From an uncultured bacterium (GTDB lineage: Bacteria; Oederibacteriota; PGYV01; CAWJRG01), in contig CAWJRG010000010.1 of NCBI GenBank assembly GCA_963845185.1, forward strand, positions 192,001 through 256,000: a stretch of 64,000 nt of DNA. The letters are read 5' to 3'. Shown here piece after piece: positions 1 through 64,000 of this stretch. Under the pieces are notes generated by a model. That model was not told the DNA's origin and did not search any database. It saw only the letters and a list, made by a program, of their open reading frames with translations. Positions within the stretch are counted from its first letter, which is position 1; the number at the start of each line of letters is the position of its first letter. A program made the position numbers and the translations under genes.

Positions 1-771
1 ATAATTCCTGTTCATGAGTTTCAGCACTTTTTCATCCCCGCTCTGTAGCGAAAGGTGAAAATGCGGGCATATTTTTTCTTTATTAGCTGCGCTAAAATCT
101 ATTATTTCATCGTTCAATTCTTTCGTTCCTATAGAGCTCAAGCGTATACGCCCCATGCCCTTTATCGCAATAAGTTTTTTTAAAAGTCCGGCAAGTGCGT
201 TATTATCCGGCCTGCCGTATAAGCCAAGGTTTATGCCTGTTATTACGAGCTCCCTGTAACCTGCGGCAGCAAGGCTTTCAGCCTCTTTCAAAATCTCGCT
301 TTCGGGCCTTGATATAATTTTGCTTCCCCTCACAAGCGGCACCGTGCAGTAGGAGCAAAACCTGTCGCAACCGTCCTCGATTTTGATAAAAGCCTTGTTT
401 TTATCTCCGAATGCTTTTAAAACCACGCCTGCTTTTATGTCTTTTTTGCCCCTTAATTCTTCGGGATAAAATTCCGGGTCAAACTTTTTGTCGTTTGGTA
501 TGACAATATCCGCGAGCAGTTCCAGCCCGCCTATGTCCCTGCGCTGGGCCAAGCACCCTGTCAGGATGATTTTTTTGTTTTTTTGTTTTCTGATTTGCCT
601 TATTTTGCGGAGAATCTCGCTGTCTATTTTCCCGGTAACAGTGCAGGTGTTAAGAAGGTAAATATCCGCTTCCCCGCCCTTGTCGGTGCCTGGAAGCATC
701 TGCTTTATCCTTTCGGTTTCGTACTGGTTGACTTTGCACCCGTATGTTAAAAATTTAACCCTCGGGCACAT
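1..771 (-). CDS. mtaB: tRNA methylthiotransferase MtaB (MiaB-like radical SAM), 3' end outside window
   Basis: Manual translation from ATG at 771: MCPRVKFLTYGCKVNQYETE...LLNTCTVT...LTGCLAQ (UPF0004 N-domain) and AFIKIEDGCDRFCSYCTVPLVRG (CxxxCxxC). Not in the ORF track because it runs off the window edge. Confidence 0.85.
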   Translation of the reverse strand, partial: MCPRVKFLTYGCKVNQYETERIKQMLPGTDKGGEADIYLLNTCTVTGKIDSEILRKIRQIRKQKNKKIILTGCLAQRRDIGGLELLADIVIPNDKKFDPEFYPEELRGKKDIKAGVVLKAFGDKNKAFIKIEDGCDRFCSYCTVPLVRGSKIISRPESEILKEAESLAAAGYRELVITGINLGLYGRPDNNALAGLLKKLIAIKGMGRIRLSSIGTKELNDEIIDFSAANKEKICPHFHLSLQSGDEKVLKLMNRNY

Positions 772-1969
772 TTTTAAACTCTGAAACGTTTATATTTGTC
801 TCCTCGAGCTCGTTGCTGAGGTCAAAAACTTCACTGCTTATTTCCAGCCCTGTCCTGGCCAGGAAAAATTTCTTTATGTTTGCTTCAACCTGGTTTTTCT
901 TGTCTTTCTCAAGGATAAGAAGCACCGTTCCGTCTATGCCCATGTTAAGAAGCCTCGCCGCCTTTATGCCCTCGTTTTCCCAGACAATATCCATCAGGGT
1001 TTCGTTCTCTTCATCGACTATTTCCATCCTGTTTTTTAAATTTTTCTGAGAGTCGTTGATGATTTCTATGAATTTATTCACGTCACCCGCGCTGATTGCC
1101 TGCTTTGCCGCCTCCACTCTTTCGTTTTCGGAAATAAAATACGCGCATCTCTTCCTTTGCGAGATGGAAAGTTTGCTCCTGAATTCGTCGAATTCCTCCA
1201 TTGTCATTGCGTCGAGCGACTCGATATTTTTCCCGGTATTTTTTATTGTTAAAATGGCTTCTTTTACCTCGTCAAACGCCGCGTTAACCCTCTTCTCAAG
1301 GGATTTCTTTTTTACACCCGAGCTCATTATCATAAAAATCAGGCTGCCCGCCTCAAAATTTATATTTTCGCAGGCTGATTTTACGGCATCGCAAAAAACC
1401 AGGTTGTTCTTTTTGCCCAGTATCGCAGGCAGGTATTTTGCCGCATTTTTGCTTTTCTTCATGAATTTCACCTCGGCGTCCGAGCATATTTCCGCAGTCT
1501 CCGCGCCGGATGTTGTCCAGTCGCCGAATTTCTGCGCTATGCCCGCCATGCCGATTTCAAGCGCCTCCATGCTGTTTGCGTTGAATAAGTCCGGGATTTC
1601 GTCGTCGATATAAACATTCATGCCGCTCACTTTTTTGCCCGTGCCCTCCAGCATAAAAAGCGTGCTGCTCATGTAATTTGCCCACCCGTGCTCCTCCCTG
1701 AACTGCTGGTCGTTTAAAGTCATCCTTATTTTCTCGTCATAGCGCCTTGAGTAAAAAAAGATGGACCTGTCCCTTTCTTTCCTTTTCTGCGCCATGACAA
1801 GCGCGCTTTTGTTTAAATTGGCCGATATGCTTTTGCCCCTGTTGAATTCCGTGATATCGCCGAGCACCTGGACGCTTCCCGGCACACTGATGCTGATAAT
1901 ATTCTCTCCCTTGGGTTCAAACACCTGAAAAAAATTCTTTGCTTCATTGAACATGGCTTCTTTTAACAT
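755..1969 (-). CDS. Galactokinase-like GHMP-fold protein with degenerate active-site motifs
   Basis: GalK layout: VPGSVQVLGDITEFN ~ APGRVNLIGEHTDYN; WANY; FISENERV; SQKNLKNRMEI ~ SHxSLRDxYEV; ARLLNMGIDG ~ ARMTGAGFGG. The ATP-binding PxGxGLSSS motif is missing. Confidence 0.7.
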   Translation of the reverse strand: MLKEAMFNEAKNFFQVFEPKGENIISISVPGSVQVLGDITEFNRGKSISANLNKSALVMAQKRKERDRSIFFYSRRYDEKIRMTLNDQQFREEHGWANYMSSTLFMLEGTGKKVSGMNVYIDDEIPDLFNANSMEALEIGMAGIAQKFGDWTTSGAETAEICSDAEVKFMKKSKNAAKYLPAILGKKNNLVFCDAVKSACENINFEAGSLIFMIMSSGVKKKSLEKRVNAAFDEVKEAILTIKNTGKNIESLDAMTMEEFDEFRSKLSISQRKRCAYFISENERVEAAKQAISAGDVNKFIEIINDSQKNLKNRMEIVDEENETLMDIVWENEGIKAARLLNMGIDGTVLLILEKDKKNQVEANIKKFFLARTGLEISSEVFDLSNELEETNINVSEFKNVPEG

Positions 1970-1991
1970 TGTTTCTTCTCCTGGTCTATGC

Positions 1992-3762
1992 CTATTTGAT
2001 TACTTTTTGTTTTTTTATAAATTCCGAAAGCGGCTTGTCGTTGAGTGTTTCCCTTACTACTTCGTCGAGCGTTGTTATTCCTTCCTTCATTCTTTGAACC
2101 GCTGATTCCCTGATTGTTATCATGCCCTGGGCCCATGCAGCCCTTTTTAACTCGTTTAAATTCGCCTTGGAAAATATGATTTCCCTTATTTTCGTATTTA
2201 TCGGCAGGGTTTCATAAACAGCTATTCTTCCCTTATATCCCGTATAATTGCATACCGGGCATCCGGCTCCTTCATGGAAATCGCCGCCCTCCAGGATCTC
2301 AGGCGGTATGCCGGCCTTTTTTGCTTTTACATAATCAATTTCCTTTATTTTTTCTTTGCAGTTTTCGCATATCCTCCGTACAAGCCTCTGGGAACAGGAT
2401 ATTAATACCGACGACCCGACATAAATCGGGTCTATTTTCATGTCCACCAGCCTTGCTATTGTCGTGGGGGCGTCGTTTGTATGCAGCGTTGACAGCACGA
2501 GGTGTCCGGTAAGCGCTGCTTTGACCGCGATTGAAGCTGTTTCGTCGTCTCGGATTTCCCCGACAAGCATTATATCCGGGTCCTGCCTTAAAAAAGGACC
2601 TCAGGACGTTCGCGAAAGTAAGGCCTGCCTCGGGATTTACCTGTATCTGGATAATATGCGGCAGCCTGTACTCGACCGGGTCCTCCACTGTCAGTATGTT
2701 GTCATGTGGATCATTGATATGCGTAAGCGCCCCGTAAACCGAGGTCGTTTTTCCGCACGCGGTAGGGCCTGTAATAAGCACCATGCCGTAAGGATTGTTT
2801 AATGACTTTTCAAGGTCTTTCTGCTGGAATTCAAAAAGGCCCAGGTCCTTGAGTTCCAGGCTCTGCGCTTCCTGGTTTATGACTCGCATTACTATATTTT
2901 CTCCCCATATGGAAGGCACGACGGAAACGCGCAGGTCTATGGCTTTGCTGTTTGACAAAGTGAATTTCATCCTGCCGTCCTGGGGTTTTCTTTTTTCTAT
3001 TATATTCATGCCTCCCAGGAGTTTTATTCTTGACGTAAGGGCCCTCCTGAACTGTATCTTCGGAGGCGGCATTTCAACCAGGGCTCCGTCCACCCTGTAC
3101 CTTAAAACTATCTTTTTTTCATACGGGTTTATATGGATATCGGAAGCTCTCTTCCTTACTGCATCCTCGATGAGGTAATTTACATATTTAACGACAGGGC
3201 TGCCTTCGCCAGATATGTCGCCTTCCTCAGCTTCTTCCTCCCTTTCCTTTTTTTCCTCTATGATTTCAATATCAAAATTCTCGCCCTCAACGGATTTTAT
3301 GGTCTCATCGAGAGCCGATGATGTCGCGTAATATTTTTCTACTGCCGCCATGAGCGAGCTTTCGCTTGTGACGACAAAGCTGTATTCATAATCTTCCTTT
3401 AATACAATGTCGTATTTCAGGTTCATCTGCAGCGCCGGGTCGAGCGGGTTTGAAGTCGCAAAAATAATTTTGCCCGGTTTTTTCTCAATAGGCATTATCC
3501 TGTATTTCAGGGCTATGTCGCGCGTTATGACCTTTATGACATCTTCCTCAATATGCAGCATGTTTACGTCTATGAATTTTGTCCCGAACTGCATGGCCAG
3601 GAAATGGTACATGACGTCTTCGGTTATGAACCCGAGCCTTACCAGTATGGAGCCGAGCGACTCGCTTGTCTTTGCCTGCTCTCCAATGGCTTTGTCAAGC
3701 TGGTCTTCGGTTATCATTCCCTCTTCAAGCAGTATCTCTCCCAGTTTTTTGGCTTCAGCCAT
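1992..3762 (-). pseudogene. pilB: PilB/GspE-family ATPase copy 2, frameshifted at A6 run 2590-2595 (probably intact in vivo)
   Basis: ORF 2335-3762 has an MshEN-like N-terminus, Walker A GPTACGKT and TVEDPVEY. ORF 1992-2570 continues with [15 protein letters not shown] and two CxxC motifs. Removing one T restores LRSFLRQDPD. Confidence 0.85.
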
Positions 3763-3774
3763 TTGTTTTCTCCC

Positions 3775-5484
3775 TCAATCTTCTATTGAAGTTACTCGTA
3801 TTACTTCTTCTACCGTTGTTATGCCTGCTCTCCATTTTTCAAGCGCTACCTCCCTTAAAGTCCTCAATCCGTCCTTTTGCGCCTGCACCTTGATCGCGTT
3901 CAGGTCGGCTCTTGAGAATACAAGGTCTGCCATTTGGGGTGTCATCGGCATAATTTCATATATGGCTATCCTGCCTTTATACCCTGAGCCGTTGCAGGCA
4001 GGGCATCCTTCCCCGATATAAACTTCCAGGCCCTTCATCTGCTCGGGTGTCACAAGCAGTTTCTGCAAATCATCCTCCACGGGTGTATAAGGCTTCTTGC
4101 ATTTGGAGCAGATTTTCCTCAGCAGCCTCTGGGCTATTATGATTCTTACCGATGAGCCGACGTAAATAGGGTCAACGCCCATGTCAATCAGCCTCATAAT
4201 TGTCGAGGGCGCGTCGTTTGTGTGCAGGGTGGACAGCAGCAGGTGCCCGGTAAGGGCGGCGCTGATGGCTATGTCCGCAGTTTCTTTGTCCCTGATTTCT
4301 CCGACCATCATGATGTTCGGGTCCTGCCTCAAAAGTGACCTTAATGCCGTGGCAAAGTCAAATCCTATGTCATGATTAATCTGTATCTGTACTATTCCAG
4401 GCAGCTGGTACTCGACCGGGTCCTCAAGCGTCAGTATATTTCTCGAAACATCGTTGATGGTCGACAAAGCCGAATAAAGAGTAGTTGTTTTGCCGCTGCC
4501 GGTCGGCCCTGTATGCAGTATGAGCCCGTACGGCGACTGTATTGCTTCCCTGTATATTTCAAGCTCCTTCGGTTCAAAACCCAGCTTGCTTAAATCAAGC
4601 ATGAGGCCTTCCTGGTCAAGTATTCTCATTACGACATTTTCTCCGTATATGCTTGGAAGCACGGATACGCGCAAATCTATCACTTTGTTCTGCACTTTTA
4701 TTTTTATCCTGCCGTCCTGCGCCATCCTTTTTTCCATTATATCCATTCTCGACATGACTTTTATCCTGGACACAACAGCGTGCCTGTATTGCTTTGGCGG
4801 CGCCGGCTGGGTTTGCAGCACGCCGTCAATCCTGTACCTCACGACCATATTTTTGGGGAACGGGTTTAAATGTATATCGGATGCCCTCTTTTTTACCGCG
4901 TCCGATATCAAAGCGTTTGTTAATTTTATGACAGGGGCGTCGTTTTCCGTAAGCGCGGAACTTTCGTCAAATTCCATCTCCGCCCCTTCTTCCGTGCCTT
5001 TCGCTTCCTTGAAAATCTCCTTGGCGACATCGTCCATTTCGAGTTTCTGGGTTACGCCGTAATACATGCTTAAGGCGTTGCGCATCGCCGTTTCCGATGT
5101 TATGACGAATTTTATTTCCTTGTCTTTGGGCAGCAATGCCCTTTCTTTTAATTTTATCACAAGGTGCTCGTCCGGGTCCGACGTGGCGAAAATAATATGT
5201 GTTTTTGTCACCTGATAAGGCAGCACATTAAACTCTTCAGCCACTTCCCTTGTAATGAGGTTATGTACATCCTCGGGGATTTCCTTATCCGCTATGTCCA
5301 CATATTCGACGCCAAACTGTATGGCAAGGAAATAATAAAGCGCGTCTTCCGTAATAATGCCCATGCGGGTCATTATCCTGCCCAGCGGCTCTCCGGTTTT
5401 TTGCTGCTCCGTAATGGCTGTTTTAAGCTGTTCTTCTGTTACGAGGTTTTCCTCAATTAACAGGTCTCCAAGCCTTTTTGCCAT
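3775..5484 (-). CDS. pilB: PilB/GspE-family type IV pilus/T2SS assembly ATPase copy 1
   Basis: RLGDLL..LVTEEQL..A..EQ (MshEN-like), GPTGSGKT, EDPVE, LRQDPNIMMVGEIRD, STLHTN, CxxC...CxxC. Confidence 0.9.
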   Translation of the reverse strand: MAKRLGDLLIEENLVTEEQLKTAITEQQKTGEPLGRIMTRMGIITEDALYYFLAIQFGVEYVDIADKEIPEDVHNLITREVAEEFNVLPYQVTKTHIIFATSDPDEHLVIKLKERALLPKDKEIKFVITSETAMRNALSMYYGVTQKLEMDDVAKEIFKEAKGTEEGAEMEFDESSALTENDAPVIKLTNALISDAVKKRASDIHLNPFPKNMVVRYRIDGVLQTQPAPPKQYRHAVVSRIKVMSRMDIMEKRMAQDGRIKIKVQNKVIDLRVSVLPSIYGENVVMRILDQEGLMLDLSKLGFEPKELEIYREAIQSPYGLILHTGPTGSGKTTTLYSALSTINDVSRNILTLEDPVEYQLPGIVQIQINHDIGFDFATALRSLLRQDPNIMMVGEIRDKETADIAISAALTGHLLLSTLHTNDAPSTIMRLIDMGVDPIYVGSSVRIIIAQRLLRKICSKCKKPYTPVEDDLQKLLVTPEQMKGLEVYIGEGCPACNGSGYKGRIAIYEIMPMTPQMADLVFSRADLNAIKVQAQKDGLRTLREVALEKWRAGITTVEEVIRVTSIED

Positions 5485-5549
5485 AAAATTTTCACCATAA
5501 ACTAAAATTTTTAACGGCTTTCAACCTTCAACTATCAACCGTCTTTTAA

Positions 5550-6656
5550 TCACTTTGCCTTATTCAATAAATCCTTTTCTGACGCGCCTAACTGCCTGTA
5601 TAAAAAACTTTTCCCCCTGCTGATATAAAAGCATATCTGGTTTTCCGGCCTGTCTCCGTTTGCATTAAAAGAAATATTCCCCGTAACGCCTTTATATTTT
5701 ATTTCGTGCATATATTTTATTATATCTTCCGGGTTTGTCTTGTTATCATTGAGGCTTTTAATTATGAGCATTGCCTCATCATAGGCAAACGGAACATGGC
5801 TGTCGTCAGACTTGTATTTTTCCTCGTATTTCTCCAGGAAACCCGCAATTTCCTTTTTATAGCCTGGTTTTACCGGCGATGTCGCTATGGCGCCTTCTGC
5901 CCCTTTTTTCGCGGATTTTATAAAAGCCCACTGGAAAATCTCGTCTATGCCAGAAAAAGTCGCTCCCACGTTTAAATCCTTTATCTGTTTTGCCATGTTT
6001 ATTGACTGCCCCAGCCCGCCTGCGAAATAAATCACTTCAACCCTCTGGTCCCTTAAATTTATGAGGATGTTCCTGAAATCCGTCCTGTCCCCGTCCACAT
6101 CCCTGTAATATATCACCCGGCGGCCGTTCTTTTTGACTGTTTCCCTGAACGCGTCTGCAAGGGACGCGTAATCTTCATCGCCCAGGGAATAGATAACCGC
6201 AAAGCTGCTTTTTTGCAGTATTGTTATAAGAAACCTTGCCAGCTCCTTTGCCTGGTCAATACCGGACGGGCAAATCCTGAAAGTATTTGTGTTTGCAGGC
6301 GCAGTGAAACCAAGGAACCTTGAATTTACCGATATAAGCGGTATATTTTTGATTTTTTCGATAATAGATTTGTGCGTTTTTTCGAAACATCCGCTTATGG
6401 CAATAAGGCCGGGTTTTGCGGATATTTCCTTTATTACAGCGTCATCGCCGTCATAATCGTTTACAAAAAAAGTCTTCAGCTCAAAATTCGCGTTTTTTGT
6501 GTTTTCTTCCTCAAAAGCAAGGTTAAGCGTGTTTAAAACAGCCTGCGAGACAGCGTTATCGGTGTTGCCTAAAACCCCGACAAAATATGAGTCTTTAGCC
6601 TGAACCAGAGCCGTAAAACAAACTATTATAATAAATGAAATCGCAATCCTGCGCAT
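5550..6656 (-). CDS. Periplasmic ligand-binding protein, LivJ/LivK (branched-chain amino acid) family
   Basis: Signal peptide MRRIAISFIIIV..AKD; FRICPS, DFRNIL, AYD, YKGVTGNISFNANGDR. Start moved to 6656 because the ORF-track start at 6719 lies inside the promoter. Confidence 0.8.
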   Translation of the reverse strand: MRRIAISFIIIVCFTALVQAKDSYFVGVLGNTDNAVSQAVLNTLNLAFEEENTKNANFELKTFFVNDYDGDDAVIKEISAKPGLIAISGCFEKTHKSIIEKIKNIPLISVNSRFLGFTAPANTNTFRICPSGIDQAKELARFLITILQKSSFAVIYSLGDEDYASLADAFRETVKKNGRRVIYYRDVDGDRTDFRNILINLRDQRVEVIYFAGGLGQSINMAKQIKDLNVGATFSGIDEIFQWAFIKSAKKGAEGAIATSPVKPGYKKEIAGFLEKYEEKYKSDDSHVPFAYDEAMLIIKSLNDNKTNPEDIIKYMHEIKYKGVTGNISFNANGDRPENQICFYISRGKSFLYRQLGASEKDLLNKAK

Positions 6657-6690
6657 TCTGCAATCTCCTGTTTTTCTGTAATTTAAGTTT

Positions 6691-6719
6691 ATTATACAGA
6701 AGCAGTTATTAAGTGTCAA
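6691..6719 (-). promoter_or_regulatory. sigma70 promoter of the LivK-like gene
   Basis: TTGACA-N17-TATAAT, perfect consensus. Confidence 0.75.
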
Positions 6720-6727
6720 GTGCTCGT

Positions 6728-7005
6728 GGAGCCCCCGCCTTAACAGGCGGGGTACATTAAAAAAATTCTCTGATATGCTCCCTCCCTTGATAGCGTTTAT
6801 TTTGTCAAGCCGAAGGCGGCAGTCAAATAGTCTTGTAGACTATTTGACGGGTAGTTTCCTTAAGTTATCATTCATATAAAAGCTACCCTAAATATTACGC
6901 TATCAGGTACCCGCTCTAGTCCGAGGTTTTATCCTAGGACAAGCGGTACCGAAGCGCTATCATATCCCACCTCTGCGAAGGTGGGGATTTTCACGTAGCG
7001 GGATT
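6728..7005. mobile_element. Non-autonomous hairpin element A (IS200/IS605-end-like) carrying nested elements B (6788-6950) and C (6821-6888)
   Basis: Ends GGAGCCCCCGCCTTaacAGGCGGGG...atatgctccctccc and gcgctatca..CCCACCT..AGGTGGGG..AGCGGGATT match the uninterrupted copy at 58617-58730. Confidence 0.7.
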
Positions 7006-7116
7006 AAATTTAAGGTTCCCCGGCCGGCCCGGACAAATAGTTTGCACTTTGATTTTTTTATGATTTATGCTATATTACTGCCTGATTTAAATCCCAATAA
7101 CGGAGGTTTCACTCAG

Positions 7117-8934
7117 ATGGACATAAGAAGCAAGGCAATAAGCGACCTTTCTGGCCGCAGCTATTATAACAGGAAACGTTTTGGCGTCATCGCCATCGTG
7201 GTACTGGTAGTAATAGTTCTGGCTTTTGTTTTCTATTTTTCCGGTAAAAATCTTAGGTATTTTTTACTTATAAACAGCGGCATCGGCAATTACGAAAAAG
7301 GAAACCTGACATACGCCATCTCCGACTTTAACAGCGCGCTCAACTTAAAGCCTTCCGGCGCCATCGCACTGGACGGCCTCGGGCTTGTGGCTGTAAAGCA
7401 AAACGACTTTGAGAAAGCTGCGAAATATTATACCGAGGCGCTTTCAGCCGGCTTAAAGCCAAACGCTGTCATAAACCACACCAAGTACGGCAATGTGTAC
7501 ATTGATTCCGGCCTGTACAAGAACGCGCAGGCTGAATTCAACCATGCCTTGGAATTAAACCAGATGGACTCCGAAGCTCTTTTCGGTCTTGGCTGCTGTT
7601 ACCACGCTTACTGCGACATAGACACTGCCATTTCCTACTACACCAAAGCCCTCACCTACAGCCCCAAAATGCAGAAAGCCCAGAAAAACCTTGCCGATGC
7701 CCAGGACGCCAAAAACAAGGGCGCGATTTATTATTTATTTGACGCAAACGGCAGCCCGCTTGCAAGGTATAACCTGATAGCAACCGGCAGCAAAAAAACC
7801 TACGTGCTCGGCCCGAAGGCCGCGCATATCACGGGTTTCGTTGCTTCGGACAGGAACCAGTCCGCGGGCATAGAAAAATATTTCGCCGATTATATTCCCG
7901 GCAACAGAATTTACCTTACCATTGACACCCGCGTGCAGGAAATAATATCAAAGGCTCTCGGCTGGTACAAGGGCAGCATAGTAATAATCAGGCCCCAGAC
8001 AGGCGAGATACTGGGCCTTTACAACCAGCCCACCTTTGACCCGAATACAGTCTCAAAAGACTGGTGGAAAATCGTCGGGAACAAAAACAACCCGTTTTTA
8101 AACAGGGCCATAGACAAGCTGTACGAGCCGGGTTCAATAGCCAAGCTTATGACCATGGCAGGCTTTATAGAATCCAATATTAATGAAACCGGGGTTTTCC
8201 CGGTCAAGTGCAGCGGCTCGACCGTCTTTAACGGCAAGCCTTTCTGGTGCTGGGCAAAGCACGGCAGGGTAAAAAGCATGGAACAGGCCATGGCAGAGTC
8301 ATGCAACATAGGCGCGGCTTTTATGGGTTTTGCCCTTGGCGCCCCGAGGCTGTCGGAATTCTGCAACAAATTCGGCTTTGGCTCAATTTTTGACCTCGGG
8401 ATAAACGACGCGACAAGGAACGTAAAAATATCAATACCCGTAAAGCAAAGCACGTCTCCGTCAAACGATACTACCAGGTACGATATAGCGATGCACGCTT
8501 GCGGCCTCGGCGACCAGTTCAGGATCACTCCCCTGCATTCCGCCATGCTTGCCGCAGCAGTAGCCAACGACGGCGTTATGATGAAGCCTTACCTGATAAA
8601 GGAAATAAGGAATATAAACGGCAAAATAATTTACAAGTCGACTCCCGAGGAATTAAAAAAGGCCATATCCGTAGTAACCGCAAAAAAAATAACCGCGCTT
8701 ATGGTAAACGACATAGAAAAAGGCATAGCCAAAAAAGCAAAAGTAAAGGGCTTGAGCATAGCGGGCAAGACAGGCACGTCGGGCAAGTCAAACGGCCTCA
8801 ATGCCTGGTTCATTGCTTTTGCGCCCGCGGACCTGCCGCAGTACGCAGTGGGGCTCGTGTGCGATTCCGAAGGCAAGGGCATGGTTGTGGCCGCGCCTGT
8901 CGCGGCAGCTATTTTTCAGGAGCTTTTGAAGTAA
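7117..8934 (+). CDS. TPR-repeat plus penicillin-binding transpeptidase fusion protein
   Basis: N-terminal TM helix, about 4 TPRs, then a class-B-like transpeptidase with SIAK (SxxK), SCN (SxN) and KTG. GGAGG RBS precedes ATG 7117. Confidence 0.8.
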   Translation: MDIRSKAISDLSGRSYYNRKRFGVIAIVVLVVIVLAFVFYFSGKNLRYFLLINSGIGNYEKGNLTYAISDFNSALNLKPSGAIALDGLGLVAVKQNDFEKAAKYYTEALSAGLKPNAVINHTKYGNVYIDSGLYKNAQAEFNHALELNQMDSEALFGLGCCYHAYCDIDTAISYYTKALTYSPKMQKAQKNLADAQDAKNKGAIYYLFDANGSPLARYNLIATGSKKTYVLGPKAAHITGFVASDRNQSAGIEKYFADYIPGNRIYLTIDTRVQEIISKALGWYKGSIVIIRPQTGEILGLYNQPTFDPNTVSKDWWKIVGNKNNPFLNRAIDKLYEPGSIAKLMTMAGFIESNINETGVFPVKCSGSTVFNGKPFWCWAKHGRVKSMEQAMAESCNIGAAFMGFALGAPRLSEFCNKFGFGSIFDLGINDATRNVKISIPVKQSTSPSNDTTRYDIAMHACGLGDQFRITPLHSAMLAAAVANDGVMMKPYLIKEIRNINGKIIYKSTPEELKKAISVVTAKKITALMVNDIEKGIAKKAKVKGLSIAGKTGTSGKSNGLNAWFIAFAPADLPQYAVGLVCDSEGKGMVVAAPVAAAIFQELLK

Positions 8935-8949
8935 CAAATAACCTAACCA

Positions 8950-9942
8950 CTATCTCGTATGGGCTGGCACTAAACCAATTTGATATATATCATATACCCC
9001 TACTCCCCACATTGAGCCATTGCCTATTACAATATCCGTTGATGATGAATTATTTATCTTACATATTTTATTTCCACTTGTAGTAAATATATCTGTATTA
9101 GGGGAATTAATACTTGAAGTATAAGATATATTACTTGTCCATATATAACTTCCATCCCAGGCAATTTCATTTGGATTTCCGTCAGTTGCCCATTTGGTAA
9201 TAAAAGCGCCGTCGGATAATTTATATTTGCTGACTTTTTTGCCAAAAAAATCAGCTTCATAAATATAGGCGCCGTCGCTTGCAACAGCATGATAATCTCC
9301 CGGGTCGGCACTGGCAAAACACGTGACCGCGCCTGTGTCTGCGTTTATTTCAATAAAATCAGTGGTTCTTGCGCCTAAAATGATTTTTTGTCCCTGATAT
9401 ATAGTGCAAGACAGTAGATTTACACTGGCTCCTACAGTAACAGTTAAAGCAATAGCTTCTGTTGTAGTGTTAAATTTATAAACATTGTTTTCTATGCTCA
9501 TGGCAGCAAGCCACAAATAATAACCATCCCATATAATATGATTAAATCCATGAAATGAATTAGGTGTATTTTTACGGAAATTAAAATGATAATTCGCTAC
9601 AACTTTACCTTTTGCTATGCTGAATTTCTGCAAAGTTCCCCATTGATCCGTATCGCCTATCCATACGTAAATTCCATCCGAAGCTACTGATTGAGCCGTT
9701 GCTGAAATATTATTATAAGTATTCAATAGAATCCCCTTTTTACTTATTTTGAACATAGTCGAATCATAATAGTTCGCAATCCAAAAATTATTCCCATCAT
9801 AACTTCCAAAATCTAATCCTTCAGCAGTTCCACTAACGTATGTATCTGAAATAATACTTGGACATATAGGTGTAGGAATTTGATGTCCTAATAATAAGCA
9901 ATTTTGAATTGCAACCGCAATAAGAAATATAAATTTCTTCAC
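8950..9942 (-). CDS. Secreted beta-propeller repeat protein (YncE/Vgb-like), AT-rich
   Basis: Repeats of (S/W)DGxYxW(I/L); signal-like VKKFIFLIAVAI from GTG 9942. The ORF-track N-terminal extension overlaps the neighbouring gene. Confidence 0.55.
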   Translation of the reverse strand: MKKFIFLIAVAIQNCLLLGHQIPTPICPSIISDTYVSGTAEGLDFGSYDGNNFWIANYYDSTMFKISKKGILLNTYNNISATAQSVASDGIYVWIGDTDQWGTLQKFSIAKGKVVANYHFNFRKNTPNSFHGFNHIIWDGYYLWLAAMSIENNVYKFNTTTEAIALTVTVGASVNLLSCTIYQGQKIILGARTTDFIEINADTGAVTCFASADPGDYHAVASDGAYIYEADFFGKKVSKYKLSDGAFITKWATDGNPNEIAWDGSYIWTSNISYTSSINSPNTDIFTTSGNKICKINNSSSTDIVIGNGSMWGVGVYDIYQIGLVPAHTR

Positions 9943-10049
9943 TTTCACCGCTTTTCCATGCCAAAGTTTATCCCCTCTCGTCTTTACCTTTATCTTCAAA
10001 CTTAGCAGAGGATGTTGTATATTAATATATATATAATTTATCGACATCC

Positions 10050-11369
10050 TCAGACAAAATATTTTACACCGCAGTACTGTATATACATGGAAAGGAGTAA
10101 TAGCACTAAGGCCACCGCATAAAAATACCAGTTCCTCCATATCCTCAACAAGAAGAGCATGAAGGCCAGGACCATAAGTTGAAAATCAAGGCTATAACGT
10201 GAGGCAAACTGCGCCCATCCATTGTTCATTACCATAAATATTGTTATCGCTGTCCCCGCCCCGGAAATTGCTGCGCCAGCCATTACCGTTATATCAGCCT
10301 GGTTTAACGGGCCCTTAATTTTCGCTTTTTTTGTCAGGATACATTTCGCTCCTGCCCAAAAATAGTACGCGGCAGGTATAACAAGGAAGAAAAGGGGCGA
10401 TGCCCATAGGAAACCGAAACCCTTATCATCGAAAAGAAAAAATGGAAACTTCGAACTCACGGTTATAGGCTGTATTACCTCAGTATAAAAATTATATGGT
10501 ATATAAAAAATCGACATATAGCCGTGCTTAACAAAATTTTGCCGCAAATTTGCGGCCATATTATGGTAATTCAGGCCATTGTCAAATATTCTTCCGTCAA
10601 ATCTGGCCGCATTATATGCCATATTCAGCGTCGAAAAGCATATAAAAGGCAGGGCAAGCATAAGTGCGTCCTTAATAGCATATTTTTTCCACTCTTTACC
10701 ACGGTTTTTTATATGGATAGCCGCCAAAAAAAAAGCTGAAAAAACAAGGTCGTTCCTTGTATATATAGCCGCAGAATAAAATAACGACGATAATAAAAGA
10801 ATTGCCGGCGACGTTCCGGAAAGCATAAACAGAATGGATATAAGCAAGAAAGTCTGAGCCATAATCTGGGCGATGAACCAGACTGAGCCAATCATAGACA
10901 TGTAAAAATGCACTGTACCAAAAGCCCAAAATACAGTGAGAAAAAGGATTTCCCCCTGTTTAAGTTTCAGTGCGTACCTTTTTGAAAACAGGAAAAAAAA
11001 CATTGTTATAAGGATGGTGTTCAAAGTCCCAAATAAGGCTGCTATCAGATTATCCTGTGTATCATTGCCGCCGGTGGTAAATGCCATGTAAACTATCGCC
11101 GGTACTGGCGGCCAGCAAAGGTAATATTTTCCCTTGTAAATGGCCAAGTCCTGGATGGTCTTTCCCCCAGCCCTGTCTATATCTAGCCTTCCCTGTTTGA
11201 AAGAAACAGCCATGTTTTTGAAATAATTATTTTCCATACCGCCAGTCCGAAGCTTCCCATATACAAAAAGTCCCGAATAAAAGTGCCAAACCACCACAGA
11301 CAATATTATTATAGTTATAATCAATGTGTAGTTTGCGTCATTCCCTTTTTTATCAACTTTATACATCAT
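10050..11369 (-). CDS. Polytopic membrane protein, probable GT-C-fold glycosyltransferase
   Basis: About 10 hydrophobic helices; DLAIYKGKYYLCWPP loop, YNAARF and GWAQFASRYSLD motifs resemble GT-C-like membrane proteins. Confidence 0.55.
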   Translation of the reverse strand: MMYKVDKKGNDANYTLIITIIILSVVVWHFYSGLFVYGKLRTGGMENNYFKNMAVSFKQGRLDIDRAGGKTIQDLAIYKGKYYLCWPPVPAIVYMAFTTGGNDTQDNLIAALFGTLNTILITMFFFLFSKRYALKLKQGEILFLTVFWAFGTVHFYMSMIGSVWFIAQIMAQTFLLISILFMLSGTSPAILLLSSLFYSAAIYTRNDLVFSAFFLAAIHIKNRGKEWKKYAIKDALMLALPFICFSTLNMAYNAARFDGRIFDNGLNYHNMAANLRQNFVKHGYMSIFYIPYNFYTEVIQPITVSSKFPFFLFDDKGFGFLWASPLFFLVIPAAYYFWAGAKCILTKKAKIKGPLNQADITVMAGAAISGAGTAITIFMVMNNGWAQFASRYSLDFQLMVLAFMLFLLRIWRNWYFYAVALVLLLLSMYIQYCGVKYFV

Positions 11370-11433
11370 TGAATTTTCCTTTTAAATGCAGATTTTCTTA
11401 CTTACGGTCCCACTTTTTATCCATAAATACAAA

Positions 11434-13704
11434 TTAATTCTGTATCAATCCATAAGCCGGCACTATTTCCAGCTCGTTCTGCCCCGGTTTTACCCAGAAA
11501 AATTGAATCTTGTTGCTGTTTAACGGCCTGTAACTTAAAGTTATCTTGTGGATACCCTTCTCAAGCTCGGTCTTCGCAATATTCTGAAGTTTATTTCCTT
11601 CGGACTCAAGCACGTTTTTTCCGTCTATTTCAACCTTAAAATAATCATCACTCCTGATTCGTATTGAATATTCACCCTGCACATCTGCCGCCACTATCCC
11701 ATGCCATATTATTGCCTTTACCTGTCCTTCCGGAAAACTCTTAAGTGACCCGCTGTAAAATATAATCGGGTCAAAACCGCTAAGTATTGGCTTGCCGGTA
11801 CAGGAAATATCGCTATAATAATCCACGGTAAATCCTGAAGTCTTTTTCAAATTATTATATCGCACTGCTTCCGAATAAGGCACTTCATAGGAAAAAAATA
11901 AAAGGTTTCCAGTTTGCCCGTAAAATGGCTTGTAAATCCCGTTTGGATACATTTTTTTCATAACCGGCACTAACGGCTCATAATCAGGCGTAATAATATA
12001 TACGGTATTTTTTCCGTCGTTTGATTCTGCTGGAAAATTCACTCCCGGCACAAATGCTCCGTACTGTATTTTTTTGTCTTCAAGCATTATTGCATCAATT
12101 TCCACCCATTGAAAATATTGCGAAGTGTGGTCAAGATAATCCTGAGGAAATACGCCGCGCCACTGATTCCCGAGCTTCAGTAAATAATTGGCGGATTTGT
12201 ATTCAGCCATGTCAAATGACACGTCCGCAATTATGTTTTTAAAATGCTTGTTAAACATATTGTTGTAATTTTGCAGGCATGCGGCGGCAAGGAGTAGCAC
12301 AAAAACCATTATGAAAAAATCTCTAATATCTTTGCCATATTGTTCCCGCAAATGGGAATACGCCCTGCTTACGAACACAACGCTGAAAATCACCGAAAAA
12401 GGCAAAGATAGTATTGAGCGCGGTGCGTGCGGTGCGTCCATAAAGAAAGCAGCTGAGAACATAAAAACAAAGAACATCGAAAGCGTGATCAGCGAAAATG
12501 GTGACATGGCAAGCGCCCTGTAAATAAGATACCCGAACCCTAGTACCGCAAAAATCCCTGTAAAAAAATCAATCATTGGCATGCCCGGCACATTATAAAT
12601 TATGTTCATGTCACCTTTTTGATTGAACATAAGCCATTGCCTGCCGCAACTTTCCAGATATACCTGCAGTTCTGATTTTTTACGATTTTCCGACAGCACA
12701 TCGAAATTTGGCCCATAGTAAATGTGCAAAATTTTTGCCCTCGCAATATAGTCCGAAAAATTATGCAACACATAATTCGCCAAAGGCAACAGTGTTATTA
12801 TACAAATCGCAACGGCCGCAATAAATTTCCAGACATTTTTCCGGTAATAATCATGATCCCTGACAAATATTAAAAGGCCTGTTGCAAGCACAGCAAAAGG
12901 TATGGATTTTGCGGCATTATAAGTATACTGGCACAGGCCGAAAACCAAGCCGAACATTAAAAAATCAAATAATTTTTTTCCCCTGTAAATCCTATATAAA
13001 TAATACATCAATAAAAATAGAAAAAGTGTTGAAAAACCGACACAATAAACGAATCGGCTGAAAGTCGCGTGGTATCTCATAAAGGCCATGAGAAATCCTC
13101 CAACGACTGCCATTTCTGGGCCGAACAAATACCTTATTAAAAAATAAAAGGCAATTACCGCGAGAGTACACATGAACGCCGTGGAAATCCTTGCCTGAGT
13201 GATTCCAGGCCCGATAATCCTGAATATAAAACCGTTAATGTATGAATAAACAGCCGGATTTTCCCAAAGGAAACCATTAATAAAAACTGGCAGTTTTGAA
13301 TTTCCTCCTACAGGCTGCTGTCCGTGCGACAAAGCATAAGCATCCATAACCGCCTCGCCCTCGTCCCTATTCATCCCTGGCGGTGCTGTATCAATGGAAT
13401 AGAACCTGAAAAAAATGCAGACTGCCATTATCAGGATAAAGAAAAATATTTCCGTTTTCCTTTTCATCCCCTGCTCATCGGCCTTGTTTTTTATTTTGGG
13501 GTTGTCATAAATATCCCATTTGTTCTTTGCTGAAATATCGGCTACGACAAATATAACGATTGCAATAAAAAATAAAATTATTCCAGGCATAGTTTTTTTT
13601 AGGCCATACATCTGAAATTGTCCCAAAAAAGCAATAATTAAAGAAATAAAAGTCAACCTGAAAGGTCCTGCCTGTTTTATGACTTTTGCGACAATTTCTT
13701 TCAA
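11434..13704 (-). CDS. ArnT/PMT-like GT-C glycosyltransferase with C-terminal PA14 domain
   Basis: RFYSIDTAPPGMNRDE (DE motif after the first TM segments), many TMs, C-terminal WHG..GEYSIRIRSDD..VEIDG..LEKGIHKITLSY (PA14-like). Confidence 0.75.
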   Translation of the reverse strand: MKEIVAKVIKQAGPFRLTFISLIIAFLGQFQMYGLKKTMPGIILFFIAIVIFVVADISAKNKWDIYDNPKIKNKADEQGMKRKTEIFFFILIMAVCIFFRFYSIDTAPPGMNRDEGEAVMDAYALSHGQQPVGGNSKLPVFINGFLWENPAVYSYINGFIFRIIGPGITQARISTAFMCTLAVIAFYFLIRYLFGPEMAVVGGFLMAFMRYHATFSRFVYCVGFSTLFLFLLMYYLYRIYRGKKLFDFLMFGLVFGLCQYTYNAAKSIPFAVLATGLLIFVRDHDYYRKNVWKFIAAVAICIITLLPLANYVLHNFSDYIARAKILHIYYGPNFDVLSENRKKSELQVYLESCGRQWLMFNQKGDMNIIYNVPGMPMIDFFTGIFAVLGFGYLIYRALAMSPFSLITLSMFFVFMFSAAFFMDAPHAPRSILSLPFSVIFSVVFVSRAYSHLREQYGKDIRDFFIMVFVLLLAAACLQNYNNMFNKHFKNIIADVSFDMAEYKSANYLLKLGNQWRGVFPQDYLDHTSQYFQWVEIDAIMLEDKKIQYGAFVPGVNFPAESNDGKNTVYIITPDYEPLVPVMKKMYPNGIYKPFYGQTGNLLFFSYEVPYSEAVRYNNLKKTSGFTVDYYSDISCTGKPILSGFDPIIFYSGSLKSFPEGQVKAIIWHGIVAADVQGEYSIRIRSDDYFKVEIDGKNVLESEGNKLQNIAKTELEKGIHKITLSYRPLNSNKIQFFWVKPGQNELEIVPAYGLIQN

Positions 13705-13862
13705 ATCAATTTACCCCGCTTGTATTAGCCTAATATCCGTCATATCAAAACCAACTGACCTATTTGATCATTAATTGTACTCCCAAAAATATTTAAATCA
13801 AGAAAAATGGTTTTAAAGGTATATTATCCCCCCATTTTATAATTTTAAAACATCCCCCATAA

Positions 13863-16800
13863 TTACTTTAGTATAATAAACTTCCCTACCGCAGGCTTTT
13901 CTGCCTTGCCCTGGTTGTCTGTTATGATTACATAATAATAAGTCCCGCTGCTTAAACCCTCAAGTTGCGTCGCGTCGCATCTTACATAGCCCTGCAGAAT
14001 AATCTGCTGCATTTGGGCCTCTTCGAAAACATATTGCCTTACCAGCCTGAACGATATCGTATATATTTTTACCGTTACCTTGTCTGTTCCCACAGGGAAA
14101 TTATAGCTTATTATAAAATCAGATATTTTCTTCGGATTTATCGGGTTGGGATAAAGTTTTATACTGTTCTGCGAAGGTGTTGCAGTTGCAGTTAACGTAG
14201 CACTTACCACGGTCCACGTAGCACTCGCCGTAGGCGTACTTGTGACAGTCAGGACCTGAGGCGTCCGGCTGGATGTCGCTGTTACAGTTAATGTTAACGC
14301 GGCACTTGGCACGGTGCACGTAGCACTCACAGAAGATGTGACCGTTTCTGTTGACGTTGAACTGGGTGTTATGGTGCACGTCACACTTGCTGTTGATGTT
14401 GCAGTTGACGTAGCACTTGCAGTAACAGTGAGCGTAGTCGAAGCTGTAGCAGTTGCCGTGCTTGTCGGCGTTATGGTCCACGACAGTATTATATTCGTTG
14501 ATGTAACGGTTATGGTGCATGTCGGCGTTGCCGAGACGACAGGCGTGCTTGTCTGGGTATCTGTATAAGTAAGAGTGGGGTTTGGGGTAAAACTGGGGGT
14601 CGGGGTCAGGGTTGCTGTTTTGGACACCGTAGCTGTATTTGTTTGCGAAGGTGTCAGCGTAGGCGAAGGAGACAGTGTATTTGTTTTCGAAGGCGTCAAA
14701 GTCGGGCTCATGACCCGGGTCGCTGTAATTGATGCCGTCGGTGTTGCGCAGTGTCGCGTAAACATGACGTCGTCAATGTATATGTCCTGGGTAACGTCTT
14801 GCAGGCCCGAAATGTAAAAGGTGATTTCGTTTACTTCAGTCATATTTATGCCTGTGAATACCGACAAAGGTATGTCAACTTTCTGCCATGTTGTTGTGAT
14901 TCCGCCCGGCAGATAAGTGTCCACTGCAGGAACCTGCATCGGGCTGCCAACGCCCGTGGAATCTGTCAGCTCCACGAACATGTAATTCATGTTCCCCGAG
15001 GTTGTCCTTACCCAGAATTCCAGCGTGTCATAAGCGCTCAGGTTATAGTTGCCTATGCCCGACCAGCCAAAATCAAACAGTCCCCACCAATTTGTAAAAT
15101 TAAAGGTCAGGTCAAGCCCTTTTGTCCCGTTGTGGGCAGCTGCAGCGGTTTCCGTGGCTGATGTGCCTGCATAGTACCAGGTCCAGCCATTGGACAGGTT
15201 TACATTGCCTGACCCTGTCTCGCCGTTATACGCCACAATGCTGGCACAGGCAGTAGGCGCTGTTGTAGGGCTGAAAGTTGCCGTTGGTATTGGCGTATTT
15301 GTAGGCGTAAATGTCGGCGTGCTGCCGTTTGGCACAAAATCAAATACAGTTATCGAATACGATGGGAAGTTGTAGGAAAAGCTTGTGCCTGCAGAGCTGA
15401 ATACGGCCTGAGTGGGCGGAGTGTTCGGCGATGCATGGTATGGCTGTGCAGTCGTGGTGAGCCACTGGTAATTTAGCGAGTTGTATGAATACGTGTTTGC
15501 CGATGCCTGCGGAGTGAATCCTGCGACCTGCACTGTCGTGGTATAGGCATTGTTCGGGTCCTTATTTACCACAATCAGCGACAGATGTCCGTCAGGCCTC
15601 ATGTCAGCGTAACCGACAAGGGGGCTTGCCGTGCTTGTGCAATAAACCATTGTGTGGCTGCGTGAGTCGTTTGCTATTGCCCAGTCAACTGAAATCATCT
15701 GCATTCCGTAGTAACTGGCATACGGCAGGTACTGGTAAGGGCCCGGCGAGTTGTCAAACATTCCCAGGTTGCCGCAGGTTGAGCAGTACATTGGCGAGCC
15801 TGTCTGGTTGCCTCCGCCGACAACCGTGAACTGGTTTGCCCATGCCCTGGGGCCCAGGTAATTTATGTACTGGCCCAGCCAGTCAACAAAGAACAGTGCG
15901 TTGGCAAGCCTTACCGTTATATTTGAACCGCTTGAATCCGAGTTGTATTCCGACATCACCACAGGCAATGAAGATGCATTCGGTATTCCTGTCGTGCCTG
16001 AATTTATCGCTGCTGTGCTCGCGCCCCATGTAGACGATGCGGCCAGGGCGCCGGCTTCAGTGCCGTCGCCCGGGTACATATGGATGCTGACGCCTCCAAG
16101 CGCGGCACCCATGCCTCCCGATATGAGCCTCTGTGAAAAATCCTGGATATAAGTATCTGTGTTCAGGTTGTTGGCTGAGCTTGTCGGCCCGTAAACGGGC
16201 CCCAAAAGCTTTACGTTTGGGTCCACTGCAATCATGGCATTGTAGTATTCTATGAACCTGCGTCCGTAATCAGTGGCGCTGAGTGGCCCGCCGATTTCCC
16301 AGTTCCCGCCCAGCTCGTTGCCGATTTCCCAGTATTTGATGTTGTATTGCTTCACTATGTTTGCGTAATGCACCCATGCAGCTGCTTCCTGCGGCGAGCC
16401 TGTGCCGAAATTAAGAATGATAATGGGCTGGGCCGGCGGGTTAAACGAGCGGCAAAAAGACATGAATTCCTCAAAATCCATGTTTATTGGCGATGCCCAT
16501 GCGCTGGCAGGAACTGTGCTCGAGACCGTGGCGCCTGTAGAGCCCAGAGTTATCTGCGTGGTGCCGTTAAAGAGCTTCATTTCTGCCACGGAATACGCGC
16601 CGCCCGCGCCTGCAGAACTTGAAAGCATGAGAATGCGTATGTAATCTGATGTCACAGAATTAAAATTTACTGTCTGCGCCCCGCCTGTGCCCGCGACGGT
16701 CCCTGCCGAGGTATCAGCCCACTGGTTTGACGTTGCCTCCCATGGATAAGGCCAGGAATATCCTGTCCAGTACTGCACTTTAAATGATGTTGCATAAGGC

Positions 16801-17417
16801 GTGCCCCACCATATCTGGACCTGGTTGACAGCGGCTCCGCCTGTATCCAGGTAAACCCATTGGGCATTGGGAAAGTCTGTGTCTGCGTTTGATGCCCAGG
16901 CTGTAGCCGTATTGCCGTCGGTTATGAGCGACGTGCCTGAAGCCGAGGTGCCGTTGTTTAACGGGGCGGCTATGAATCCGGGGCTGTAATTGGTATTGTC
17001 CGGGACCCAGACGCCGTTGTTATATGACCCTGTGCCGTTCCAGTGGAACCTGTCCCCGTCTGAACCGCCCGGATACCTGTAAAAATTTATGCCTGCCGAC
17101 TTGAGGCTGGGCTGCACTGCCAGATAATCAGCCTCAAAGTTATCCCATGCGGTGTTCGAACCAAATACCTGGGATGGGACAAAAGTATTGACCGTTGTCC
17201 CGGCATTGATGCTGAGCGTAGCAGTGGCTGCGGAAAGGGTGAATGGTATGAGAATTAAAAGGAAAAGGATGCCCAGTCTCAAGTTTTGGGTACCGGGTCC
17301 GGAGTAATTATTTACCCGGGGTTTGGTTGTCAAAACTTTGCACTCACGGGTGCGCCGGCTGGCCATCATAATACTTTCCTCCATAGTTTTTTCAAGCTCC
17401 CTCTTCCCCTCTGCCAA
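13863..17417 (-). CDS. Secreted clan GH-A glycoside hydrolase (GH44/GH51/GH79-like) with inserted F5/8-type CBM, CBM11-like module, Thr-rich linker and type-1 CTD
   Basis: RYPGGS, WEIGNE (acid/base), SEYNS (nucleophile); discoidin-like DGNTATAWAS..QWVYLD; YPNP..SSGTYYYVI..IILK tail. Real start possibly 17369 (GGAGG RBS). Confidence 0.75.
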   Translation of the reverse strand: MAEGKRELEKTMEESIMMASRRTRECKVLTTKPRVNNYSGPGTQNLRLGILFLLILIPFTLSAATATLSINAGTTVNTFVPSQVFGSNTAWDNFEADYLAVQPSLKSAGINFYRYPGGSDGDRFHWNGTGSYNNGVWVPDNTNYSPGFIAAPLNNGTSASGTSLITDGNTATAWASNADTDFPNAQWVYLDTGGAAVNQVQIWWGTPYATSFKVQYWTGYSWPYPWEATSNQWADTSAGTVAGTGGAQTVNFNSVTSDYIRILMLSSSAGAGGAYSVAEMKLFNGTTQITLGSTGATVSSTVPASAWASPINMDFEEFMSFCRSFNPPAQPIIILNFGTGSPQEAAAWVHYANIVKQYNIKYWEIGNELGGNWEIGGPLSATDYGRRFIEYYNAMIAVDPNVKLLGPVYGPTSSANNLNTDTYIQDFSQRLISGGMGAALGGVSIHMYPGDGTEAGALAASSTWGASTAAINSGTTGIPNASSLPVVMSEYNSDSSGSNITVRLANALFFVDWLGQYINYLGPRAWANQFTVVGGGNQTGSPMYCSTCGNLGMFDNSPGPYQYLPYASYYGMQMISVDWAIANDSRSHTMVYCTSTASPLVGYADMRPDGHLSLIVVNKDPNNAYTTTVQVAGFTPQASANTYSYNSLNYQWLTTTAQPYHASPNTPPTQAVFSSAGTSFSYNFPSYSITVFDFVPNGSTPTFTPTNTPIPTATFSPTTAPTACASIVAYNGETGSGNVNLSNGWTWYYAGTSATETAAAAHNGTKGLDLTFNFTNWWGLFDFGWSGIGNYNLSAYDTLEFWVRTTSGNMNYMFVELTDSTGVGSPMQVPAVDTYLPGGITTTWQKVDIPLSVFTGINMTEVNEITFYISGLQDVTQDIYIDDVMFTRHCATPTASITATRVMSPTLTPSKTNTLSPSPTLTPSQTNTATVSKTATLTPTPSFTPNPTLTYTDTQTSTPVVSATPTCTITVTSTNIILSWTITPTSTATATASTTLTVTASATSTATSTASVTCTITPSSTSTETVTSSVSATCTVPSAALTLTVTATSSRTPQVLTVTSTPTASATWTVVSATLTATATPSQNSIKLYPNPINPKKISDFIISYNFPVGTDKVTVKIYTISFRLVRQYVFEEAQMQQIILQGYVRCDATQLEGLSSGTYYYVIITDNQGKAEKPAVGKFIILK

Positions 17418-17427
17418 TAATGCCGTT

Positions 17428-20400
17428 TCACTTCAATATTATCAGCTTATCCGCCTGTGACATTTGTGTTTTCCCGTTATTGTCTGTTATGATTACATAA
17501 TAATAAGTCCCGCTGCTTAAACCCTGAATCTGTGTCGCGTCGCACCTTACATAACCCTGCATGATAATCTGCTGCAATTGGGCTTCCTCAAAAACATACT
17601 GCTTCACCAGCCTGTAAGATACTGTATATATTTTTACAGTTACCCTGTCAATCCCCTGAGTAAAATTATAACTTATCGTTAAATACGGTATTTTCCCCGG
17701 ATTTATCGGATTCGGATACGGCTTAGGCTTTGTCTGCGGCGGTGTTGCAGTTGCAGTTAACGTAGCACTTACCACGGTCCACGTAGCACTCGCCGTAGCC
17801 GTGCTTGTTGCGCTTGGTATTTGCGGGGTCTGGCTGTTTGTAAAAGTTGCGGTCATTGCCGGGCTTAATGTCAACGTTGCCGTTATGGTCATTGTACCTG
17901 TTACGGTTAAACTGAAAGTCGGGGATAATGTATTTGTTGCCGTGCCTGTAAACGAAACAGTCACGGTTTGCGTGGGGCTTTCACTCATCGTCAATGTAGG
18001 TGAAGCCGTAAAACTCGGTGTCACCGAACTTGTGGCTGTTGCTGTAAGCGTGATTGTCAGCGTTGGCGTTATTGTCCAGGACAGGATTATATTTGTCGGA
18101 GACATGGTTATTGTATATGTCGGCGTGGCTGACACAATTGGTGTATCGGTTTCTGTTGTTGTGCCTGTTGCAGTCAGCGTGGGCGTCACGCTGTAAGTCA
18201 ATGTCACTGTCGCGGTATCTGAAGGAGTCGTTGTAAATGTCATTGAAGGAGAAGGCGTATAAGTCAGTGTCGCTGTGCTTGTAGCCGTAGCTGTCTGCGT
18301 GCAGCTGAAAGTGATTGTGCGTGTAGGTGTATTTGTTCCCGTTGCCGTAAATGTCGGCGTATTAGTCGCGGACAGTATTACAACAGTGAATGTCATTGTT
18401 ATTGTATAAGTTGGCGTTTGGCTTGCCGTCAAAGTCCATGTTGCCGTGGCTGTGGCAGTCGCGGACGGGCTCGCTGTAAACGTCGGCGTAACAGTCGCTG
18501 TATATGTCAATGTAATGCTGAAAGTCGGGGATGCTGAATTGGTTGCCGTGCCCGTAAATGTGGCAGTAGCTGTCTTCGTCGGGCTCGCGCTCGGCGTCCA
18601 CGTAGGAGTCGCCGTAGGCGTATCTGTAGTTGTTGCCGAAGGAGACCATGTCGGCGTATTTGTACCCGTGACAGTGAAGCTCGGCGTATTTGACCATGTT
18701 GGCGTGGCTGTCGGCGTAATTGTATGCGTGGGCGTTATTGTCCATGACAGGACTATATTCGTCGGAGTCATGGTTATTGTATATGTAGGCGTGGCTGACA
18801 CGATTGGCGTATAGGTTTCTGTTGTTGTGGCTGTTGCAGTCAGCGTGGGTGTCGCGCTGTAGGTCAATGTTGACGTCAAGGTCGGGCTTGCAGTCATTGT
18901 ATTTGTCCGCGTTATCGTGCTTGTCGGCGTCGGCGAGTATGAAGGCGTAGAAGTAACGGTGCAGGTAAAAGTCAGCGTTATTGTAAGTGTTTTTGTCCCT
19001 GTTGCTGTAACTGTCAAGCTTGGAGTCGCGCTCGGCGTGGCGCTGCTTGTCCCTGTCAGGGTCAATGTTGCGGTAGAGCTTACGCTTGGCGTCCATGTCG
19101 GTGTATTTGTCCTCGTAGCCGTAATTGTAGGCGTGGTCGTCCCGCTTATTGTCAGTGTTTGTGTCGCTGTAACTGTTGCGCTTGGCGTGGCGCTGCTTGT
19201 CCCTGTCAGGGTCAATGTTGCAGTAGGGCTTGCGCTTGGCGTCCACGTCGGCGTATTTGTCCTCGTAGCCGTAATTGTAGGCGTGATTGTCCCGCTTATC
19301 GTCAATGTCTGTGTCAGTGTCTGGGAATTTGTCGCTGACGGTGTAGCTGTCAGTGTCCATGTCAGTGTATTTGTCCTCGTTGCCGTAATTGTCGGCGTGG
19401 TCGTGCCGCTTATCGTTAGTGTTGGACTCGTCGTCTGCGAATTTGTCGCGGTAATTGTCTCCGAAGGAGTAGCCGTAGCCGAAGGCGAAGGAGACCTTGT
19501 CCCTGTCGCTGTTCCTGTCATGCTCGGTGTAGCAGTCATAGTAGGGCTGCTTGTCCTTGTCACAGTCGCAGTTTGTGTGTAGCTTGCTGTTAAAGTCCTT
19601 GTAGCTGTGTTTGTGATTGTCGGCGTATTTGTCGGTGTCGGCAGTAACGGCAATATCTGTATCGCGTTTATCAGGCCGTTATTCACTGACGCGGACCATG
19701 TCATTATAAGCTGCGCCGATGTGACGCTGGCCGTGAAAGTCACGTCAAACGCGTAATCCGAGCCTACTTTCGCGTAAATATCAAGGTTGTTTACTACTGT
19801 CACGCCCTGCGCAGTCACGCTGAAAATCCTCGAGCCCGACGATGTAAAATATGTCTCTGCGAACTTCAACGTAACCTGGTATGTGCCGTTTGGTATGTCA
19901 AATTCATAGGAAAAAGCTCCGTTCCTTTCGGTTTGGTATAAAGTCGGGTCAGTTGTTCCGCCTATTGCAATAGCTCCCCTGTTTGCCGTTGCGCCGGCTG
20001 TATATCCCCAGCCGCCCGTGGTATAAGCCTGGTCAGCGTTCCATGTATTTCCTGCAGCGTCAACATAAGCCGGCCCGCCGCAATTCACCCTTATGGCTGT
20101 GATTGCCGGGGTTGGTGTTATGGTAACGGTTGGCGTTATAGTCGGGCTTTGCGTCGCGCTTAAAACCGGCGATATTGTGCTTGTCAGCGTAATTGTACGG
20201 GATGGCGTGGCTGAAACAACCGGGGTTATTGTCGGCGAATATACAGATACCTTTGTCCGCGTGGCAGTAACCGTGCTTGTCATGGTATATGCAGGCAGGG
20301 CTCCGGTGAACCATATGTCGTCGAAATATATTGTTTTTGTACCGGGGTTGTCAAACTGGAACCCCACGCTCTGTATAGCCTTCAAATCAAATGTGTTATT

Positions 20401-22239
20401 GCCCATTACAGGGCTGTACTGGTCGCGCGTAAACGCGCTTAAATTTATTACTATATTCTGCCACCCTCCGGTGGTTGTTATCGGGTTTGGCCTGTCGGAC
20501 CATGTCTCGCCGTCAGCTCCGTTTGCCGTTGCTTCAACTATTTCTATGAAAAACGAAGTGCCAGCGGGCGCGTTTATCCAGAAACTAAGTGCGGTCGCGC
20601 CTGTATAATTCCTCCAGTCCTGCGGCCCCGAGTAAGGCGAGTCAATGTAAAACAATGACCAGCCCGTGCCTGTTGTGGATACCTGCATATCCCTTGCTCC
20701 GGCATGCGGCGTGACATTTGTGTTTGTCACTGCCACAGTCGAGCCTCCTCCGGGATTTGTTAGTGGGTTTCTTAGTGCCCCTGTCTCAAAGTCGTCGAAT
20801 ATACCTGGTGGGGGCGTATTTGTCGGTGTCGGCGACGGCCCGTATGTAACCGTACTTGTTACAGTTGGCGTTGGATAGTTTCCTAAAGGGTTTGGTTCGT
20901 TGCCGGAGAGTATGAGCAGGTACTGCATTTTTAAAATATCGCAGAAATAATCCGTACCCCAGTCAACTCCTGTTTCAGTCAACTGGCCCGAGCCTGTGCC
21001 CGCGTTCATGGTAACAAGTACATAATAGCAGTTATTGAGCCATGTCTGGTCTCCCTCGACCATGGCGGCAATCGCGACCGCTCCCTCCGGCCCCGGCAGG
21101 TTCATGGCGTCCTCGACCCCCAGGTCCGGAGTCCTGTCGCCCCGGTTATATGTCTTTGCCGTGCCGTCAAGCGTGTAATGTGAAAGTATTTGCGAGGCGT
21201 CGCCGTTGTATTTTGTCTGAAAAAAAGTCGAAACCCTTACGTTATTATCGTATGCAAGCTGGCCGTTTAGCGTGCCGTACAGCAGGTAATCGTAGCTTTG
21301 TCTCCACGCGTGGCGTATCGCATCCCACCACCATGTGCTGGGATCCATTGACCATGCGCCCGGGTTATTCGGGGTGCCGTCATAATTGCACCAGTTCGGC
21401 ATAAGCCCTGTGTTCATATTGAGCGCGGAATTAAGCGTGGAACTCATGCCGCCGCCGGCAAAATAATAGTTCACTATTGTCTGGTAAGTATGGGACGCTA
21501 CAGAATACCATGTAGTGGTGCCCGTGTAATCCCCGAACATCCTGTATTCGTACGGCGCGAAATACGATATATTGGCCGCATCCCAGCCGTCGCCCGGCCT
21601 GATGTCGTATGTGGCGTTGATTTCGTTCGAAAGTATCCTGCCTATAATGGCAGTTGCTTCAGTCTTGTAGTTAATCGCGCCCGCAGAGCCCCATTGCTTG
21701 TCTGCCGCCACAAGCGCAAAAGCTACGTCTTCATCCGCGTCTGTCGCTGAGCCGCCGCTTGTACAGTAAGGCTCCTGCCAGTTCATCAGCCCGTTTCCGT
21801 CTTCATGGTCCTTGTAGTATGTGTACAAACCGTCAAAATATGTTTCTGTATTGTTTGTAGCGGATGACATGAAAACCATTATCACCATGGCGTAACCTAT
21901 CCCCTCGCTGACAGTGTCGTTTTCCGCCGGAGCCGTGGCGAACCCGGAGCACCCGTTTGTAATGTAATTGCCCGTCTCGGTCCTTTGCAGGCGCCACTCG
22001 CTTCCCGTGCAGTTATTCTGCGTTACATATTTCGCCTTCCACAAATTAAACCAGTTCAGGCAGAACTGGTTCATCTGCGCGTTTGTATAATTATTCGGCT
22101 TTATGCCGTAAGGGTAGTTTGTGTTCTGCGGAAAAGGAAAATTGCATGTATCTGCATATGCAGCAGGAATCAGGGTTATCATGATAAATAACAATATGCT
22201 GTATCGTAAAACTTTTAATTTTGCAGGGCTAAACTTCAT
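17428..22239 (-). CDS. Secreted GH8 glycoside hydrolase + CBM11/CIA30-like + malectin + ~600-aa Thr-rich linker + type-1 CTD
   Basis: DTVSEGIGY, SATDADEDVAFAL, WDAIRHAWR (GH8); AIRVNCGG..LYQTER..VTLKFAE..RIFSV (malectin); YPNP..SSGTYYYV..IILK tail. Confidence 0.88.
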   Translation of the reverse strand: MKFSPAKLKVLRYSILLFIMITLIPAAYADTCNFPFPQNTNYPYGIKPNNYTNAQMNQFCLNWFNLWKAKYVTQNNCTGSEWRLQRTETGNYITNGCSGFATAPAENDTVSEGIGYAMVIMVFMSSATNNTETYFDGLYTYYKDHEDGNGLMNWQEPYCTSGGSATDADEDVAFALVAADKQWGSAGAINYKTEATAIIGRILSNEINATYDIRPGDGWDAANISYFAPYEYRMFGDYTGTTTWYSVASHTYQTIVNYYFAGGGMSSTLNSALNMNTGLMPNWCNYDGTPNNPGAWSMDPSTWWWDAIRHAWRQSYDYLLYGTLNGQLAYDNNVRVSTFFQTKYNGDASQILSHYTLDGTAKTYNRGDRTPDLGVEDAMNLPGPEGAVAIAAMVEGDQTWLNNCYYVLVTMNAGTGSGQLTETGVDWGTDYFCDILKMQYLLILSGNEPNPLGNYPTPTVTSTVTYGPSPTPTNTPPPGIFDDFETGALRNPLTNPGGGSTVAVTNTNVTPHAGARDMQVSTTGTGWSLFYIDSPYSGPQDWRNYTGATALSFWINAPAGTSFFIEIVEATANGADGETWSDRPNPITTTGGWQNIVINLSAFTRDQYSPVMGNNTFDLKAIQSVGFQFDNPGTKTIYFDDIWFTGALPAYTMTSTVTATRTKVSVYSPTITPVVSATPSRTITLTSTISPVLSATQSPTITPTVTITPTPAITAIRVNCGGPAYVDAAGNTWNADQAYTTGGWGYTAGATANRGAIAIGGTTDPTLYQTERNGAFSYEFDIPNGTYQVTLKFAETYFTSSGSRIFSVTAQGVTVVNNLDIYAKVGSDYAFDVTFTASVTSAQLIMTWSASVNNGLINAIQILPLLPTPTNTPTITNTATRTLTASYTQTATVTRTSSPTMTATPSMTGTATGTRSPSPSATATPSETITATNSQTTSPTLTISGTTTPTITATRTNTLTWTLTATPSATNSQTLTQTLTISGTITPTITATRTNTPTWTPSASPTATLTLTGTSSATPSATVTATQTLTISGTTTPTITATRTNTPTWTPSVSSTATLTLTGTSSATPSATPSLTVTATGTKTLTITLTFTCTVTSTPSYSPTPTSTITRTNTMTASPTLTSTLTYSATPTLTATATTTETYTPIVSATPTYTITMTPTNIVLSWTITPTHTITPTATPTWSNTPSFTVTGTNTPTWSPSATTTDTPTATPTWTPSASPTKTATATFTGTATNSASPTFSITLTYTATVTPTFTASPSATATATATWTLTASQTPTYTITMTFTVVILSATNTPTFTATGTNTPTRTITFSCTQTATATSTATLTYTPSPSMTFTTTPSDTATVTLTYSVTPTLTATGTTTETDTPIVSATPTYTITMSPTNIILSWTITPTLTITLTATATSSVTPSFTASPTLTMSESPTQTVTVSFTGTATNTLSPTFSLTVTGTMTITATLTLSPAMTATFTNSQTPQIPSATSTATASATWTVVSATLTATATPPQTKPKPYPNPINPGKIPYLTISYNFTQGIDRVTVKIYTVSYRLVKQYVFEEAQLQQIIMQGYVRCDATQIQGLSSGTYYYVIITDNNGKTQMSQADKLIILK
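19028..19320. repeat. 150-bp-period tandem duplication in the Thr-rich linker
   Basis: 19028-19170 and 19178-19320 are near-identical (encode TPTITATRTNTPTWTPS.S.TATLTLTGTSSATPSA). Confidence 0.8.
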
Positions 22240-22285
22240 TTTTTTTTCCTTTAAATGAGTGTGTTAACCGGTTAAATCAGTAGTA

Positions 22286-22314
22286 ATTATACCCTAATTT
22301 GCTGCAGATTTCAA
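22286..22314 (-). promoter_or_regulatory. sigma70-type promoter of the GH8/GH-A gene pair
   Basis: TTGAAA-N17-TATAAT. Confidence 0.6.
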
Positions 22315-22346
22315 TATGATAGGTGTTTTCGGTGCTATATAAAAAA

Positions 22347-22500
22347 GTGTGTGATTTTAAATTATTATCTAAAAGGAATTTTCCCTCTCCCTTGACGGGA
22401 GAGGGTAGGGTGAGGGTGGAGATTTTATAGTTTCTCCGCCCCCTCACTCTGACTCTCTCCCGCAAGGGGAGAGAGATTATTTGTTTTTAAAATTACACAC
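22347..22500. mobile_element. MITE-like element E, copy 1 (TIRs around an inverted BoxC-like doublet)
   Basis: Terminal IR GTGTGTGATTTTAAA / TTTAAAATTACACAC; internal arms CCCTCTCCCTTGACGGGAGAGGGtaGGGTGAGGG and CCCTCACTCTGACTCTCTCCCGCAAGGGGAGAGAG; inverted homologue at 26578-26803. Confidence 0.7.
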
Positions 22501-22583
22501 AAATACAGCAATTACGATGTTTTTCCAGCCCTTTTTAGTCCTTCCACTCCCCCCTTACCCCTTACCACTTCCCCCTGTTATTC

Positions 22584-23372
22584 CTATCTCGCCCGTTTCA
22601 GCAATGTCTTCAGCAAATGGATTTTTCCCATGCCAAGCTTTTCCATTACTTTTACTTCGGTCATGAAAACGTACATGGATGAAATTACATGGTAAGCAAA
22701 CCCCTGCCAGCCGTCCAGGAACCCGAGCTTGAAAATATAGTGTTTTAAAAAATAAAGCTTCGGCTTTATCAGCGCCGAATAGCCTGTCGGGAAATAGCCC
22801 TTTTCAAAAAGCCTTTTTGCCTCAAGCTCAGTGTATTTGTTTATGAACTCTATATGCTCGTGGATGCTGTCTTTCGTATAGTGGATTACAGGGTTTTTCA
22901 GGATTCCAGTATCGCCTTTTACGTTCACGCACTCGTGCACTTCTGTTTCGTCATATTTCCCTGCCTGCTTTTTGAAAAGCCTGAGCTGGTGGTCAGGGTA
23001 TATCCCTCCGAAACGCAGCCACCTGCCGTAATACATGTTTTTCCTGGCAATAAAAAACCCGTTCTTGCCATCGCCTGATTCCGGGATTTTTTTTATCTCG
23101 TCTGCCAGTTCATCGGTCATTATTTCGTCAGCGTCAAGGCTCAAAACCCATTCATTTTTGGCTTTCGCTATGCCGAAATTCTTCTGCCTGGCGTAGGTGT
23201 CCCATTCCCTGGAAAATACCTTTGCGCCGTATTGCTTTGCTATTTTTATGGTATCGTCCGTGCTGCCGCTGTCTATGACGATAATCTCGTCCAGCCATTG
23301 CAGGCAGTAAAGGCACCTTGCAATTATTTTTTCCTCGTCTTTTGTTATTATGACCGCCGATATTTTTTGCAT
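22584..23372 (-). CDS. GT2 glycosyltransferase (WaaE/KdtX-like)
   Basis: ISAVIITKDEE, IDSGSTD, SLDADE, YPDHQLRLF, VHE, LGFLDG. Confidence 0.88.
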   Translation of the reverse strand: MQKISAVIITKDEEKIIARCLYCLQWLDEIIVIDSGSTDDTIKIAKQYGAKVFSREWDTYARQKNFGIAKAKNEWVLSLDADEIMTDELADEIKKIPESGDGKNGFFIARKNMYYGRWLRFGGIYPDHQLRLFKKQAGKYDETEVHECVNVKGDTGILKNPVIHYTKDSIHEHIEFINKYTELEAKRLFEKGYFPTGYSALIKPKLYFLKHYIFKLGFLDGWQGFAYHVISSMYVFMTEVKVMEKLGMGKIHLLKTLLKRAR

Positions 23373-23381
23373 ATTGCTCCT

Positions 23382-23771
23382 TCAAACTTTTATCACTTTA
23401 CTACCCTCTCCCTCTTTGGGCGGGAGAGGGCCGGGGTGAGGGTTTATATTTTGCCTTATAACCTCAAGAACTCCTTCTATGTTTCCAAGAACATCATTAT
23501 TCCAGAATCTGAGTACCTTGAATTTTTGTTCTTTCAAATATTTATCTCTTATTTTATCTTTTTTTCTATTTATAGAATGTTGCCCGCCGTCAAGTTCAAT
23601 TATTAATCCTTTTTCAAAACAAATAAAATCGACTATATATTTATCAATGGGCTGTTGCCTTTTGAATTTTATTCCAAAAAATCTTTTGCCCCGTAATTGC
23701 AACCACAGCGCTTTTTCAGTATTTGTTTGATTTTTTCTTAAATTTCTTGCTAGTGTTACAATTTTTTTCAT
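23382..23771 (-). CDS. DUF559 (YcjD/Vsr-like) endonuclease-domain protein
   Basis: ARNLRKNQT..E..LW..LR, FKRQQPI..YIVDF.C, IELDGGQH, RD..L..VLRFWN. The C-terminus PHPGPLPPKEGEG is encoded by a BoxC-like repeat. Confidence 0.88.
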   Translation of the reverse strand: MKKIVTLARNLRKNQTNTEKALWLQLRGKRFFGIKFKRQQPIDKYIVDFICFEKGLIIELDGGQHSINRKKDKIRDKYLKEQKFKVLRFWNNDVLGNIEGVLEVIRQNINPHPGPLPPKEGEGSKVIKV

Positions 23772-23887
23772 AAGTTACTTGCCCCACCCTCTCTCTGGCT
23801 TTCCCCCGTCAAGGGGGAGAGAATTCTTTATATTTGTTTTCATACTTCCCTCTCCTTCTTTTTGCGGGTGAGGGCCAAGGTGAGGGT
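23403..23887. repeat. Three BoxC-like purine/pyrimidine hairpin repeats around the DUF559 gene (23403-23443, ~23781-23822, 23848-23887)
   Basis: CCCTCTCCC...GGGAGAGGGccGGGGTGAGGG motif and its inverse. Confidence 0.75.
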
Positions 23888-26482
23888 TTACTTATTCCTG
23901 AGCACGATGAAACTGCCTATTTTCCTGTGCACGACGTTATTCATATCCGTTGCCTCTATGACGTAATAATAAGTCCCGCTCGCCAGGGTTGTTGTCGCAG
24001 ATAAAACATCAGTGCCTGCCTGCGTGTGGATGTCCGGCTCGGCGTAAGTAACCTTGAAAATCAGCCTGTAAGACTGCGTGAACGCCTTTATCGTCACCTG
24101 CTCGGCATTCGCGGTCAGGTTGTAGCTGATGTTTATCACGCTGCCGTTGCTCGGGTTTGGATAAACTTTGTTGTTGGTTATCTGGAACGTTGTAGGCGTC
24201 GGCGTCCATAATGCCGCCGTGGCTGTCACTGTGGGCTGCAAGGTATTTGTAATGGTAAAAGTCGGCGTGACCGTGTAAGTCGCGGTTAACGACGGTGTAA
24301 TTGTCACTGTCGCGCTGTTTGTCAGGGTAGGTGTTATTGTAAGCGTCGCTGTAATCGTGTAGGTCGCGGTTATTGAAGAAGAAGGCGTTATTGTCGGGGT
24401 ATTTGTTTGGGTAAACATAATTGTCATTGTTGATGTCGGCGTAACAGATGGCGTAGGTGTCGGCCTTATATGCTGGCAAATATCCAGCCCGCCTGTGCCG
24501 TCAGCGACATAAATAGTCTGCCCGTCGCTTGTGTAAACCCCGTACGCTGTGCCCGGCAGGGCTAAAGTTGCCGCCGGCACAGTAAGAGGCGAAGCTAAAT
24601 AATATGGATCGCTCGCGTCAAAAACAGAAAGTCCTGACGTATCGCACGCAACATACGCGTAATTTGTGTTATAAATTACGCCCCTTGCAGGCCCATTTGT
24701 TGCAGCCAGGCCGTAATACCCCTGCATTGTGGTTCCGGAAACATCCGCAACCCCCAGTCCCTGTATCGCATTCGTACCTGGATATTCAGCCAGATACGCT
24801 ATATTGTTATTTACATTTACGTTATATACTGAACCATCGCCATAAGCTGAAGTTATAATATTTGTAGCCAGTGCGGGTGCTGCCGGGTTGCTTACGTCAA
24901 TAATATCCAGTCCTCCGGCACCATCCGCAATGTAAGCATAATTGCCTATAGCATTGACTTTCCGCATTACACCGCCGTCGTTTGGATACATGTTCGGCTG
25001 CAATATGGCCGCAAGCGGGTTTGTGACATCAAAAATTTCCATGCCTCCCATTGCGGCGTCATAAGCATCAACCACATATACGTAGTTGCCCTGTTTGTCA
25101 ACCCCCTGGGCAGCATCGGGCACGGCATATCCTGTGACATACGCCGGCATATAAGGATTACTCACATCCGCCACAACCAGCCCGCCTGACCCGTTGGCAA
25201 TATATGCATAATTATTTGCGGTATCAAGATATAAATCATACGCGCCCGGCATCGCGCCTGACGGCAAATCAAGGCTGCCCGCAAATAAAGGGTCAGCCGG
25301 ATTAGTTACGTCAAGCACCAATAAACCAATTGGACCGCCGGCTATGTACGCGTAATTGCCTGATTCTTTGACAGACAGCGCTGTCGTGGGATCGTATAAA
25401 TCAAAATACGAACCATCAAATACAGGCGAGTTTAAAGTTGATACGTCAATTTCCCCTACTCCTGTATAATTCTCGGATACATAAACCGTATTGTTGTTTT
25501 TCACGCAGGCGCTTGCAAGGCCGTCTGTTGGGCATGATGTAACTGAAGCCGGTAAATGGGGATTTAATGATATATCCATTATTTCCACGCCGTTGGCATC
25601 TTCGGATAAATATAAATCATTGCCGTAATTTTTCAAATCATAAACAGGCCCTAAAGCGGGAACTGATGCTATATATTCAGGCGTAGAAGCCTTCGAAACA
25701 TCAACAACTTCAACCTGGCCCTGCGCATAATTGTTTAATTCCCCGAGATAAGCCAGGTTATTTACAACGGTTATGCAGCTGATATAAAAAGTATTATCAT
25801 TCGGATAATACAGTCCTGTGTGTGTCGTAGCTGCATTCGGCGGGGATACATTGATAATCTGCATTGCTGTTTCATCGGACAAATACGCGTAATTATTGCC
25901 GTCCGAAGCGTTCCCGCTCACATATACGGCTGCCGAATAAAGCGTGGTAGGCACATCCGCCACTTCATTCGGTGCTGTCGTTGGCAGAGTTGAAATATCC
26001 GCTATTATTAAACCGGCGCTGTTGCAAGCAAGATACATATAATTTCCCGAAACAAAAATTCTATCCACATATGTCGACTGACCTGTTGTAAGGTTTATTG
26101 GGGTAAAAGTAGTTACATAGCTTACAGAAGTGGGATTGCTTATATTGTATATTTCAACTGCGTTATTATAATAGTCGGAAACATATAAATAATTCCCGCT
26201 CGCGCACAAATCATAAACAAAATCGCTGTTATTAAGAGAAAAATTATCAACAACCCTGTTCTGTCTGGCATCATTATTGGTATCAACCACAAATATTCCG
26301 TTGCCGGCTGCTGTATATAAATATCCATTCGAATCTAAGTCGCAGCTGAGATTGGGAAGTGCCTGCGATGACCCCTGGATATAATTTGTTATGTCCCATA
26401 TCCCCAGCAAATTCAGTGTATCGGCCTTAATTAAAAAACAAAAAGAAAAAATTAAAATTCCCGAAAGAATAATTTTTTTCAT
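23888..26482 (-). CDS. Secreted LVIVD-repeat (beta-propeller) protein + Thr-rich linker + type-1 CTD
   Basis: Many GNYAY(I/V)A..GL.I.DVSNP repeats; signal peptide; VYPNP..LASGTYYYVIE..IVLRNK tail. Confidence 0.85.
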   Translation of the reverse strand: MKKIILSGILIFSFCFLIKADTLNLLGIWDITNYIQGSSQALPNLSCDLDSNGYLYTAAGNGIFVVDTNNDARQNRVVDNFSLNNSDFVYDLCASGNYLYVSDYYNNAVEIYNISNPTSVSYVTTFTPINLTTGQSTYVDRIFVSGNYMYLACNSAGLIIADISTLPTTAPNEVADVPTTLYSAAVYVSGNASDGNNYAYLSDETAMQIINVSPPNAATTHTGLYYPNDNTFYISCITVVNNLAYLGELNNYAQGQVEVVDVSKASTPEYIASVPALGPVYDLKNYGNDLYLSEDANGVEIMDISLNPHLPASVTSCPTDGLASACVKNNNTVYVSENYTGVGEIDVSTLNSPVFDGSYFDLYDPTTALSVKESGNYAYIAGGPIGLLVLDVTNPADPLFAGSLDLPSGAMPGAYDLYLDTANNYAYIANGSGGLVVADVSNPYMPAYVTGYAVPDAAQGVDKQGNYVYVVDAYDAAMGGMEIFDVTNPLAAILQPNMYPNDGGVMRKVNAIGNYAYIADGAGGLDIIDVSNPAAPALATNIITSAYGDGSVYNVNVNNNIAYLAEYPGTNAIQGLGVADVSGTTMQGYYGLAATNGPARGVIYNTNYAYVACDTSGLSVFDASDPYYLASPLTVPAATLALPGTAYGVYTSDGQTIYVADGTGGLDICQHIRPTPTPSVTPTSTMTIMFTQTNTPTITPSSSITATYTITATLTITPTLTNSATVTITPSLTATYTVTPTFTITNTLQPTVTATAALWTPTPTTFQITNNKVYPNPSNGSVINISYNLTANAEQVTIKAFTQSYRLIFKVTYAEPDIHTQAGTDVLSATTTLASGTYYYVIEATDMNNVVHRKIGSFIVLRNK

Positions 26483-26516
26483 AATCAGCCTCTTTTCTTT
26501 AATTTGATATATATAA

Positions 26517-26545
26517 AGTATAAATTAAAACCTGTGCAATGTCAA
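26517..26545 (-). promoter_or_regulatory. sigma70 promoter of the LVIVD gene
   Basis: TTGACA-N17-TATACT. Confidence 0.65.
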
Positions 26546-26577
26546 TAAAACTGCAATATTTGGTTGTGTACACTATT

Positions 26578-26803
26578 GTGTGTAATTTCAAAACCAAACA
26601 GACTCTCGCCCCTTGTTGAGTTAAATAGTCTGGTAGACTATTTAACGGGTAGAAGTCATTTATAATTTAAAATATGCTTTTCTACCCAAGAGTAAGAGAG
26701 AGGGGGCGGAGGAAATATAGGAATTATCACCCTCACCCTGACCCTCTCCCGTCAAGGGAGAGGGGTTTCTCTTTCTAATTATAATAGAATTGAAATTACA
26801 CAC
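26578..26803. mobile_element. MITE-like element E, copy 2 (inverted), with element C inserted at 26619-26687
   Basis: Perfect 14-bp TIR GTGTGTAATTTCAA / TTGAAATTACACAC. The reverse complement aligns with 22347-22500 apart from the ~69-bp C insert. Confidence 0.7.
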
Positions 26804-26842
26804 TAATAACGACAGTATCGCAATATTTCAGGATTTTTCATT

Positions 26843-26870
26843 GTAGAGACACGCCATGGCGTGTCTCTAC
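26843..26870. repeat. GTAG-type REP palindrome
   Basis: Perfect 28-bp palindrome GTAGAGACACGCCATGGCGTGTCTCTAC. Confidence 0.7.
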
Positions 26871-26939
26871 TTCATTTTGTTGAATATTAGACAACGAAAA
26901 CGGTTAAAAGTTGCGTAATCCCCCTTACTTATAAAAATC

Positions 26940-26970
26940 AAAAACCCGCAGCTAAAACGAGCTGCGGGTT
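26940..26970 (-). terminator. Intrinsic terminator after the 27000-30560 gene
   Basis: Minus strand AACCCGCAGCT-loop-AGCTGCGGGTTTTT. Confidence 0.7.
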
Positions 26971-26999
26971 ATGGCCTTTACCCTCTTTCCTCTCCTGAG

Positions 27000-29900
27000 T
27001 TATCTCAATATTATAATTGTATCCGGCTCGGAAATTTCCGTTTTGCCGTTGTTATCCGTTAAAATCACATAATAATATGTCCCGTCGCTTAAGTCGTTAA
27101 GCTCTCCCGGTTCAAAGTTCAAATAGCCCTGTGTTATTATCTGCTGCATTTGGGCTCCGTCGAAAACAAATTGTTTCACCAGCCTGAAAGATACTGTATA
27201 TATTTTTACAGTCACCCTGTCAGTTCCCTGGGTAAAATAATAAAGGATTGTCAATCCCGGCCATTTGCCCGGATTTACAGGATTGGGATACGGCCTCGGC
27301 TTTTTATGAGGCGGCGCGGGAGTCGCGGTTGGCGTAACCTGCTGGATATTAAGCGTTGGTGTGCTGGTCGCGCCTGCAATTTGCTGAGTCTGGCTGGCTG
27401 TCGGCGTGATAGTCACTGTCAGGCTCGGGGTCAATGTCATGGTCGCCGTGTATGTATATGTCGGTGTAACTGTAAATGTACTTGTCGAACTTGGGCATAT
27501 ATGATTTACGTTTATTGTATTCGAGTTAACTGTAACCCCCGCATATGAAATGCTTGCCGTATTCGGCCATGTCATGCACCAGTATTGGGAACTCAGGTAA
27601 TAATTCTCGACTGTATATGTAAAATCCTGGCAGGAGTTTGCCGCAAAACCACTTGGCCATGTCAGAGAAAAATTAAAACTGCCGTTTGATTCATTTGGCC
27701 CCATGCTTCCGTTGGATACGCCATATGGCCCTGAAAACTGGTCGTCAGCTGTACTATTCCACGAGTCTGTCAGTAAAACCTGGTTGACTGTATATCCGCC
27801 TGTGTTGCATATATGCAGGGCAAAAGTTATTATATTTGCCGCGTTTATATCCGTCATATCTGCGCTGCCCACTACAGTTTTATTTATTGTAAAAATCGGC
27901 GGCATCGACTGGGTAGTTGTCATTGTAGGCGTTTCAGTCGGCGTCGTTGAAGCTGTGCACCCGCAGGGTACTGTAGGAGTTATTGTATATGTCGGCGTAA
28001 CAGTCGGTGTATTTGTTAATGTTGATCCCGGCGGTACCTGGGTGAATGTCACAGTCGGTGTCGAGCACGCATCCTGCATAATGACCGTGGATACAGGCGA
28101 AGCAGCCTGCCCCGGGTAAATCAGCGAAGCGTTGTTGTTCCAGTTGCACGTGTTAATATGCTGGTTGTTTGTCAGCCACATCTGCCATGTATAGCATCCC
28201 ATAAATCCCCCGGGCGTAGGCACTATTGACACCGTGCTAATGCCATTGTTTGTGTTAACATTTATTGTTGATATTCCATTTGCGTTTATGTTTGTATTAT
28301 TATTCCAGTTAAACTGCCAGCCGTCTGCATTATCGCTCGACCAGTCGTCAATAATGGTAAAATTCTGTGTAGCTCCGCCGCTGTTGTTGCAGAACACAAG
28401 GTTGAATGTAACAATATCATTGGTAGTATTTATTATCGTTTTGCTGGATGTTTTGGATATTGTAAATGCCGGCGTTGTTGTCGGCGTCACTGTCGGCGAT
28501 ATGCAAATTATATTGAATACTGTTTGATTTGAAAATTCAGGTACAATATTTGTCGCGCCTATGCCGCCGACATTTGTAAAACTCTCGGCGCACGCTGACG
28601 TGGACGCCCACCATGTGTATGAGCCGCTTTGGTCGCTTATGTTGCCGAGTTGCCAGCTTACCGGGCTTGTTCCGCTCGCGCCAGGGCTTGACCCCTGATA
28701 TGTCAGGCCTGTCGGTACCGTGTCGTACAACACCGCGTTTGCCGCTACCCTCGGTACTAATATCATAAAATTATTATATGAGTCCTGTACCGTGCCATTG
28801 CCATCGCCAGACTGGTTACCTACTCCGGGCCTCCAATCAGTATATGTGCCTGTGCCTGAGCAGTTAAAGTTCGCGTTTGACGCTGCTCCTGTATCTGTCC
28901 ATGAAACCTGGTACCCTGCCGGCTCAGGCTGCCCGATTTGCCATACTTTTGCATTAAATATATAATCAGTTCCGTTTGTTGTCATATATGTCTTTGTCCT
29001 GTACCATGTATTTCCGGTTATTGTTTGCGAGCTTGAAGCTCCTCCATATATGCAGGCCATACCTCCTCCGCATCTCTGTATGGCCAAATATCCGTCCGAA
29101 GGTGCTGTATCCATTGATAAAATCAGACTGTAACCGTAATTATTAGCGCCTGTCTGTCCATTGTCCCTTAAAATCACCAGGCCGTCTGCTCCGGGATATG
29201 TGCCAGGGTTTATGAAAACATCTGCTTCAACAATGCCAGTGCATATCTGCACATTTGAAGGCGTAGGGTCATCAAGCAAAAGCGCCGGGTATGACGATGA
29301 CTGGCCAGCCCCAGTCAATATCCTGTCTCCTGAATTGCACGGGTCTGATATTGTCCATGTCCCATTGTCGGTATTATAAGGCATTAATTTCCACCCTGAC
29401 GGAGGCGTGGTTGAAGAAGTCCCTGTCGCTGTGTCGTCAAATGCCCTGTATACCTTGAGCTGGTCGCCGTTTACCTGGTAATTGAGATAATATGTTATCA
29501 TAACCGAAGAGCTTGGCAGTTTCATGAATGTGCTCACGCTCTCCAGTTTTTGCACTGATATTGCCGCCTGCCCAACTATCAAAGTTGCTGATGCGCTCGC
29601 GTTGGTACTACCGCTTGTCCCTGTTGCAGTGTTCGGTATTGACGTGCCTGACGCCATTGCCGTTGTCATCATCATCAATATCCATACTGTCCCTGACTTC
29701 ATATATGTCGATGTTGGAAACGTCCATGTTACTGTGCCTGTTGTGGCTCCTGCCACAGGTGCGCTCACGCTTCCACTGTTTATTGAGCTTGGCCCGACTG
29801 ATACCAGGGCAAGGCTTCCGCCTCCGGGCAGGGCATCCGTAATTGTAAGCGGCCCGTTGCCGTATGTGTAGTCTATTGAAAATAATACCAGGTCACCTAC

Positions 29901-30560
29901 GTTCTGCAATACTCCCTCTGCCCTTTTATCCAGTGTAATTGAATTTGCGGGCGGCGTTGGCAGCGGCCAGCCTAATACCAGCCCGGAACCGTTTGGACTG
30001 CATGCGCCGTTTGTTAAAGCAACCCAGTTGCTTCCTCCAAAATATGAACTATCTGCGCCTATGAGCAGATTAAGGTTAGTCGCGCCGCATGCTGTCCCCA
30101 TCTGCTGTGCGCCCGGCATTGTCAGGGTATATGTTTCTGTAACCAACATTCCACTACCCGCGCCGCCGCAGTCATTGCAGTTCTGGACAAACGGTGACGG
30201 CATTGGCAAATTATAGCCAAAATTCATGCCACTGTTCGCGTTATTTGGGTTTGCGTCGGGAATATTTATACCGTCGCTGCTTATTAAGAATACCTGGCCT
30301 CCTGTATTGGGAGGCTGGAAAGCACTGCTCGTGCTCGCAGCAACAAGCAGTTCATTAGGGATAGAATACTCATCTATACACATATTAATATTTAAAATAA
30401 ATTGCTGTTCCCAACCCGGGTTTGAAGGTATTATATTTGCTGAAATTATTTGCGGGGAGTTTGCGTAAACCAAACTGCCTGATAATAAAAATGACAATAT
30501 GACAAGGCAAAAACTGAAGGCTTTTATTTTTTGAGGCTTTTTATTTGCGGTCGTTTTCAA
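27000..30560 (-). CDS. Secreted DUF11/Ig-repeat + lectin-like adhesin paralogue 1, Thr-rich, type-1 CTD
   Basis: Homologous to the 30668-34372 and 37870-41015 genes; DUF11-like TITDALP/YDTVP/TISKT motifs; YPNP..SDGTYYYV..IILR tail. Start reassigned to TTG 30560 (GGAG RBS, promoter at 30600-30628). Confidence 0.7.
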   Translation of the reverse strand: MKTTANKKPQKIKAFSFCLVILSFLLSGSLVYANSPQIISANIIPSNPGWEQQFILNINMCIDEYSIPNELLVAASTSSAFQPPNTGGQVFLISSDGINIPDANPNNANSGMNFGYNLPMPSPFVQNCNDCGGAGSGMLVTETYTLTMPGAQQMGTACGATNLNLLIGADSSYFGGSNWVALTNGACSPNGSGLVLGWPLPTPPANSITLDKRAEGVLQNVGDLVLFSIDYTYGNGPLTITDALPGGGSLALVSVGPSSINSGSVSAPVAGATTGTVTWTFPTSTYMKSGTVWILMMMTTAMASGTSIPNTATGTSGSTNASASATLIVGQAAISVQKLESVSTFMKLPSSSVMITYYLNYQVNGDQLKVYRAFDDTATGTSSTTPPSGWKLMPYNTDNGTWTISDPCNSGDRILTGAGQSSSYPALLLDDPTPSNVQICTGIVEADVFINPGTYPGADGLVILRDNGQTGANNYGYSLILSMDTAPSDGYLAIQRCGGGMACIYGGASSSQTITGNTWYRTKTYMTTNGTDYIFNAKVWQIGQPEPAGYQVSWTDTGAASNANFNCSGTGTYTDWRPGVGNQSGDGNGTVQDSYNNFMILVPRVAANAVLYDTVPTGLTYQGSSPGASGTSPVSWQLGNISDQSGSYTWWASTSACAESFTNVGGIGATNIVPEFSNQTVFNIICISPTVTPTTTPAFTISKTSSKTIINTTNDIVTFNLVFCNNSGGATQNFTIIDDWSSDNADGWQFNWNNNTNINANGISTINVNTNNGISTVSIVPTPGGFMGCYTWQMWLTNNQHINTCNWNNNASLIYPGQAASPVSTVIMQDACSTPTVTFTQVPPGSTLTNTPTVTPTYTITPTVPCGCTASTTPTETPTMTTTQSMPPIFTINKTVVGSADMTDINAANIITFALHICNTGGYTVNQVLLTDSWNSTADDQFSGPYGVSNGSMGPNESNGSFNFSLTWPSGFAANSCQDFTYTVENYYLSSQYWCMTWPNTASISYAGVTVNSNTINVNHICPSSTSTFTVTPTYTYTATMTLTPSLTVTITPTASQTQQIAGATSTPTLNIQQVTPTATPAPPHKKPRPYPNPVNPGKWPGLTILYYFTQGTDRVTVKIYTVSFRLVKQFVFDGAQMQQIITQGYLNFEPGELNDLSDGTYYYVILTDNNGKTEISEPDTIIILR

Positions 30561-30599
30561 GTTTCGCCGTCTCCTTTGATGTTTCCTGCCCTTATACAT

Positions 30600-30637
30600 A
30601 TTATATTGAGTTCCCCCATCTCTGTCAATGGGGGAAC
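30600..30637 (-). promoter_or_regulatory. Consensus sigma70 promoter overlapped by a perfect 10-bp inverted repeat (candidate operator)
   Basis: TTGACA(30628-30623)-N17-TATAAT(30605-30600); GTTCCCCCAT-N8-ATGGGGGAAC at 30610-30637. Confidence 0.7.
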
Positions 30638-30667
30638 ATTGCTATGCCGGTTTAGTTCAAACGTTCC

Positions 30668-33600
30668 TTACCTTACAACCGCCACCTTTTCAGTTACTTT
30701 GCACTGGCCGAGCCGTATATAAATCAAATATATGCCTGAAGCCACGGTCTTGCCGCTGTCATTGGTTCCGTCCCAGGAAGCATTCACATCCCCGCTTTCC
30801 TGGTCGTTTGCGATTGTTTTTACCAGAATGCCGTTTCTGTCGTAAACTATTATGACTACGCTCATCTGCGTATAAAGCGAATAATGGATGGTCAGGTATT
30901 GGCCCTGCGACGGATAAATAATATTCTGAAATAATGTTATAGTTTGGCACGGCATTTGGCTTGTAGCCGGCGTTGGTTGAATCACAAGAGTTGGCGTTGC
31001 TGTCACAGTAGCCGTGGAAGTTATGGGTGTAACTGGATATGTCGCAGATGTTGTCGGCGTATTTGTGGCAGTCACTATTGGCGTCAATGCAGACGTAAAA
31101 GTGGCTGTAGGCGAACATACAAAAAAGGACGCGCCGGATATTGCGCCCTGGCTGTCCATGGCAGTGTTTACGATAGTGCCCGAATTTGACGTCACCTGTC
31201 CCACCCATGCTGCAACGCCGCTCTGCCCTGGCCCAAGGGGGTTTGAAAAAGTCCAGTTTATGACACCGGCATTATTACTCCCGCTGCCGCTTATTGACAC
31301 TACATTCATTTGAGCCGGTATCGTGTCCCATATAGCATAAGCGTTTATTGTAGTTGCGCCGACATTAATGTAACTTATGCTGTATGTCACCAAATCGTTC
31401 AAGCCTGCGCACGCCGCGCTCGCTGTTTTTGTGATTGACGTGGCCCCGGTTATATTCTGTGTATTTGTAACCGTCGGGGTTGATGCCGTAGTTGCCGTAT
31501 CTATCGGCGTGTATGTCCCTGTCACGGTCGGCGTGTTTGTTTGCGTCCATGTCGGCGTCGGAGTGCTCGTGGATGCGTTTGTCACTACCAGTGTCATTGT
31601 CCATGTTGGCGTATATGTATATGTCGGCGTGTTTGTCCGTGTCCATGTCGGCGTGCTTGTTGATGTGCCTGATAGTACAGGCGGCGGAGTAAATGTTATA
31701 GTCATAGTATATGTCTTAGTGACTGTTGAAGTCACCGTATTCGTTGATGTGCCTGAAATTGCGGGTGTCGGCGTCCAGGTTGTCGTAATAGTATACGTCT
31801 GCGATGGCGTAGGCGATGTTGTCAATAAGCCGGTGTTTATTGTAGGTGAAGGCGTAACTGTGAATATAGAACAGTTATCTGACAAAATCACCGTGGATAC
31901 AACCGACGGCTGCCCGTTCCAGGCAAGCGATGCGTTGTTGTGCCAGTTGCATGTATTGTTGGATTGCGCGTTCCCTATATACATCTGGAATGTAAAGCAC
32001 CCCGTAAACCCTGTGGGCGTCGGTTGAAATATAAATTGTGTCCATTCCGCGCTCGGGACGCCGATGTTGGCTGTCAGGGAATATATTCCGTTGCCGACAG
32101 GGGACGTGTAATACGGGTTTAAATACTGCCACTGGTCGCCAGAACTGCTTGACCAGTCGTCATAAACAGTAAAAGCCTGCGTCACTGCGCCACTGTTGTT
32201 GCATATTACAATGTTAAAAGTAAGCTGGTCTGTGTTAACGATATTTGTTGTTTTGCTGGCTGTTTTTGATATTGTAAAATTCGGCGTAGGTGTAGGCGTC
32301 ACTGTGACTGTCGGCGACGCGCATACCACGTTGAAAACTGTCTGGTTTGAGAATTGCGCTGCCGGGCCTCCTGATTGTGTTCCCGAGATGCCTGCTACAT
32401 TTGTAAAGCTCTGGTTGCACGCCGAAGTGGATGCCCACCACGTATATGAGCCGCTCTGGTCGCTTATATTTCCAAGGTTCCATGTCAGCATGCTGCCGTT
32501 CTGGCTTCCAGCCGGATTTGACCCCTGATATGTCAATCCTGCGGGTATCGTGTCAAAAAGCGCAGTATTTGCCGATACCCTGGTATTGTATGTCATAAAA
32601 TTATTATATGAGTCCTGCGTTGTGCCGTCCTGATCGTTTCCCTGCTCGCCTACGCCGGGCCTCCAGTCTGAGTTTGTTCCGCCGTGGTCAGGGCATTCCC
32701 AGTTCGGGTCTGTGTTTGATGTAGTGTCTGTCCATGTAAGCTGGTATGCTATCGGTTCAGGCTGGCCCACCTGCCACACTTTTGCCTGGAAAGTAAAGCC
32801 GTTTCCGCTTATCAATATTTTTACCCTGTACCATGTGTTGCCTGTTAGGGCAAGTGATGCTGGGTCAACATAAGCGGGCCATGAGCATGTCCCTCCTCCG
32901 CATTTCTGTATGCCAACATACCCGCCTGAAGGAGCAGTATCTATTGACAGAAGCAATCCGTATTCGTAACCGGCGTTTCCGGTTAGTCCGTTGCTGCGGA
33001 TTATTATAAATGCGTCCGAGCCTGTATAATTGCCCGGATTTATCATTACATCGGATTCTATTATTCCAGAATTGCACATCTGCACATTCGCTGGCGTCGG
33101 GTCGTCCAAAAGTAAAGCAGGATATTTCATGGGTGCCGAAACACTGCCTGTTATTATCCTGTCGCCTGTGTTGCACGCGTCGCTTATTGTCCATATGCCG
33201 GTCTGACCGCTTCCGTCCATATCAGGAAGGAATTTCCATCCCGGCGGCGGTGAACTGCTGTATGCCCCGTTTGCTGCATCGTCTAACATCCTTATTGCCT
33301 TTAATACATTTCCGTTTATCTGGTAATTCAAATAATATGTTATCGTAACTGTGGAACTTGGCAGTTTTAAAAATGAATTAATGCTTTGTTCTTTGTCCAG
33401 CGACAGTCCAACCGTGCCCACTGTAAGGTTCGCCGTAGACGAGCTGTTGGCTGATCCGTTTGTGCCTGTTGCCGTGTTTGATATTACCGTGCCTGTCGCT
33501 ATTGCGCATGTCATTTGCAGCAAAATCCAGACCGTGCCTGACTTGGTATAAGTCGTGCTCGGCATTGTCCATGACACTGTGCCTGAAGTGGAGCCGAGCG

Positions 33601-34372
33601 CAGGAGCGCTCACGCTGCCGCCCGATGGCGCAGGATTCGGGCCGTAGTCAATGAGAGCAAGGCACCCTCCGCCCGGTATCGGGTCGGTTATTGTCGCGCT
33701 TCCGTTGCCATATGTGTAGTCAACCGAGTAAAGCACTTTGTCTCCGACAAGCGCGAGCGTGCCCTGCACGTTCTTGTGCACGCTTACCGACTGCGCCGGC
33801 GTCGGTATCGGCCAGTTTAATGTTTGATAATCGCACACAGGCATAGCGCTGCTCCAACTCATAATGTTATTTTCAAAACCAGCAATCATGTTTAAATTTG
33901 TTATGCTGCTTCCGCATGATGCGCTTCCCATGTCGGCCGCATTCGGCATTGTAAGCGTATACTGTGCTGTTCGCATCATCCCGCTGGTTGAGCCGCCGCA
34001 TTCCGCGCAATTAGGGAGAAAGGGGCTTGGTATGGGTATATTGTAGCCTATATTTCCCGCCGGATTCGGATTTGTCGAATGGACATCAATGCCAAGATTG
34101 CTTACCAGGAATACCTGGCCCGCTGTGTTTATTGCTTGCGGCGTGCTGCTTGTGCTTATTGCGACATCCAGGGCTCCGGCGTTATACTGGTCTATGCAAT
34201 ATGAAATATTAAGCTCGAATTGCTGCCCCCATCCTGGATTCGTAGGATTCATTGTTGCCGAGATTATGCCGTCAGCTTCTAATATGGAAGGCATAAACAG
34301 GAATGATAAAATGATAAGGAATAAACTTCCGGTTTTTACCGCTTCTATTTTTTTATCTGTCATCGTTTTCAT
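30668..34372 (-). CDS. Secreted DUF11/Ig-repeat + lectin-like adhesin paralogue 2, Thr-rich, type-2 (FlgD-Ig-like) CTD
   Basis: Same passenger as paralogues 1 and 3; tail QNIIYP..IHYSLY..VYDRNG.LVKT..WDGTNDSG.TVASGIY..KVAVVR. Confidence 0.75.
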   Translation of the reverse strand: MKTMTDKKIEAVKTGSLFLIILSFLFMPSILEADGIISATMNPTNPGWGQQFELNISYCIDQYNAGALDVAISTSSTPQAINTAGQVFLVSNLGIDVHSTNPNPAGNIGYNIPIPSPFLPNCAECGGSTSGMMRTAQYTLTMPNAADMGSASCGSSITNLNMIAGFENNIMSWSSAMPVCDYQTLNWPIPTPAQSVSVHKNVQGTLALVGDKVLYSVDYTYGNGSATITDPIPGGGCLALIDYGPNPAPSGGSVSAPALGSTSGTVSWTMPSTTYTKSGTVWILLQMTCAIATGTVISNTATGTNGSANSSSTANLTVGTVGLSLDKEQSINSFLKLPSSTVTITYYLNYQINGNVLKAIRMLDDAANGAYSSSPPPGWKFLPDMDGSGQTGIWTISDACNTGDRIITGSVSAPMKYPALLLDDPTPANVQMCNSGIIESDVMINPGNYTGSDAFIIIRSNGLTGNAGYEYGLLLSIDTAPSGGYVGIQKCGGGTCSWPAYVDPASLALTGNTWYRVKILISGNGFTFQAKVWQVGQPEPIAYQLTWTDTTSNTDPNWECPDHGGTNSDWRPGVGEQGNDQDGTTQDSYNNFMTYNTRVSANTALFDTIPAGLTYQGSNPAGSQNGSMLTWNLGNISDQSGSYTWWASTSACNQSFTNVAGISGTQSGGPAAQFSNQTVFNVVCASPTVTVTPTPTPNFTISKTASKTTNIVNTDQLTFNIVICNNSGAVTQAFTVYDDWSSSSGDQWQYLNPYYTSPVGNGIYSLTANIGVPSAEWTQFIFQPTPTGFTGCFTFQMYIGNAQSNNTCNWHNNASLAWNGQPSVVSTVILSDNCSIFTVTPSPTINTGLLTTSPTPSQTYTITTTWTPTPAISGTSTNTVTSTVTKTYTMTITFTPPPVLSGTSTSTPTWTRTNTPTYTYTPTWTMTLVVTNASTSTPTPTWTQTNTPTVTGTYTPIDTATTASTPTVTNTQNITGATSITKTASAACAGLNDLVTYSISYINVGATTINAYAIWDTIPAQMNVVSISGSGSNNAGVINWTFSNPLGPGQSGVAAWVGQVTSNSGTIVNTAMDSQGAISGASFFVCSPTATFTSALTPIVTATNTPTTSATYPVTPITSTATVTATPTLVIQPTPATSQMPCQTITLFQNIIYPSQGQYLTIHYSLYTQMSVVIIVYDRNGILVKTIANDQESGDVNASWDGTNDSGKTVASGIYLIYIRLGQCKVTEKVAVVR

Positions 34373-34422
34373 ATTTCACTTTCTCCTTTAGCGCTCCCTG
34401 CCTTAATTCAACCCTATGCCCT

Positions 34423-34450
34423 TTAGACAATTTATTTCTGTTTTTGTTCC
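34423..34450 (-). promoter_or_regulatory. ECF (sigmaE/W-type) promoter
   Basis: GGAAC-aaaaacagaaataAATT-GTCTAA (17-nt spacer). Confidence 0.75.
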
Positions 34451-34515
34451 AACTATTTTGATTAATTTTAGTCCCACATAACCCTTAATATTCAACGGAA
34501 CCCTATATTTCCACA

Positions 34516-34556
34516 TAAAAATAAAAATCCGCGAAACATTTTAGCCGCGGATTTTT
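34516..34556 (-). terminator. Intrinsic terminator downstream of the GH8 gene 34689-37739
   Basis: Minus strand AAAAATCCGCGG..loop..TCGCGGATTTTTATTTTT. Confidence 0.6.
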
Positions 34557-34688
34557 GCCTTTATCCCTTCCCTCCCGTAAGATAATTTTCAATTTCCAAT
34601 TTTCAATTATTTTCAATTTTATTAACAACCTTCAATTTCTTTAAGCCTTTCAATCCAAAAATCTACATTCTTAAATCTAAAACTATAT

Positions 34689-37600
34689 TTATCTTATAAC
34701 CGCCACTTTTTCTTTTCTTTCGCATTTGCCGAGTTTCATGTAAAGCAAATATATGCCCGAACTTACTGTCTGGCCATTGTCATTGGTCCCATCCCACGAA
34801 ATATCCCAATCCCCGTTTTCCCGGTCTTCTGCAATTGTTTTTACCAAAATGCCGTTCCTGTTATAAACCTTTATAACCACATCCATCTGTGTATAAAGCG
34901 AATAATGTATTGCCAGGTATTTGCCCAGCCCCGGGTAAATAATATTCTGGAAAAGTGTTAAAGTCTGGCACGGCGACTGGTTCGCCGGCGGCGCGCCGAC
35001 ACTCACAGGCGTCGCTGTTATTGTAACTGTTGCAGTCAAAGTTGCAGTAGTGACAGGCGGCGTGGCCATTGTCTGCGTAATAGTGGCTGTCTCCAATTGC
35101 GTCAATTCAGGCGTAAAGGTGGTTGTTGCCGATTGCGTTATTGCCATGGTTGCCGTATCTACCGGCGTATTTGTCGATGTAGCTGTTGTTGTCGCGCATG
35201 TGAACAGGTTGCTCGACGCTGACGCGCTGGTCATCACTGCTCCGTTAACAGCGTCTGTTCCGCTTGCAGTCCCGCTGAATGTCATATTGTTGCATATTAC
35301 AATATTATATACCCAGGTAAATGAGGCTCCTGAACCCGCTGCAATCGGTGTGCTCGCAGGGCTTACCCCGGAAACAATAACAGCAGCTCCCCCGCCGGAT
35401 TGTGATAAACTTGACGGCACCACGTTATTTGCTGTATTTGTTCCTGTATTTATCACCTGCATCACAACTGTTATATCCTCTTCGGACGAGGCACTCGCCG
35501 GCAGTATGGTAATACTGCTTATTGTAAGATTTATCGCTATTGTTGGTGTTGTTGTCAATGTCATTGTAGGCGACTGCGTCATTGGCATGGTTATCGTGTT
35601 TGTAGGAAACGGCGTGCATGTGGATGTGCCTGTGCCAAATACCGGAGTCAATGTAATGGTCACCGTGCATGTAGGCGTAACAGTAAAAGTCGATGTACTT
35701 GTAATATTCGGCGTGGCTGTCCATGACATTGCCGGCGTGTATGTCGGCGTTACTGTAAATGTGCATATGCAGGGCGGCGGGGTAAATGTCGGGGTTACTG
35801 TGCGCGTCGATATTGGCGTCGGCGTCCATCCCAGGCTCGGATAAAACCCCACGTCGTCTATTGATAAATCAACACCATGCCCGAAATCATATGTCTGCCA
35901 GTTTATCTGCAGCAGGTTTTGCAATACCAGCGTTAAGCTTACGCTTGTCCCCCATCCTGTTTCCTGCGTCAGGTCCGAAAACGGTATCTGCATTTGCGAC
36001 CATACAGTCGGCGGGAGAAATGTATATTTATAGTCGTTGGATCCTGTGCTTGTAACCGATGCCGGCGCAATAAACCTGATGCTGTACTGATGAATCCCGT
36101 CTCCTTTTACTGCCATTATAAATCCGGTAAAACCGCTGACATCCCTTGTTGTAATAGTGCTCGCGTCAACATTTGTCCCAAGGCCGACGTATGGATCAGT
36201 TTCTGCCGCCGGGCAATTAGGCGCGTTGTTGCAGCTGGCCGGACAATATGTTATATAAACATATCCGGTTACCCTGGCGCAATACGCCGTGCCGTACGGG
36301 CTTCCTGCCCAGCCGGGTGATGACATTACAAACGTTGCGCCTTGCTTTGGCCATACCGTGGTTGTATCATTTGCGCAAGTTGTTGTGCCGTAATACGAAT
36401 ACCACATGCCTCCCCAGTTATTTATCGCATTCCCATCCTCAAATGAATCAAGCAATGCCACTGGAACCAAATGCGTTGCTGTCGGCGTAAATGTCGGCGT
36501 CGCGCACATGCAGGTATCCCTTAAATCCCAAAGATTCCCTGTCATTAAAAGCAGAGACAATATCTGCCACGAGTCGGTGTAAAATGAGTTCGGCGCAAAA
36601 CTTCCTGTTTCTGTGCAGTAATTATTCAGGACTGACTGGTAACTTCCTGTCGCATTCCTCATGAAAGAACACCCTATGGGCCCTGTGAAACAGGCGTTGT
36701 GATTGGTTCCAATTATATTTCCGCTTGATACTGTATATCCGTCCTCTATTGCCGTGGCTGATACCCCGCTGAAAAATCCTGATATGTCCGCCTGTTCAGA
36801 CCCGGTGTCTACTCCATTCCACGAATAATATAACTCGAATTTCCATGGCACCCTGCATGAATTATATAAATAATCCAACCCGTTGCATGGGCCGTTTCCT
36901 CCGCTGCTGCACGGGTCTCCGTTCTCCACTGCGCCTCCCGACAAACACGAATCTCCTATCAGCCCGTTTGCCGGGTTCCTCGTTGCTCCCGCCATCCATG
37001 CAATCATTGAAGCCAACACGCTGTTCCATTTAGCCGAGTTTGTCGTGTCTACGTTTGCCCATATATAATAATATGCAGGGTCCCAGTATGACGGGTAATA
37101 CCATGTATTCCATTGGTCCCCCGGGTTTACGGCAGAGTTACCTGAATCTACGTCGTGTGCCAAAACATACCCTTCTTCCGTAATTGCCTGGGTTAATATG
37201 CTTGCATCGCTGTTGCCCGGCGACGGCCCAAATTGCCACGCTGCCATTAACACAGAAAATGCTATATCTTCGTCACCATCTGTTTCTGAATCTGCCGGGC
37301 TTGCTTTGTTGCTTCCGTCTGAATTCAGGTTCCATACCATGAGATTGTTTGAATCAAGATGAAATTGCATATAACTCCATAAATTATTAAATGTCGTCGC
37401 GTCTCCAAAATATACCGCCATCAGCATCCCGTATCCTATTCCCTCTGAAGTTGTGTCATTGCTCTGGTCCGGCCTCATCACCCGCTCGTAACCGTTGGCC
37501 CCGGAAGTCGAAATGTAATGTACCTTCCACGTGTTGTACAGGTTTAACAGGTTTGTATTGTTGTAACTTGTCGAGTATATCCCGTATGGATATGCATGGT

Positions 37601-37739
37601 TTATCGGAAATGGGAAATTGGCGTTTGTGTTGGTGATTATATTTGCGCCAAATGCCTGGCAGGACAGGATAATTATAAAAAACAGGAATATTCCTGCTTT
37701 TTTTATTGCTCTGGCCTCTTTATAGGTTTTTATATTCAT
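34689..37739 (-). CDS. Secreted GH8 glycoside hydrolase + CIA30/CBM11-like + Thr-rich linker + Ig domain + type-2 CTD
   Basis: DTTSEGIGYGM, SETDGDEDIAFS, YNSCRVPW; tail QNIIYP..WDGTNDNG..SSGIY..KVAVIR. Confidence 0.88.
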   Translation of the reverse strand: MNIKTYKEARAIKKAGIFLFFIIILSCQAFGANIITNTNANFPFPINHAYPYGIYSTSYNNTNLLNLYNTWKVHYISTSGANGYERVMRPDQSNDTTSEGIGYGMLMAVYFGDATTFNNLWSYMQFHLDSNNLMVWNLNSDGSNKASPADSETDGDEDIAFSVLMAAWQFGPSPGNSDASILTQAITEEGYVLAHDVDSGNSAVNPGDQWNTWYYPSYWDPAYYYIWANVDTTNSAKWNSVLASMIAWMAGATRNPANGLIGDSCLSGGAVENGDPCSSGGNGPCNGLDYLYNSCRVPWKFELYYSWNGVDTGSEQADISGFFSGVSATAIEDGYTVSSGNIIGTNHNACFTGPIGCSFMRNATGSYQSVLNNYCTETGSFAPNSFYTDSWQILSLLLMTGNLWDLRDTCMCATPTFTPTATHLVPVALLDSFEDGNAINNWGGMWYSYYGTTTCANDTTTVWPKQGATFVMSSPGWAGSPYGTAYCARVTGYVYITYCPASCNNAPNCPAAETDPYVGLGTNVDASTITTRDVSGFTGFIMAVKGDGIHQYSIRFIAPASVTSTGSNDYKYTFLPPTVWSQMQIPFSDLTQETGWGTSVSLTLVLQNLLQINWQTYDFGHGVDLSIDDVGFYPSLGWTPTPISTRTVTPTFTPPPCICTFTVTPTYTPAMSWTATPNITSTSTFTVTPTCTVTITLTPVFGTGTSTCTPFPTNTITMPMTQSPTMTLTTTPTIAINLTISSITILPASASSEEDITVVMQVINTGTNTANNVVPSSLSQSGGGAAVIVSGVSPASTPIAAGSGASFTWVYNIVICNNMTFSGTASGTDAVNGAVMTSASASSNLFTCATTTATSTNTPVDTATMAITQSATTTFTPELTQLETATITQTMATPPVTTATLTATVTITATPVSVGAPPANQSPCQTLTLFQNIIYPGLGKYLAIHYSLYTQMDVVIKVYNRNGILVKTIAEDRENGDWDISWDGTNDNGQTVSSGIYLLYMKLGKCERKEKVAVIR

Positions 37740-37786
37740 ATTTCACTCTTTCCTTAACGTTTCGGCTGTATTTAACTCAATACTAT

Positions 37787-37814
37787 TTAGACAATTTTAA
37801 ATTATTTTTGTTCC
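37787..37814 (-). promoter_or_regulatory. ECF promoter
   Basis: GGAAC-aaaaataatttaaAATT-GTCTAA (17-nt spacer). Confidence 0.75.
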
Positions 37815-37869
37815 AATTTTTTCCATTTATTTACATGCAAAAATCTGCATTCTAAAATCTAAAGCTATA

Positions 37870-40800
37870 TTATCTTATAACCGCCACTTTTTCCGTTCTT
37901 TCGCACTGGCCGAGTTTCATGTAAAGCAAATATATGCCCGAACTTACTGTCTGGCCGCTGTCATTGGTACCGTCCCAGGCAATATTTATATCCCCGTTTT
38001 CCTGGTCGTCCGCGGCTGTTTTTACCAGGGTGCCGTTCCTGTTGTAAACCTTAATAACCACGGCCATCTGCTTATAAAGCGAGTAATGAATGGACATGTA
38101 TTTGCCTTCTCCCGGATAAATAATATTCTGTAGCAATGCTATTGACTGGCACGGCATTTGTTCGTTCGGCGGCGTAGGTTCAACCACAAGCGTCGGCGTA
38201 ATTGTGGGCGTTACTGTTGCCGTAAAAATTACAGGGGTACTTGTCAGCGTGGCCATTGTCTGCGTAATTGTTGCCGTCGGTGGCTGCGTCAATACTGATG
38301 TAAAAGTGTTTGTCGGTGTGCATATTGTAAAGGACGCGCTGGACATTGTCCCTGCGCTGTCCATGGCAGTGTTTGTAATATTGTCTGTGTCTGATATTAC
38401 TATGCCTGTCCAGGTCACAGAGCCCTTGTTTCCCGGCGCAAGCGCGGTATAAGTCCAGTTTATGACATTGCCTGTATTATTTCCGCCGCCGCTTATTTCC
38501 GACACATTCATTTGCGCCGGTATGGAATCCCATACTGTATAATTATTTATTGTAACCGCGCCAACATTAATAAAACTTATGCTGTAAGTCACCATATCGT
38601 TCAAAGCCGCGCAAGCAGCGCTTGCTGTTTTTGTCATTGATGTGGCTGCATTACCTGATATGGCCTGTGTAATTGTGACCGTCGGCGTAACTGTCATGGT
38701 TGCCGTATCCATGAAAGTCGCTGTCCATATCATGGTCGGTGACAGCGTCGGCGTGAATGTCAATGTTTCGGTTGATGTTATCCATATTATGGTATTCGTA
38801 TATGTCGGAGTAACAGTAGCAGTTGATGCACTTGTAACCACAGGCGTCGCTGTTGTCGTCACTTGTGGAGTCGATGTTATGGTCATGGTAAATGTCGGTG
38901 TCGCAGTGAACGAAGGTGTGGCAGTACTCGTGAATGTCGGCGAAATGCATAATACATTGAATGCTGTCTGGTTTGAAAATGCCGCGACCGGGTCCCGGCG
39001 CCCAATCCGGCAATACCGGCGACATTTGTAAAGCTCTGGCCGCACGCCGATGTCGTTGCCCACCAGGTATATGACCCGCTCTGGTCTGTTATGCTGCCCG
39101 GTGTCCAGTTTACCATGCCACCTGACAATGTTCCTGCCGGGTTTGAACCCTGATACGTCAGCCCTGTTGGTACCGTATCATATACTGTTGTGTTTGCCGG
39201 TGTCCTTGGTATTAATACAAAGAAATTATTATATGAATCCTGCGTGCTGCCGTCCTGGTCGTTTCCCTGCTCGACTACACCCGGCCTCCAGTCTGTATAT
39301 GTAGCGCCTGCGCCGCAGTTAAAATCAGTGGTTGCCGCGCCTGTGTCTGTCCAAGCGAGCTGGTACGCTGTCGGCTCAGGCTGGCCAACTGCCCACACCT
39401 TTGACTGGAACACATAATCATTGCCGTTTTGTGTCATCCATGTCTTTGTCCTGTACCATGTATTTGCGGTTAATGTCAGCCCTGTCGGATTTGCCGCTGC
39501 CGGCCAATTGCATGAACCCGAGCCTGTGCCCTGGCATTTCTGATAAGCTATATAACCGTTTGCCGGAGCCGTGTCCAATGATAATATCAGGCTGTATTCC
39601 CGTAAATTTGTATCTGTATAACCATTGCTCCGTAAAATTATCAGGGCATCAGCTCCCGGGTAATCGCCGGGATTAATCATGGCGTCTGCTTCAACTATGC
39701 CCGTGCATACCTGAACATTGGCAGGAGCCATGTCGTCCAAAAGCAGCCCCGGATACATCGCATTTCCTGTAACACTTCCTGTTATAATTCTATCGCCTGT
39801 TCCGCATGTATCTGATATAGTCCACGTGCCGTTATATGTTCCCTGAGGCAGGAATTTCCATCCCAGCGGCGGCGAGCTTGAATATGACCCTGTTGCAGTA
39901 TCGTCAAACATCCTTACTGCCTCGAGCCGGTCGCCGTCTATCTGGTAGTCCAAATAATATGTTATTGTCACCAAATCGCCTGGCAGTTTCATAAATGTAT
40001 TAATGCTCTGTGTTTTCTGTAATGCAAGCGAAGAACTGCCAATTGTAAGTGACGCCGTAGATGAGGCTACTGCCGCACCGTTCGTACCCGTGGCTGTGTT
40101 TGCTATTACCGTGCCTGTCGCTATCGAGCACGTCATCTGCAACAGCATCCATACTGTTCCGCTTGTGTTGTAGGTTGAGCTCGGCATTGTCCATTGTAAT
40201 GTGCCTGATGTTGAGCCTGTTGCAGGTGCTGATACGCTGCCTCCTAAAGGCGCAGGGTTTGGGCCGTAATCAACAAGCGCCAGGCATCCTCCGCCCGGCA
40301 TTGGTTCGCTTATTATGGCAGTGCCGTTGCCATATGTATAATCAACTGCGTAAAGCACCAGGTCTCCAACCTGCGCCAGCGTGCCTTCAACCCTATTATT
40401 AACGCTCACCGAGTATGCCCCCGGCGTAGGCAATGGCCATGACACTACGGTCATTTCACAGCCGGTTAAAGCAGGCCAGCCTCCCGATGAACCTTCGAGG
40501 TCATACTCTGCCGTGCCTACAAGTAAATAAAGTGTGTTTACGCTGCACGCTGATGAGTCAAGGTCGCTTTGATTTGGCATTGTAAGGTTATATTGCAGTG
40601 TGCGTAATCCGCCGTTTGAACCCCCGCAATCAGTGCATGAGTCCTCATTATATGCGACATTTGACACTGCCTCATACCCAAGTTCCCCTCCCTGCCATAA
40701 ATTCTGATATGTGCTTTTAACATTTACTCCGCCCACGCCGACAAGAAAAATCTGCTTTCCCGAACCCGGCGTTGATGGCGTGTTCTGAGTGCTGATTGCC

Positions 40801-41015
40801 ACAGCTATGTATGCACCCCCGCTGTCCTCATCGCATATCTGCATTGTCAGGATAAAATCCTGCCCCCATCCGGGATTTGCAGGGGACATTGATATGGACT
40901 CGATTTTGGGCCCTGCTGCATATATTGCTGTATATAATATGGAAATAAACGCTGATAATATTAGAATTATTTTTATTGCAGTTGTTTTATCTAGTTTTCC
41001 TGCGGCCTTTCTCAT
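37870..41015 (-). pseudogene. Secreted DUF11/lectin-like adhesin paralogue 3 with type-2 CTD, split by a 1-nt frameshift near 38994-38996
   Basis: ORF 38883-41015 matches the paralogues up to FTNVAGIAG; ORF 37870-39063 resumes at PVAAFSNQT. Adding one G (GGG to GGGG) joins them. Confidence 0.8.
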
Positions 41016-41061
41016 CTTTCTTTCTCCTCAATGCCCCCTCCTTTATTTGCTCACTACCCTT

Positions 41062-41089
41062 TTGGACAATTTATATGTTTTTTTGTTCC
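41062..41089 (-). promoter_or_regulatory. ECF promoter
   Basis: GGAAC-aaaaaaacatataAATT-GTCCAA (17-nt spacer). Confidence 0.72.
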
Positions 41090-41120
41090 AGTTTTTATTA
41101 ATCCTGAATTTGCAGTGTTC

Positions 41121-42026
41121 CTAAAAATTCCAGTCCAGGCTTAGCCTGTGCGTGTCGCCCAGGTTGCCAAAAGGCTGGTAAGCGTATGACAGCATTGCCT
41201 TTTTTTCTATCAGGAACCCGAGGCCTACCGATAAATTATTGTCGCTGTGCCGCAGCCCGAACCCCATCCTCAAATATACGATGTGATAAAAACCGCCTTC
41301 AACGCCCATGTCGAGAGTGGGCAGGTCATTGCTCACCATCAGCCTGTTTACGTCCAGGGCGGCGGTCAAATCAAAAAAATCAGTAAAGGTGTTTTTTAAC
41401 CCGAACCCGGCTTTTAAGTTCAATGGCAGGGTGTCCGGCACGCTGATATACGCAGTCTGGTACCCTATATTCTGCAGCGCCAGCCCGATAAAAGTGTCGG
41501 GATTGCTGTTCAGTTTCATCAGCATTCCCGCGTCCGCGGCAATGCCTTTTTTTGAATATTTATAAAGCTGGCTGAAAAAATATTTTAAATTCGCGCCTGC
41601 GGAAATGCCAGGCGCCAGTTCATAACCGTATGATGCAGTCAGCAGCATGTCGTAATTGTTCACTTTCCCCACTACGTTTCCGAAGCTGTCAATCTGGTCA
41701 AAATTATAAGTGCTGTCAAATAAAAGGCTTGCCCCAAACGTGCCGAGTTTCACGCCGCACGGCATTGCATAGCTTAAATATTCATAATCGGTGTCGACAA
41801 AAGAGGCAAAATGGGTAAGTGATATGGTTGATTTTGATACGTATGCCAGGCCAGCGGGGTTAAAAAGCGGGCCGTTTGAATCGTCGGCAATAGCGCAGAA
41901 AGCGTCGCTCATGGCAGCCGTACGCGCCGGAGGTTCTATCCTTAAAAAATCAGGGCCTACTGTCCCTGTCGCTAATACCAGGCACGGCAGGATAATAAGC
42001 GCTGTAACCGCGGAAAACTTTTTCAT
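41121..42026 (-). CDS. PorV/PorQ (UPF0164)-family outer-membrane beta-barrel
   Basis: Signal peptide, FLRIEPPARTAAMSDAF.AIADD....FNPAGLA signature, alternating barrel strands, C-terminal aromatic LSLDWNF. Confidence 0.8.
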   Translation of the reverse strand: MKKFSAVTALIILPCLVLATGTVGPDFLRIEPPARTAAMSDAFCAIADDSNGPLFNPAGLAYVSKSTISLTHFASFVDTDYEYLSYAMPCGVKLGTFGASLLFDSTYNFDQIDSFGNVVGKVNNYDMLLTASYGYELAPGISAGANLKYFFSQLYKYSKKGIAADAGMLMKLNSNPDTFIGLALQNIGYQTAYISVPDTLPLNLKAGFGLKNTFTDFFDLTAALDVNRLMVSNDLPTLDMGVEGGFYHIVYLRMGFGLRHSDNNLSVGLGFLIEKKAMLSYAYQPFGNLGDTHRLSLDWNF

Positions 42027-42129
42027 TCAGTATAGCTCCCCATGGGATTCAACGTTGTACGGGCTTGGAACCGGTTATTGCAAAATAAATTTTTTGTATC
42101 TGCCCTTGATAAGGATTATTCTACCAGAT

Positions 42130-43119
42130 TTATTTTACAATGCAAACCTTTCTTTTCGTCTCCACAAGCCCGGTCTTTATGTATATCACGTAAATCCCGG
42201 CGCTCACCTGCGCGCCAGTATCGTCGTAGCCATTCCATGAATCCTCATATATCCCGGTTTCCCTGAACCCGGATTCTATCGTTTTTATCGGTTCGCCCCT
42301 CCTGTCATATACTTTAATCAGGATTTCCGAAGGCTGCGCCACTTTGTACTGCACGGTTACGCTTTCGCCTTTTTCAGGGTTAATGACATTGTTTTTTATC
42401 TGAAGGTCTTCTTTCATCTCTTCCTCTGTCGGCGTCTTTTGTACTTCCGCCGCGCTTACGCTGTTTCCGCTTTCAACTGCAGCCCCGGACCGCTGTTGCG
42501 CCGCGCCCGTGTTAACCTGCTTTCCTGCCAGCGCCAGCGATATATGCGGCACAGCCTGGCCGCCCTCATTTTGCGTGACCGCGGCCTCTTTTGCCTGCGT
42601 TGTCTTGTTCCCCTCTGCTTCCTGCTTTTTTGCTTGTGCCTGTTTATTTTCAGCAACCATCTGCTTTTCCTTGGCTGCGGCCTCCTGTTTCTTTGGCTGA
42701 GCAGCTGCCTGCAAAACCGGCATTTTTTTCTGTGCTGCTAAAGTCTGGGGCTTATTCGCCTGCGCAACCTTTTGCCCCTGCGTATTTGTGCTGAACCTGA
42801 CGCCAAAAACCAGTATTAATATCACGGCGAGCACTGCCGCGGCTGCCTGAGGCACCAGCGGCCTCTGTAATATGGATTTAACAGCCCTCTGCCATGTCAC
42901 GGGCGGCTGCTCTTTCAGCCTCAGCCACACAGCGTCGTTAAAATCCAAAGGGATGTTTACCTTTTCTTTTTCACGGAAAGCGGCTTTCATTTTGTTTATT
43001 ACGCTGAATTCCCTTGCGCACGCAGGGCATTCCCGCATGTGCTCCAGGGCATTTTCATTTAATGCTTTGCCTTCCGTGTATTCCTCTAATATCTTTTTAA
43101 ATTCCCTGCATTTCATCAC
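42130..43119 (-). CDS. Zinc-binding anti-sigma factor with TM helix, Q/A/K-rich linker and C-terminal FlgD-Ig/type-2 CTD
   Basis: MKC..EH MREC PAC (HxxxCxxC); TM AAAVLAVILILVFGV; tail NNVINP.KG..V.VQY..KVYDRRG..IKTI..WNGYDDTG.QVSAGIY..KVCIVK. Start overlaps the sigma stop codon. Confidence 0.8.
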   Translation of the reverse strand: MMKCREFKKILEEYTEGKALNENALEHMRECPACAREFSVINKMKAAFREKEKVNIPLDFNDAVWLRLKEQPPVTWQRAVKSILQRPLVPQAAAAVLAVILILVFGVRFSTNTQGQKVAQANKPQTLAAQKKMPVLQAAAQPKKQEAAAKEKQMVAENKQAQAKKQEAEGNKTTQAKEAAVTQNEGGQAVPHISLALAGKQVNTGAAQQRSGAAVESGNSVSAAEVQKTPTEEEMKEDLQIKNNVINPEKGESVTVQYKVAQPSEILIKVYDRRGEPIKTIESGFRETGIYEDSWNGYDDTGAQVSAGIYVIYIKTGLVETKRKVCIVK

Positions 43120-43697
43120 TTATCACCAAGTTTTTCCATGAGCCTTTTCCTCAGTTTTTCCCTCGCGCGCCACAGCTTTGATTTTACGCTGCCAACCGGC
43201 ATTTTCAATATCTTTGCCATCTCCTCGTATTCCATTCCTTCAATGTCCCGCAGTATCACCACTGATTTTTCCTCAGGCTCCAGGTTGTCAACTTCAGCCA
43301 TTATCACGGCACGTGTTTCTTTCGTTTCCATTTCCTCGTCCGCGAGCTGGTTTGTGTCTTTTACGTCAACCTGCCTTTCATTGTCTTCCTCGTCCGCTGT
43401 TAAAGAACCGGTTTCAAAAAACCTTCTCCTTTTCAGGAAGGTCCTCCTGTTCAGGCAAATGTTAACCGTTATCCTGTAAAGCCACGTTGAAACTTTTGAC
43501 TTAAACTCAAAGCTTTTTAATTCGGCATACGCCTTGCAGAAAACCTCCTGCGCGATATCCACCGCCTCGTCCGTGTTCCTCATGTACCTGTAGCAGAGTT
43601 CTGTAATGCGCTGCCTGTAAACTGTTATTATCCTTTCAAATATCTTTTTATCGCCTTTTTGCGCTTTTTTAATCTCGCTAAAATTCACTTCTTCCAT
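43116..43697 (-). CDS. ECF RNA polymerase sigma factor (SigW/RpoE-like)
   Basis: DIAQEVF, STWLYRITVN (region 2); LRDIEGMEYEEMA..GSVKSKLWRAR (region 4). Confidence 0.92.
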   Translation of the reverse strand: MEEVNFSEIKKAQKGDKKIFERIITVYRQRITELCYRYMRNTDEAVDIAQEVFCKAYAELKSFEFKSKVSTWLYRITVNICLNRRTFLKRRRFFETGSLTADEEDNERQVDVKDTNQLADEEMETKETRAVIMAEVDNLEPEEKSVVILRDIEGMEYEEMAKILKMPVGSVKSKLWRAREKLRKRLMEKLGDK

Positions 43698-43716
43698 TTA
43701 TTCCTCTTCTGCCTCT

Positions 43717-43744
43717 TTTGACAATTTTTAGCCGGAAAAGTTCC
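43717..43744 (-). promoter_or_regulatory. Autoregulatory ECF promoter of the sigma/anti-sigma operon
   Basis: GGAAC-ttttccggctaaaAATT-GTCAAA, about 20 nt upstream of the sigma ATG. Confidence 0.78.
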
Positions 43745-44023
43745 AATTATTTTCATATTTTTTGGTTTAACTCCGGCTTTGGCCCCAATTATATAATAAA
43801 ATCGGCATTTTGTAACAGTTTTTTTGCGATGCCGGAAATACCGTATTTGCCTTTTTACTGCCGGCGCGTTGCCCCGGCAGTAAAATTTGTCTTTTCTGAA
43901 AAACCTTTTTATGCTAATATATGCGTGCTGTTTTGGGGCGTTTAATCCCCCGGGCTTTGTGCCCGTGAGACTCTAAAAATTAAAACCATTGGCTTTGTCA
44001 TTTATTATATGGAAGGAGCTTGA

Positions 44024-46582
44024 ATGAAATTCAGAGAATTCAGCGTAATACCGAATTTGCCCGACAAGCTTGAGCCTTTGATTGTACTGGCTTATAATTT
44101 GTGGTGGGCATGGGATTCAGAGGCGTTTGCGCTATTCAGGGATATTGACCCTGATTTATGGAGTGTTGTTTCGCATAACGCCGTAAAGCTTTTATACCAG
44201 GTCTCCCAGGAGCGCCTGGACGTGCTGTCAAACGACGAAGGGTTTTTATTCAGGATTAAGACCATCTTAAACCGGCTTAACCAGTACATGACAAGGTCCA
44301 CATGGTATGAGAAAGTCAAGAACAGCCTGCCTGAAAATTTCAGGATAGCATATTTCTCCGCCGAATACGGCATCGCTGAATGCCTGCCTGTATACTCCGG
44401 CGGCCTTGGTGTCCTGGCCGGCGACTATTTGAAATCGGCAAGCGACCTTGGCCTGCCGCTTGTTGCCGTGGGCCTTTTATATTCCCAGGGTTATTTTCAC
44501 CAGTATCTGACCCGCGACGGCTGGCAGCAGGAAAAATATGTCACATACGATTACCACATCTCGCCCATTTCAATCGTAAAAAATAACGACGGTTCGCCGA
44601 TGGTGCTCGAAATCGGCATGCCCAACGGCCCCATGAAATTCAGGATATGGAAAGCCCAGGTGGGCAGGGTTTCGCTTTACCTTCTTGACACAAACCTGCC
44701 TGAAAATCCACCTGAATACACTGCCATAACATCCCAGCTTTACGGCGGCGACCTGGAAATGAGGGTAAAGCAGGAATTCCTGCTTGGAATAGGCGGCATA
44801 GTCGCGCTTTCGGCGCTGGGCTTAAACCCGACGGTAACGCACATGAACGAGGGGCACTCAGCCTTTCTGTCTCTTGAGCGCATCAAAACTTTCATAAAAG
44901 ATAATAATTTTTCATTCGCCGAGGCGCGCGAGCTTGTTGCCGCGTCAAACGGGTTTACCACGCATACGCCCGTGCCTGCCGGGAACGACAGGTTCCCGCG
45001 GGACCTTATGGAAAAATATCTGAAAGGCTACGTAGAAAACAGCCTAAAAATATCCTTCGACGACTTTTTAAAGCTGGGCAAAGTTTACCCCGAGGATAAA
45101 AACGAGTTTTTCTGCATGACCGTGCTCGCGCTTAAGCTGTCAAACTTCAATAACGGCGTCAGCAAACTGCACGGGCACGTAAGCAGGACAATGTGGAAGG
45201 ACATATGGAGCGATATCCCGGTGGATGACGTGCCCATTACCCACATCACAAACGGCATACATATGAACTCATGGATTTCAAAGGAAATCTCGGATTTGTT
45301 TTTCAGGTACCTTGGGACCCGCTGGGTTGACGCGCCCGACGACCACGAGATATGGAAAAGGGTCGGAGAAATCCCGGACATCGAGCTCTGGCGCACGCAC
45401 GAGAGAAGGCGCGAGAGGCTCGTGGACTTTGTAAGGCGCAAAATAAAAAAACAGTTAAAGGACAAGGGCGCTTCCCAGGAGGAAATCGACAAAGCTTCCG
45501 AAGTGCTGGACCCGGAAGCGCTCACGATAGGCTTCGCGCGTAGGTTTGCCACTTATAAAAGGGCCACTTTGATATTCAAGGACATAGAACGGATAATCAA
45601 AATCCTCACGAATAAAACCATGCCTGTGCAGATAATTTTTGCCGGCAAGGCCCACCCGAAAGACGACGCCGGCAAGGAATTTATAAAACAGGTTTTTTTA
45701 ATGGCAGAAAAAGAGGAGCTAAAGAACAGGATAGTTTTCCTCGAGGACTACGACCTGAACTGCGCGCATTACCTGGTGCAGGGGGTCGACGTCTGGCTCA
45801 ACAACCCGCAGAGGCCGCTTGAAGCCAGCGGCACTTCCGGCATGAAGGTGAATTTTAACGGCGGCCTTAATTTAAGCACGGTGGACGGCTGGTGGGCTGA
45901 AAAGCCTGAAGCCGACAGCGGCTGGTCCATAGGAAACGGCGAGGAATACAACGACGGCGAGTACCAGGACAAGGTGGAGTCAGCCGCGCTGTACGAGCTT
46001 CTGGAAAACCATATTGTCCCGCTTTTTTACAAAAGGGGCGGCGATGACCTGCCTCATGAATGGATTAAAAAAATGAAAACTTCCATGCAGTCGCTTTGCC
46101 CCATATTCAACACAAACAGGATGGTAATGGAATACGCCGAGAAATTCTACAAGCCCGGCGCCGGGCAGTTTTTAAGCTTTATACCCAATAACTATGACAA
46201 ATTAAGGAACCTGGCGCGGTGGAAGGATAAAATACAGAAAAAATGGGAAGCGACGCGGGTAACCGAAGTAATAGAAGACAAGAAAAAAGACATAAAACTC
46301 GGGGAAGCGTTTAAGATAAGGGCGGTAGTGCACGTGGACGGCCTGGCTGCCGAGGACCTGCTTGCCGAAGTTTATTACGGTTACTCGGAAGTCGACGACG
46401 TTCTTGCCAATGTTGCGACATTAAAAATGAACCTGGTTGAAAAGCGGGACAACAATACTTTTGTTTTCGAGGCCAATATCCCCGCTTCCTCATCAGGAAT
46501 AGTAAAATATACAATACGGGTATTGCCCTATCACCCTGAATTAAAAGTTAAATTTATTCCCGGCTATGTTTGCTGGGCTTAA
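44024..46582 (+). CDS. glgP: alpha-glucan (glycogen/starch) phosphorylase
   Basis: YSGGLGVLAGD, HMNEGH, FARRFATYKRA, EASGTSGMK (PLP lysine). Confidence 0.95.
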   Translation: MKFREFSVIPNLPDKLEPLIVLAYNLWWAWDSEAFALFRDIDPDLWSVVSHNAVKLLYQVSQERLDVLSNDEGFLFRIKTILNRLNQYMTRSTWYEKVKNSLPENFRIAYFSAEYGIAECLPVYSGGLGVLAGDYLKSASDLGLPLVAVGLLYSQGYFHQYLTRDGWQQEKYVTYDYHISPISIVKNNDGSPMVLEIGMPNGPMKFRIWKAQVGRVSLYLLDTNLPENPPEYTAITSQLYGGDLEMRVKQEFLLGIGGIVALSALGLNPTVTHMNEGHSAFLSLERIKTFIKDNNFSFAEARELVAASNGFTTHTPVPAGNDRFPRDLMEKYLKGYVENSLKISFDDFLKLGKVYPEDKNEFFCMTVLALKLSNFNNGVSKLHGHVSRTMWKDIWSDIPVDDVPITHITNGIHMNSWISKEISDLFFRYLGTRWVDAPDDHEIWKRVGEIPDIELWRTHERRRERLVDFVRRKIKKQLKDKGASQEEIDKASEVLDPEALTIGFARRFATYKRATLIFKDIERIIKILTNKTMPVQIIFAGKAHPKDDAGKEFIKQVFLMAEKEELKNRIVFLEDYDLNCAHYLVQGVDVWLNNPQRPLEASGTSGMKVNFNGGLNLSTVDGWWAEKPEADSGWSIGNGEEYNDGEYQDKVESAALYELLENHIVPLFYKRGGDDLPHEWIKKMKTSMQSLCPIFNTNRMVMEYAEKFYKPGAGQFLSFIPNNYDKLRNLARWKDKIQKKWEATRVTEVIEDKKKDIKLGEAFKIRAVVHVDGLAAEDLLAEVYYGYSEVDDVLANVATLKMNLVEKRDNNTFVFEANIPASSSGIVKYTIRVLPYHPELKVKFIPGYVCWA

Positions 46583-46606
46583 AATCATAAACAGGAGGCG
46601 CTGGAA

Positions 46607-46996
46607 ATGGCTGTAAGGAGTTTTCAAAACCAGGATTTCCACGATCACGTTATTAAAACCTTAAAAGAAGTCTACAGCCGGCGCAAGGATGTCAAAGAGG
46701 TTTACGTCAACCCGGCCCAGGAAAAAAACGCGGCTTTGCACGGCATATACCCGGACGTTATAGTCAAAAACCAGAGGGGTTATTTGATTTTCGAGGTTGA
46801 AACCATGGATTCTATAACCGACGATGAGGCAATGGAGTGGTCAAATATCTCGACTCTCGGCACTTTTTACCTTGTAGTTCCGGACTCGTCCCAGGAAGAC
46901 ACAGTAAAGCTTCTCGTGAAGCACGTTTTAAGAAAAGCCATTATCATTACTTACAAGCTGGCGGAAAACAAGCTGGTCTTTTCAAAACTCCCGTAA
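46607..46996 (+). CDS. Hypothetical protein with a PD-(D/E)xK-like motif
   Basis: GGAGG RBS; YPDVIV....LIFEVET pattern. Confidence 0.5.
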   Translation: MAVRSFQNQDFHDHVIKTLKEVYSRRKDVKEVYVNPAQEKNAALHGIYPDVIVKNQRGYLIFEVETMDSITDDEAMEWSNISTLGTFYLVVPDSSQEDTVKLLVKHVLRKAIIITYKLAENKLVFSKLP

Positions 46997-47028
46997 TCTA
47001 TCCCCTTCCAGGCAAGAGTATAGCGGCA

Positions 47029-50000
47029 TTATAATAATTCCACTATCATATCCATGAACTGCTTTTCATCCTTGAATTCTGCTTCCATCTTGTTCCCGGA
47101 AAACTTCACATGAGGCCTGTATTTGTTCGCGAATTTCTGGAATTTGCCCTGGTCTATTCCCTTTTTATCTCCCCATAATATAATGAGTTTCCCGTCTTTT
47201 TCCGATATCTCGCCTGCCTTTAATTTCCTGCCGATGGCTTTTAACTTGCCTACAAAAAGTATGTTTTTTACTTCTTCGGGGTATTCGCCCCATATGTCCT
47301 TTAAATCCGCGCTTATTTTTTTTATGTCCTCAAGCTCGCGCGCCAGGAAAAGCCTGCGGTAAATCCTGAGTTTCTCAGCTGAATCCCATATATAACTTTC
47401 AGGTATAAAAGCCATAAACCCCACTTTTATTTTCGTGTCCACCTCATTTTCTATTTCCTCGCCTTTCATTTTCGAGACAGCCTCTTCCAGCATGCGGCAG
47501 TAAAGTTCAAACCCTATTTTCTCCATGTTTCCGTGCTGCTTTATGCCGAGTATGTTTCCTGCGCCGCGCAGTTCAAGGTCCTTCATCGCGATCCTGAACC
47601 CGGCGCCCGGGTCCACGTAGCTTTCTATTGTCTTTAACCGCTCTTCCGCTACTCCTGACATTGCCCGCCTGTCGTGCACCATGAGGTACGCGTAAGCCTG
47701 CCTGTCCCTGCGTCCAACCCTGCCCCTCAGCTGGTACAACTGGCCCAGGCCAAAATTTTCGGCGCTGCTTATTATTATCGTGTTCACGTCCGGCATGTCG
47801 AGGCCGGCCTCTATTATAGTGGTAGTTATAAGGACGTCGAATTTGCGCGCAAGAAAATCCGACATTATCTTCTCAAGCTCGTGCTTGGGCATCCTGCCGT
47901 GCGCCGTCCTGAATTTTACTTCAGGCAAATTCTGCTCGAGTATTTCCTTGAGCTTATTTATTGTCTTGATGTTGTTATGCACGTAAAAAACCTGGCCGTG
48001 CCTCAGGATTTCCCTCAGGATAATTTCCTTTGCCGCGTTTAATTTCTCCTCCACTATGTAAGTCTCAATCGGCTTTTTTCCGGCAGGCGGCGTATTTATC
48101 GTGCTTATGTCCCTTATTCCCGAAAGCGAGAAATAAAGCGTCCTTGGTATGGGCGTGGCCGTGAGCGTGAGTATATCTGCCTCGGGATATTTTTTCCTCA
48201 GCGACTCTTTGGCTTTCACCCCGAAATGCTGCTCCTCGTCTATTATTACAAGCCCGATATCCGGGATTTCAATGTCCTGGGACAGCACCGCGTGCGTGCC
48301 TATCAGTATGTCTATCTTCCCCTCTTTTAATTTTCTGATGATCTCCTTTCTTTTTTTAGCTGATACAAGCCGCGAAATCATCTCTATATTGACGGAATAA
48401 TCCGCCATCCTTTCCTTAAAAACCATGAAATGCTGCTGCGCCAGCAGCGTGGTCGAAGTCAGCATCAAGGCCCGGCTTCCGGCGTTTATTGCCTTAAAAG
48501 CCGCCCGCATGGCAACCTCGGTTTTGCCGAAACCCGCGTCCCCGCATACCAGCCTGTCCATCTGTTTCTGCCTTTCCATGTCGCGCTTGACGTCCTCTAT
48601 TGCCTTTGCTTGGTCAGGCGTCTCGTCATATATGAATGCGTCCTCGAATATTTTTTGTTCTTCCCCGTCTTCCGGGAACTGTATGCCGCCTGCCACCTGC
48701 CTTTTTGCGTAAATCCTTAAAAGCTCTTCTGCCATGGCGCGCATTTCTCGGTAAATTTCCTCTTTTGTCCTGCGCCACACAGGCGAGCCGAAAGCTGAAA
48801 GCGCTGGCACCCTGTCCGAGCCTATGTACTTGTCTATAAGGTTTATCTTGTAGATCGGCAGATAAAGCCTGTCATCGCCCGCGTATTTGATATGTATAAA
48901 ATCCCCGGTAAAATCTTCTATTGTCAACGTTTTAATGCCGGTGAATATCCCTATACCGTGGTCCACATGAACCACATGGTCTCCTTCTTTTAATTCCATA
49001 TAATGTTTTACCGGCTTTAAGAACCTGGATTTTATTTTTCTTGTCGGCTTGCCTGAGTACCTCTCAAAAACCTCCCTGTTTGAAATCACGCACAATTTTA
49101 TGTCGGGCAGGACGCAGCCCCTGTAGATATCGGCAATTAAAAACTTTATATTGGATAACGGCCTGCCCATAACGCTGGTTTCATGGTTTTTTATTATTTC
49201 TTTTATATGCTCGCTTTCTGCCTCGTTGTCTGATATCAGGCAGGTCGAGTATCCTTTGGCCTGCATCTGGCCGATGTAATCAAAAAATATACCCAAATTC
49301 CTTTTAAAAAGCGGGTTTATCCTTATCCTGAATTTTATTCCTCTTGCCTGTTTCGGTATAGAAAATGTCCTTAATTTCTGGAATCCGTTCAGTTTTCTAA
49401 AAATATTCCTGAGCGTGAAAAGGTTTTCCTCTGCCTCGTCGATATGCAGGTATTTTTCTATTTTCGAAATCTTCGCAATTATCTCGTTTTTCACCCTGTC
49501 CACGTCGTCGATTACTACAAGGGTGTCTTTGCCCGAAAAATAGTCTATTATCGAATGTTTTTTTTCGTTATTTTTGTTTCCGGGGTTGTAAAGAGACAGC
49601 TCTATTTTATCCAGCTGTTTTGTCGTGCTGTAAGTTTCAAGTGAAAAAAGCCTTATGCTTTCTATTTCGTCGCCGAAGACCGATATCCGCAGGGGATATT
49701 CGTAATCCGGGGAAAAAATGTCGATAATGTCGCCCCTTATGCTGTATTCAAAAACCTCCTCGACTTTCAGCGTCTTGCTGTAATTGTTCTCGGCAAGTAT
49801 TTCGTTCATTGCTTCTATCTTCAGTTTTTTGCCTTTTTCAAACGTCAAAAAATATTTTTTTGTTTGCGCCGGACCAGGTATTTTTTCAGAAAGGGCGTCT
49901 ATGTTGGTTACAATGACTTTTGATGCGCTCATGAATATCTGTTTGTAGGTCGCGGCACGCTCCTTTGAGATTTCCTTTGACGATTGTATGTGCCGGTAAA

Positions 50001-50265
50001 TAAGGCTGTCGTCAGCCGGGTAAAAAAGCACTTCCTTGCTTATTTTGAATATTTTTTTCAGGCTGTCTATTTCGGAGTAAATGGAATATATGTCTTCCGA
50101 AGAAGTTACTATGAATATGTCCTTTTTTACCTTTGCGGCCAAAAATGCGTAGAATATCCCCCTGAAACAGTCGGTCAGGCCCCCCGCGAAGATGTTGCGG
50201 CTGCCCGCCTCTGCCTCTTTTAAAACATCCTTTATTTCCCTGTATTGTTCGAGCAAGTCAAACAT
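47029..50265 (-). CDS. mfd: Transcription-repair coupling factor
   Basis: UvrB-like N-terminal region, VVHVDHGIG (RID), CGDAGFGKT, DEEQHFG, TATPIPRT, QLRGRVGR, TRCF C-domain. Confidence 0.95.
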   Translation of the reverse strand: MFDLLEQYREIKDVLKEAEAGSRNIFAGGLTDCFRGIFYAFLAAKVKKDIFIVTSSEDIYSIYSEIDSLKKIFKISKEVLFYPADDSLIYRHIQSSKEISKERAATYKQIFMSASKVIVTNIDALSEKIPGPAQTKKYFLTFEKGKKLKIEAMNEILAENNYSKTLKVEEVFEYSIRGDIIDIFSPDYEYPLRISVFGDEIESIRLFSLETYSTTKQLDKIELSLYNPGNKNNEKKHSIIDYFSGKDTLVVIDDVDRVKNEIIAKISKIEKYLHIDEAEENLFTLRNIFRKLNGFQKLRTFSIPKQARGIKFRIRINPLFKRNLGIFFDYIGQMQAKGYSTCLISDNEAESEHIKEIIKNHETSVMGRPLSNIKFLIADIYRGCVLPDIKLCVISNREVFERYSGKPTRKIKSRFLKPVKHYMELKEGDHVVHVDHGIGIFTGIKTLTIEDFTGDFIHIKYAGDDRLYLPIYKINLIDKYIGSDRVPALSAFGSPVWRRTKEEIYREMRAMAEELLRIYAKRQVAGGIQFPEDGEEQKIFEDAFIYDETPDQAKAIEDVKRDMERQKQMDRLVCGDAGFGKTEVAMRAAFKAINAGSRALMLTSTTLLAQQHFMVFKERMADYSVNIEMISRLVSAKKRKEIIRKLKEGKIDILIGTHAVLSQDIEIPDIGLVIIDEEQHFGVKAKESLRKKYPEADILTLTATPIPRTLYFSLSGIRDISTINTPPAGKKPIETYIVEEKLNAAKEIILREILRHGQVFYVHNNIKTINKLKEILEQNLPEVKFRTAHGRMPKHELEKIMSDFLARKFDVLITTTIIEAGLDMPDVNTIIISSAENFGLGQLYQLRGRVGRRDRQAYAYLMVHDRRAMSGVAEERLKTIESYVDPGAGFRIAMKDLELRGAGNILGIKQHGNMEKIGFELYCRMLEEAVSKMKGEEIENEVDTKIKVGFMAFIPESYIWDSAEKLRIYRRLFLARELEDIKKISADLKDIWGEYPEEVKNILFVGKLKAIGRKLKAGEISEKDGKLIILWGDKKGIDQGKFQKFANKYRPHVKFSGNKMEAEFKDEKQFMDMIVELL

Positions 50266-50303
50266 ATAACATATAAAAACAAAATTACCGGTTTATAAAA
50301 CCA

Positions 50304-50759
50304 TCATAAGATTTTAAAATATATCAATGCCCAAATAAGTATATTTCCGTAGACTCCTGTTATCGCGTCATCCGCCATAATGCCGTTGCCTCCGTATAAT
50401 TCCTGCGACTGGTACGCCGGCGGCGGCTTGATGATGTCGAGTATTCTGGCTATAAAAAAACCCGCAATCATTCGTTTTAAAGTGTATGGTATAAACATCA
50501 TAGTGATGAGGAACCCCACAACCTCGTCAATCACCACTTTGTGAGGGTCCTTTTCTTTAAAAATCGCAGCCGCATAATTTGATGCCCATATACCGATAAA
50601 AAAAAGAGCGACGGTTATGATGAAATAAACAGCCGGGTGCATGTTCCTGAATAAAAAATAATAAAAAGGCAAAAAACACAGCGTGGCAAAAGTCCCTGAA
50701 CCTTTCGGTAAGTAACCGGTGTAAAAAAAAGTAGATATTATTATGATTAACTGCCGCAT
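50304..50759 (-). CDS. pgpA: Phosphatidylglycerophosphatase A
   Basis: GSGTFAT, DPHKVVIDE, RILDIIKP, GIMADD. Confidence 0.9.
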   Translation of the reverse strand: MRQLIIIISTFFYTGYLPKGSGTFATLCFLPFYYFLFRNMHPAVYFIITVALFFIGIWASNYAAAIFKEKDPHKVVIDEVVGFLITMMFIPYTLKRMIAGFFIARILDIIKPPPAYQSQELYGGNGIMADDAITGVYGNILIWALIYFKIL

Positions 50760-50849
50760 GTTTGCACCTGTTCGAAAATTCCAAATTTTGTATGGAATTC
50801 TGTCGCGTCTTTTATATCTGAAATTTGAATTTTAAAATTTGAAATATAA

Positions 50850-51488
50850 CTACACTTCATTGTCAAAAAGTTTCCTGTTCCTGAAAAAATAATCAAAGCC
50901 CGATACAAGCGCAAGTATGGCAGCGACGAACATAAGCCAGTATGGCGCGTAATAAATCAGGTAAAGAATTGCCTTGCCTGCGTTACCGCCGTCCATCAGG
51001 GCTTTTTCCCACGGGGAAGCGTAAAATTCGATGGTATTCTGAATGGCAATCAAGGCCAGTATTATGATTATTGCCAGTATCTGCATTAGTGTTTTTGTTT
51101 TGCCCCAACCAGACGCCTCGATAATATCCCCGCCTTTTTTCGCTGCCATTATCCTGACGCCTGAAACAAAGAAATCCCTGCTTATTATTATTATCACCAT
51201 CCATGCCTGCACTATACCGAGCTGGACAAAACAAATAAAAGCGGAAAAAACGAGCAGCTTGTCCGCCACGGGGTCCATTATTTTGCCGAAATCGCTGACT
51301 ATTTTATATTTCCTAGCTATGTAACCGTCAAGGTAATCCGTGAACGCCCCAAGCGCGAAAAGCAAAAGTGCGGTGTAATTCAATATTATGTTGTTTGTCA
51401 GCACGCATGGTATGAATGCTATCGGCACGACCATTCTTAACAACGTGAGTCTGTTGGGCCATTTTTCAAACTTAATAATTTTTTTCAA
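50850..51488 (-). CDS. pgsA: CDP-diacylglycerol--glycerol-3-phosphate 3-phosphatidyltransferase
   Basis: PNRLTLLR, TDYLDGYIAR..GKIMDPVADK. Confidence 0.92.
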   Translation of the reverse strand: MKKIIKFEKWPNRLTLLRMVVPIAFIPCVLTNNIILNYTALLLFALGAFTDYLDGYIARKYKIVSDFGKIMDPVADKLLVFSAFICFVQLGIVQAWMVIIIISRDFFVSGVRIMAAKKGGDIIEASGWGKTKTLMQILAIIIILALIAIQNTIEFYASPWEKALMDGGNAGKAILYLIYYAPYWLMFVAAILALVSGFDYFFRNRKLFDNEV

Positions 51489-52843
51489 CGCACCTCTCCT
51501 GCAAGGTCATAGCCTTTAAATCCTTTGATTTCAGCTTTATAAAATTCCCCTATCTTCAGGGATTTCCGTGATTTAATTATAATGTTACAGTCAATATCCG
51601 GTGCGTTGTGCTCGTCCCTGGCCATAAATAAATTTTTTCCTGCCCTGCTCACTATAAGTACCCTCTTAATTTTTCCCTTTTCCTTTCCGTTATTATAATA
51701 ATAAACCCTTTTGCTTGCAAGCAATAATCTTTTTTTTCTTTCTTCTGCCTTTTTCCCACTTACTTTTCCGCCCAGCCTATAGGCGCCTGTGCCGGGCTCG
51801 TCAGAATAAGTGAAAAACCCGGCCTTTCCTACCCTGCCTTCTTTTATAAACCCGAGCAGCTCGCTGAATTTTTCCTTATCCTCGCCGGGATAGCCTGTAA
51901 TAAACGAGCTCCTTATGGTTATGCCCGGGACATTTTTTCCGGAGTAATCAAGGATTTTTAAGATATCTTTCTTCCCGTATCCCCTTTTCATGCTTTTAAG
52001 TATCGCGTCGTTCACGTGCTGGAAAGGTATGTCAAGGTACCTGCATATGATTTTCCTTTTATCTTTCCTCATTACGCTTATTACCTGTTTTACGGCGTCA
52101 AAATCCGGGTACAAGTAAAGCAGCCTCAGCCAGAATTTTTTATCCGTCCTTTTTATTATCTCAGATAGCAGCGCACCGATTTTTTTTGTTTTATACATAT
52201 CCTTGCCGTAAAAAGTCAGGTCCTGGCTTATAAGGTTGATTTCTTTTATTCCCGAATCGACAAGAATGTTTATTTCTTTTACTATGTCGGCTATTTTTCT
52301 GCTTTGGTATTTCCCTTTTATCGCCGGTATCGTACAAAAAGAGCACCTATGGTTGCAGCCATCCGAAATTTTTACGTAAGCAGAATACGGATTTAAAAGC
52401 ACGCGCCGGTCCCGGCAGGAATATATATATGGCTTGGCTTCGGCATACACTCCTCTTTTGTTTAAGGCCAGGGCAGCGTTCTTAATATCATTTACCCCGA
52501 GCCACGAATATACAGCCGGGAATTTTTTTATAAGGCGGTTTTTATCCCTGGTTACATGGCAGCCGGCGACAATAATCTTTAAATCCCTATTTTTTTTTCT
52601 ATAAGCCAGCATTTCCCTGATTGTCTTCTCGGTTTCATCCCTTGCCTCTTTTAGAAAAGCGCATGTGTTTATAAGTATGACATCCGCATCTTCAGGAGAG
52701 CGTGTGATTGAATATTCACCGAGGGATGATATCATGCATTCGGTATCAACAATATTCTTCGGGCAGCCGAGATTTACGATCCCAAGTTTCAAATTGTGCC
52801 TTTTGGGTTTAAATGATGATTTGATTTTTTCGCGGATTAGCAT
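51485..52843 (-). CDS. rimO: Ribosomal protein S12 methylthiotransferase
   Basis: LGCPKNIVD, INTCAFL, KISDGCNHRCSFC, APDID; adjacent to pgsA. Confidence 0.9.
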   Translation of the reverse strand: MLIREKIKSSFKPKRHNLKLGIVNLGCPKNIVDTECMISSLGEYSITRSPEDADVILINTCAFLKEARDETEKTIREMLAYRKKNRDLKIIVAGCHVTRDKNRLIKKFPAVYSWLGVNDIKNAALALNKRGVYAEAKPYIYSCRDRRVLLNPYSAYVKISDGCNHRCSFCTIPAIKGKYQSRKIADIVKEINILVDSGIKEINLISQDLTFYGKDMYKTKKIGALLSEIIKRTDKKFWLRLLYLYPDFDAVKQVISVMRKDKRKIICRYLDIPFQHVNDAILKSMKRGYGKKDILKILDYSGKNVPGITIRSSFITGYPGEDKEKFSELLGFIKEGRVGKAGFFTYSDEPGTGAYRLGGKVSGKKAEERKKRLLLASKRVYYYNNGKEKGKIKRVLIVSRAGKNLFMARDEHNAPDIDCNIIIKSRKSLKIGEFYKAEIKGFKGYDLAGEVR

Positions 52844-52920
52844 GTATTGTTTTGTGGTAGGAGTTATGTTGGAAGTGTTATGTGCCTAATTCTTGTTTTC
52901 AAACACATAGCACATACCAC

Positions 52921-53418
52921 TCATCGGTAATTCGTAAATTGCGTGTCTATGCCGAAATCCTTTTGTTTAAGCGCCGCAATCACGTCCTGCAAATCATCTT
53001 TTTTCCTGCCTGATACCCTTATTACATCCTTCTGGATTGAAGGCTGGACTTTAAGTTTGGTGTCCTTTATAAATTTCACTATATCTTTTGCTTTTTCCTG
53101 CGGGATACCTTCCTGGATTGTCACTTTGATAAAAAAGCTTTTGATGCCCGACTCCACCGGCTCGTCGGCCTTAAGCGCCTTCAGCGGCACTCCTCTTTTG
53201 GCCATTTTGTTCATCATGACGTCAAGAGCCGTCCTAACCTTATAATCGTCGATTGACTTTACTGTTATTGTCCTTTCTTCCTTATTAAACTCTATTGTAG
53301 TATTTGTGTCCTTGAAATCATACCGCCCAATAATCTCTTTATCCGCCTGGTTTATTGCGTTGACAACTTCCTGCATATCCACTTTTGACACTATATCGAA
53401 CGAGAAATCTTCAGGCAT
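52921..53418 (-). CDS. yajQ: YajQ-family nucleotide/c-di-GMP-binding protein
   Basis: SFDIVS..EVVNA..RYDFK, RVSGRKKDDLQ, QFTNYR. Confidence 0.92.
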   Translation of the reverse strand: MPEDFSFDIVSKVDMQEVVNAINQADKEIIGRYDFKDTNTTIEFNKEERTITVKSIDDYKVRTALDVMMNKMAKRGVPLKALKADEPVESGIKSFFIKVTIQEGIPQEKAKDIVKFIKDTKLKVQPSIQKDVIRVSGRKKDDLQDVIAALKQKDFGIDTQFTNYR

Positions 53419-53456
53419 GTTTCACCTCGCAAAGAATTTCAAATTTCATATTTTAT

Positions 53457-54375
53457 TTACGGCGAAACAGTCGCTGTATCTTTTAGAACAGGCTGCGCTT
53501 CAGCGGACTTGGTTGTTGCCGCCGCTGACGGTTTTTCTCCTGTAGGCGGGTTCGCCGAGGTTTTCTCGCCTTCCGGAGAGTTGACTTTCATCCTTTTAAA
53601 ACCCTGCCCTTTGTCAATATACCAGTTTTTACCTGCTTCAAAAATAAGGCCGTTTATTACCTCGCCTTCCTGCCCAATTACGCCGATTTTATCGCCGTTT
53701 ACGTTAAATTCAACTCCACCGGCATTGCCGACTAGAAAAACCATCTTGTTTATGCCGCTCCACTGTTTTTCATCGTTTTTCTTCAGGTAATATTCCTCTT
53801 CCTTGTCGCCGAATTTTGCTTTCAGCCACACGTCTTCCTTTGCCTTAATTTCCACTTTTATGCTTTCCTCCGGCACAGGCGTCGTGTAAACTTCCTTGGT
53901 TCCGGCAGGTTTTGCCCTATTGCATCCTTTGAAAACAACTGCGAGTAATAATATAATTATTATTAAAGCTGCTGCAGCGGCACAAATCACCAAAATGTTG
54001 TTCTGCTTGAAAAAGCTCTGCAGGGTTTCTGTCTTCCTGTCTATTTCATTTATCATATCCTGCTTTGCAGAGCTTGAATTTTGCCTGCTGCGGTTCCTGC
54101 TTTTTTATTGTTTCCTTTCTTTCATCAGCCAAAATGGTTTCCGGCTCGGGCGTTAAAAGCGCCATGATTTCATCTATATTTAACTTTAAAAATTTTGCGT
54201 AGGTCTTTAAAAACAACCTGTGATAAATAGGTTTATCAAAAGCTCCTACGTCCTCATCCTCCAGGGCTTTTAGGTACCTTGCGTCTATCTTAAGGATTTT
54301 TTCTATTTCGGGATATTTTAAATTCTTTTCTTCCCTGCGGCTTTTTAAGAGCTCTCCGTATCCTTTCTTATTCAT
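53457..54375 (-). pseudogene. rodZ: RodZ-like protein (HTH + TM + DUF4115) split into two overlapping ORFs
   Basis: 54046-54375 is the HTH (GELLKSRRE..YLKALE..FLKTYAKFL); 53457-54056 is TM + DUF4115 (VWLKA..VGNAGGVEFNVNG). The two frames differ by one nucleotide, in the canonical lolA-rodZ-rimO-pgsA context. Confidence 0.75.
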
Positions 54376-55370
54376 TTTTCTTCTCCTTTATTTTTCTTTT
54401 CAGCGCCCGCCCCGGACCCTTCACTTTCTCCGGTCAAAGCACTCCCGTCTATTTCCTCCACGCCTTCAGGCGCCTTGAAAACAAATTTATCATCACTCAA
54501 TGCCGGAGTTTCACCCAGCTGCGCGGAATTATAGGTCACTATATCCGAAAATTCGACCTCAACCATTGTGTTTGCCATTTTCATGCTCATGTATGAAGGC
54601 AACAGGTCTTTTTTACCTATTTTCACTTCTATCGAGTCAAAATCCATGTCTTTTTTATGCAGGGGAATCATTTTCAGGTCATAATAATTCTCGTTTTGCT
54701 CGTCAAGCTTTGTTTTGCTGTTCTTGGCAAAAAATGCTATCGATGTCTCAAGGTCTATATAAAAGTGCATGTTAAGGTTTGCTTCCTTCACGTTCTGCTT
54801 TATTACCTGGTTTAATTTCGGCGTATATATCCACAGCATCTTGCCGTCAGATATCATCGCCTGTTCGTTTGGCTCGGTATAATGCACGTAAAATTTATCC
54901 GGTTTTTTTATCATGACGTCGCCTTTTACTTTTTGCGTCATGTCGGCGTCAAGATAAGTTGTCTTGATTTCTATTTTCGCCGTAAGGGCTTTCCTGTCTT
55001 TTTGCTCACGTATTAATTTGTCGATAAAAAGCTTGATTTTTCCTGTTTGTGCGGCTGTTTTTGCAGGCTTCTTTTTCGGATTTATTGACGGAGTTGCCTG
55101 GCCCGAAGGGATTTCAACTGCCGATTCCGTGGGAGAAGGTGATACTGCCTCTGCCTCTTTCATTCCTGATGTCGGGGTTGCTTGCCTAGCCACGGCATTT
55201 GTCGGCGATGGGCTGATTAATGCCTGCGGCTGCGCTGTCACGCTTGATTTCTGCGGCGACTGCGTATTGGCCTGGTTTTCGGTTATCTCGGCTTTACCGA
55301 AAGCGCAGTTGCAGAAAAAAATTATTACGCTAAAAAGGATTACAATATGTATTATTTTCATAATTTTCAT
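54372..55370 (-). CDS. lolA: Outer-membrane lipoprotein carrier LolA-like protein with low-complexity N-terminal extension
   Basis: KGDVMIKKPDKF...EP.EQ..ISDGKMLWIYTP.LNQV, F.F.APEGVE.ID. Confidence 0.75.
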   Translation of the reverse strand: MKIMKIIHIVILFSVIIFFCNCAFGKAEITENQANTQSPQKSSVTAQPQALISPSPTNAVARQATPTSGMKEAEAVSPSPTESAVEIPSGQATPSINPKKKPAKTAAQTGKIKLFIDKLIREQKDRKALTAKIEIKTTYLDADMTQKVKGDVMIKKPDKFYVHYTEPNEQAMISDGKMLWIYTPKLNQVIKQNVKEANLNMHFYIDLETSIAFFAKNSKTKLDEQNENYYDLKMIPLHKKDMDFDSIEVKIGKKDLLPSYMSMKMANTMVEVEFSDIVTYNSAQLGETPALSDDKFVFKAPEGVEEIDGSALTGESEGSGAGAEKKNKGEEK

Positions 55371-55594
55371 CCAATCCTCCTGAAAGTCAGTTGATTTTGT
55401 CCGGTATATCTTTTATGCGGCAAAATCTTTTAAAACTATTATACCCTTGGGTATCCTTAGGCTTTGCACGGCAGCAACAGTCCCAAATGATATTATTGTG
55501 TCTTTAAAAGTTTAAAGCCCCGGAAATTCAGCCAGGGGCCTTATGCGGTTAAGTATTTTATACCCGAAGTGCTTTAAAATCAATAAAAATCTTA

Positions 55595-55689
55595 GATATC
55601 GTTTGTTTTGTCAAGCTTCTCAGCGCAGACAAAACATTACGATATTTTATACCCGCTCAAGTCACGAGCTTGCAAGTGACAAGAGGTAT
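55595..55689. repeat. Two-hairpin element B, copy 2
   Basis: GATATCGTTTGTTTTGTCAAGC..GACAAAACATTACGATAT plus ATACCCGCTCAAGTC..GACAAGAGGTAT; homologous to 6788-6950 and 58820-58918. Confidence 0.7.
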
Positions 55690-56504
55690 TAAATGTCTTT
55701 TGTTAATTTATTATTTATCCATGAGTAGATGTCACCAAATACCTGTTTTCTGTTCTTCTCTATTGTCAGCGCGTGGAAGGAATCCTTGTATAAGTGATAT
55801 TCCTTGTCGCATTTAAGCTTATTGAATAATTTCAGGGAAGAGGAGTTTTTTCCCAGGTAATCTTTCCCGGCAAGCAGAAACAGAACCGGTATTTTTATTT
55901 TCGCCGTGTTTAGCATTGCTTTTATCTGGATTAAAAGTATGCCAAGTAAAAGCCCTGCCGAGGCAAACCTGTGTTCGCGCTTGTCACTTTTCAGCCTTTT
56001 TAATATGGAAACATCCCTCGACAGTTCCTCGGACTTAAAAGGCATTAGAATTGGTTTTGCCGGAATAAACAAGGCAGTAAAACCTATCAAAATCTTTTTC
56101 ATCAGGCTGATTTTCATTGAATCCTCATAAACCGGTACAACCTCAATAAGACCTTTGTAATTGCTGTCGCAATCAAGCACGGTCATATGTGCTATGAGGG
56201 CGCCCATGCTTTCGCCAATGATAAAAATTGGTTTTTTGGAATTTTCCGACTTTATTATTTCCTTCAGGATGGCTATGTCCTTATAATAAATATTGATTGC
56301 TTCCACATATCCCGGCCTTTGAGAAAGTTCGCCAAACCCGCGCAATGCAAGTGCGTAAACTGAAATTCTCTTTGTCTTAAAAAAATTTCCCATTTCAGCA
56401 AACCTTTCAGAATGTGCGCCCATGCCGTGCACAGCAAGAATAACTGCTTTCGAATTTTTCGTCTGCCACTTTCTATAGTATATCCCGTTTTTATTTATAA
56501 GCAT
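55689..56504 (-). CDS. Alpha/beta hydrolase (lysophospholipase/monoacylglycerol lipase-like)
   Basis: HGMGAHSERF, LRGFG, GESMG nucleophile elbow, C-terminal D and H. Confidence 0.85.
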   Translation of the reverse strand: MLINKNGIYYRKWQTKNSKAVILAVHGMGAHSERFAEMGNFFKTKRISVYALALRGFGELSQRPGYVEAINIYYKDIAILKEIIKSENSKKPIFIIGESMGALIAHMTVLDCDSNYKGLIEVVPVYEDSMKISLMKKILIGFTALFIPAKPILMPFKSEELSRDVSILKRLKSDKREHRFASAGLLLGILLIQIKAMLNTAKIKIPVLFLLAGKDYLGKNSSSLKLFNKLKCDKEYHLYKDSFHALTIEKNRKQVFGDIYSWINNKLTKDI

Positions 56505-56518
56505 GCATGCCCCGCATT

Positions 56519-57076
56519 TTACTTTTTTTGCCCGTTTTCGGCAGAAAGCATTTCAACAAGGCGTTTTGTTTCTTCTTCAGTTATATACCTATCTGAAGGC
56601 GAGCGCAGTATAGTTTTGTTTTTCATGCTTACTGCCCTTCCGAACGAAAGTGCCATATCGTATACTGATTCTGCCTGTGGAAGGAAACTTACAAATACTG
56701 GCACATCCGGTTTTGACATGTACCACCTGCCGGCGTTGCTAAAATAAAGGCTCGTAGTTATAACGCCAAGCCTTGCCTGCTTTTTCCTGTCATTGTCTGT
56801 TTGCCCTGCGGCGATTTCAAGAAACTTTTTGCACAGCGCGAAAAATTCGTTTTTTATCTTTTCGTTAAGGACTATTGCATAATCGCCCATGACGTCTTCA
56901 AAGTACATGTAGGTTGTTTTGCTTCGTACGTCGTACTTTAATGTACTTTTTTTATCTACCATTTGACGGCTGGAATCCAAATATTCCTGTACTTTAATTT
57001 CGCCGATAGGCATTTGTCCTGCATAAACAAATATGGAAGTCAGGAAAAGGAAAATGATAAATAATATTCTTTTCAT
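56519..57076 (-). CDS. Hypothetical exported protein
   Basis: Signal peptide MKRILFIIFLFLTSIFVYA; no recognised domain. Confidence 0.55.
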   Translation of the reverse strand: MKRILFIIFLFLTSIFVYAGQMPIGEIKVQEYLDSSRQMVDKKSTLKYDVRSKTTYMYFEDVMGDYAIVLNEKIKNEFFALCKKFLEIAAGQTDNDRKKQARLGVITTSLYFSNAGRWYMSKPDVPVFVSFLPQAESVYDMALSFGRAVSMKNKTILRSPSDRYITEEETKRLVEMLSAENGQKK

Positions 57077-57258
57077 TTTTTACCCGGACATGCGTCAATA
57101 TAGGTATTATTCATAAAACCACACCTCTTAAAAAAGTCTTTGACTCCGGTCCACCGGCGCCTTTTTTGATGACAAATCATATATTAACATTAAATAAAAC
57201 AGGTGTCAAACAATCCGTAAAATTCGATCCCTTCTTCGAAAATGGCGGCTTATATCGT

Positions 57259-58059
57259 TCACTTTTCCGCAGTACCTTTAAAGAAAGTATAACAAAAAAC
57301 CCCGCCTTTTCTTGCCGATTTACTTAAATCTCTTATCCCTTTATTCCATGTTTTTTTATCAATCATCCCGCAGGCAATAGCCTGTTTTTCCACTCCTTTT
57401 ACCATAGCTATATATGTTTTTTTTGTAAACCCTTCGGTCATTTTCGGCCTGCTCTCGTCTGCATAAACAAATCTTGGCGAAATATTTATATTATTAAACC
57501 CTGCTTTTTTCAGCAAAGGATAAAGGCGCCTGCCGATAAGGGAATCCCCTCCCAGCTTTTTCTGAATATCAATCAAACAGCGTATTGTTTTCATAGCGTC
57601 CTTGCTTTCAGGGTAAAAAAGCGATGTTTCATGATCCCCTTCTATAACGGTTAATGTGCCTTCTTTTTTTAAGACTTTTTTTAAATTCTTCAAAGCCTTA
57701 ATTGGCTCACGCAAATGCTCAAGCACAAAACAGACAAAAACATGGTCAAAGGTATTGTCTTCAAAAGGCAGGTCAAAAATATCAGCTATCCTGAATTCTA
57801 CATTATTTATTCTTGATTTTTTTATTAGAGAGCGTGCTTTATCCAGCGATTCCGAAGAAATATCCATGGATATTATCAGGGCTCCCGGGCTGTTTTTGGC
57901 GAGTATTACTGTCTGCGCACCGACACCGCATCCTGCTTCAAGCACTTTGCTGCCTTTTGGGTAATGCGTATCGCCGTGCAAAAGTCCAGTAAGAGTATTA
58001 GCCTGGTCAAACAATCGTGTATGTTCTCTCTTTGTATAACCATGTACATAATTCCGCAT
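57259..58059 (-). CDS. Class I SAM-dependent methyltransferase
   Basis: VLEAGCGVG, DIS, LPFEDNTFD, FVLEHL. Confidence 0.88.
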   Translation of the reverse strand: MRNYVHGYTKREHTRLFDQANTLTGLLHGDTHYPKGSKVLEAGCGVGAQTVILAKNSPGALIISMDISSESLDKARSLIKKSRINNVEFRIADIFDLPFEDNTFDHVFVCFVLEHLREPIKALKNLKKVLKKEGTLTVIEGDHETSLFYPESKDAMKTIRCLIDIQKKLGGDSLIGRRLYPLLKKAGFNNINISPRFVYADESRPKMTEGFTKKTYIAMVKGVEKQAIACGMIDKKTWNKGIRDLSKSARKGGVFCYTFFKGTAEK

Positions 58060-58098
58060 ATCATGATCCTTTAAATACAGGGCATACTATATATTTTG

Positions 58099-58605
58099 TC
58101 AGGCCTTGTTTAAATAAATATCTTTAATTCTGTTATGCTCTATCCAGGTCAATAAAATCATTACTGTATCAAAAACAGTAAGGGCAATCAGCCAAAAAGA
58201 ATGGGTATATGAATACCGGTATATCTGATAGCCGACGAATAAAACGAGAAAAATAACCGCAAGTGGATAAGCCCATAGCCTTTTTTCCAGCAGCATGGCA
58301 ACAAGAAATATTTTAACCACACCGTGGGACAACAGGTAAAAAATTCCAAAATGCTGTGAACTGGCTGTAAATTCATGGCTTATTTTTATTAAATAATTAG
58401 CGATCATATCATTCGGGTCTTCAGATAATTCATGCTGGGTCAATAGAAGAATTATTTTGCTTAACCTGACCGGGCTGGTCAGCATAAGCAAAAAACCGCC
58501 CAAAATCTCAAGGATTCCGTCAAAGCCTTTTATATAAATTCCGATTAAAAATCCGTCATGAAGCAAATTCTTTTTAATATCCGTTTTCATATAATAGTTT
58601 ATCAC
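58099..58605 (-). CDS. DUF2127-like membrane protein
   Basis: KGFDGILE..GG, HELSEDP.D, YLLSHG..K, WAYP. Confidence 0.75.
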   Translation of the reverse strand: MINYYMKTDIKKNLLHDGFLIGIYIKGFDGILEILGGFLLMLTSPVRLSKIILLLTQHELSEDPNDMIANYLIKISHEFTASSQHFGIFYLLSHGVVKIFLVAMLLEKRLWAYPLAVIFLVLFVGYQIYRYSYTHSFWLIALTVFDTVMILLTWIEHNRIKDIYLNKA

Positions 58606-58616
58606 CAGCCTTTTAT

Positions 58617-58730
58617 GGAGCCCCCGCCTTCACAGGCGGGGCACCTTTAAAAATTTTCTGATATGCTCCCTCCCCGGAGCGCTATCAATCCTGCCTCAAC
58701 AATAGGCGGGGTTTTTCGCGAAGCGGGATT
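58617..58730. mobile_element. Non-autonomous hairpin element A, uninterrupted copy
   Basis: GGAGCCCCCGCCTTcacAGGCGGGG...CCTGCCT..AGGCGGGG..GCGGGATT; matches both ends of 6728-7005. Confidence 0.7.
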
Positions 58731-58777
58731 CATATTATCAGGCAATAAATACAAAAAATCAAGCGTTGAAACCGAAC

Positions 58778-58805
58778 TTGACAATTTTAAACACAGGAAT
58801 ATAAT
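58778..58805 (+). promoter_or_regulatory. sigma70 promoter of the YbhB-like gene
   Basis: TTGACA-N16-TATAAT. Confidence 0.7.
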
Positions 58806-58819
58806 TGGGGTAATATTGA

Positions 58820-58918
58820 GTACCACTTGTCCTCAGCCTGGCGGCTTCGGACTGGAGCGGGTACAAGATAGCGTAATATTTTATCATCGCTTTCGGCTTG
58901 ATAAAATAAACGCTATCA
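58820..58918. repeat. Two-hairpin element B, copy 3 (in the predicted 5' UTR)
   Basis: GTACC.CTTGTCC..GGACTGGAGCGGGTAC plus GATAGCGTAATATTTTATC..GATAAAATAAACGCTATC. Confidence 0.7.
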
Positions 58919-58932
58919 TAGGAGGTGATTGC

Positions 58933-59472
58933 ATGAGAAAAAATACAGTCGCAATTCTCGCTGTTTTGCTCTTTTTAACGCTTATCTTTACAGGAGGAAA
59001 AAAGAAAATGGAAAAAATTATCGTAACAAGCAGCGCATTTAAGCAGGGCGAAGCCATCCCGGTAAAATATACATGCAAAGGCGCTGATGTTTCGCCGGAA
59101 ATCAGCTGGCTGGGCACACCCCAAAACACGAAATCAATTGTTTTGATTGCCGATGACCCTGATGCGCCGGGCGGCATGTGGGTTCACTGGGTGGTTTATA
59201 ACATCCCATCATTGGTCACTTCACTTAATGAGAACTTTCCAAAAACCGTTGAGTTAAAGGATGGCACGAAACAAGGCCGTACTGATTTCGGCAAATATGG
59301 ATACGGTGGCCCGTGTCCGCCGTCAGGCACACACAGGTATTTTTTCAAGGTCTACGCGCTTGACATTGTTTTAAGCCTCGAACCTGCGGCTGCGACCAAG
59401 ATGTCGGTAACAAAATCAACGGAAGGACACGTGCTTGGCTATGGTGAACTGATGGGAACTTTTAAAAAATAA
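58933..59472 (+). CDS. YbhB/YbcL PEBP (Raf-kinase-inhibitor-like) protein, exported
   Basis: DDPDAP, WVHW, YGGPCPP, HRYFF; GGAGG RBS before ATG 58933. Confidence 0.88.
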   Translation: MRKNTVAILAVLLFLTLIFTGGKKKMEKIIVTSSAFKQGEAIPVKYTCKGADVSPEISWLGTPQNTKSIVLIADDPDAPGGMWVHWVVYNIPSLVTSLNENFPKTVELKDGTKQGRTDFGKYGYGGPCPPSGTHRYFFKVYALDIVLSLEPAAATKMSVTKSTEGHVLGYGELMGTFKK

Positions 59473-59498
59473 TTTCAACCAATAAAATCGACAGCAAT

Positions 59499-60755
59499 TC
59501 ATTTTTTAAATTTCTTATTAATATTGCCGTTGCTGTCTGTTTTTATCAGATATACATCCCAACCGCCTGCGCGATATGACTCGGTATACCCGGTGATGAT
59601 ATATCCACCGTCTTTAGTCTGCTGCACCGACCTGCCTATATCATCTTTGCTTCCCCCGAAAGTTTTATGCCATTTCTGTTTTCCGTCGCTGTCTGTTTTT
59701 ACCAGATACACATCGGCATTACCCGCCCCGTATGAATGTGTGCTCCCCGCAACAATGTATCCCTCGTCGTTTGTCTGCTGCATCGAATAGCCTTCGTCGC
59801 TATTTTTTCCACCGTATGTCTTATACCAATTCTGGTTTCCATTGTTGTCTATTTTTATTAAACAAACATCATTATTGCCGGCCAAGCTTGAACTCGTGCT
59901 GCCTGCAACTATATATCCGTTGTCTGTTGTTTGTTGTACCGAATATCCATAACTATCCCCGCTTCCGCCCAAAGTCCTTGTCCACATGCCATCACCATTC
60001 CTGTCTGTCTTTATAAGATATATCTCATTATAACCCGGGCTGTAGGAATTTGTGGTCCCTGCAATGATGTACCCGCCGTCTCTTGTCTGCTGCACTGAAC
60101 GGCCTTCGTCACTTCCGCTTCCGCCGAATGTCCTTGTCCACACACAATCGCCGTTGCTGTCTGTCTTTATCAAATATATATCAACACCACCCGTGCCGAA
60201 TGAATTTGTGCTTCCTACAACAATATATCCGCCGTCTTTTGTCTGTTGTACTGAATATCCGTAATCATCGTTGTTACCGCCGAATGTCCTTGTCCATACG
60301 CAATCGCCGCTGCTGTCGGCCTTTATCAAATAAACATCCCAGCCGCCCGCACCGCACGCCTTCGTGCTTCCTGCAATAATGTATCCCCTGTCTTTTGTCT
60401 GTTGTATTGAATTTCCTTCATTTTCACCGTTTCCGCCGAATATTTTGTACCAGTTCTGGTTTCCGTTGCTGTCGGTTTTTATCAGGTATATTAGGGGATT
60501 AGCAGGCGTACTGTATGATGTCGTGTTTTCAGTAATGACATAACCGCCATCGGCTGTCTGCTGCACAGACTCGCCTTTATCATCGCCATCTCCTCCGAAT
60601 GTGGCTGCAAATTTGACGGCTGCATCCGAGACCTGCGTTTCGACGGCTTTTTGGGGAAAAACCAAGGAAGTCATTAAAAACATTATAATAACCAGGCAGG
60701 GCTTTACCGGGTTCATTTGTTCTTTGGCGTTGATTTTTTTATAATCGCGTATCAT
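59499..60755 (-). CDS. Secreted ~50-aa repeat (QQTxDGGY) beta-propeller protein
   Basis: About 7 repeats of S.QQT.DGGYI..G.T.S...G..D.YLIKTDSNG...W..TFGG. Confidence 0.75.
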   Translation of the reverse strand: MIRDYKKINAKEQMNPVKPCLVIIMFLMTSLVFPQKAVETQVSDAAVKFAATFGGDGDDKGESVQQTADGGYVITENTTSYSTPANPLIYLIKTDSNGNQNWYKIFGGNGENEGNSIQQTKDRGYIIAGSTKACGAGGWDVYLIKADSSGDCVWTRTFGGNNDDYGYSVQQTKDGGYIVVGSTNSFGTGGVDIYLIKTDSNGDCVWTRTFGGSGSDEGRSVQQTRDGGYIIAGTTNSYSPGYNEIYLIKTDRNGDGMWTRTLGGSGDSYGYSVQQTTDNGYIVAGSTSSSLAGNNDVCLIKIDNNGNQNWYKTYGGKNSDEGYSMQQTNDEGYIVAGSTHSYGAGNADVYLVKTDSDGKQKWHKTFGGSKDDIGRSVQQTKDGGYIITGYTESYRAGGWDVYLIKTDSNGNINKKFKK

Positions 60756-61320
60756 TTATCAAAATCCTTTCTTGTGATTGCGTAGCTTTTTACATCATGC
60801 ACTCTTCCTCTGACCGTTATTATCCTGCTCCTCTGCATGCCTTCAAACTTCATTCCTGCTTTTTCCATAACTCTTGACGAGCCGATATTTTTAATATCAC
60901 ACACCGCCTCGATCCTGTTTAAACCCATTTTTTTAAATCCAAATTCTATTATTTTTTTACAGCTTCTGTCATATATCCTTTATTCCAACCGTCTGGTGAT
61001 AATGCATAGCCTATTCCCGCAGTTTTATGGGTGTCAGAATATGTTTCATATCCCGCTGTGCCTATCACTTTCCTGGATTTTTTATCAGTCACTGCCCAGG
61101 AAGCAGGCTCCCCGCGCTTGTATTTTGCCAAAACATGTTTAATAAATGCTTTAGTATCTTTTTTTGTCCTGTGATATTCCCATATTGTATATTTCGTCAC
61201 CATTGGCCGCGAAGCATAATTAAATATGTCGTCAATATCTGTTTTTATTATCCTGCGCAATAAAAGCCTTTTTGTTGATAATTCAGGCAGGTTTTTAAAA
61301 ACCCGCTTATTGGAATCCAT
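60752..61320 (-). pseudogene. RimJ/RimL-type GNAT acetyltransferase, frameshifted at T7 run 60952-60958
   Basis: The ORF stops at EAVKK. Adding one A gives IIEFGFKKMGLNRIEAVCDIKNIGSSRVMEKAGMKFEG..., ending at TGA 60752, which overlaps the next gene's ATG. Confidence 0.8.
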
Positions 61321-61325
61321 CGTTT

Positions 61326-61895
61326 TCAATCCCACGCTATCTCATAACTCGTTTTACCATCTTTATTATCGGTAAATTTTATGATTTTTACCGACACATT
61401 TTTGCAGCCGCTTATTTCCAATGCCTTTTCTATCCACCCGCCTATGCGGTTTTCAATTACCGGTGATATTTCCGAAAACTCAAGTATTTCTACTTTAGTA
61501 CTTTTCGCCCCGGTCTGTGTAGCCCTTATTTCGCTGGGACGGTAATAGGTCGGGAGTATCCTGTCGGCCTTTTTTATTATGAACTGCGGATTCGCCAATT
61601 GCACAAAAAACCTGTAAATGCCTTTTAACCCGTAATCGGCGCTGTGCCTGCCCATTTCCCATGCGCCTTTTAAATCGCCGTTATAAAACATAGCGCACGC
61701 GCGTTTGGTCGGTTCCACAAGATATTCGTTCATTGAATACCAGTTGGCAGAAATGATGGCAGACGAAAAAACACTCTGCGCCTCTTCCGGCAGCGATGCG
61801 ACCCATTTCTTTAATCCTGTTTCTCCAAAATTTAGTTTTATGAATTCCCTGGCAGCCACAAGTGTGGAACCTTTTACATCCATAAATGCCTCCAT
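61326..61895 (-). CDS. Hypothetical protein (DUF2378/HNOX-V4R-like fold)
   Basis: VKGS..EFIK..FG..G..W...WY..MGR.SA..LKGIY; GWIE.ALE.SG..V.V...YEIAW. Confidence 0.55.
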   Translation of the reverse strand: MEAFMDVKGSTLVAAREFIKLNFGETGLKKWVASLPEEAQSVFSSAIISANWYSMNEYLVEPTKRACAMFYNGDLKGAWEMGRHSADYGLKGIYRFFVQLANPQFIIKKADRILPTYYRPSEIRATQTGAKSTKVEILEFSEISPVIENRIGGWIEKALEISGCKNVSVKIIKFTDNKDGKTSYEIAWD

Positions 61896-62061
61896 TGTTT
61901 TTCAAAAAAATTTATTCGCGGTCATAATAACATTTATAATTATAAACGACAATAATATTTTTTTATGTGGTAGAATTCCCCTTGTAATTTCATAAAAGAC
62001 GTGCTGACTATATATTCATATCAAGACGCTCTTTCTTTAATGGCGTCTTCGGGAAAACCTC

Positions 62062-63549
62062 TTACGCGCCTGCCAGGCTTTTCGCCATCACCCTGCGGAA
62101 ATGAAAACCATATATAGCCAGTGTGATAGCTTCTGCCAAAAGTTCTGGTTTTTTAAATGCGGTCCAGAAAACCATTTTCCAGAAATAAATTTTTCCCTCG
62201 CCCCATATACCCATCCGCCATATTGCCTTTACCAGCGCATTTATCTTTACATCAAGCGAAAGCTTTCTTTCAGTGGCCACTTTTTTGTATTCTTTAAGGA
62301 ATGTAATTACCCTGTTATAGTAGTTTTCAGGGGTAAAAATTGTGTTCAGTATTCTTTTGTAGCCTTCTATCAGTTTTTCCTTGTCCATTTTCGGTAAAAA
62401 ATTTATGGTAAAATCCGTATTGCTTCCCGTGGGCATTTTCAATATCCTGCCCGTATCCTGCAGCCTTTGATAAAGTTTTGTCTCGGGCAGCGCGTTTAAA
62501 AGCCCGACCATTGCCGTCACAATGCCGCTTTTCTGGATGAATTTTATCATGTTGTCGAAAGTTTTTGAAGTGTCCGTGTCAAAACCTACTATAAATCCTC
62601 CCTGGACCTGCAGCCCGTTCCGTTGGAGTATCTTTACTTTTTCCTCAAGGTTCTTGCCTGTATTCTGCACCTTGCCGCATGAAAAAAGGCTGTCCTCCTC
62701 GGGTGTTTCGATGCCAACAAAAACCGAATCAAAATTGGCTTTCTGCATCAGCGTCATGAGCTCCTGGTCGTCGGCAAGGTTTATCGACGCTTCTGTATAA
62801 AGAGTGAAAGGCCTTTTCTTTTTCTCCATCCACGTGCCAATTTCCTTTAGTATCAGTTTTACCTTTTCCTTATTACCTATAAAGTTGTCGTCGACTACAA
62901 ACACGCTGCCGCGCCATCCTGAAGCGTATATCGCGTCAAATTCCGCATTTACCTGTGCCGGGGACTTCACCCTCGGTACCCTTCCGTTAATAACTATTAT
63001 GTCACAGAATTCGCAGCTGAAAGGGCAACCCCTGGAAACCTGCATCGCAAGCGAAGCGTAATAATTTGTATTCAAAAGGCTCCAATCCGGCACTGGTGTC
63101 TTTGAAATGTCCGGCCTTTCATTTGAAGAGTATATGAGTTTTACTGCCCCTGTTTCCAAATCCTTTAAAAACATGGGATAAGTAACTTCTCCTTCGTTTA
63201 AAACAAAACAATCGACGTTGCTGAAATCTGTATGCCCTGTCGTAAAAAGCGGCCCGCCCGCAACGACAAATTTGCCGAGCGCTTTTGCTCTGTTTATTAC
63301 TTCCTGCGCGGATTTTTTTTGCACAATCATGCCACTCACATAGACATGATCCGCCCATTTGATATCAGCGTCTTTCAATTTTGTGACGTTTAGGTCGACG
63401 ACTCTCTTTTCCCACTGCGCCGGCATCATTGACGCAAGCGTCAAAAGCCCGAGCGGCGGAAGTGCTGCTCTTTTATTGACAAACGGGAGTGCGTGTTTGA
63501 AACTCCAGAACGTGGCTGGATACTCCGGATAAACCATTAGAACTTTCAT
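62062..63549 (-). CDS. B12-binding radical SAM protein with DUF4070 C-terminus
   Basis: TFWSF..PPLGLLT, SRGCPFSCEFC, VDDNFIGN, FIVGFDTD; likely start MKVLMV at 63549. Confidence 0.88.
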   Translation of the reverse strand: MKVLMVYPEYPATFWSFKHALPFVNKRAALPPLGLLTLASMMPAQWEKRVVDLNVTKLKDADIKWADHVYVSGMIVQKKSAQEVINRAKALGKFVVAGGPLFTTGHTDFSNVDCFVLNEGEVTYPMFLKDLETGAVKLIYSSNERPDISKTPVPDWSLLNTNYYASLAMQVSRGCPFSCEFCDIIVINGRVPRVKSPAQVNAEFDAIYASGWRGSVFVVDDNFIGNKEKVKLILKEIGTWMEKKKRPFTLYTEASINLADDQELMTLMQKANFDSVFVGIETPEEDSLFSCGKVQNTGKNLEEKVKILQRNGLQVQGGFIVGFDTDTSKTFDNMIKFIQKSGIVTAMVGLLNALPETKLYQRLQDTGRILKMPTGSNTDFTINFLPKMDKEKLIEGYKRILNTIFTPENYYNRVITFLKEYKKVATERKLSLDVKINALVKAIWRMGIWGEGKIYFWKMVFWTAFKKPELLAEAITLAIYGFHFRRVMAKSLAGA

Positions 63550-63740
63550 AAAATGCCTCTTTTCCTCCAAGCCTGGTATGCGTGGAAATATAACTAATAT
63601 AAGGTTATCCCCCAGAAACATATTAAACAAGGCTTGTTTCCACTTATAATTGACTTATATCCCGGTTGAATTTGTTGGATTTATATCAGGAATGGAAATT
63701 CGAAAAGCATTTTTCGCGGAATTGAAAACTAATAATTCCT

Positions 63741-64000
63741 TTACTTCCCCTGAATTTTTTTTACTATGTCATATGCAGTCTTATATCCTAACTCTCCTGC
63801 TTTGTTTAAATCTCTGATAGCGCCTTTATTGTCGCCTAATTTATATTTGGCAACCCCGCGGTTATAATAAGCATCCACGGATTTCGGTTCAAGCTCTATT
63901 TCTATGTTAAAATCCTTGATTGCCCCTGTATAGTCACCTAATGCGCCCTTAATCACCCCGCGCTCGACATAAGCCTTTGCATATTCCGGATTCAATTCTA
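63741..64000 (-). CDS. TPR-repeat protein, 5' part outside window
   Basis: AYYNRG.AK..LGD..GAI.D..KA repeats. Confidence 0.7.
   Translation of the reverse strand, partial: ELNPEYAKAYVERGVIKGALGDYTGAIKDFNIEIELEPKSVDAYYNRGVAKYKLGDNKGAIRDLNKAGELGYKTAYDIVKKIQGK

Follow-up and report, generated by a model that had tools for sequence, protein, structure and literature searches.

A secretion tag as the candidate sensor of an ECF sigma/anti-sigma switch in an uncultured bacterial phylum

Why an anti-sigma factor should end in the same kind of tail as the secreted proteins encoded beside it is the question raised by a locus in a window of 64,000 nucleotides (the whole stretch of DNA analysed). The layout, as read from the sequence and from structure models, suggests a coupling, in these cells, between the synthesis of secreted proteins and the machine exporting them. 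We propose an ECF sigma/anti-sigma switch that uses a secretion tag as its sensor, so that cargo synthesis would be licensed by export, a reading whose chances we consider evenly balanced. The organisms belong to an uncultured cellulose-degrading bacterial phylum. The features of the locus are:

43788..43816, minus strand, candidate basal operon promoter, sigma-70-like, upstream of the ECF promoter (10/12 consensus match only)
43717..43744, minus strand, predicted ECF-type promoter GGAAC-N17-GTCAAA, autoregulatory site before the sigma gene (exact motif match)
43116..43697, minus strand, ECF sigma factor gene, 193 aa, subfamily S1 (Sigma70_r2 and Sigma70_r4_2; TIGR02937 above cut-off)
42130..43119, minus strand, anti-sigma gene, 329 aa (RsiW match, FlgD_ig, alignment, structure model)
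42133..42408, minus strand, anti-sigma tail, Ig-like beta-sandwich resembling a T9SS CTD (pLDDT 92-96; structural match to the PorU C-terminal domain)
41121..42026, minus strand, PorV/PorQ-family 14-strand outer-membrane barrel, 301 aa (NF033709, 156.8 bits against a cut-off of 90)
41062..41089, minus strand, predicted ECF-type promoter before cargo 1 (exact motif match)
37870..41015, minus strand, cargo 1, DUF11/Thr-Pro-rich secreted protein with the shared tail (two ORFs, frame change near 38970-38990)
37787..37814, minus strand, predicted ECF-type promoter before cargo 2 (exact motif match)
34689..37739, minus strand, cargo 2, GH8 glycoside hydrolase with a CBM11/CIA30-like module, Thr-Pro stalk and the shared tail, 1016 aa
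34423..34450, minus strand, predicted ECF-type promoter before cargo 3 (exact motif match)
30668..34372, minus strand, cargo 3, DUF11/Thr-Pro-rich secreted protein with the shared tail, 1234 aa
30600..30628, minus strand, perfect sigma-70 promoter before the next paralogue, used as internal control (12/12 match)

The sigma factor carries regions 2 and 4 only in ~190 residues, which by domain profiles makes it an ECF sigma factor; the best named model is SigW, at a score below the SigW cut-off. The start of the anti-sigma gene overlaps the stop codon of the sigma gene, and its product consists of a zinc anti-sigma domain (C4, H27, C31, C34), a transmembrane helix (residues 89-109, present in the structure model), a low-complexity linker and the tail (residues 238-329). 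H27, C31 and C34 were invariant in the alignment. The protein matched RsiW (PDB 5wuq) with an E value of 2.9e-8, and the H-x3-C-x2-C domain, the single helix and the gene position directly 3' of the sigma gene are those of the RsiW type; sequence evidence thus supports a genuine zinc-binding anti-sigma factor. The order of zinc domain, helix, linker and type-IX-like tail was found in 66 of 77 short homologues and, as near full-length matches, in 23 of 23 genomes of the same order. An ECF-seeded contig scan of 16 loci, judged by eye, gave 15 in which the gene after the sigma gene lacked such a tail. The best ESM Atlas matches (0.83-0.85) were Bacteroidota CHU_C proteins of 360-390 residues, which are leads only.

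Linker length ranged from 90 to 180 residues with a median of 131 (n = 66), and so narrow a range would also suit an envelope-spanning, Dma-like surface sensor, whose tail stays on the barrel and links both membranes until an outside cue, be it polysaccharide, surface contact or membrane strain but not export capacity, triggers cleavage. The sequence of sigma-binding N-terminus, helix, long disordered linker and outer-membrane end is that of Dma1 in the accessible part of PMC10927553, and glycanases and surface proteins as targets agree with such a role. However, domain and structure searches recognised no ligand-binding module in the tail beyond the tag itself, and a linker running through the outer membrane would probably occupy the single SprA-like pore; we regard this explanation as unlikely.

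The alternative that we favor, a secretion tag as sensor, is carried by the tail. The anti-sigma tail and the three cargo tails all scored above the FlgD_ig cut-off, and the original prediction of a tail common to these four proteins held. The cargo tails were 71-79% identical to one another and 33-38% identical to the anti-sigma tail, compared with 20-28% for other tails of the window; by these identities, the anti-sigma tail and the adjacent cargo tails are one subtype and not near-copies. On a profile of the anti-sigma tail, 19 of 19 cargo tails at S1 loci scored >60 bits versus 3 of 154 background tails, and among 230 tails an exclusive clade (support 0.667) united 18 anti-sigma, 22 S1-cargo and 4 PQQ tails. 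The closest fold was the PorU C-terminal domain (Z 10.7, rmsd 2.5 over 87 residues), with further matches to the NucA CTD (Z 9.2), PorZ (9.1) and the mirolase CTD (8.5), while generic Ig domains matched at Z 9.8 and below, the highest of them trailing the best T9SS fold by only ~1 Z. As modelled, the tail is a beta-sandwich at the extreme C-terminus like the solved CTDs, which places it structurally with the T9SS type A CTDs. The TIGR04183 profile of that class (cut-off 23) was missed by the anti-sigma tail at 18 bits and by the cargo tails at 14-21, and passed by one orthologous anti-sigma factor at 35.1.

Ig domains of the FlgD type abound (255,379 matches at E <= 0.001) and also occur as internal repeats, and the best PDB sequence matches of the tail are FlgD, all of which would suit an ordinary periplasmic Ig domain that came from a neighboring gene, serves sensing or stability and has no export contact, the barrel and the cargo being mere targets. 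Yet the domain lies at the extreme C-terminus with a cargo-type last strand in 25 of 25 aligned sequences, it clusters with cargo tails, and the barrel gene adjoins the sigma/anti-sigma pair in both subfamilies, S1 and S2, in two different gene orders, rendering a plain Ig domain quite improbable.

The barrel was predicted to be PorV/PorQ-like, and its NF033709 score and 14-strand FadL-like fold (best folds 8gl6_F and 6h3i_F, TM 0.78) bear out the family membership. It is not PorV proper, scoring 69 bits against a cut-off of 250 with NF033710, and 89 against 220 with the PorQ model. Modelling of the complex docked the anti-sigma tail on the outer loops of the neighboring barrel with a score of 0.91 versus 0.01 for the best control, a value that may reflect likeness to PorV-CTD complexes already solved; runs agreed in at least 96% of contacts and partner pLDDT was at least 87. 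Of 157 solved complexes 116 attained the mark for this score, as did 2 of 215 mismatched pairs; near relatives of a genuine partner attain it too, so the score does not single out the tail's own barrel. Strand alternation counted from the C-terminal Phe predicts that the contact loops face outside, and PorV-CTD binding likewise uses the outer loops of the barrel, according to the accessible text of PMC10994853. The host genome encodes 38 PorV-like paralogues, among which the S1 and S2 barrels are each other's closest. For the 26 barrels usable as pairs with a neighboring cargo gene, barrel similarity did not track neighbor-tail similarity (r 0.11, p 0.11, n 26), giving no sign of a genome-wide carrier-tail code.

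A motif had been claimed to precede the sigma gene and the three cargo genes identically, and GGAAC-N13-AATTGTCHAA indeed matched exactly at all four sites, 19-50 nt upstream of the start codons. Allowing 2 mismatches revealed no additional sites; the chance expectation was 0.57 and 0 of 100 shuffles reached 4. In relatives of the same order, a GGAAC-N17/18-G(T/A)C site lies upstream of the sigma gene in 11 of 13, and the site before the first cargo gene was kept in 7 of 7 loci, supporting an ECF promoter common to both and a sigma factor that may autoregulate from its own upstream promoter. Several relatives also carry a TATAAT box upstream of the sigma gene at a position comparable to that of the candidate basal promoter.

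Cargo 1 is split by its frame change into ORFs 38883-41015 and 37870-39063, and tblastn with cargo 3 switches frame inside cargo 1 at that place; the original prediction had not mentioned it. A check of the error rate found a frame change in 1 of 87 conserved loci, indicating that sequence or assembly errors do occur. The next paralogue (27000 to ~30560) has the body of cargo 3 with another tail, the two being 54% identical over cargo 3 residues 1-865 and 25% identical in their tails.

Scanning of the host genome gave 28 GGAAC-N17-GTCHAA sites, whereas other spacers (12 to 23) gave 1-9 and a reversed control 12; the motif is not restricted to the sigma locus, a point that the original prediction had not mentioned. 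The motif-linked genes encode cargo and carriers. Every one of the four cargo genes with the anti-sigma tail subtype, frameshifted cargo 1 included, is among them, but 15 of 19 motif-linked cargo genes end in other tails, and lipoprotein genes and another barrel gene are also preceded by the motif; the idea of a regulon confined to cargo sharing the anti-sigma's tail was accordingly rejected. S1 sites in relatives mostly have an 18-nt spacer. Spacer length was rejected as a divider of regulons: of 16 further 18-nt sites none lies directly before a shared-tail gene, and several precede other-tail cargo or nothing obvious. Comparing counts of the 18-nt pattern between genomes that have S1 and genomes that lack it is partly circular, and these counts were left unused.

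A paralogous second circuit, S2, comprises a sigma/anti-sigma pair and a barrel with a sister motif, and its sigma factor may also read the S1 promoter site. The S2 anti-sigma tail is of the same subtype as that of S1, and the neighboring cargo tails matched it in 0 of 5 cases; a remote operon encoding a 149-aa protein and a PQQ-propeller also carries this subtype. The inverse logic, in which the tail is partner-bound at rest and unsecreted cargo displaces it to free the sigma factor when export is saturated or blocked, would agree with S1 co-transcribing its own barrel, with two other barrel genes carrying the circuits' motifs and with the feedback layout of an S2 promoter directly before the anti-sigma gene in 16 of 16 loci, but 24 of the 43 first genes downstream of motifs are cargo, which would worsen a jam, and the genome-wide site scan saw no motif before sprA, making it the least probable explanation. 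A switch that is on when export works fits cargo and carrier targets without sprA better than a jam response does.

Homologues of sprA, porKLMN and porU had been proposed as a check, and a candidate pore alone was found. The host genome encodes, at a single locus, a SprA-like protein of 2145 aa (TIGR04189, E 3.6e-54, 183.7 bits against a cut-off of 200), and 60 of 61 genomes have such a match, 4 above the cut-off, which supports a putative SprA-like pore in a phylum other than Bacteroidota. Profiles for the motor and ring gave no match for GldM (0/61), GldN (0/61) or GldL (0/5, one at E 0.088), the positive controls giving none either, and only weak partial matches for GldK. For the PorU sortase, NF033707 was above cut-off in 0 of 5 genomes and matched only the tail region in genome G000; C25 domains occur in 8 of 61 genomes.

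How might the tag control the sigma factor? We suggest that the cytoplasmic zinc domain holds the sigma factor, with one helix and ~130 disordered residues leading to the tail, which would be treated as cargo, entering the SprA-like pore and being bound by its own PorV-like carrier at the outer loops. With its opposite end anchored in the inner membrane, the anti-sigma factor could not be exported fully; capture or pull would lay the linker open to a first cut and RseP, present in 5 of 5 genomes checked, would make the second, freeing the sigma factor. No candidate for the site-1 protease was identified, and a V-x-A-A-like motif ahead of the tail in 42 of 66 anti-sigma factors is enriched only ~2-fold. 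The freed sigma factor would transcribe its own operon, giving more carrier, as well as the matching-tail cargo, the remote operon and probably a wider cargo and lipoprotein set common to S1 and S2. A working pore-plus-carrier would thereby license cargo synthesis, and free cargo competing for the carrier would dampen the signal. Of the FlgM-like checkpoint first envisaged, the logic of an inhibitor bearing an export signal stands, and the mechanism falls, as a membrane-anchored anti-sigma factor cannot exit whole; the anchor makes export-triggered proteolysis the likelier route of release, a view that we hold with moderate confidence. More tentatively, a membrane-tethered decoy substrate may act as sensor in a checkpoint that governs transcription for SprA-based secretion without a motor: the carrier would capture the tag inside the pore, the stalled tether would be cut and the sigma factor would turn cargo on; equally tentative is the part of this reading by which S1 and S2 would control about a fifth of the ~160 tagged genes in the genome.

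RsiW/SigW-type anti-sigma factors undergo two-step proteolysis. They share the zinc domain and helix with the anti-sigma factor described here, whose extracytoplasmic part is instead a putative secretion tag on a ~130-residue tether and whose sigma factor falls below the SigW cut-off. The Dma family shares the ECF pair, the cytoplasmic sigma-binding domain, the single inner-membrane helix, the long disordered linker and the proposed proteolytic release. In Dma, however, the C-terminus is itself an 8-strand outer-membrane barrel, whereas this anti-sigma factor ends in a soluble sorting tail, has a separate 14-strand carrier gene and lies outside Bacteroidota; with a beta-sandwich as its C-terminus it is not a Dma protein. 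FlgM is a soluble anti-sigma-28 factor that is exported whole by the type III system; it likewise carries the signal for export by a machine and controls that machine's substrates, but the anti-sigma factor here is membrane-anchored with an ECF partner and would need cutting, which sets it apart from the FlgM type. To our knowledge, the PorA-PorXY-SigP route, which is indirect, is the only one known to match cargo synthesis to type IX secretion. In that route of Porphyromonas gingivalis a CTD-bearing protein also influences an autoregulated ECF sigma factor linked to type IX secretion; this protein, PorA, is free on the surface and works via a two-component system on T9SS machine genes (PMC7712824, accessible part), whereas here a single polypeptide is both tag and inhibitor, and cargo genes are the targets. 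With the T9SS carrier-CTD pairs (PorV/type A, PMC10994853; PorP-SprF/type B, PMC12618676), as far as their available text describes them, the system shares a SprA-like pore, PorV-fold barrels, CTD-fold tails and carrier genes next to cargo genes, and differs in its number of PorV-like paralogues and in that searches for motor, ring and PorU found none. The review PMC10202324 restricts tagged proteins to Bacteroidota, whereas here they occur in a phylum where it has them absent, and with no detectable motor. The term anti-sigma is absent from the accessible text of PMC12618676 and PMC10202324, FlgD and CHU_C are not mentioned in the main text and one supplement of the ECF classification paper PMC7826278, and a literature search with poor coverage of subscription journals found no paper on a CTD-bearing anti-sigma factor. 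Because the components are small, the promoter prediction is base-precise and a model of the barrel-tail interface exists, initial tests could be done without culturing the organism. If the proposal is true, the promoters would serve as a read-out in the search for the missing energy source, because capture must have a consequence, and the one-protein link from pore to sigma factor would give the type IX machine a form of signalling not seen before and would be a second answer to the problem solved by FlgM.

Examining the locus at 30668..43744, an ECF circuit designated S1, we found that the four identical-spacer sites noted before the sigma gene and three cargo genes are exact motif matches on the minus strand, beyond chance expectation, 19-50 nt upstream of the start codons.

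Genes of S1 and its paralogous circuit, S2
S1, minus strand: ECF sigma, first gene of the set
S1, minus strand: anti-sigma, 329 aa, overlapping the sigma stop codon
S1, minus strand: barrel, 301 aa, PorV/PorQ family
S1: cargo 2, secreted, GH8 enzyme
S1: cargo 1 and cargo 3, secreted, paralogues, DUF11 / Thr-Pro-rich
S2, C5:181226-183806 (L031): anti-sigma tail changes frame

The proposed likeness between anti-sigma and cargo tails (C-terminal T9SS-CTD-like beta-sandwiches, FlgD_ig) was upheld: cargo tails are 71-79% identical to one another and 33-38% identical to the anti-sigma's, and profile and tree indicate a common subtype. In cargo 1 the reading frame shifts near 38970-38990. An internal control is provided by the paralogue that follows cargo 3, which shares cargo 3's body but bears a different tail, and whose sigma-70 promoter is perfect. 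At 13863-30599 the window encodes four more tagged (tail-bearing) proteins, a GH8-malectin and an LVIVD-repeat protein among them; their tails are of another class, and two of the four have strong sigma-70 boxes. Two MshEN-domain ATPases of the type II/IV secretion kind are encoded at 755-5484.

The genome (3.5 Mb, 99% complete, 11 contigs) carries 160 tailed ORFs, two of them anti-sigmas, 38 PorV-like barrels, 10 ECF sigmas and one SprA-like gene. Scanning it for GGAAC-N17-GTCHAA revealed an enrichment before tagged genes: 28 sites, 24 with a first gene, 10 of these tagged (p 3.6e-7, against 160 tagged of 2720 crudely called genes); together with the sister motif CGAAACTT...TTGTC, 24 of 43 downstream genes were tagged (p 1.6e-19). 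The original prediction that the regulon is the shared-tail cargo stood in one direction only. The four tails closest to the anti-sigma's are all motif-linked and none of the next 20 is (frameshifted cargo 1, missed by the automated count, was added to the four from its exact site); as three of them are paralogues in tandem, these amount to about two independent events. Because the GGAAC motif also precedes 15 tagged genes with other tails, four lipoproteins and another barrel, the shared tail implies the motif and the converse fails. A remote operon headed by this motif, encoding a 149-aa protein and a PQQ-propeller protein that bears the shared tail, is present in this genome and 3 of 3 relatives examined; the product of its first gene (C10:720482-720931; L032) is secreted, conserved at 149-150 aa and without a known family. 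The motif also precedes a conserved operon (C1:283473-286971; L102, L107) of a PorV-like barrel, a sugar-ABC-ATPase-like gene (so classed from its N-terminus), another barrel and a large enzyme; these barrels stand outside a cargo context. The complete genome G027, from another order (L056, L066, L077-L080), has 22 motif sites versus 6 for the control and two tail-bearing anti-sigmas, and several of the sites lie before tagged cargo whose tails are of mixed kinds.

Cargo bodies at S1 loci are diverse (DUF5122, DUF11, CARDB, LRR, PQQ). On an anti-sigma-tail profile, 19 of 19 S1-locus cargo tails exceeded 60 bits, versus 3 of 154 background tails and 0 of 5 cargo tails at S2 loci. In a tree of 230 tails and 101 columns, leaving out the broken S2 tail of this genome, 44 anti-sigma, S1-cargo and PQQ tails came out as an exclusive but weakly supported clade (0.667, or 0.861 once two more are included), PQQ genes having been chosen by similarity and S1 cargo by position.

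S1, laid out as sigma, anti-sigma, barrel and cargo, is present in 15 of the order's 24 genomes; S2, in which the barrel comes first, followed by sigma, anti-sigma and cargo, is almost universal. In both circuits the PorV-like barrel adjoins the sigma/anti-sigma pair. Their anti-sigmas have a common tail subtype, and their barrels are each other's closest paralogues. All 9 further S2 loci examined have the same three genes with the tail intact; the frame change in the S2 of this genome, if real, could account for its abundance of promoter sites (27 for one pattern versus 0-11 in same-order relatives). Of 13 same-order relatives, 11 have GGAAC-N17/18-G(T/A)C upstream of the S1 sigma (of the other two, one has GAAAC and one no site), and this site lies before the first cargo in 7/7 same-order loci; in other orders, 4 of 9 loci have a GGAAC-type site before the sigma. 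With a 17-nt spacer the sister motif has 17 sites, whereas spacers of 13-16 and 18-21 give none. In 7/7 loci it is placed between the S2 sigma gene and the anti-sigma gene, a position that was predicted for new S2 loci and borne out by eye in 9/9, strict patterns recovering 3/9. Since the sister motif marks S2 loci and is present also in genomes without S1, the S1 sigma is the probable, not certain, reader of the window sites.

A search for the zf-HC2+TM+FlgD_ig architecture showed that it recurs in other genomes. Among 77 homologues of at most 400 aa (other top matches, long repeat proteins, were set aside), 66 combine zinc motif, helix and tail; two of the remaining 11 are cut short, one falls below the helix threshold, and eight (P0109, P0114, P0119, P0126, P0128, P0135, P0137, P0076; ~280-300 aa, helix and tail) have no zinc motif as called, either because they form a subfamily without zinc or because their starts were called too late. 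Among the matches listed, near full-length ones came from 23 of 23 genomes of the same order, and the layout was confirmed in 9 genomes of other orders. One homologue, P0024, carries the source name Ca. Goldiibacteriota, a group described as degrading cellulose and as having abundant GH8 and CBM11 (PMC7031533). In 25 aligned anti-sigmas H27, C31, C34, N244 and four tail residues are invariant, and the N-terminus matches RsiW. The predicted structure runs from a helical zinc domain through a further helix (89-109) and a disordered linker to a confidently modelled beta-sandwich, best matched by PorZ and PorU, with generic Ig domains scoring nearly as high. The linker spans 90-180 residues, which fully extended exceeds the width of a periplasm. 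At residues ~221-225 (window 42450-42500), a loose V-x-A-A, ~2-fold enriched 15-25 residues before the tail, is a candidate cleavage site. Two further ECF pairs with a GCAAC-type upstream box (C9:567374-568841, C5:760289-761935) have anti-sigmas ending in a long extracytoplasmic CBM11/CIA30-like domain.

The barrel proved to be a PorV/PorQ-family member, not PorV proper; its best folds are T9SS structures (8gl6_F and 6h3i_F), in which chain F is PorV. Modelled with the anti-sigma tail, it scored 0.91 versus 0.01 for the best control, with runs agreeing to at least 96% and a partner pLDDT no lower than 87. Of 157 solved complexes 116 reach the score mark, as do 2 of 215 mismatched pairs, and, as like complexes have been solved, the model indicates likeness, not binding or specificity. 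In the model, tail contacts fall on barrel loops that would lie outside. According to published work, CTDs bind PorV loops inside the SprA pore, loading without energy (PMC10994853). An SprA-like match was found in 60 of 61 genomes; GldM and GldN (0/61) and GldL (0/5) were not found in a motor search without a working positive control, nor was PorU above cut-off (0/5). At C9:181574-191457 (L050) the SprA-like gene, with N-terminal fn3-like domains, lies ahead of a gene for a tagged protein of 1136 aa, whose tail falls just outside the anti-sigma clade and which may be a dedicated partner of the translocon.

Parts, conservation, promoter footprints and tail subtype are established by observation, and the proposed link of membrane anti-sigma signalling to secretion is credible. 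The tail would reach the outer barrel loops only through the pore, and an anti-sigma fixed in the inner membrane would thereby become a stalled substrate; its cleavage, followed by a second cut by RseP, which is present, would free the sigma. That the sigma is activated on successful capture of the tail has about an even chance of being right, and is favoured because the targets are cargo and carriers. They favour it over a resident surface sensor, which we consider unlikely, and over the tail being a plain domain, which is less likely again. A jam response, freeing the sigma when export is blocked, fits these targets poorly and is the least probable.

The circuit is real and conserved and apparently unpublished, no paper on a CTD-bearing anti-sigma having been found in the literature searched. 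New here are its conservation across the phylum, the existence of two circuits whose promoters differ, a footprinted regulon with its limits, and the tail-barrel complex model. Among known systems, Dma1, RsiW, FlgM and PorA each have one aspect in common with the S1 circuit, and none of the four is identical to it.
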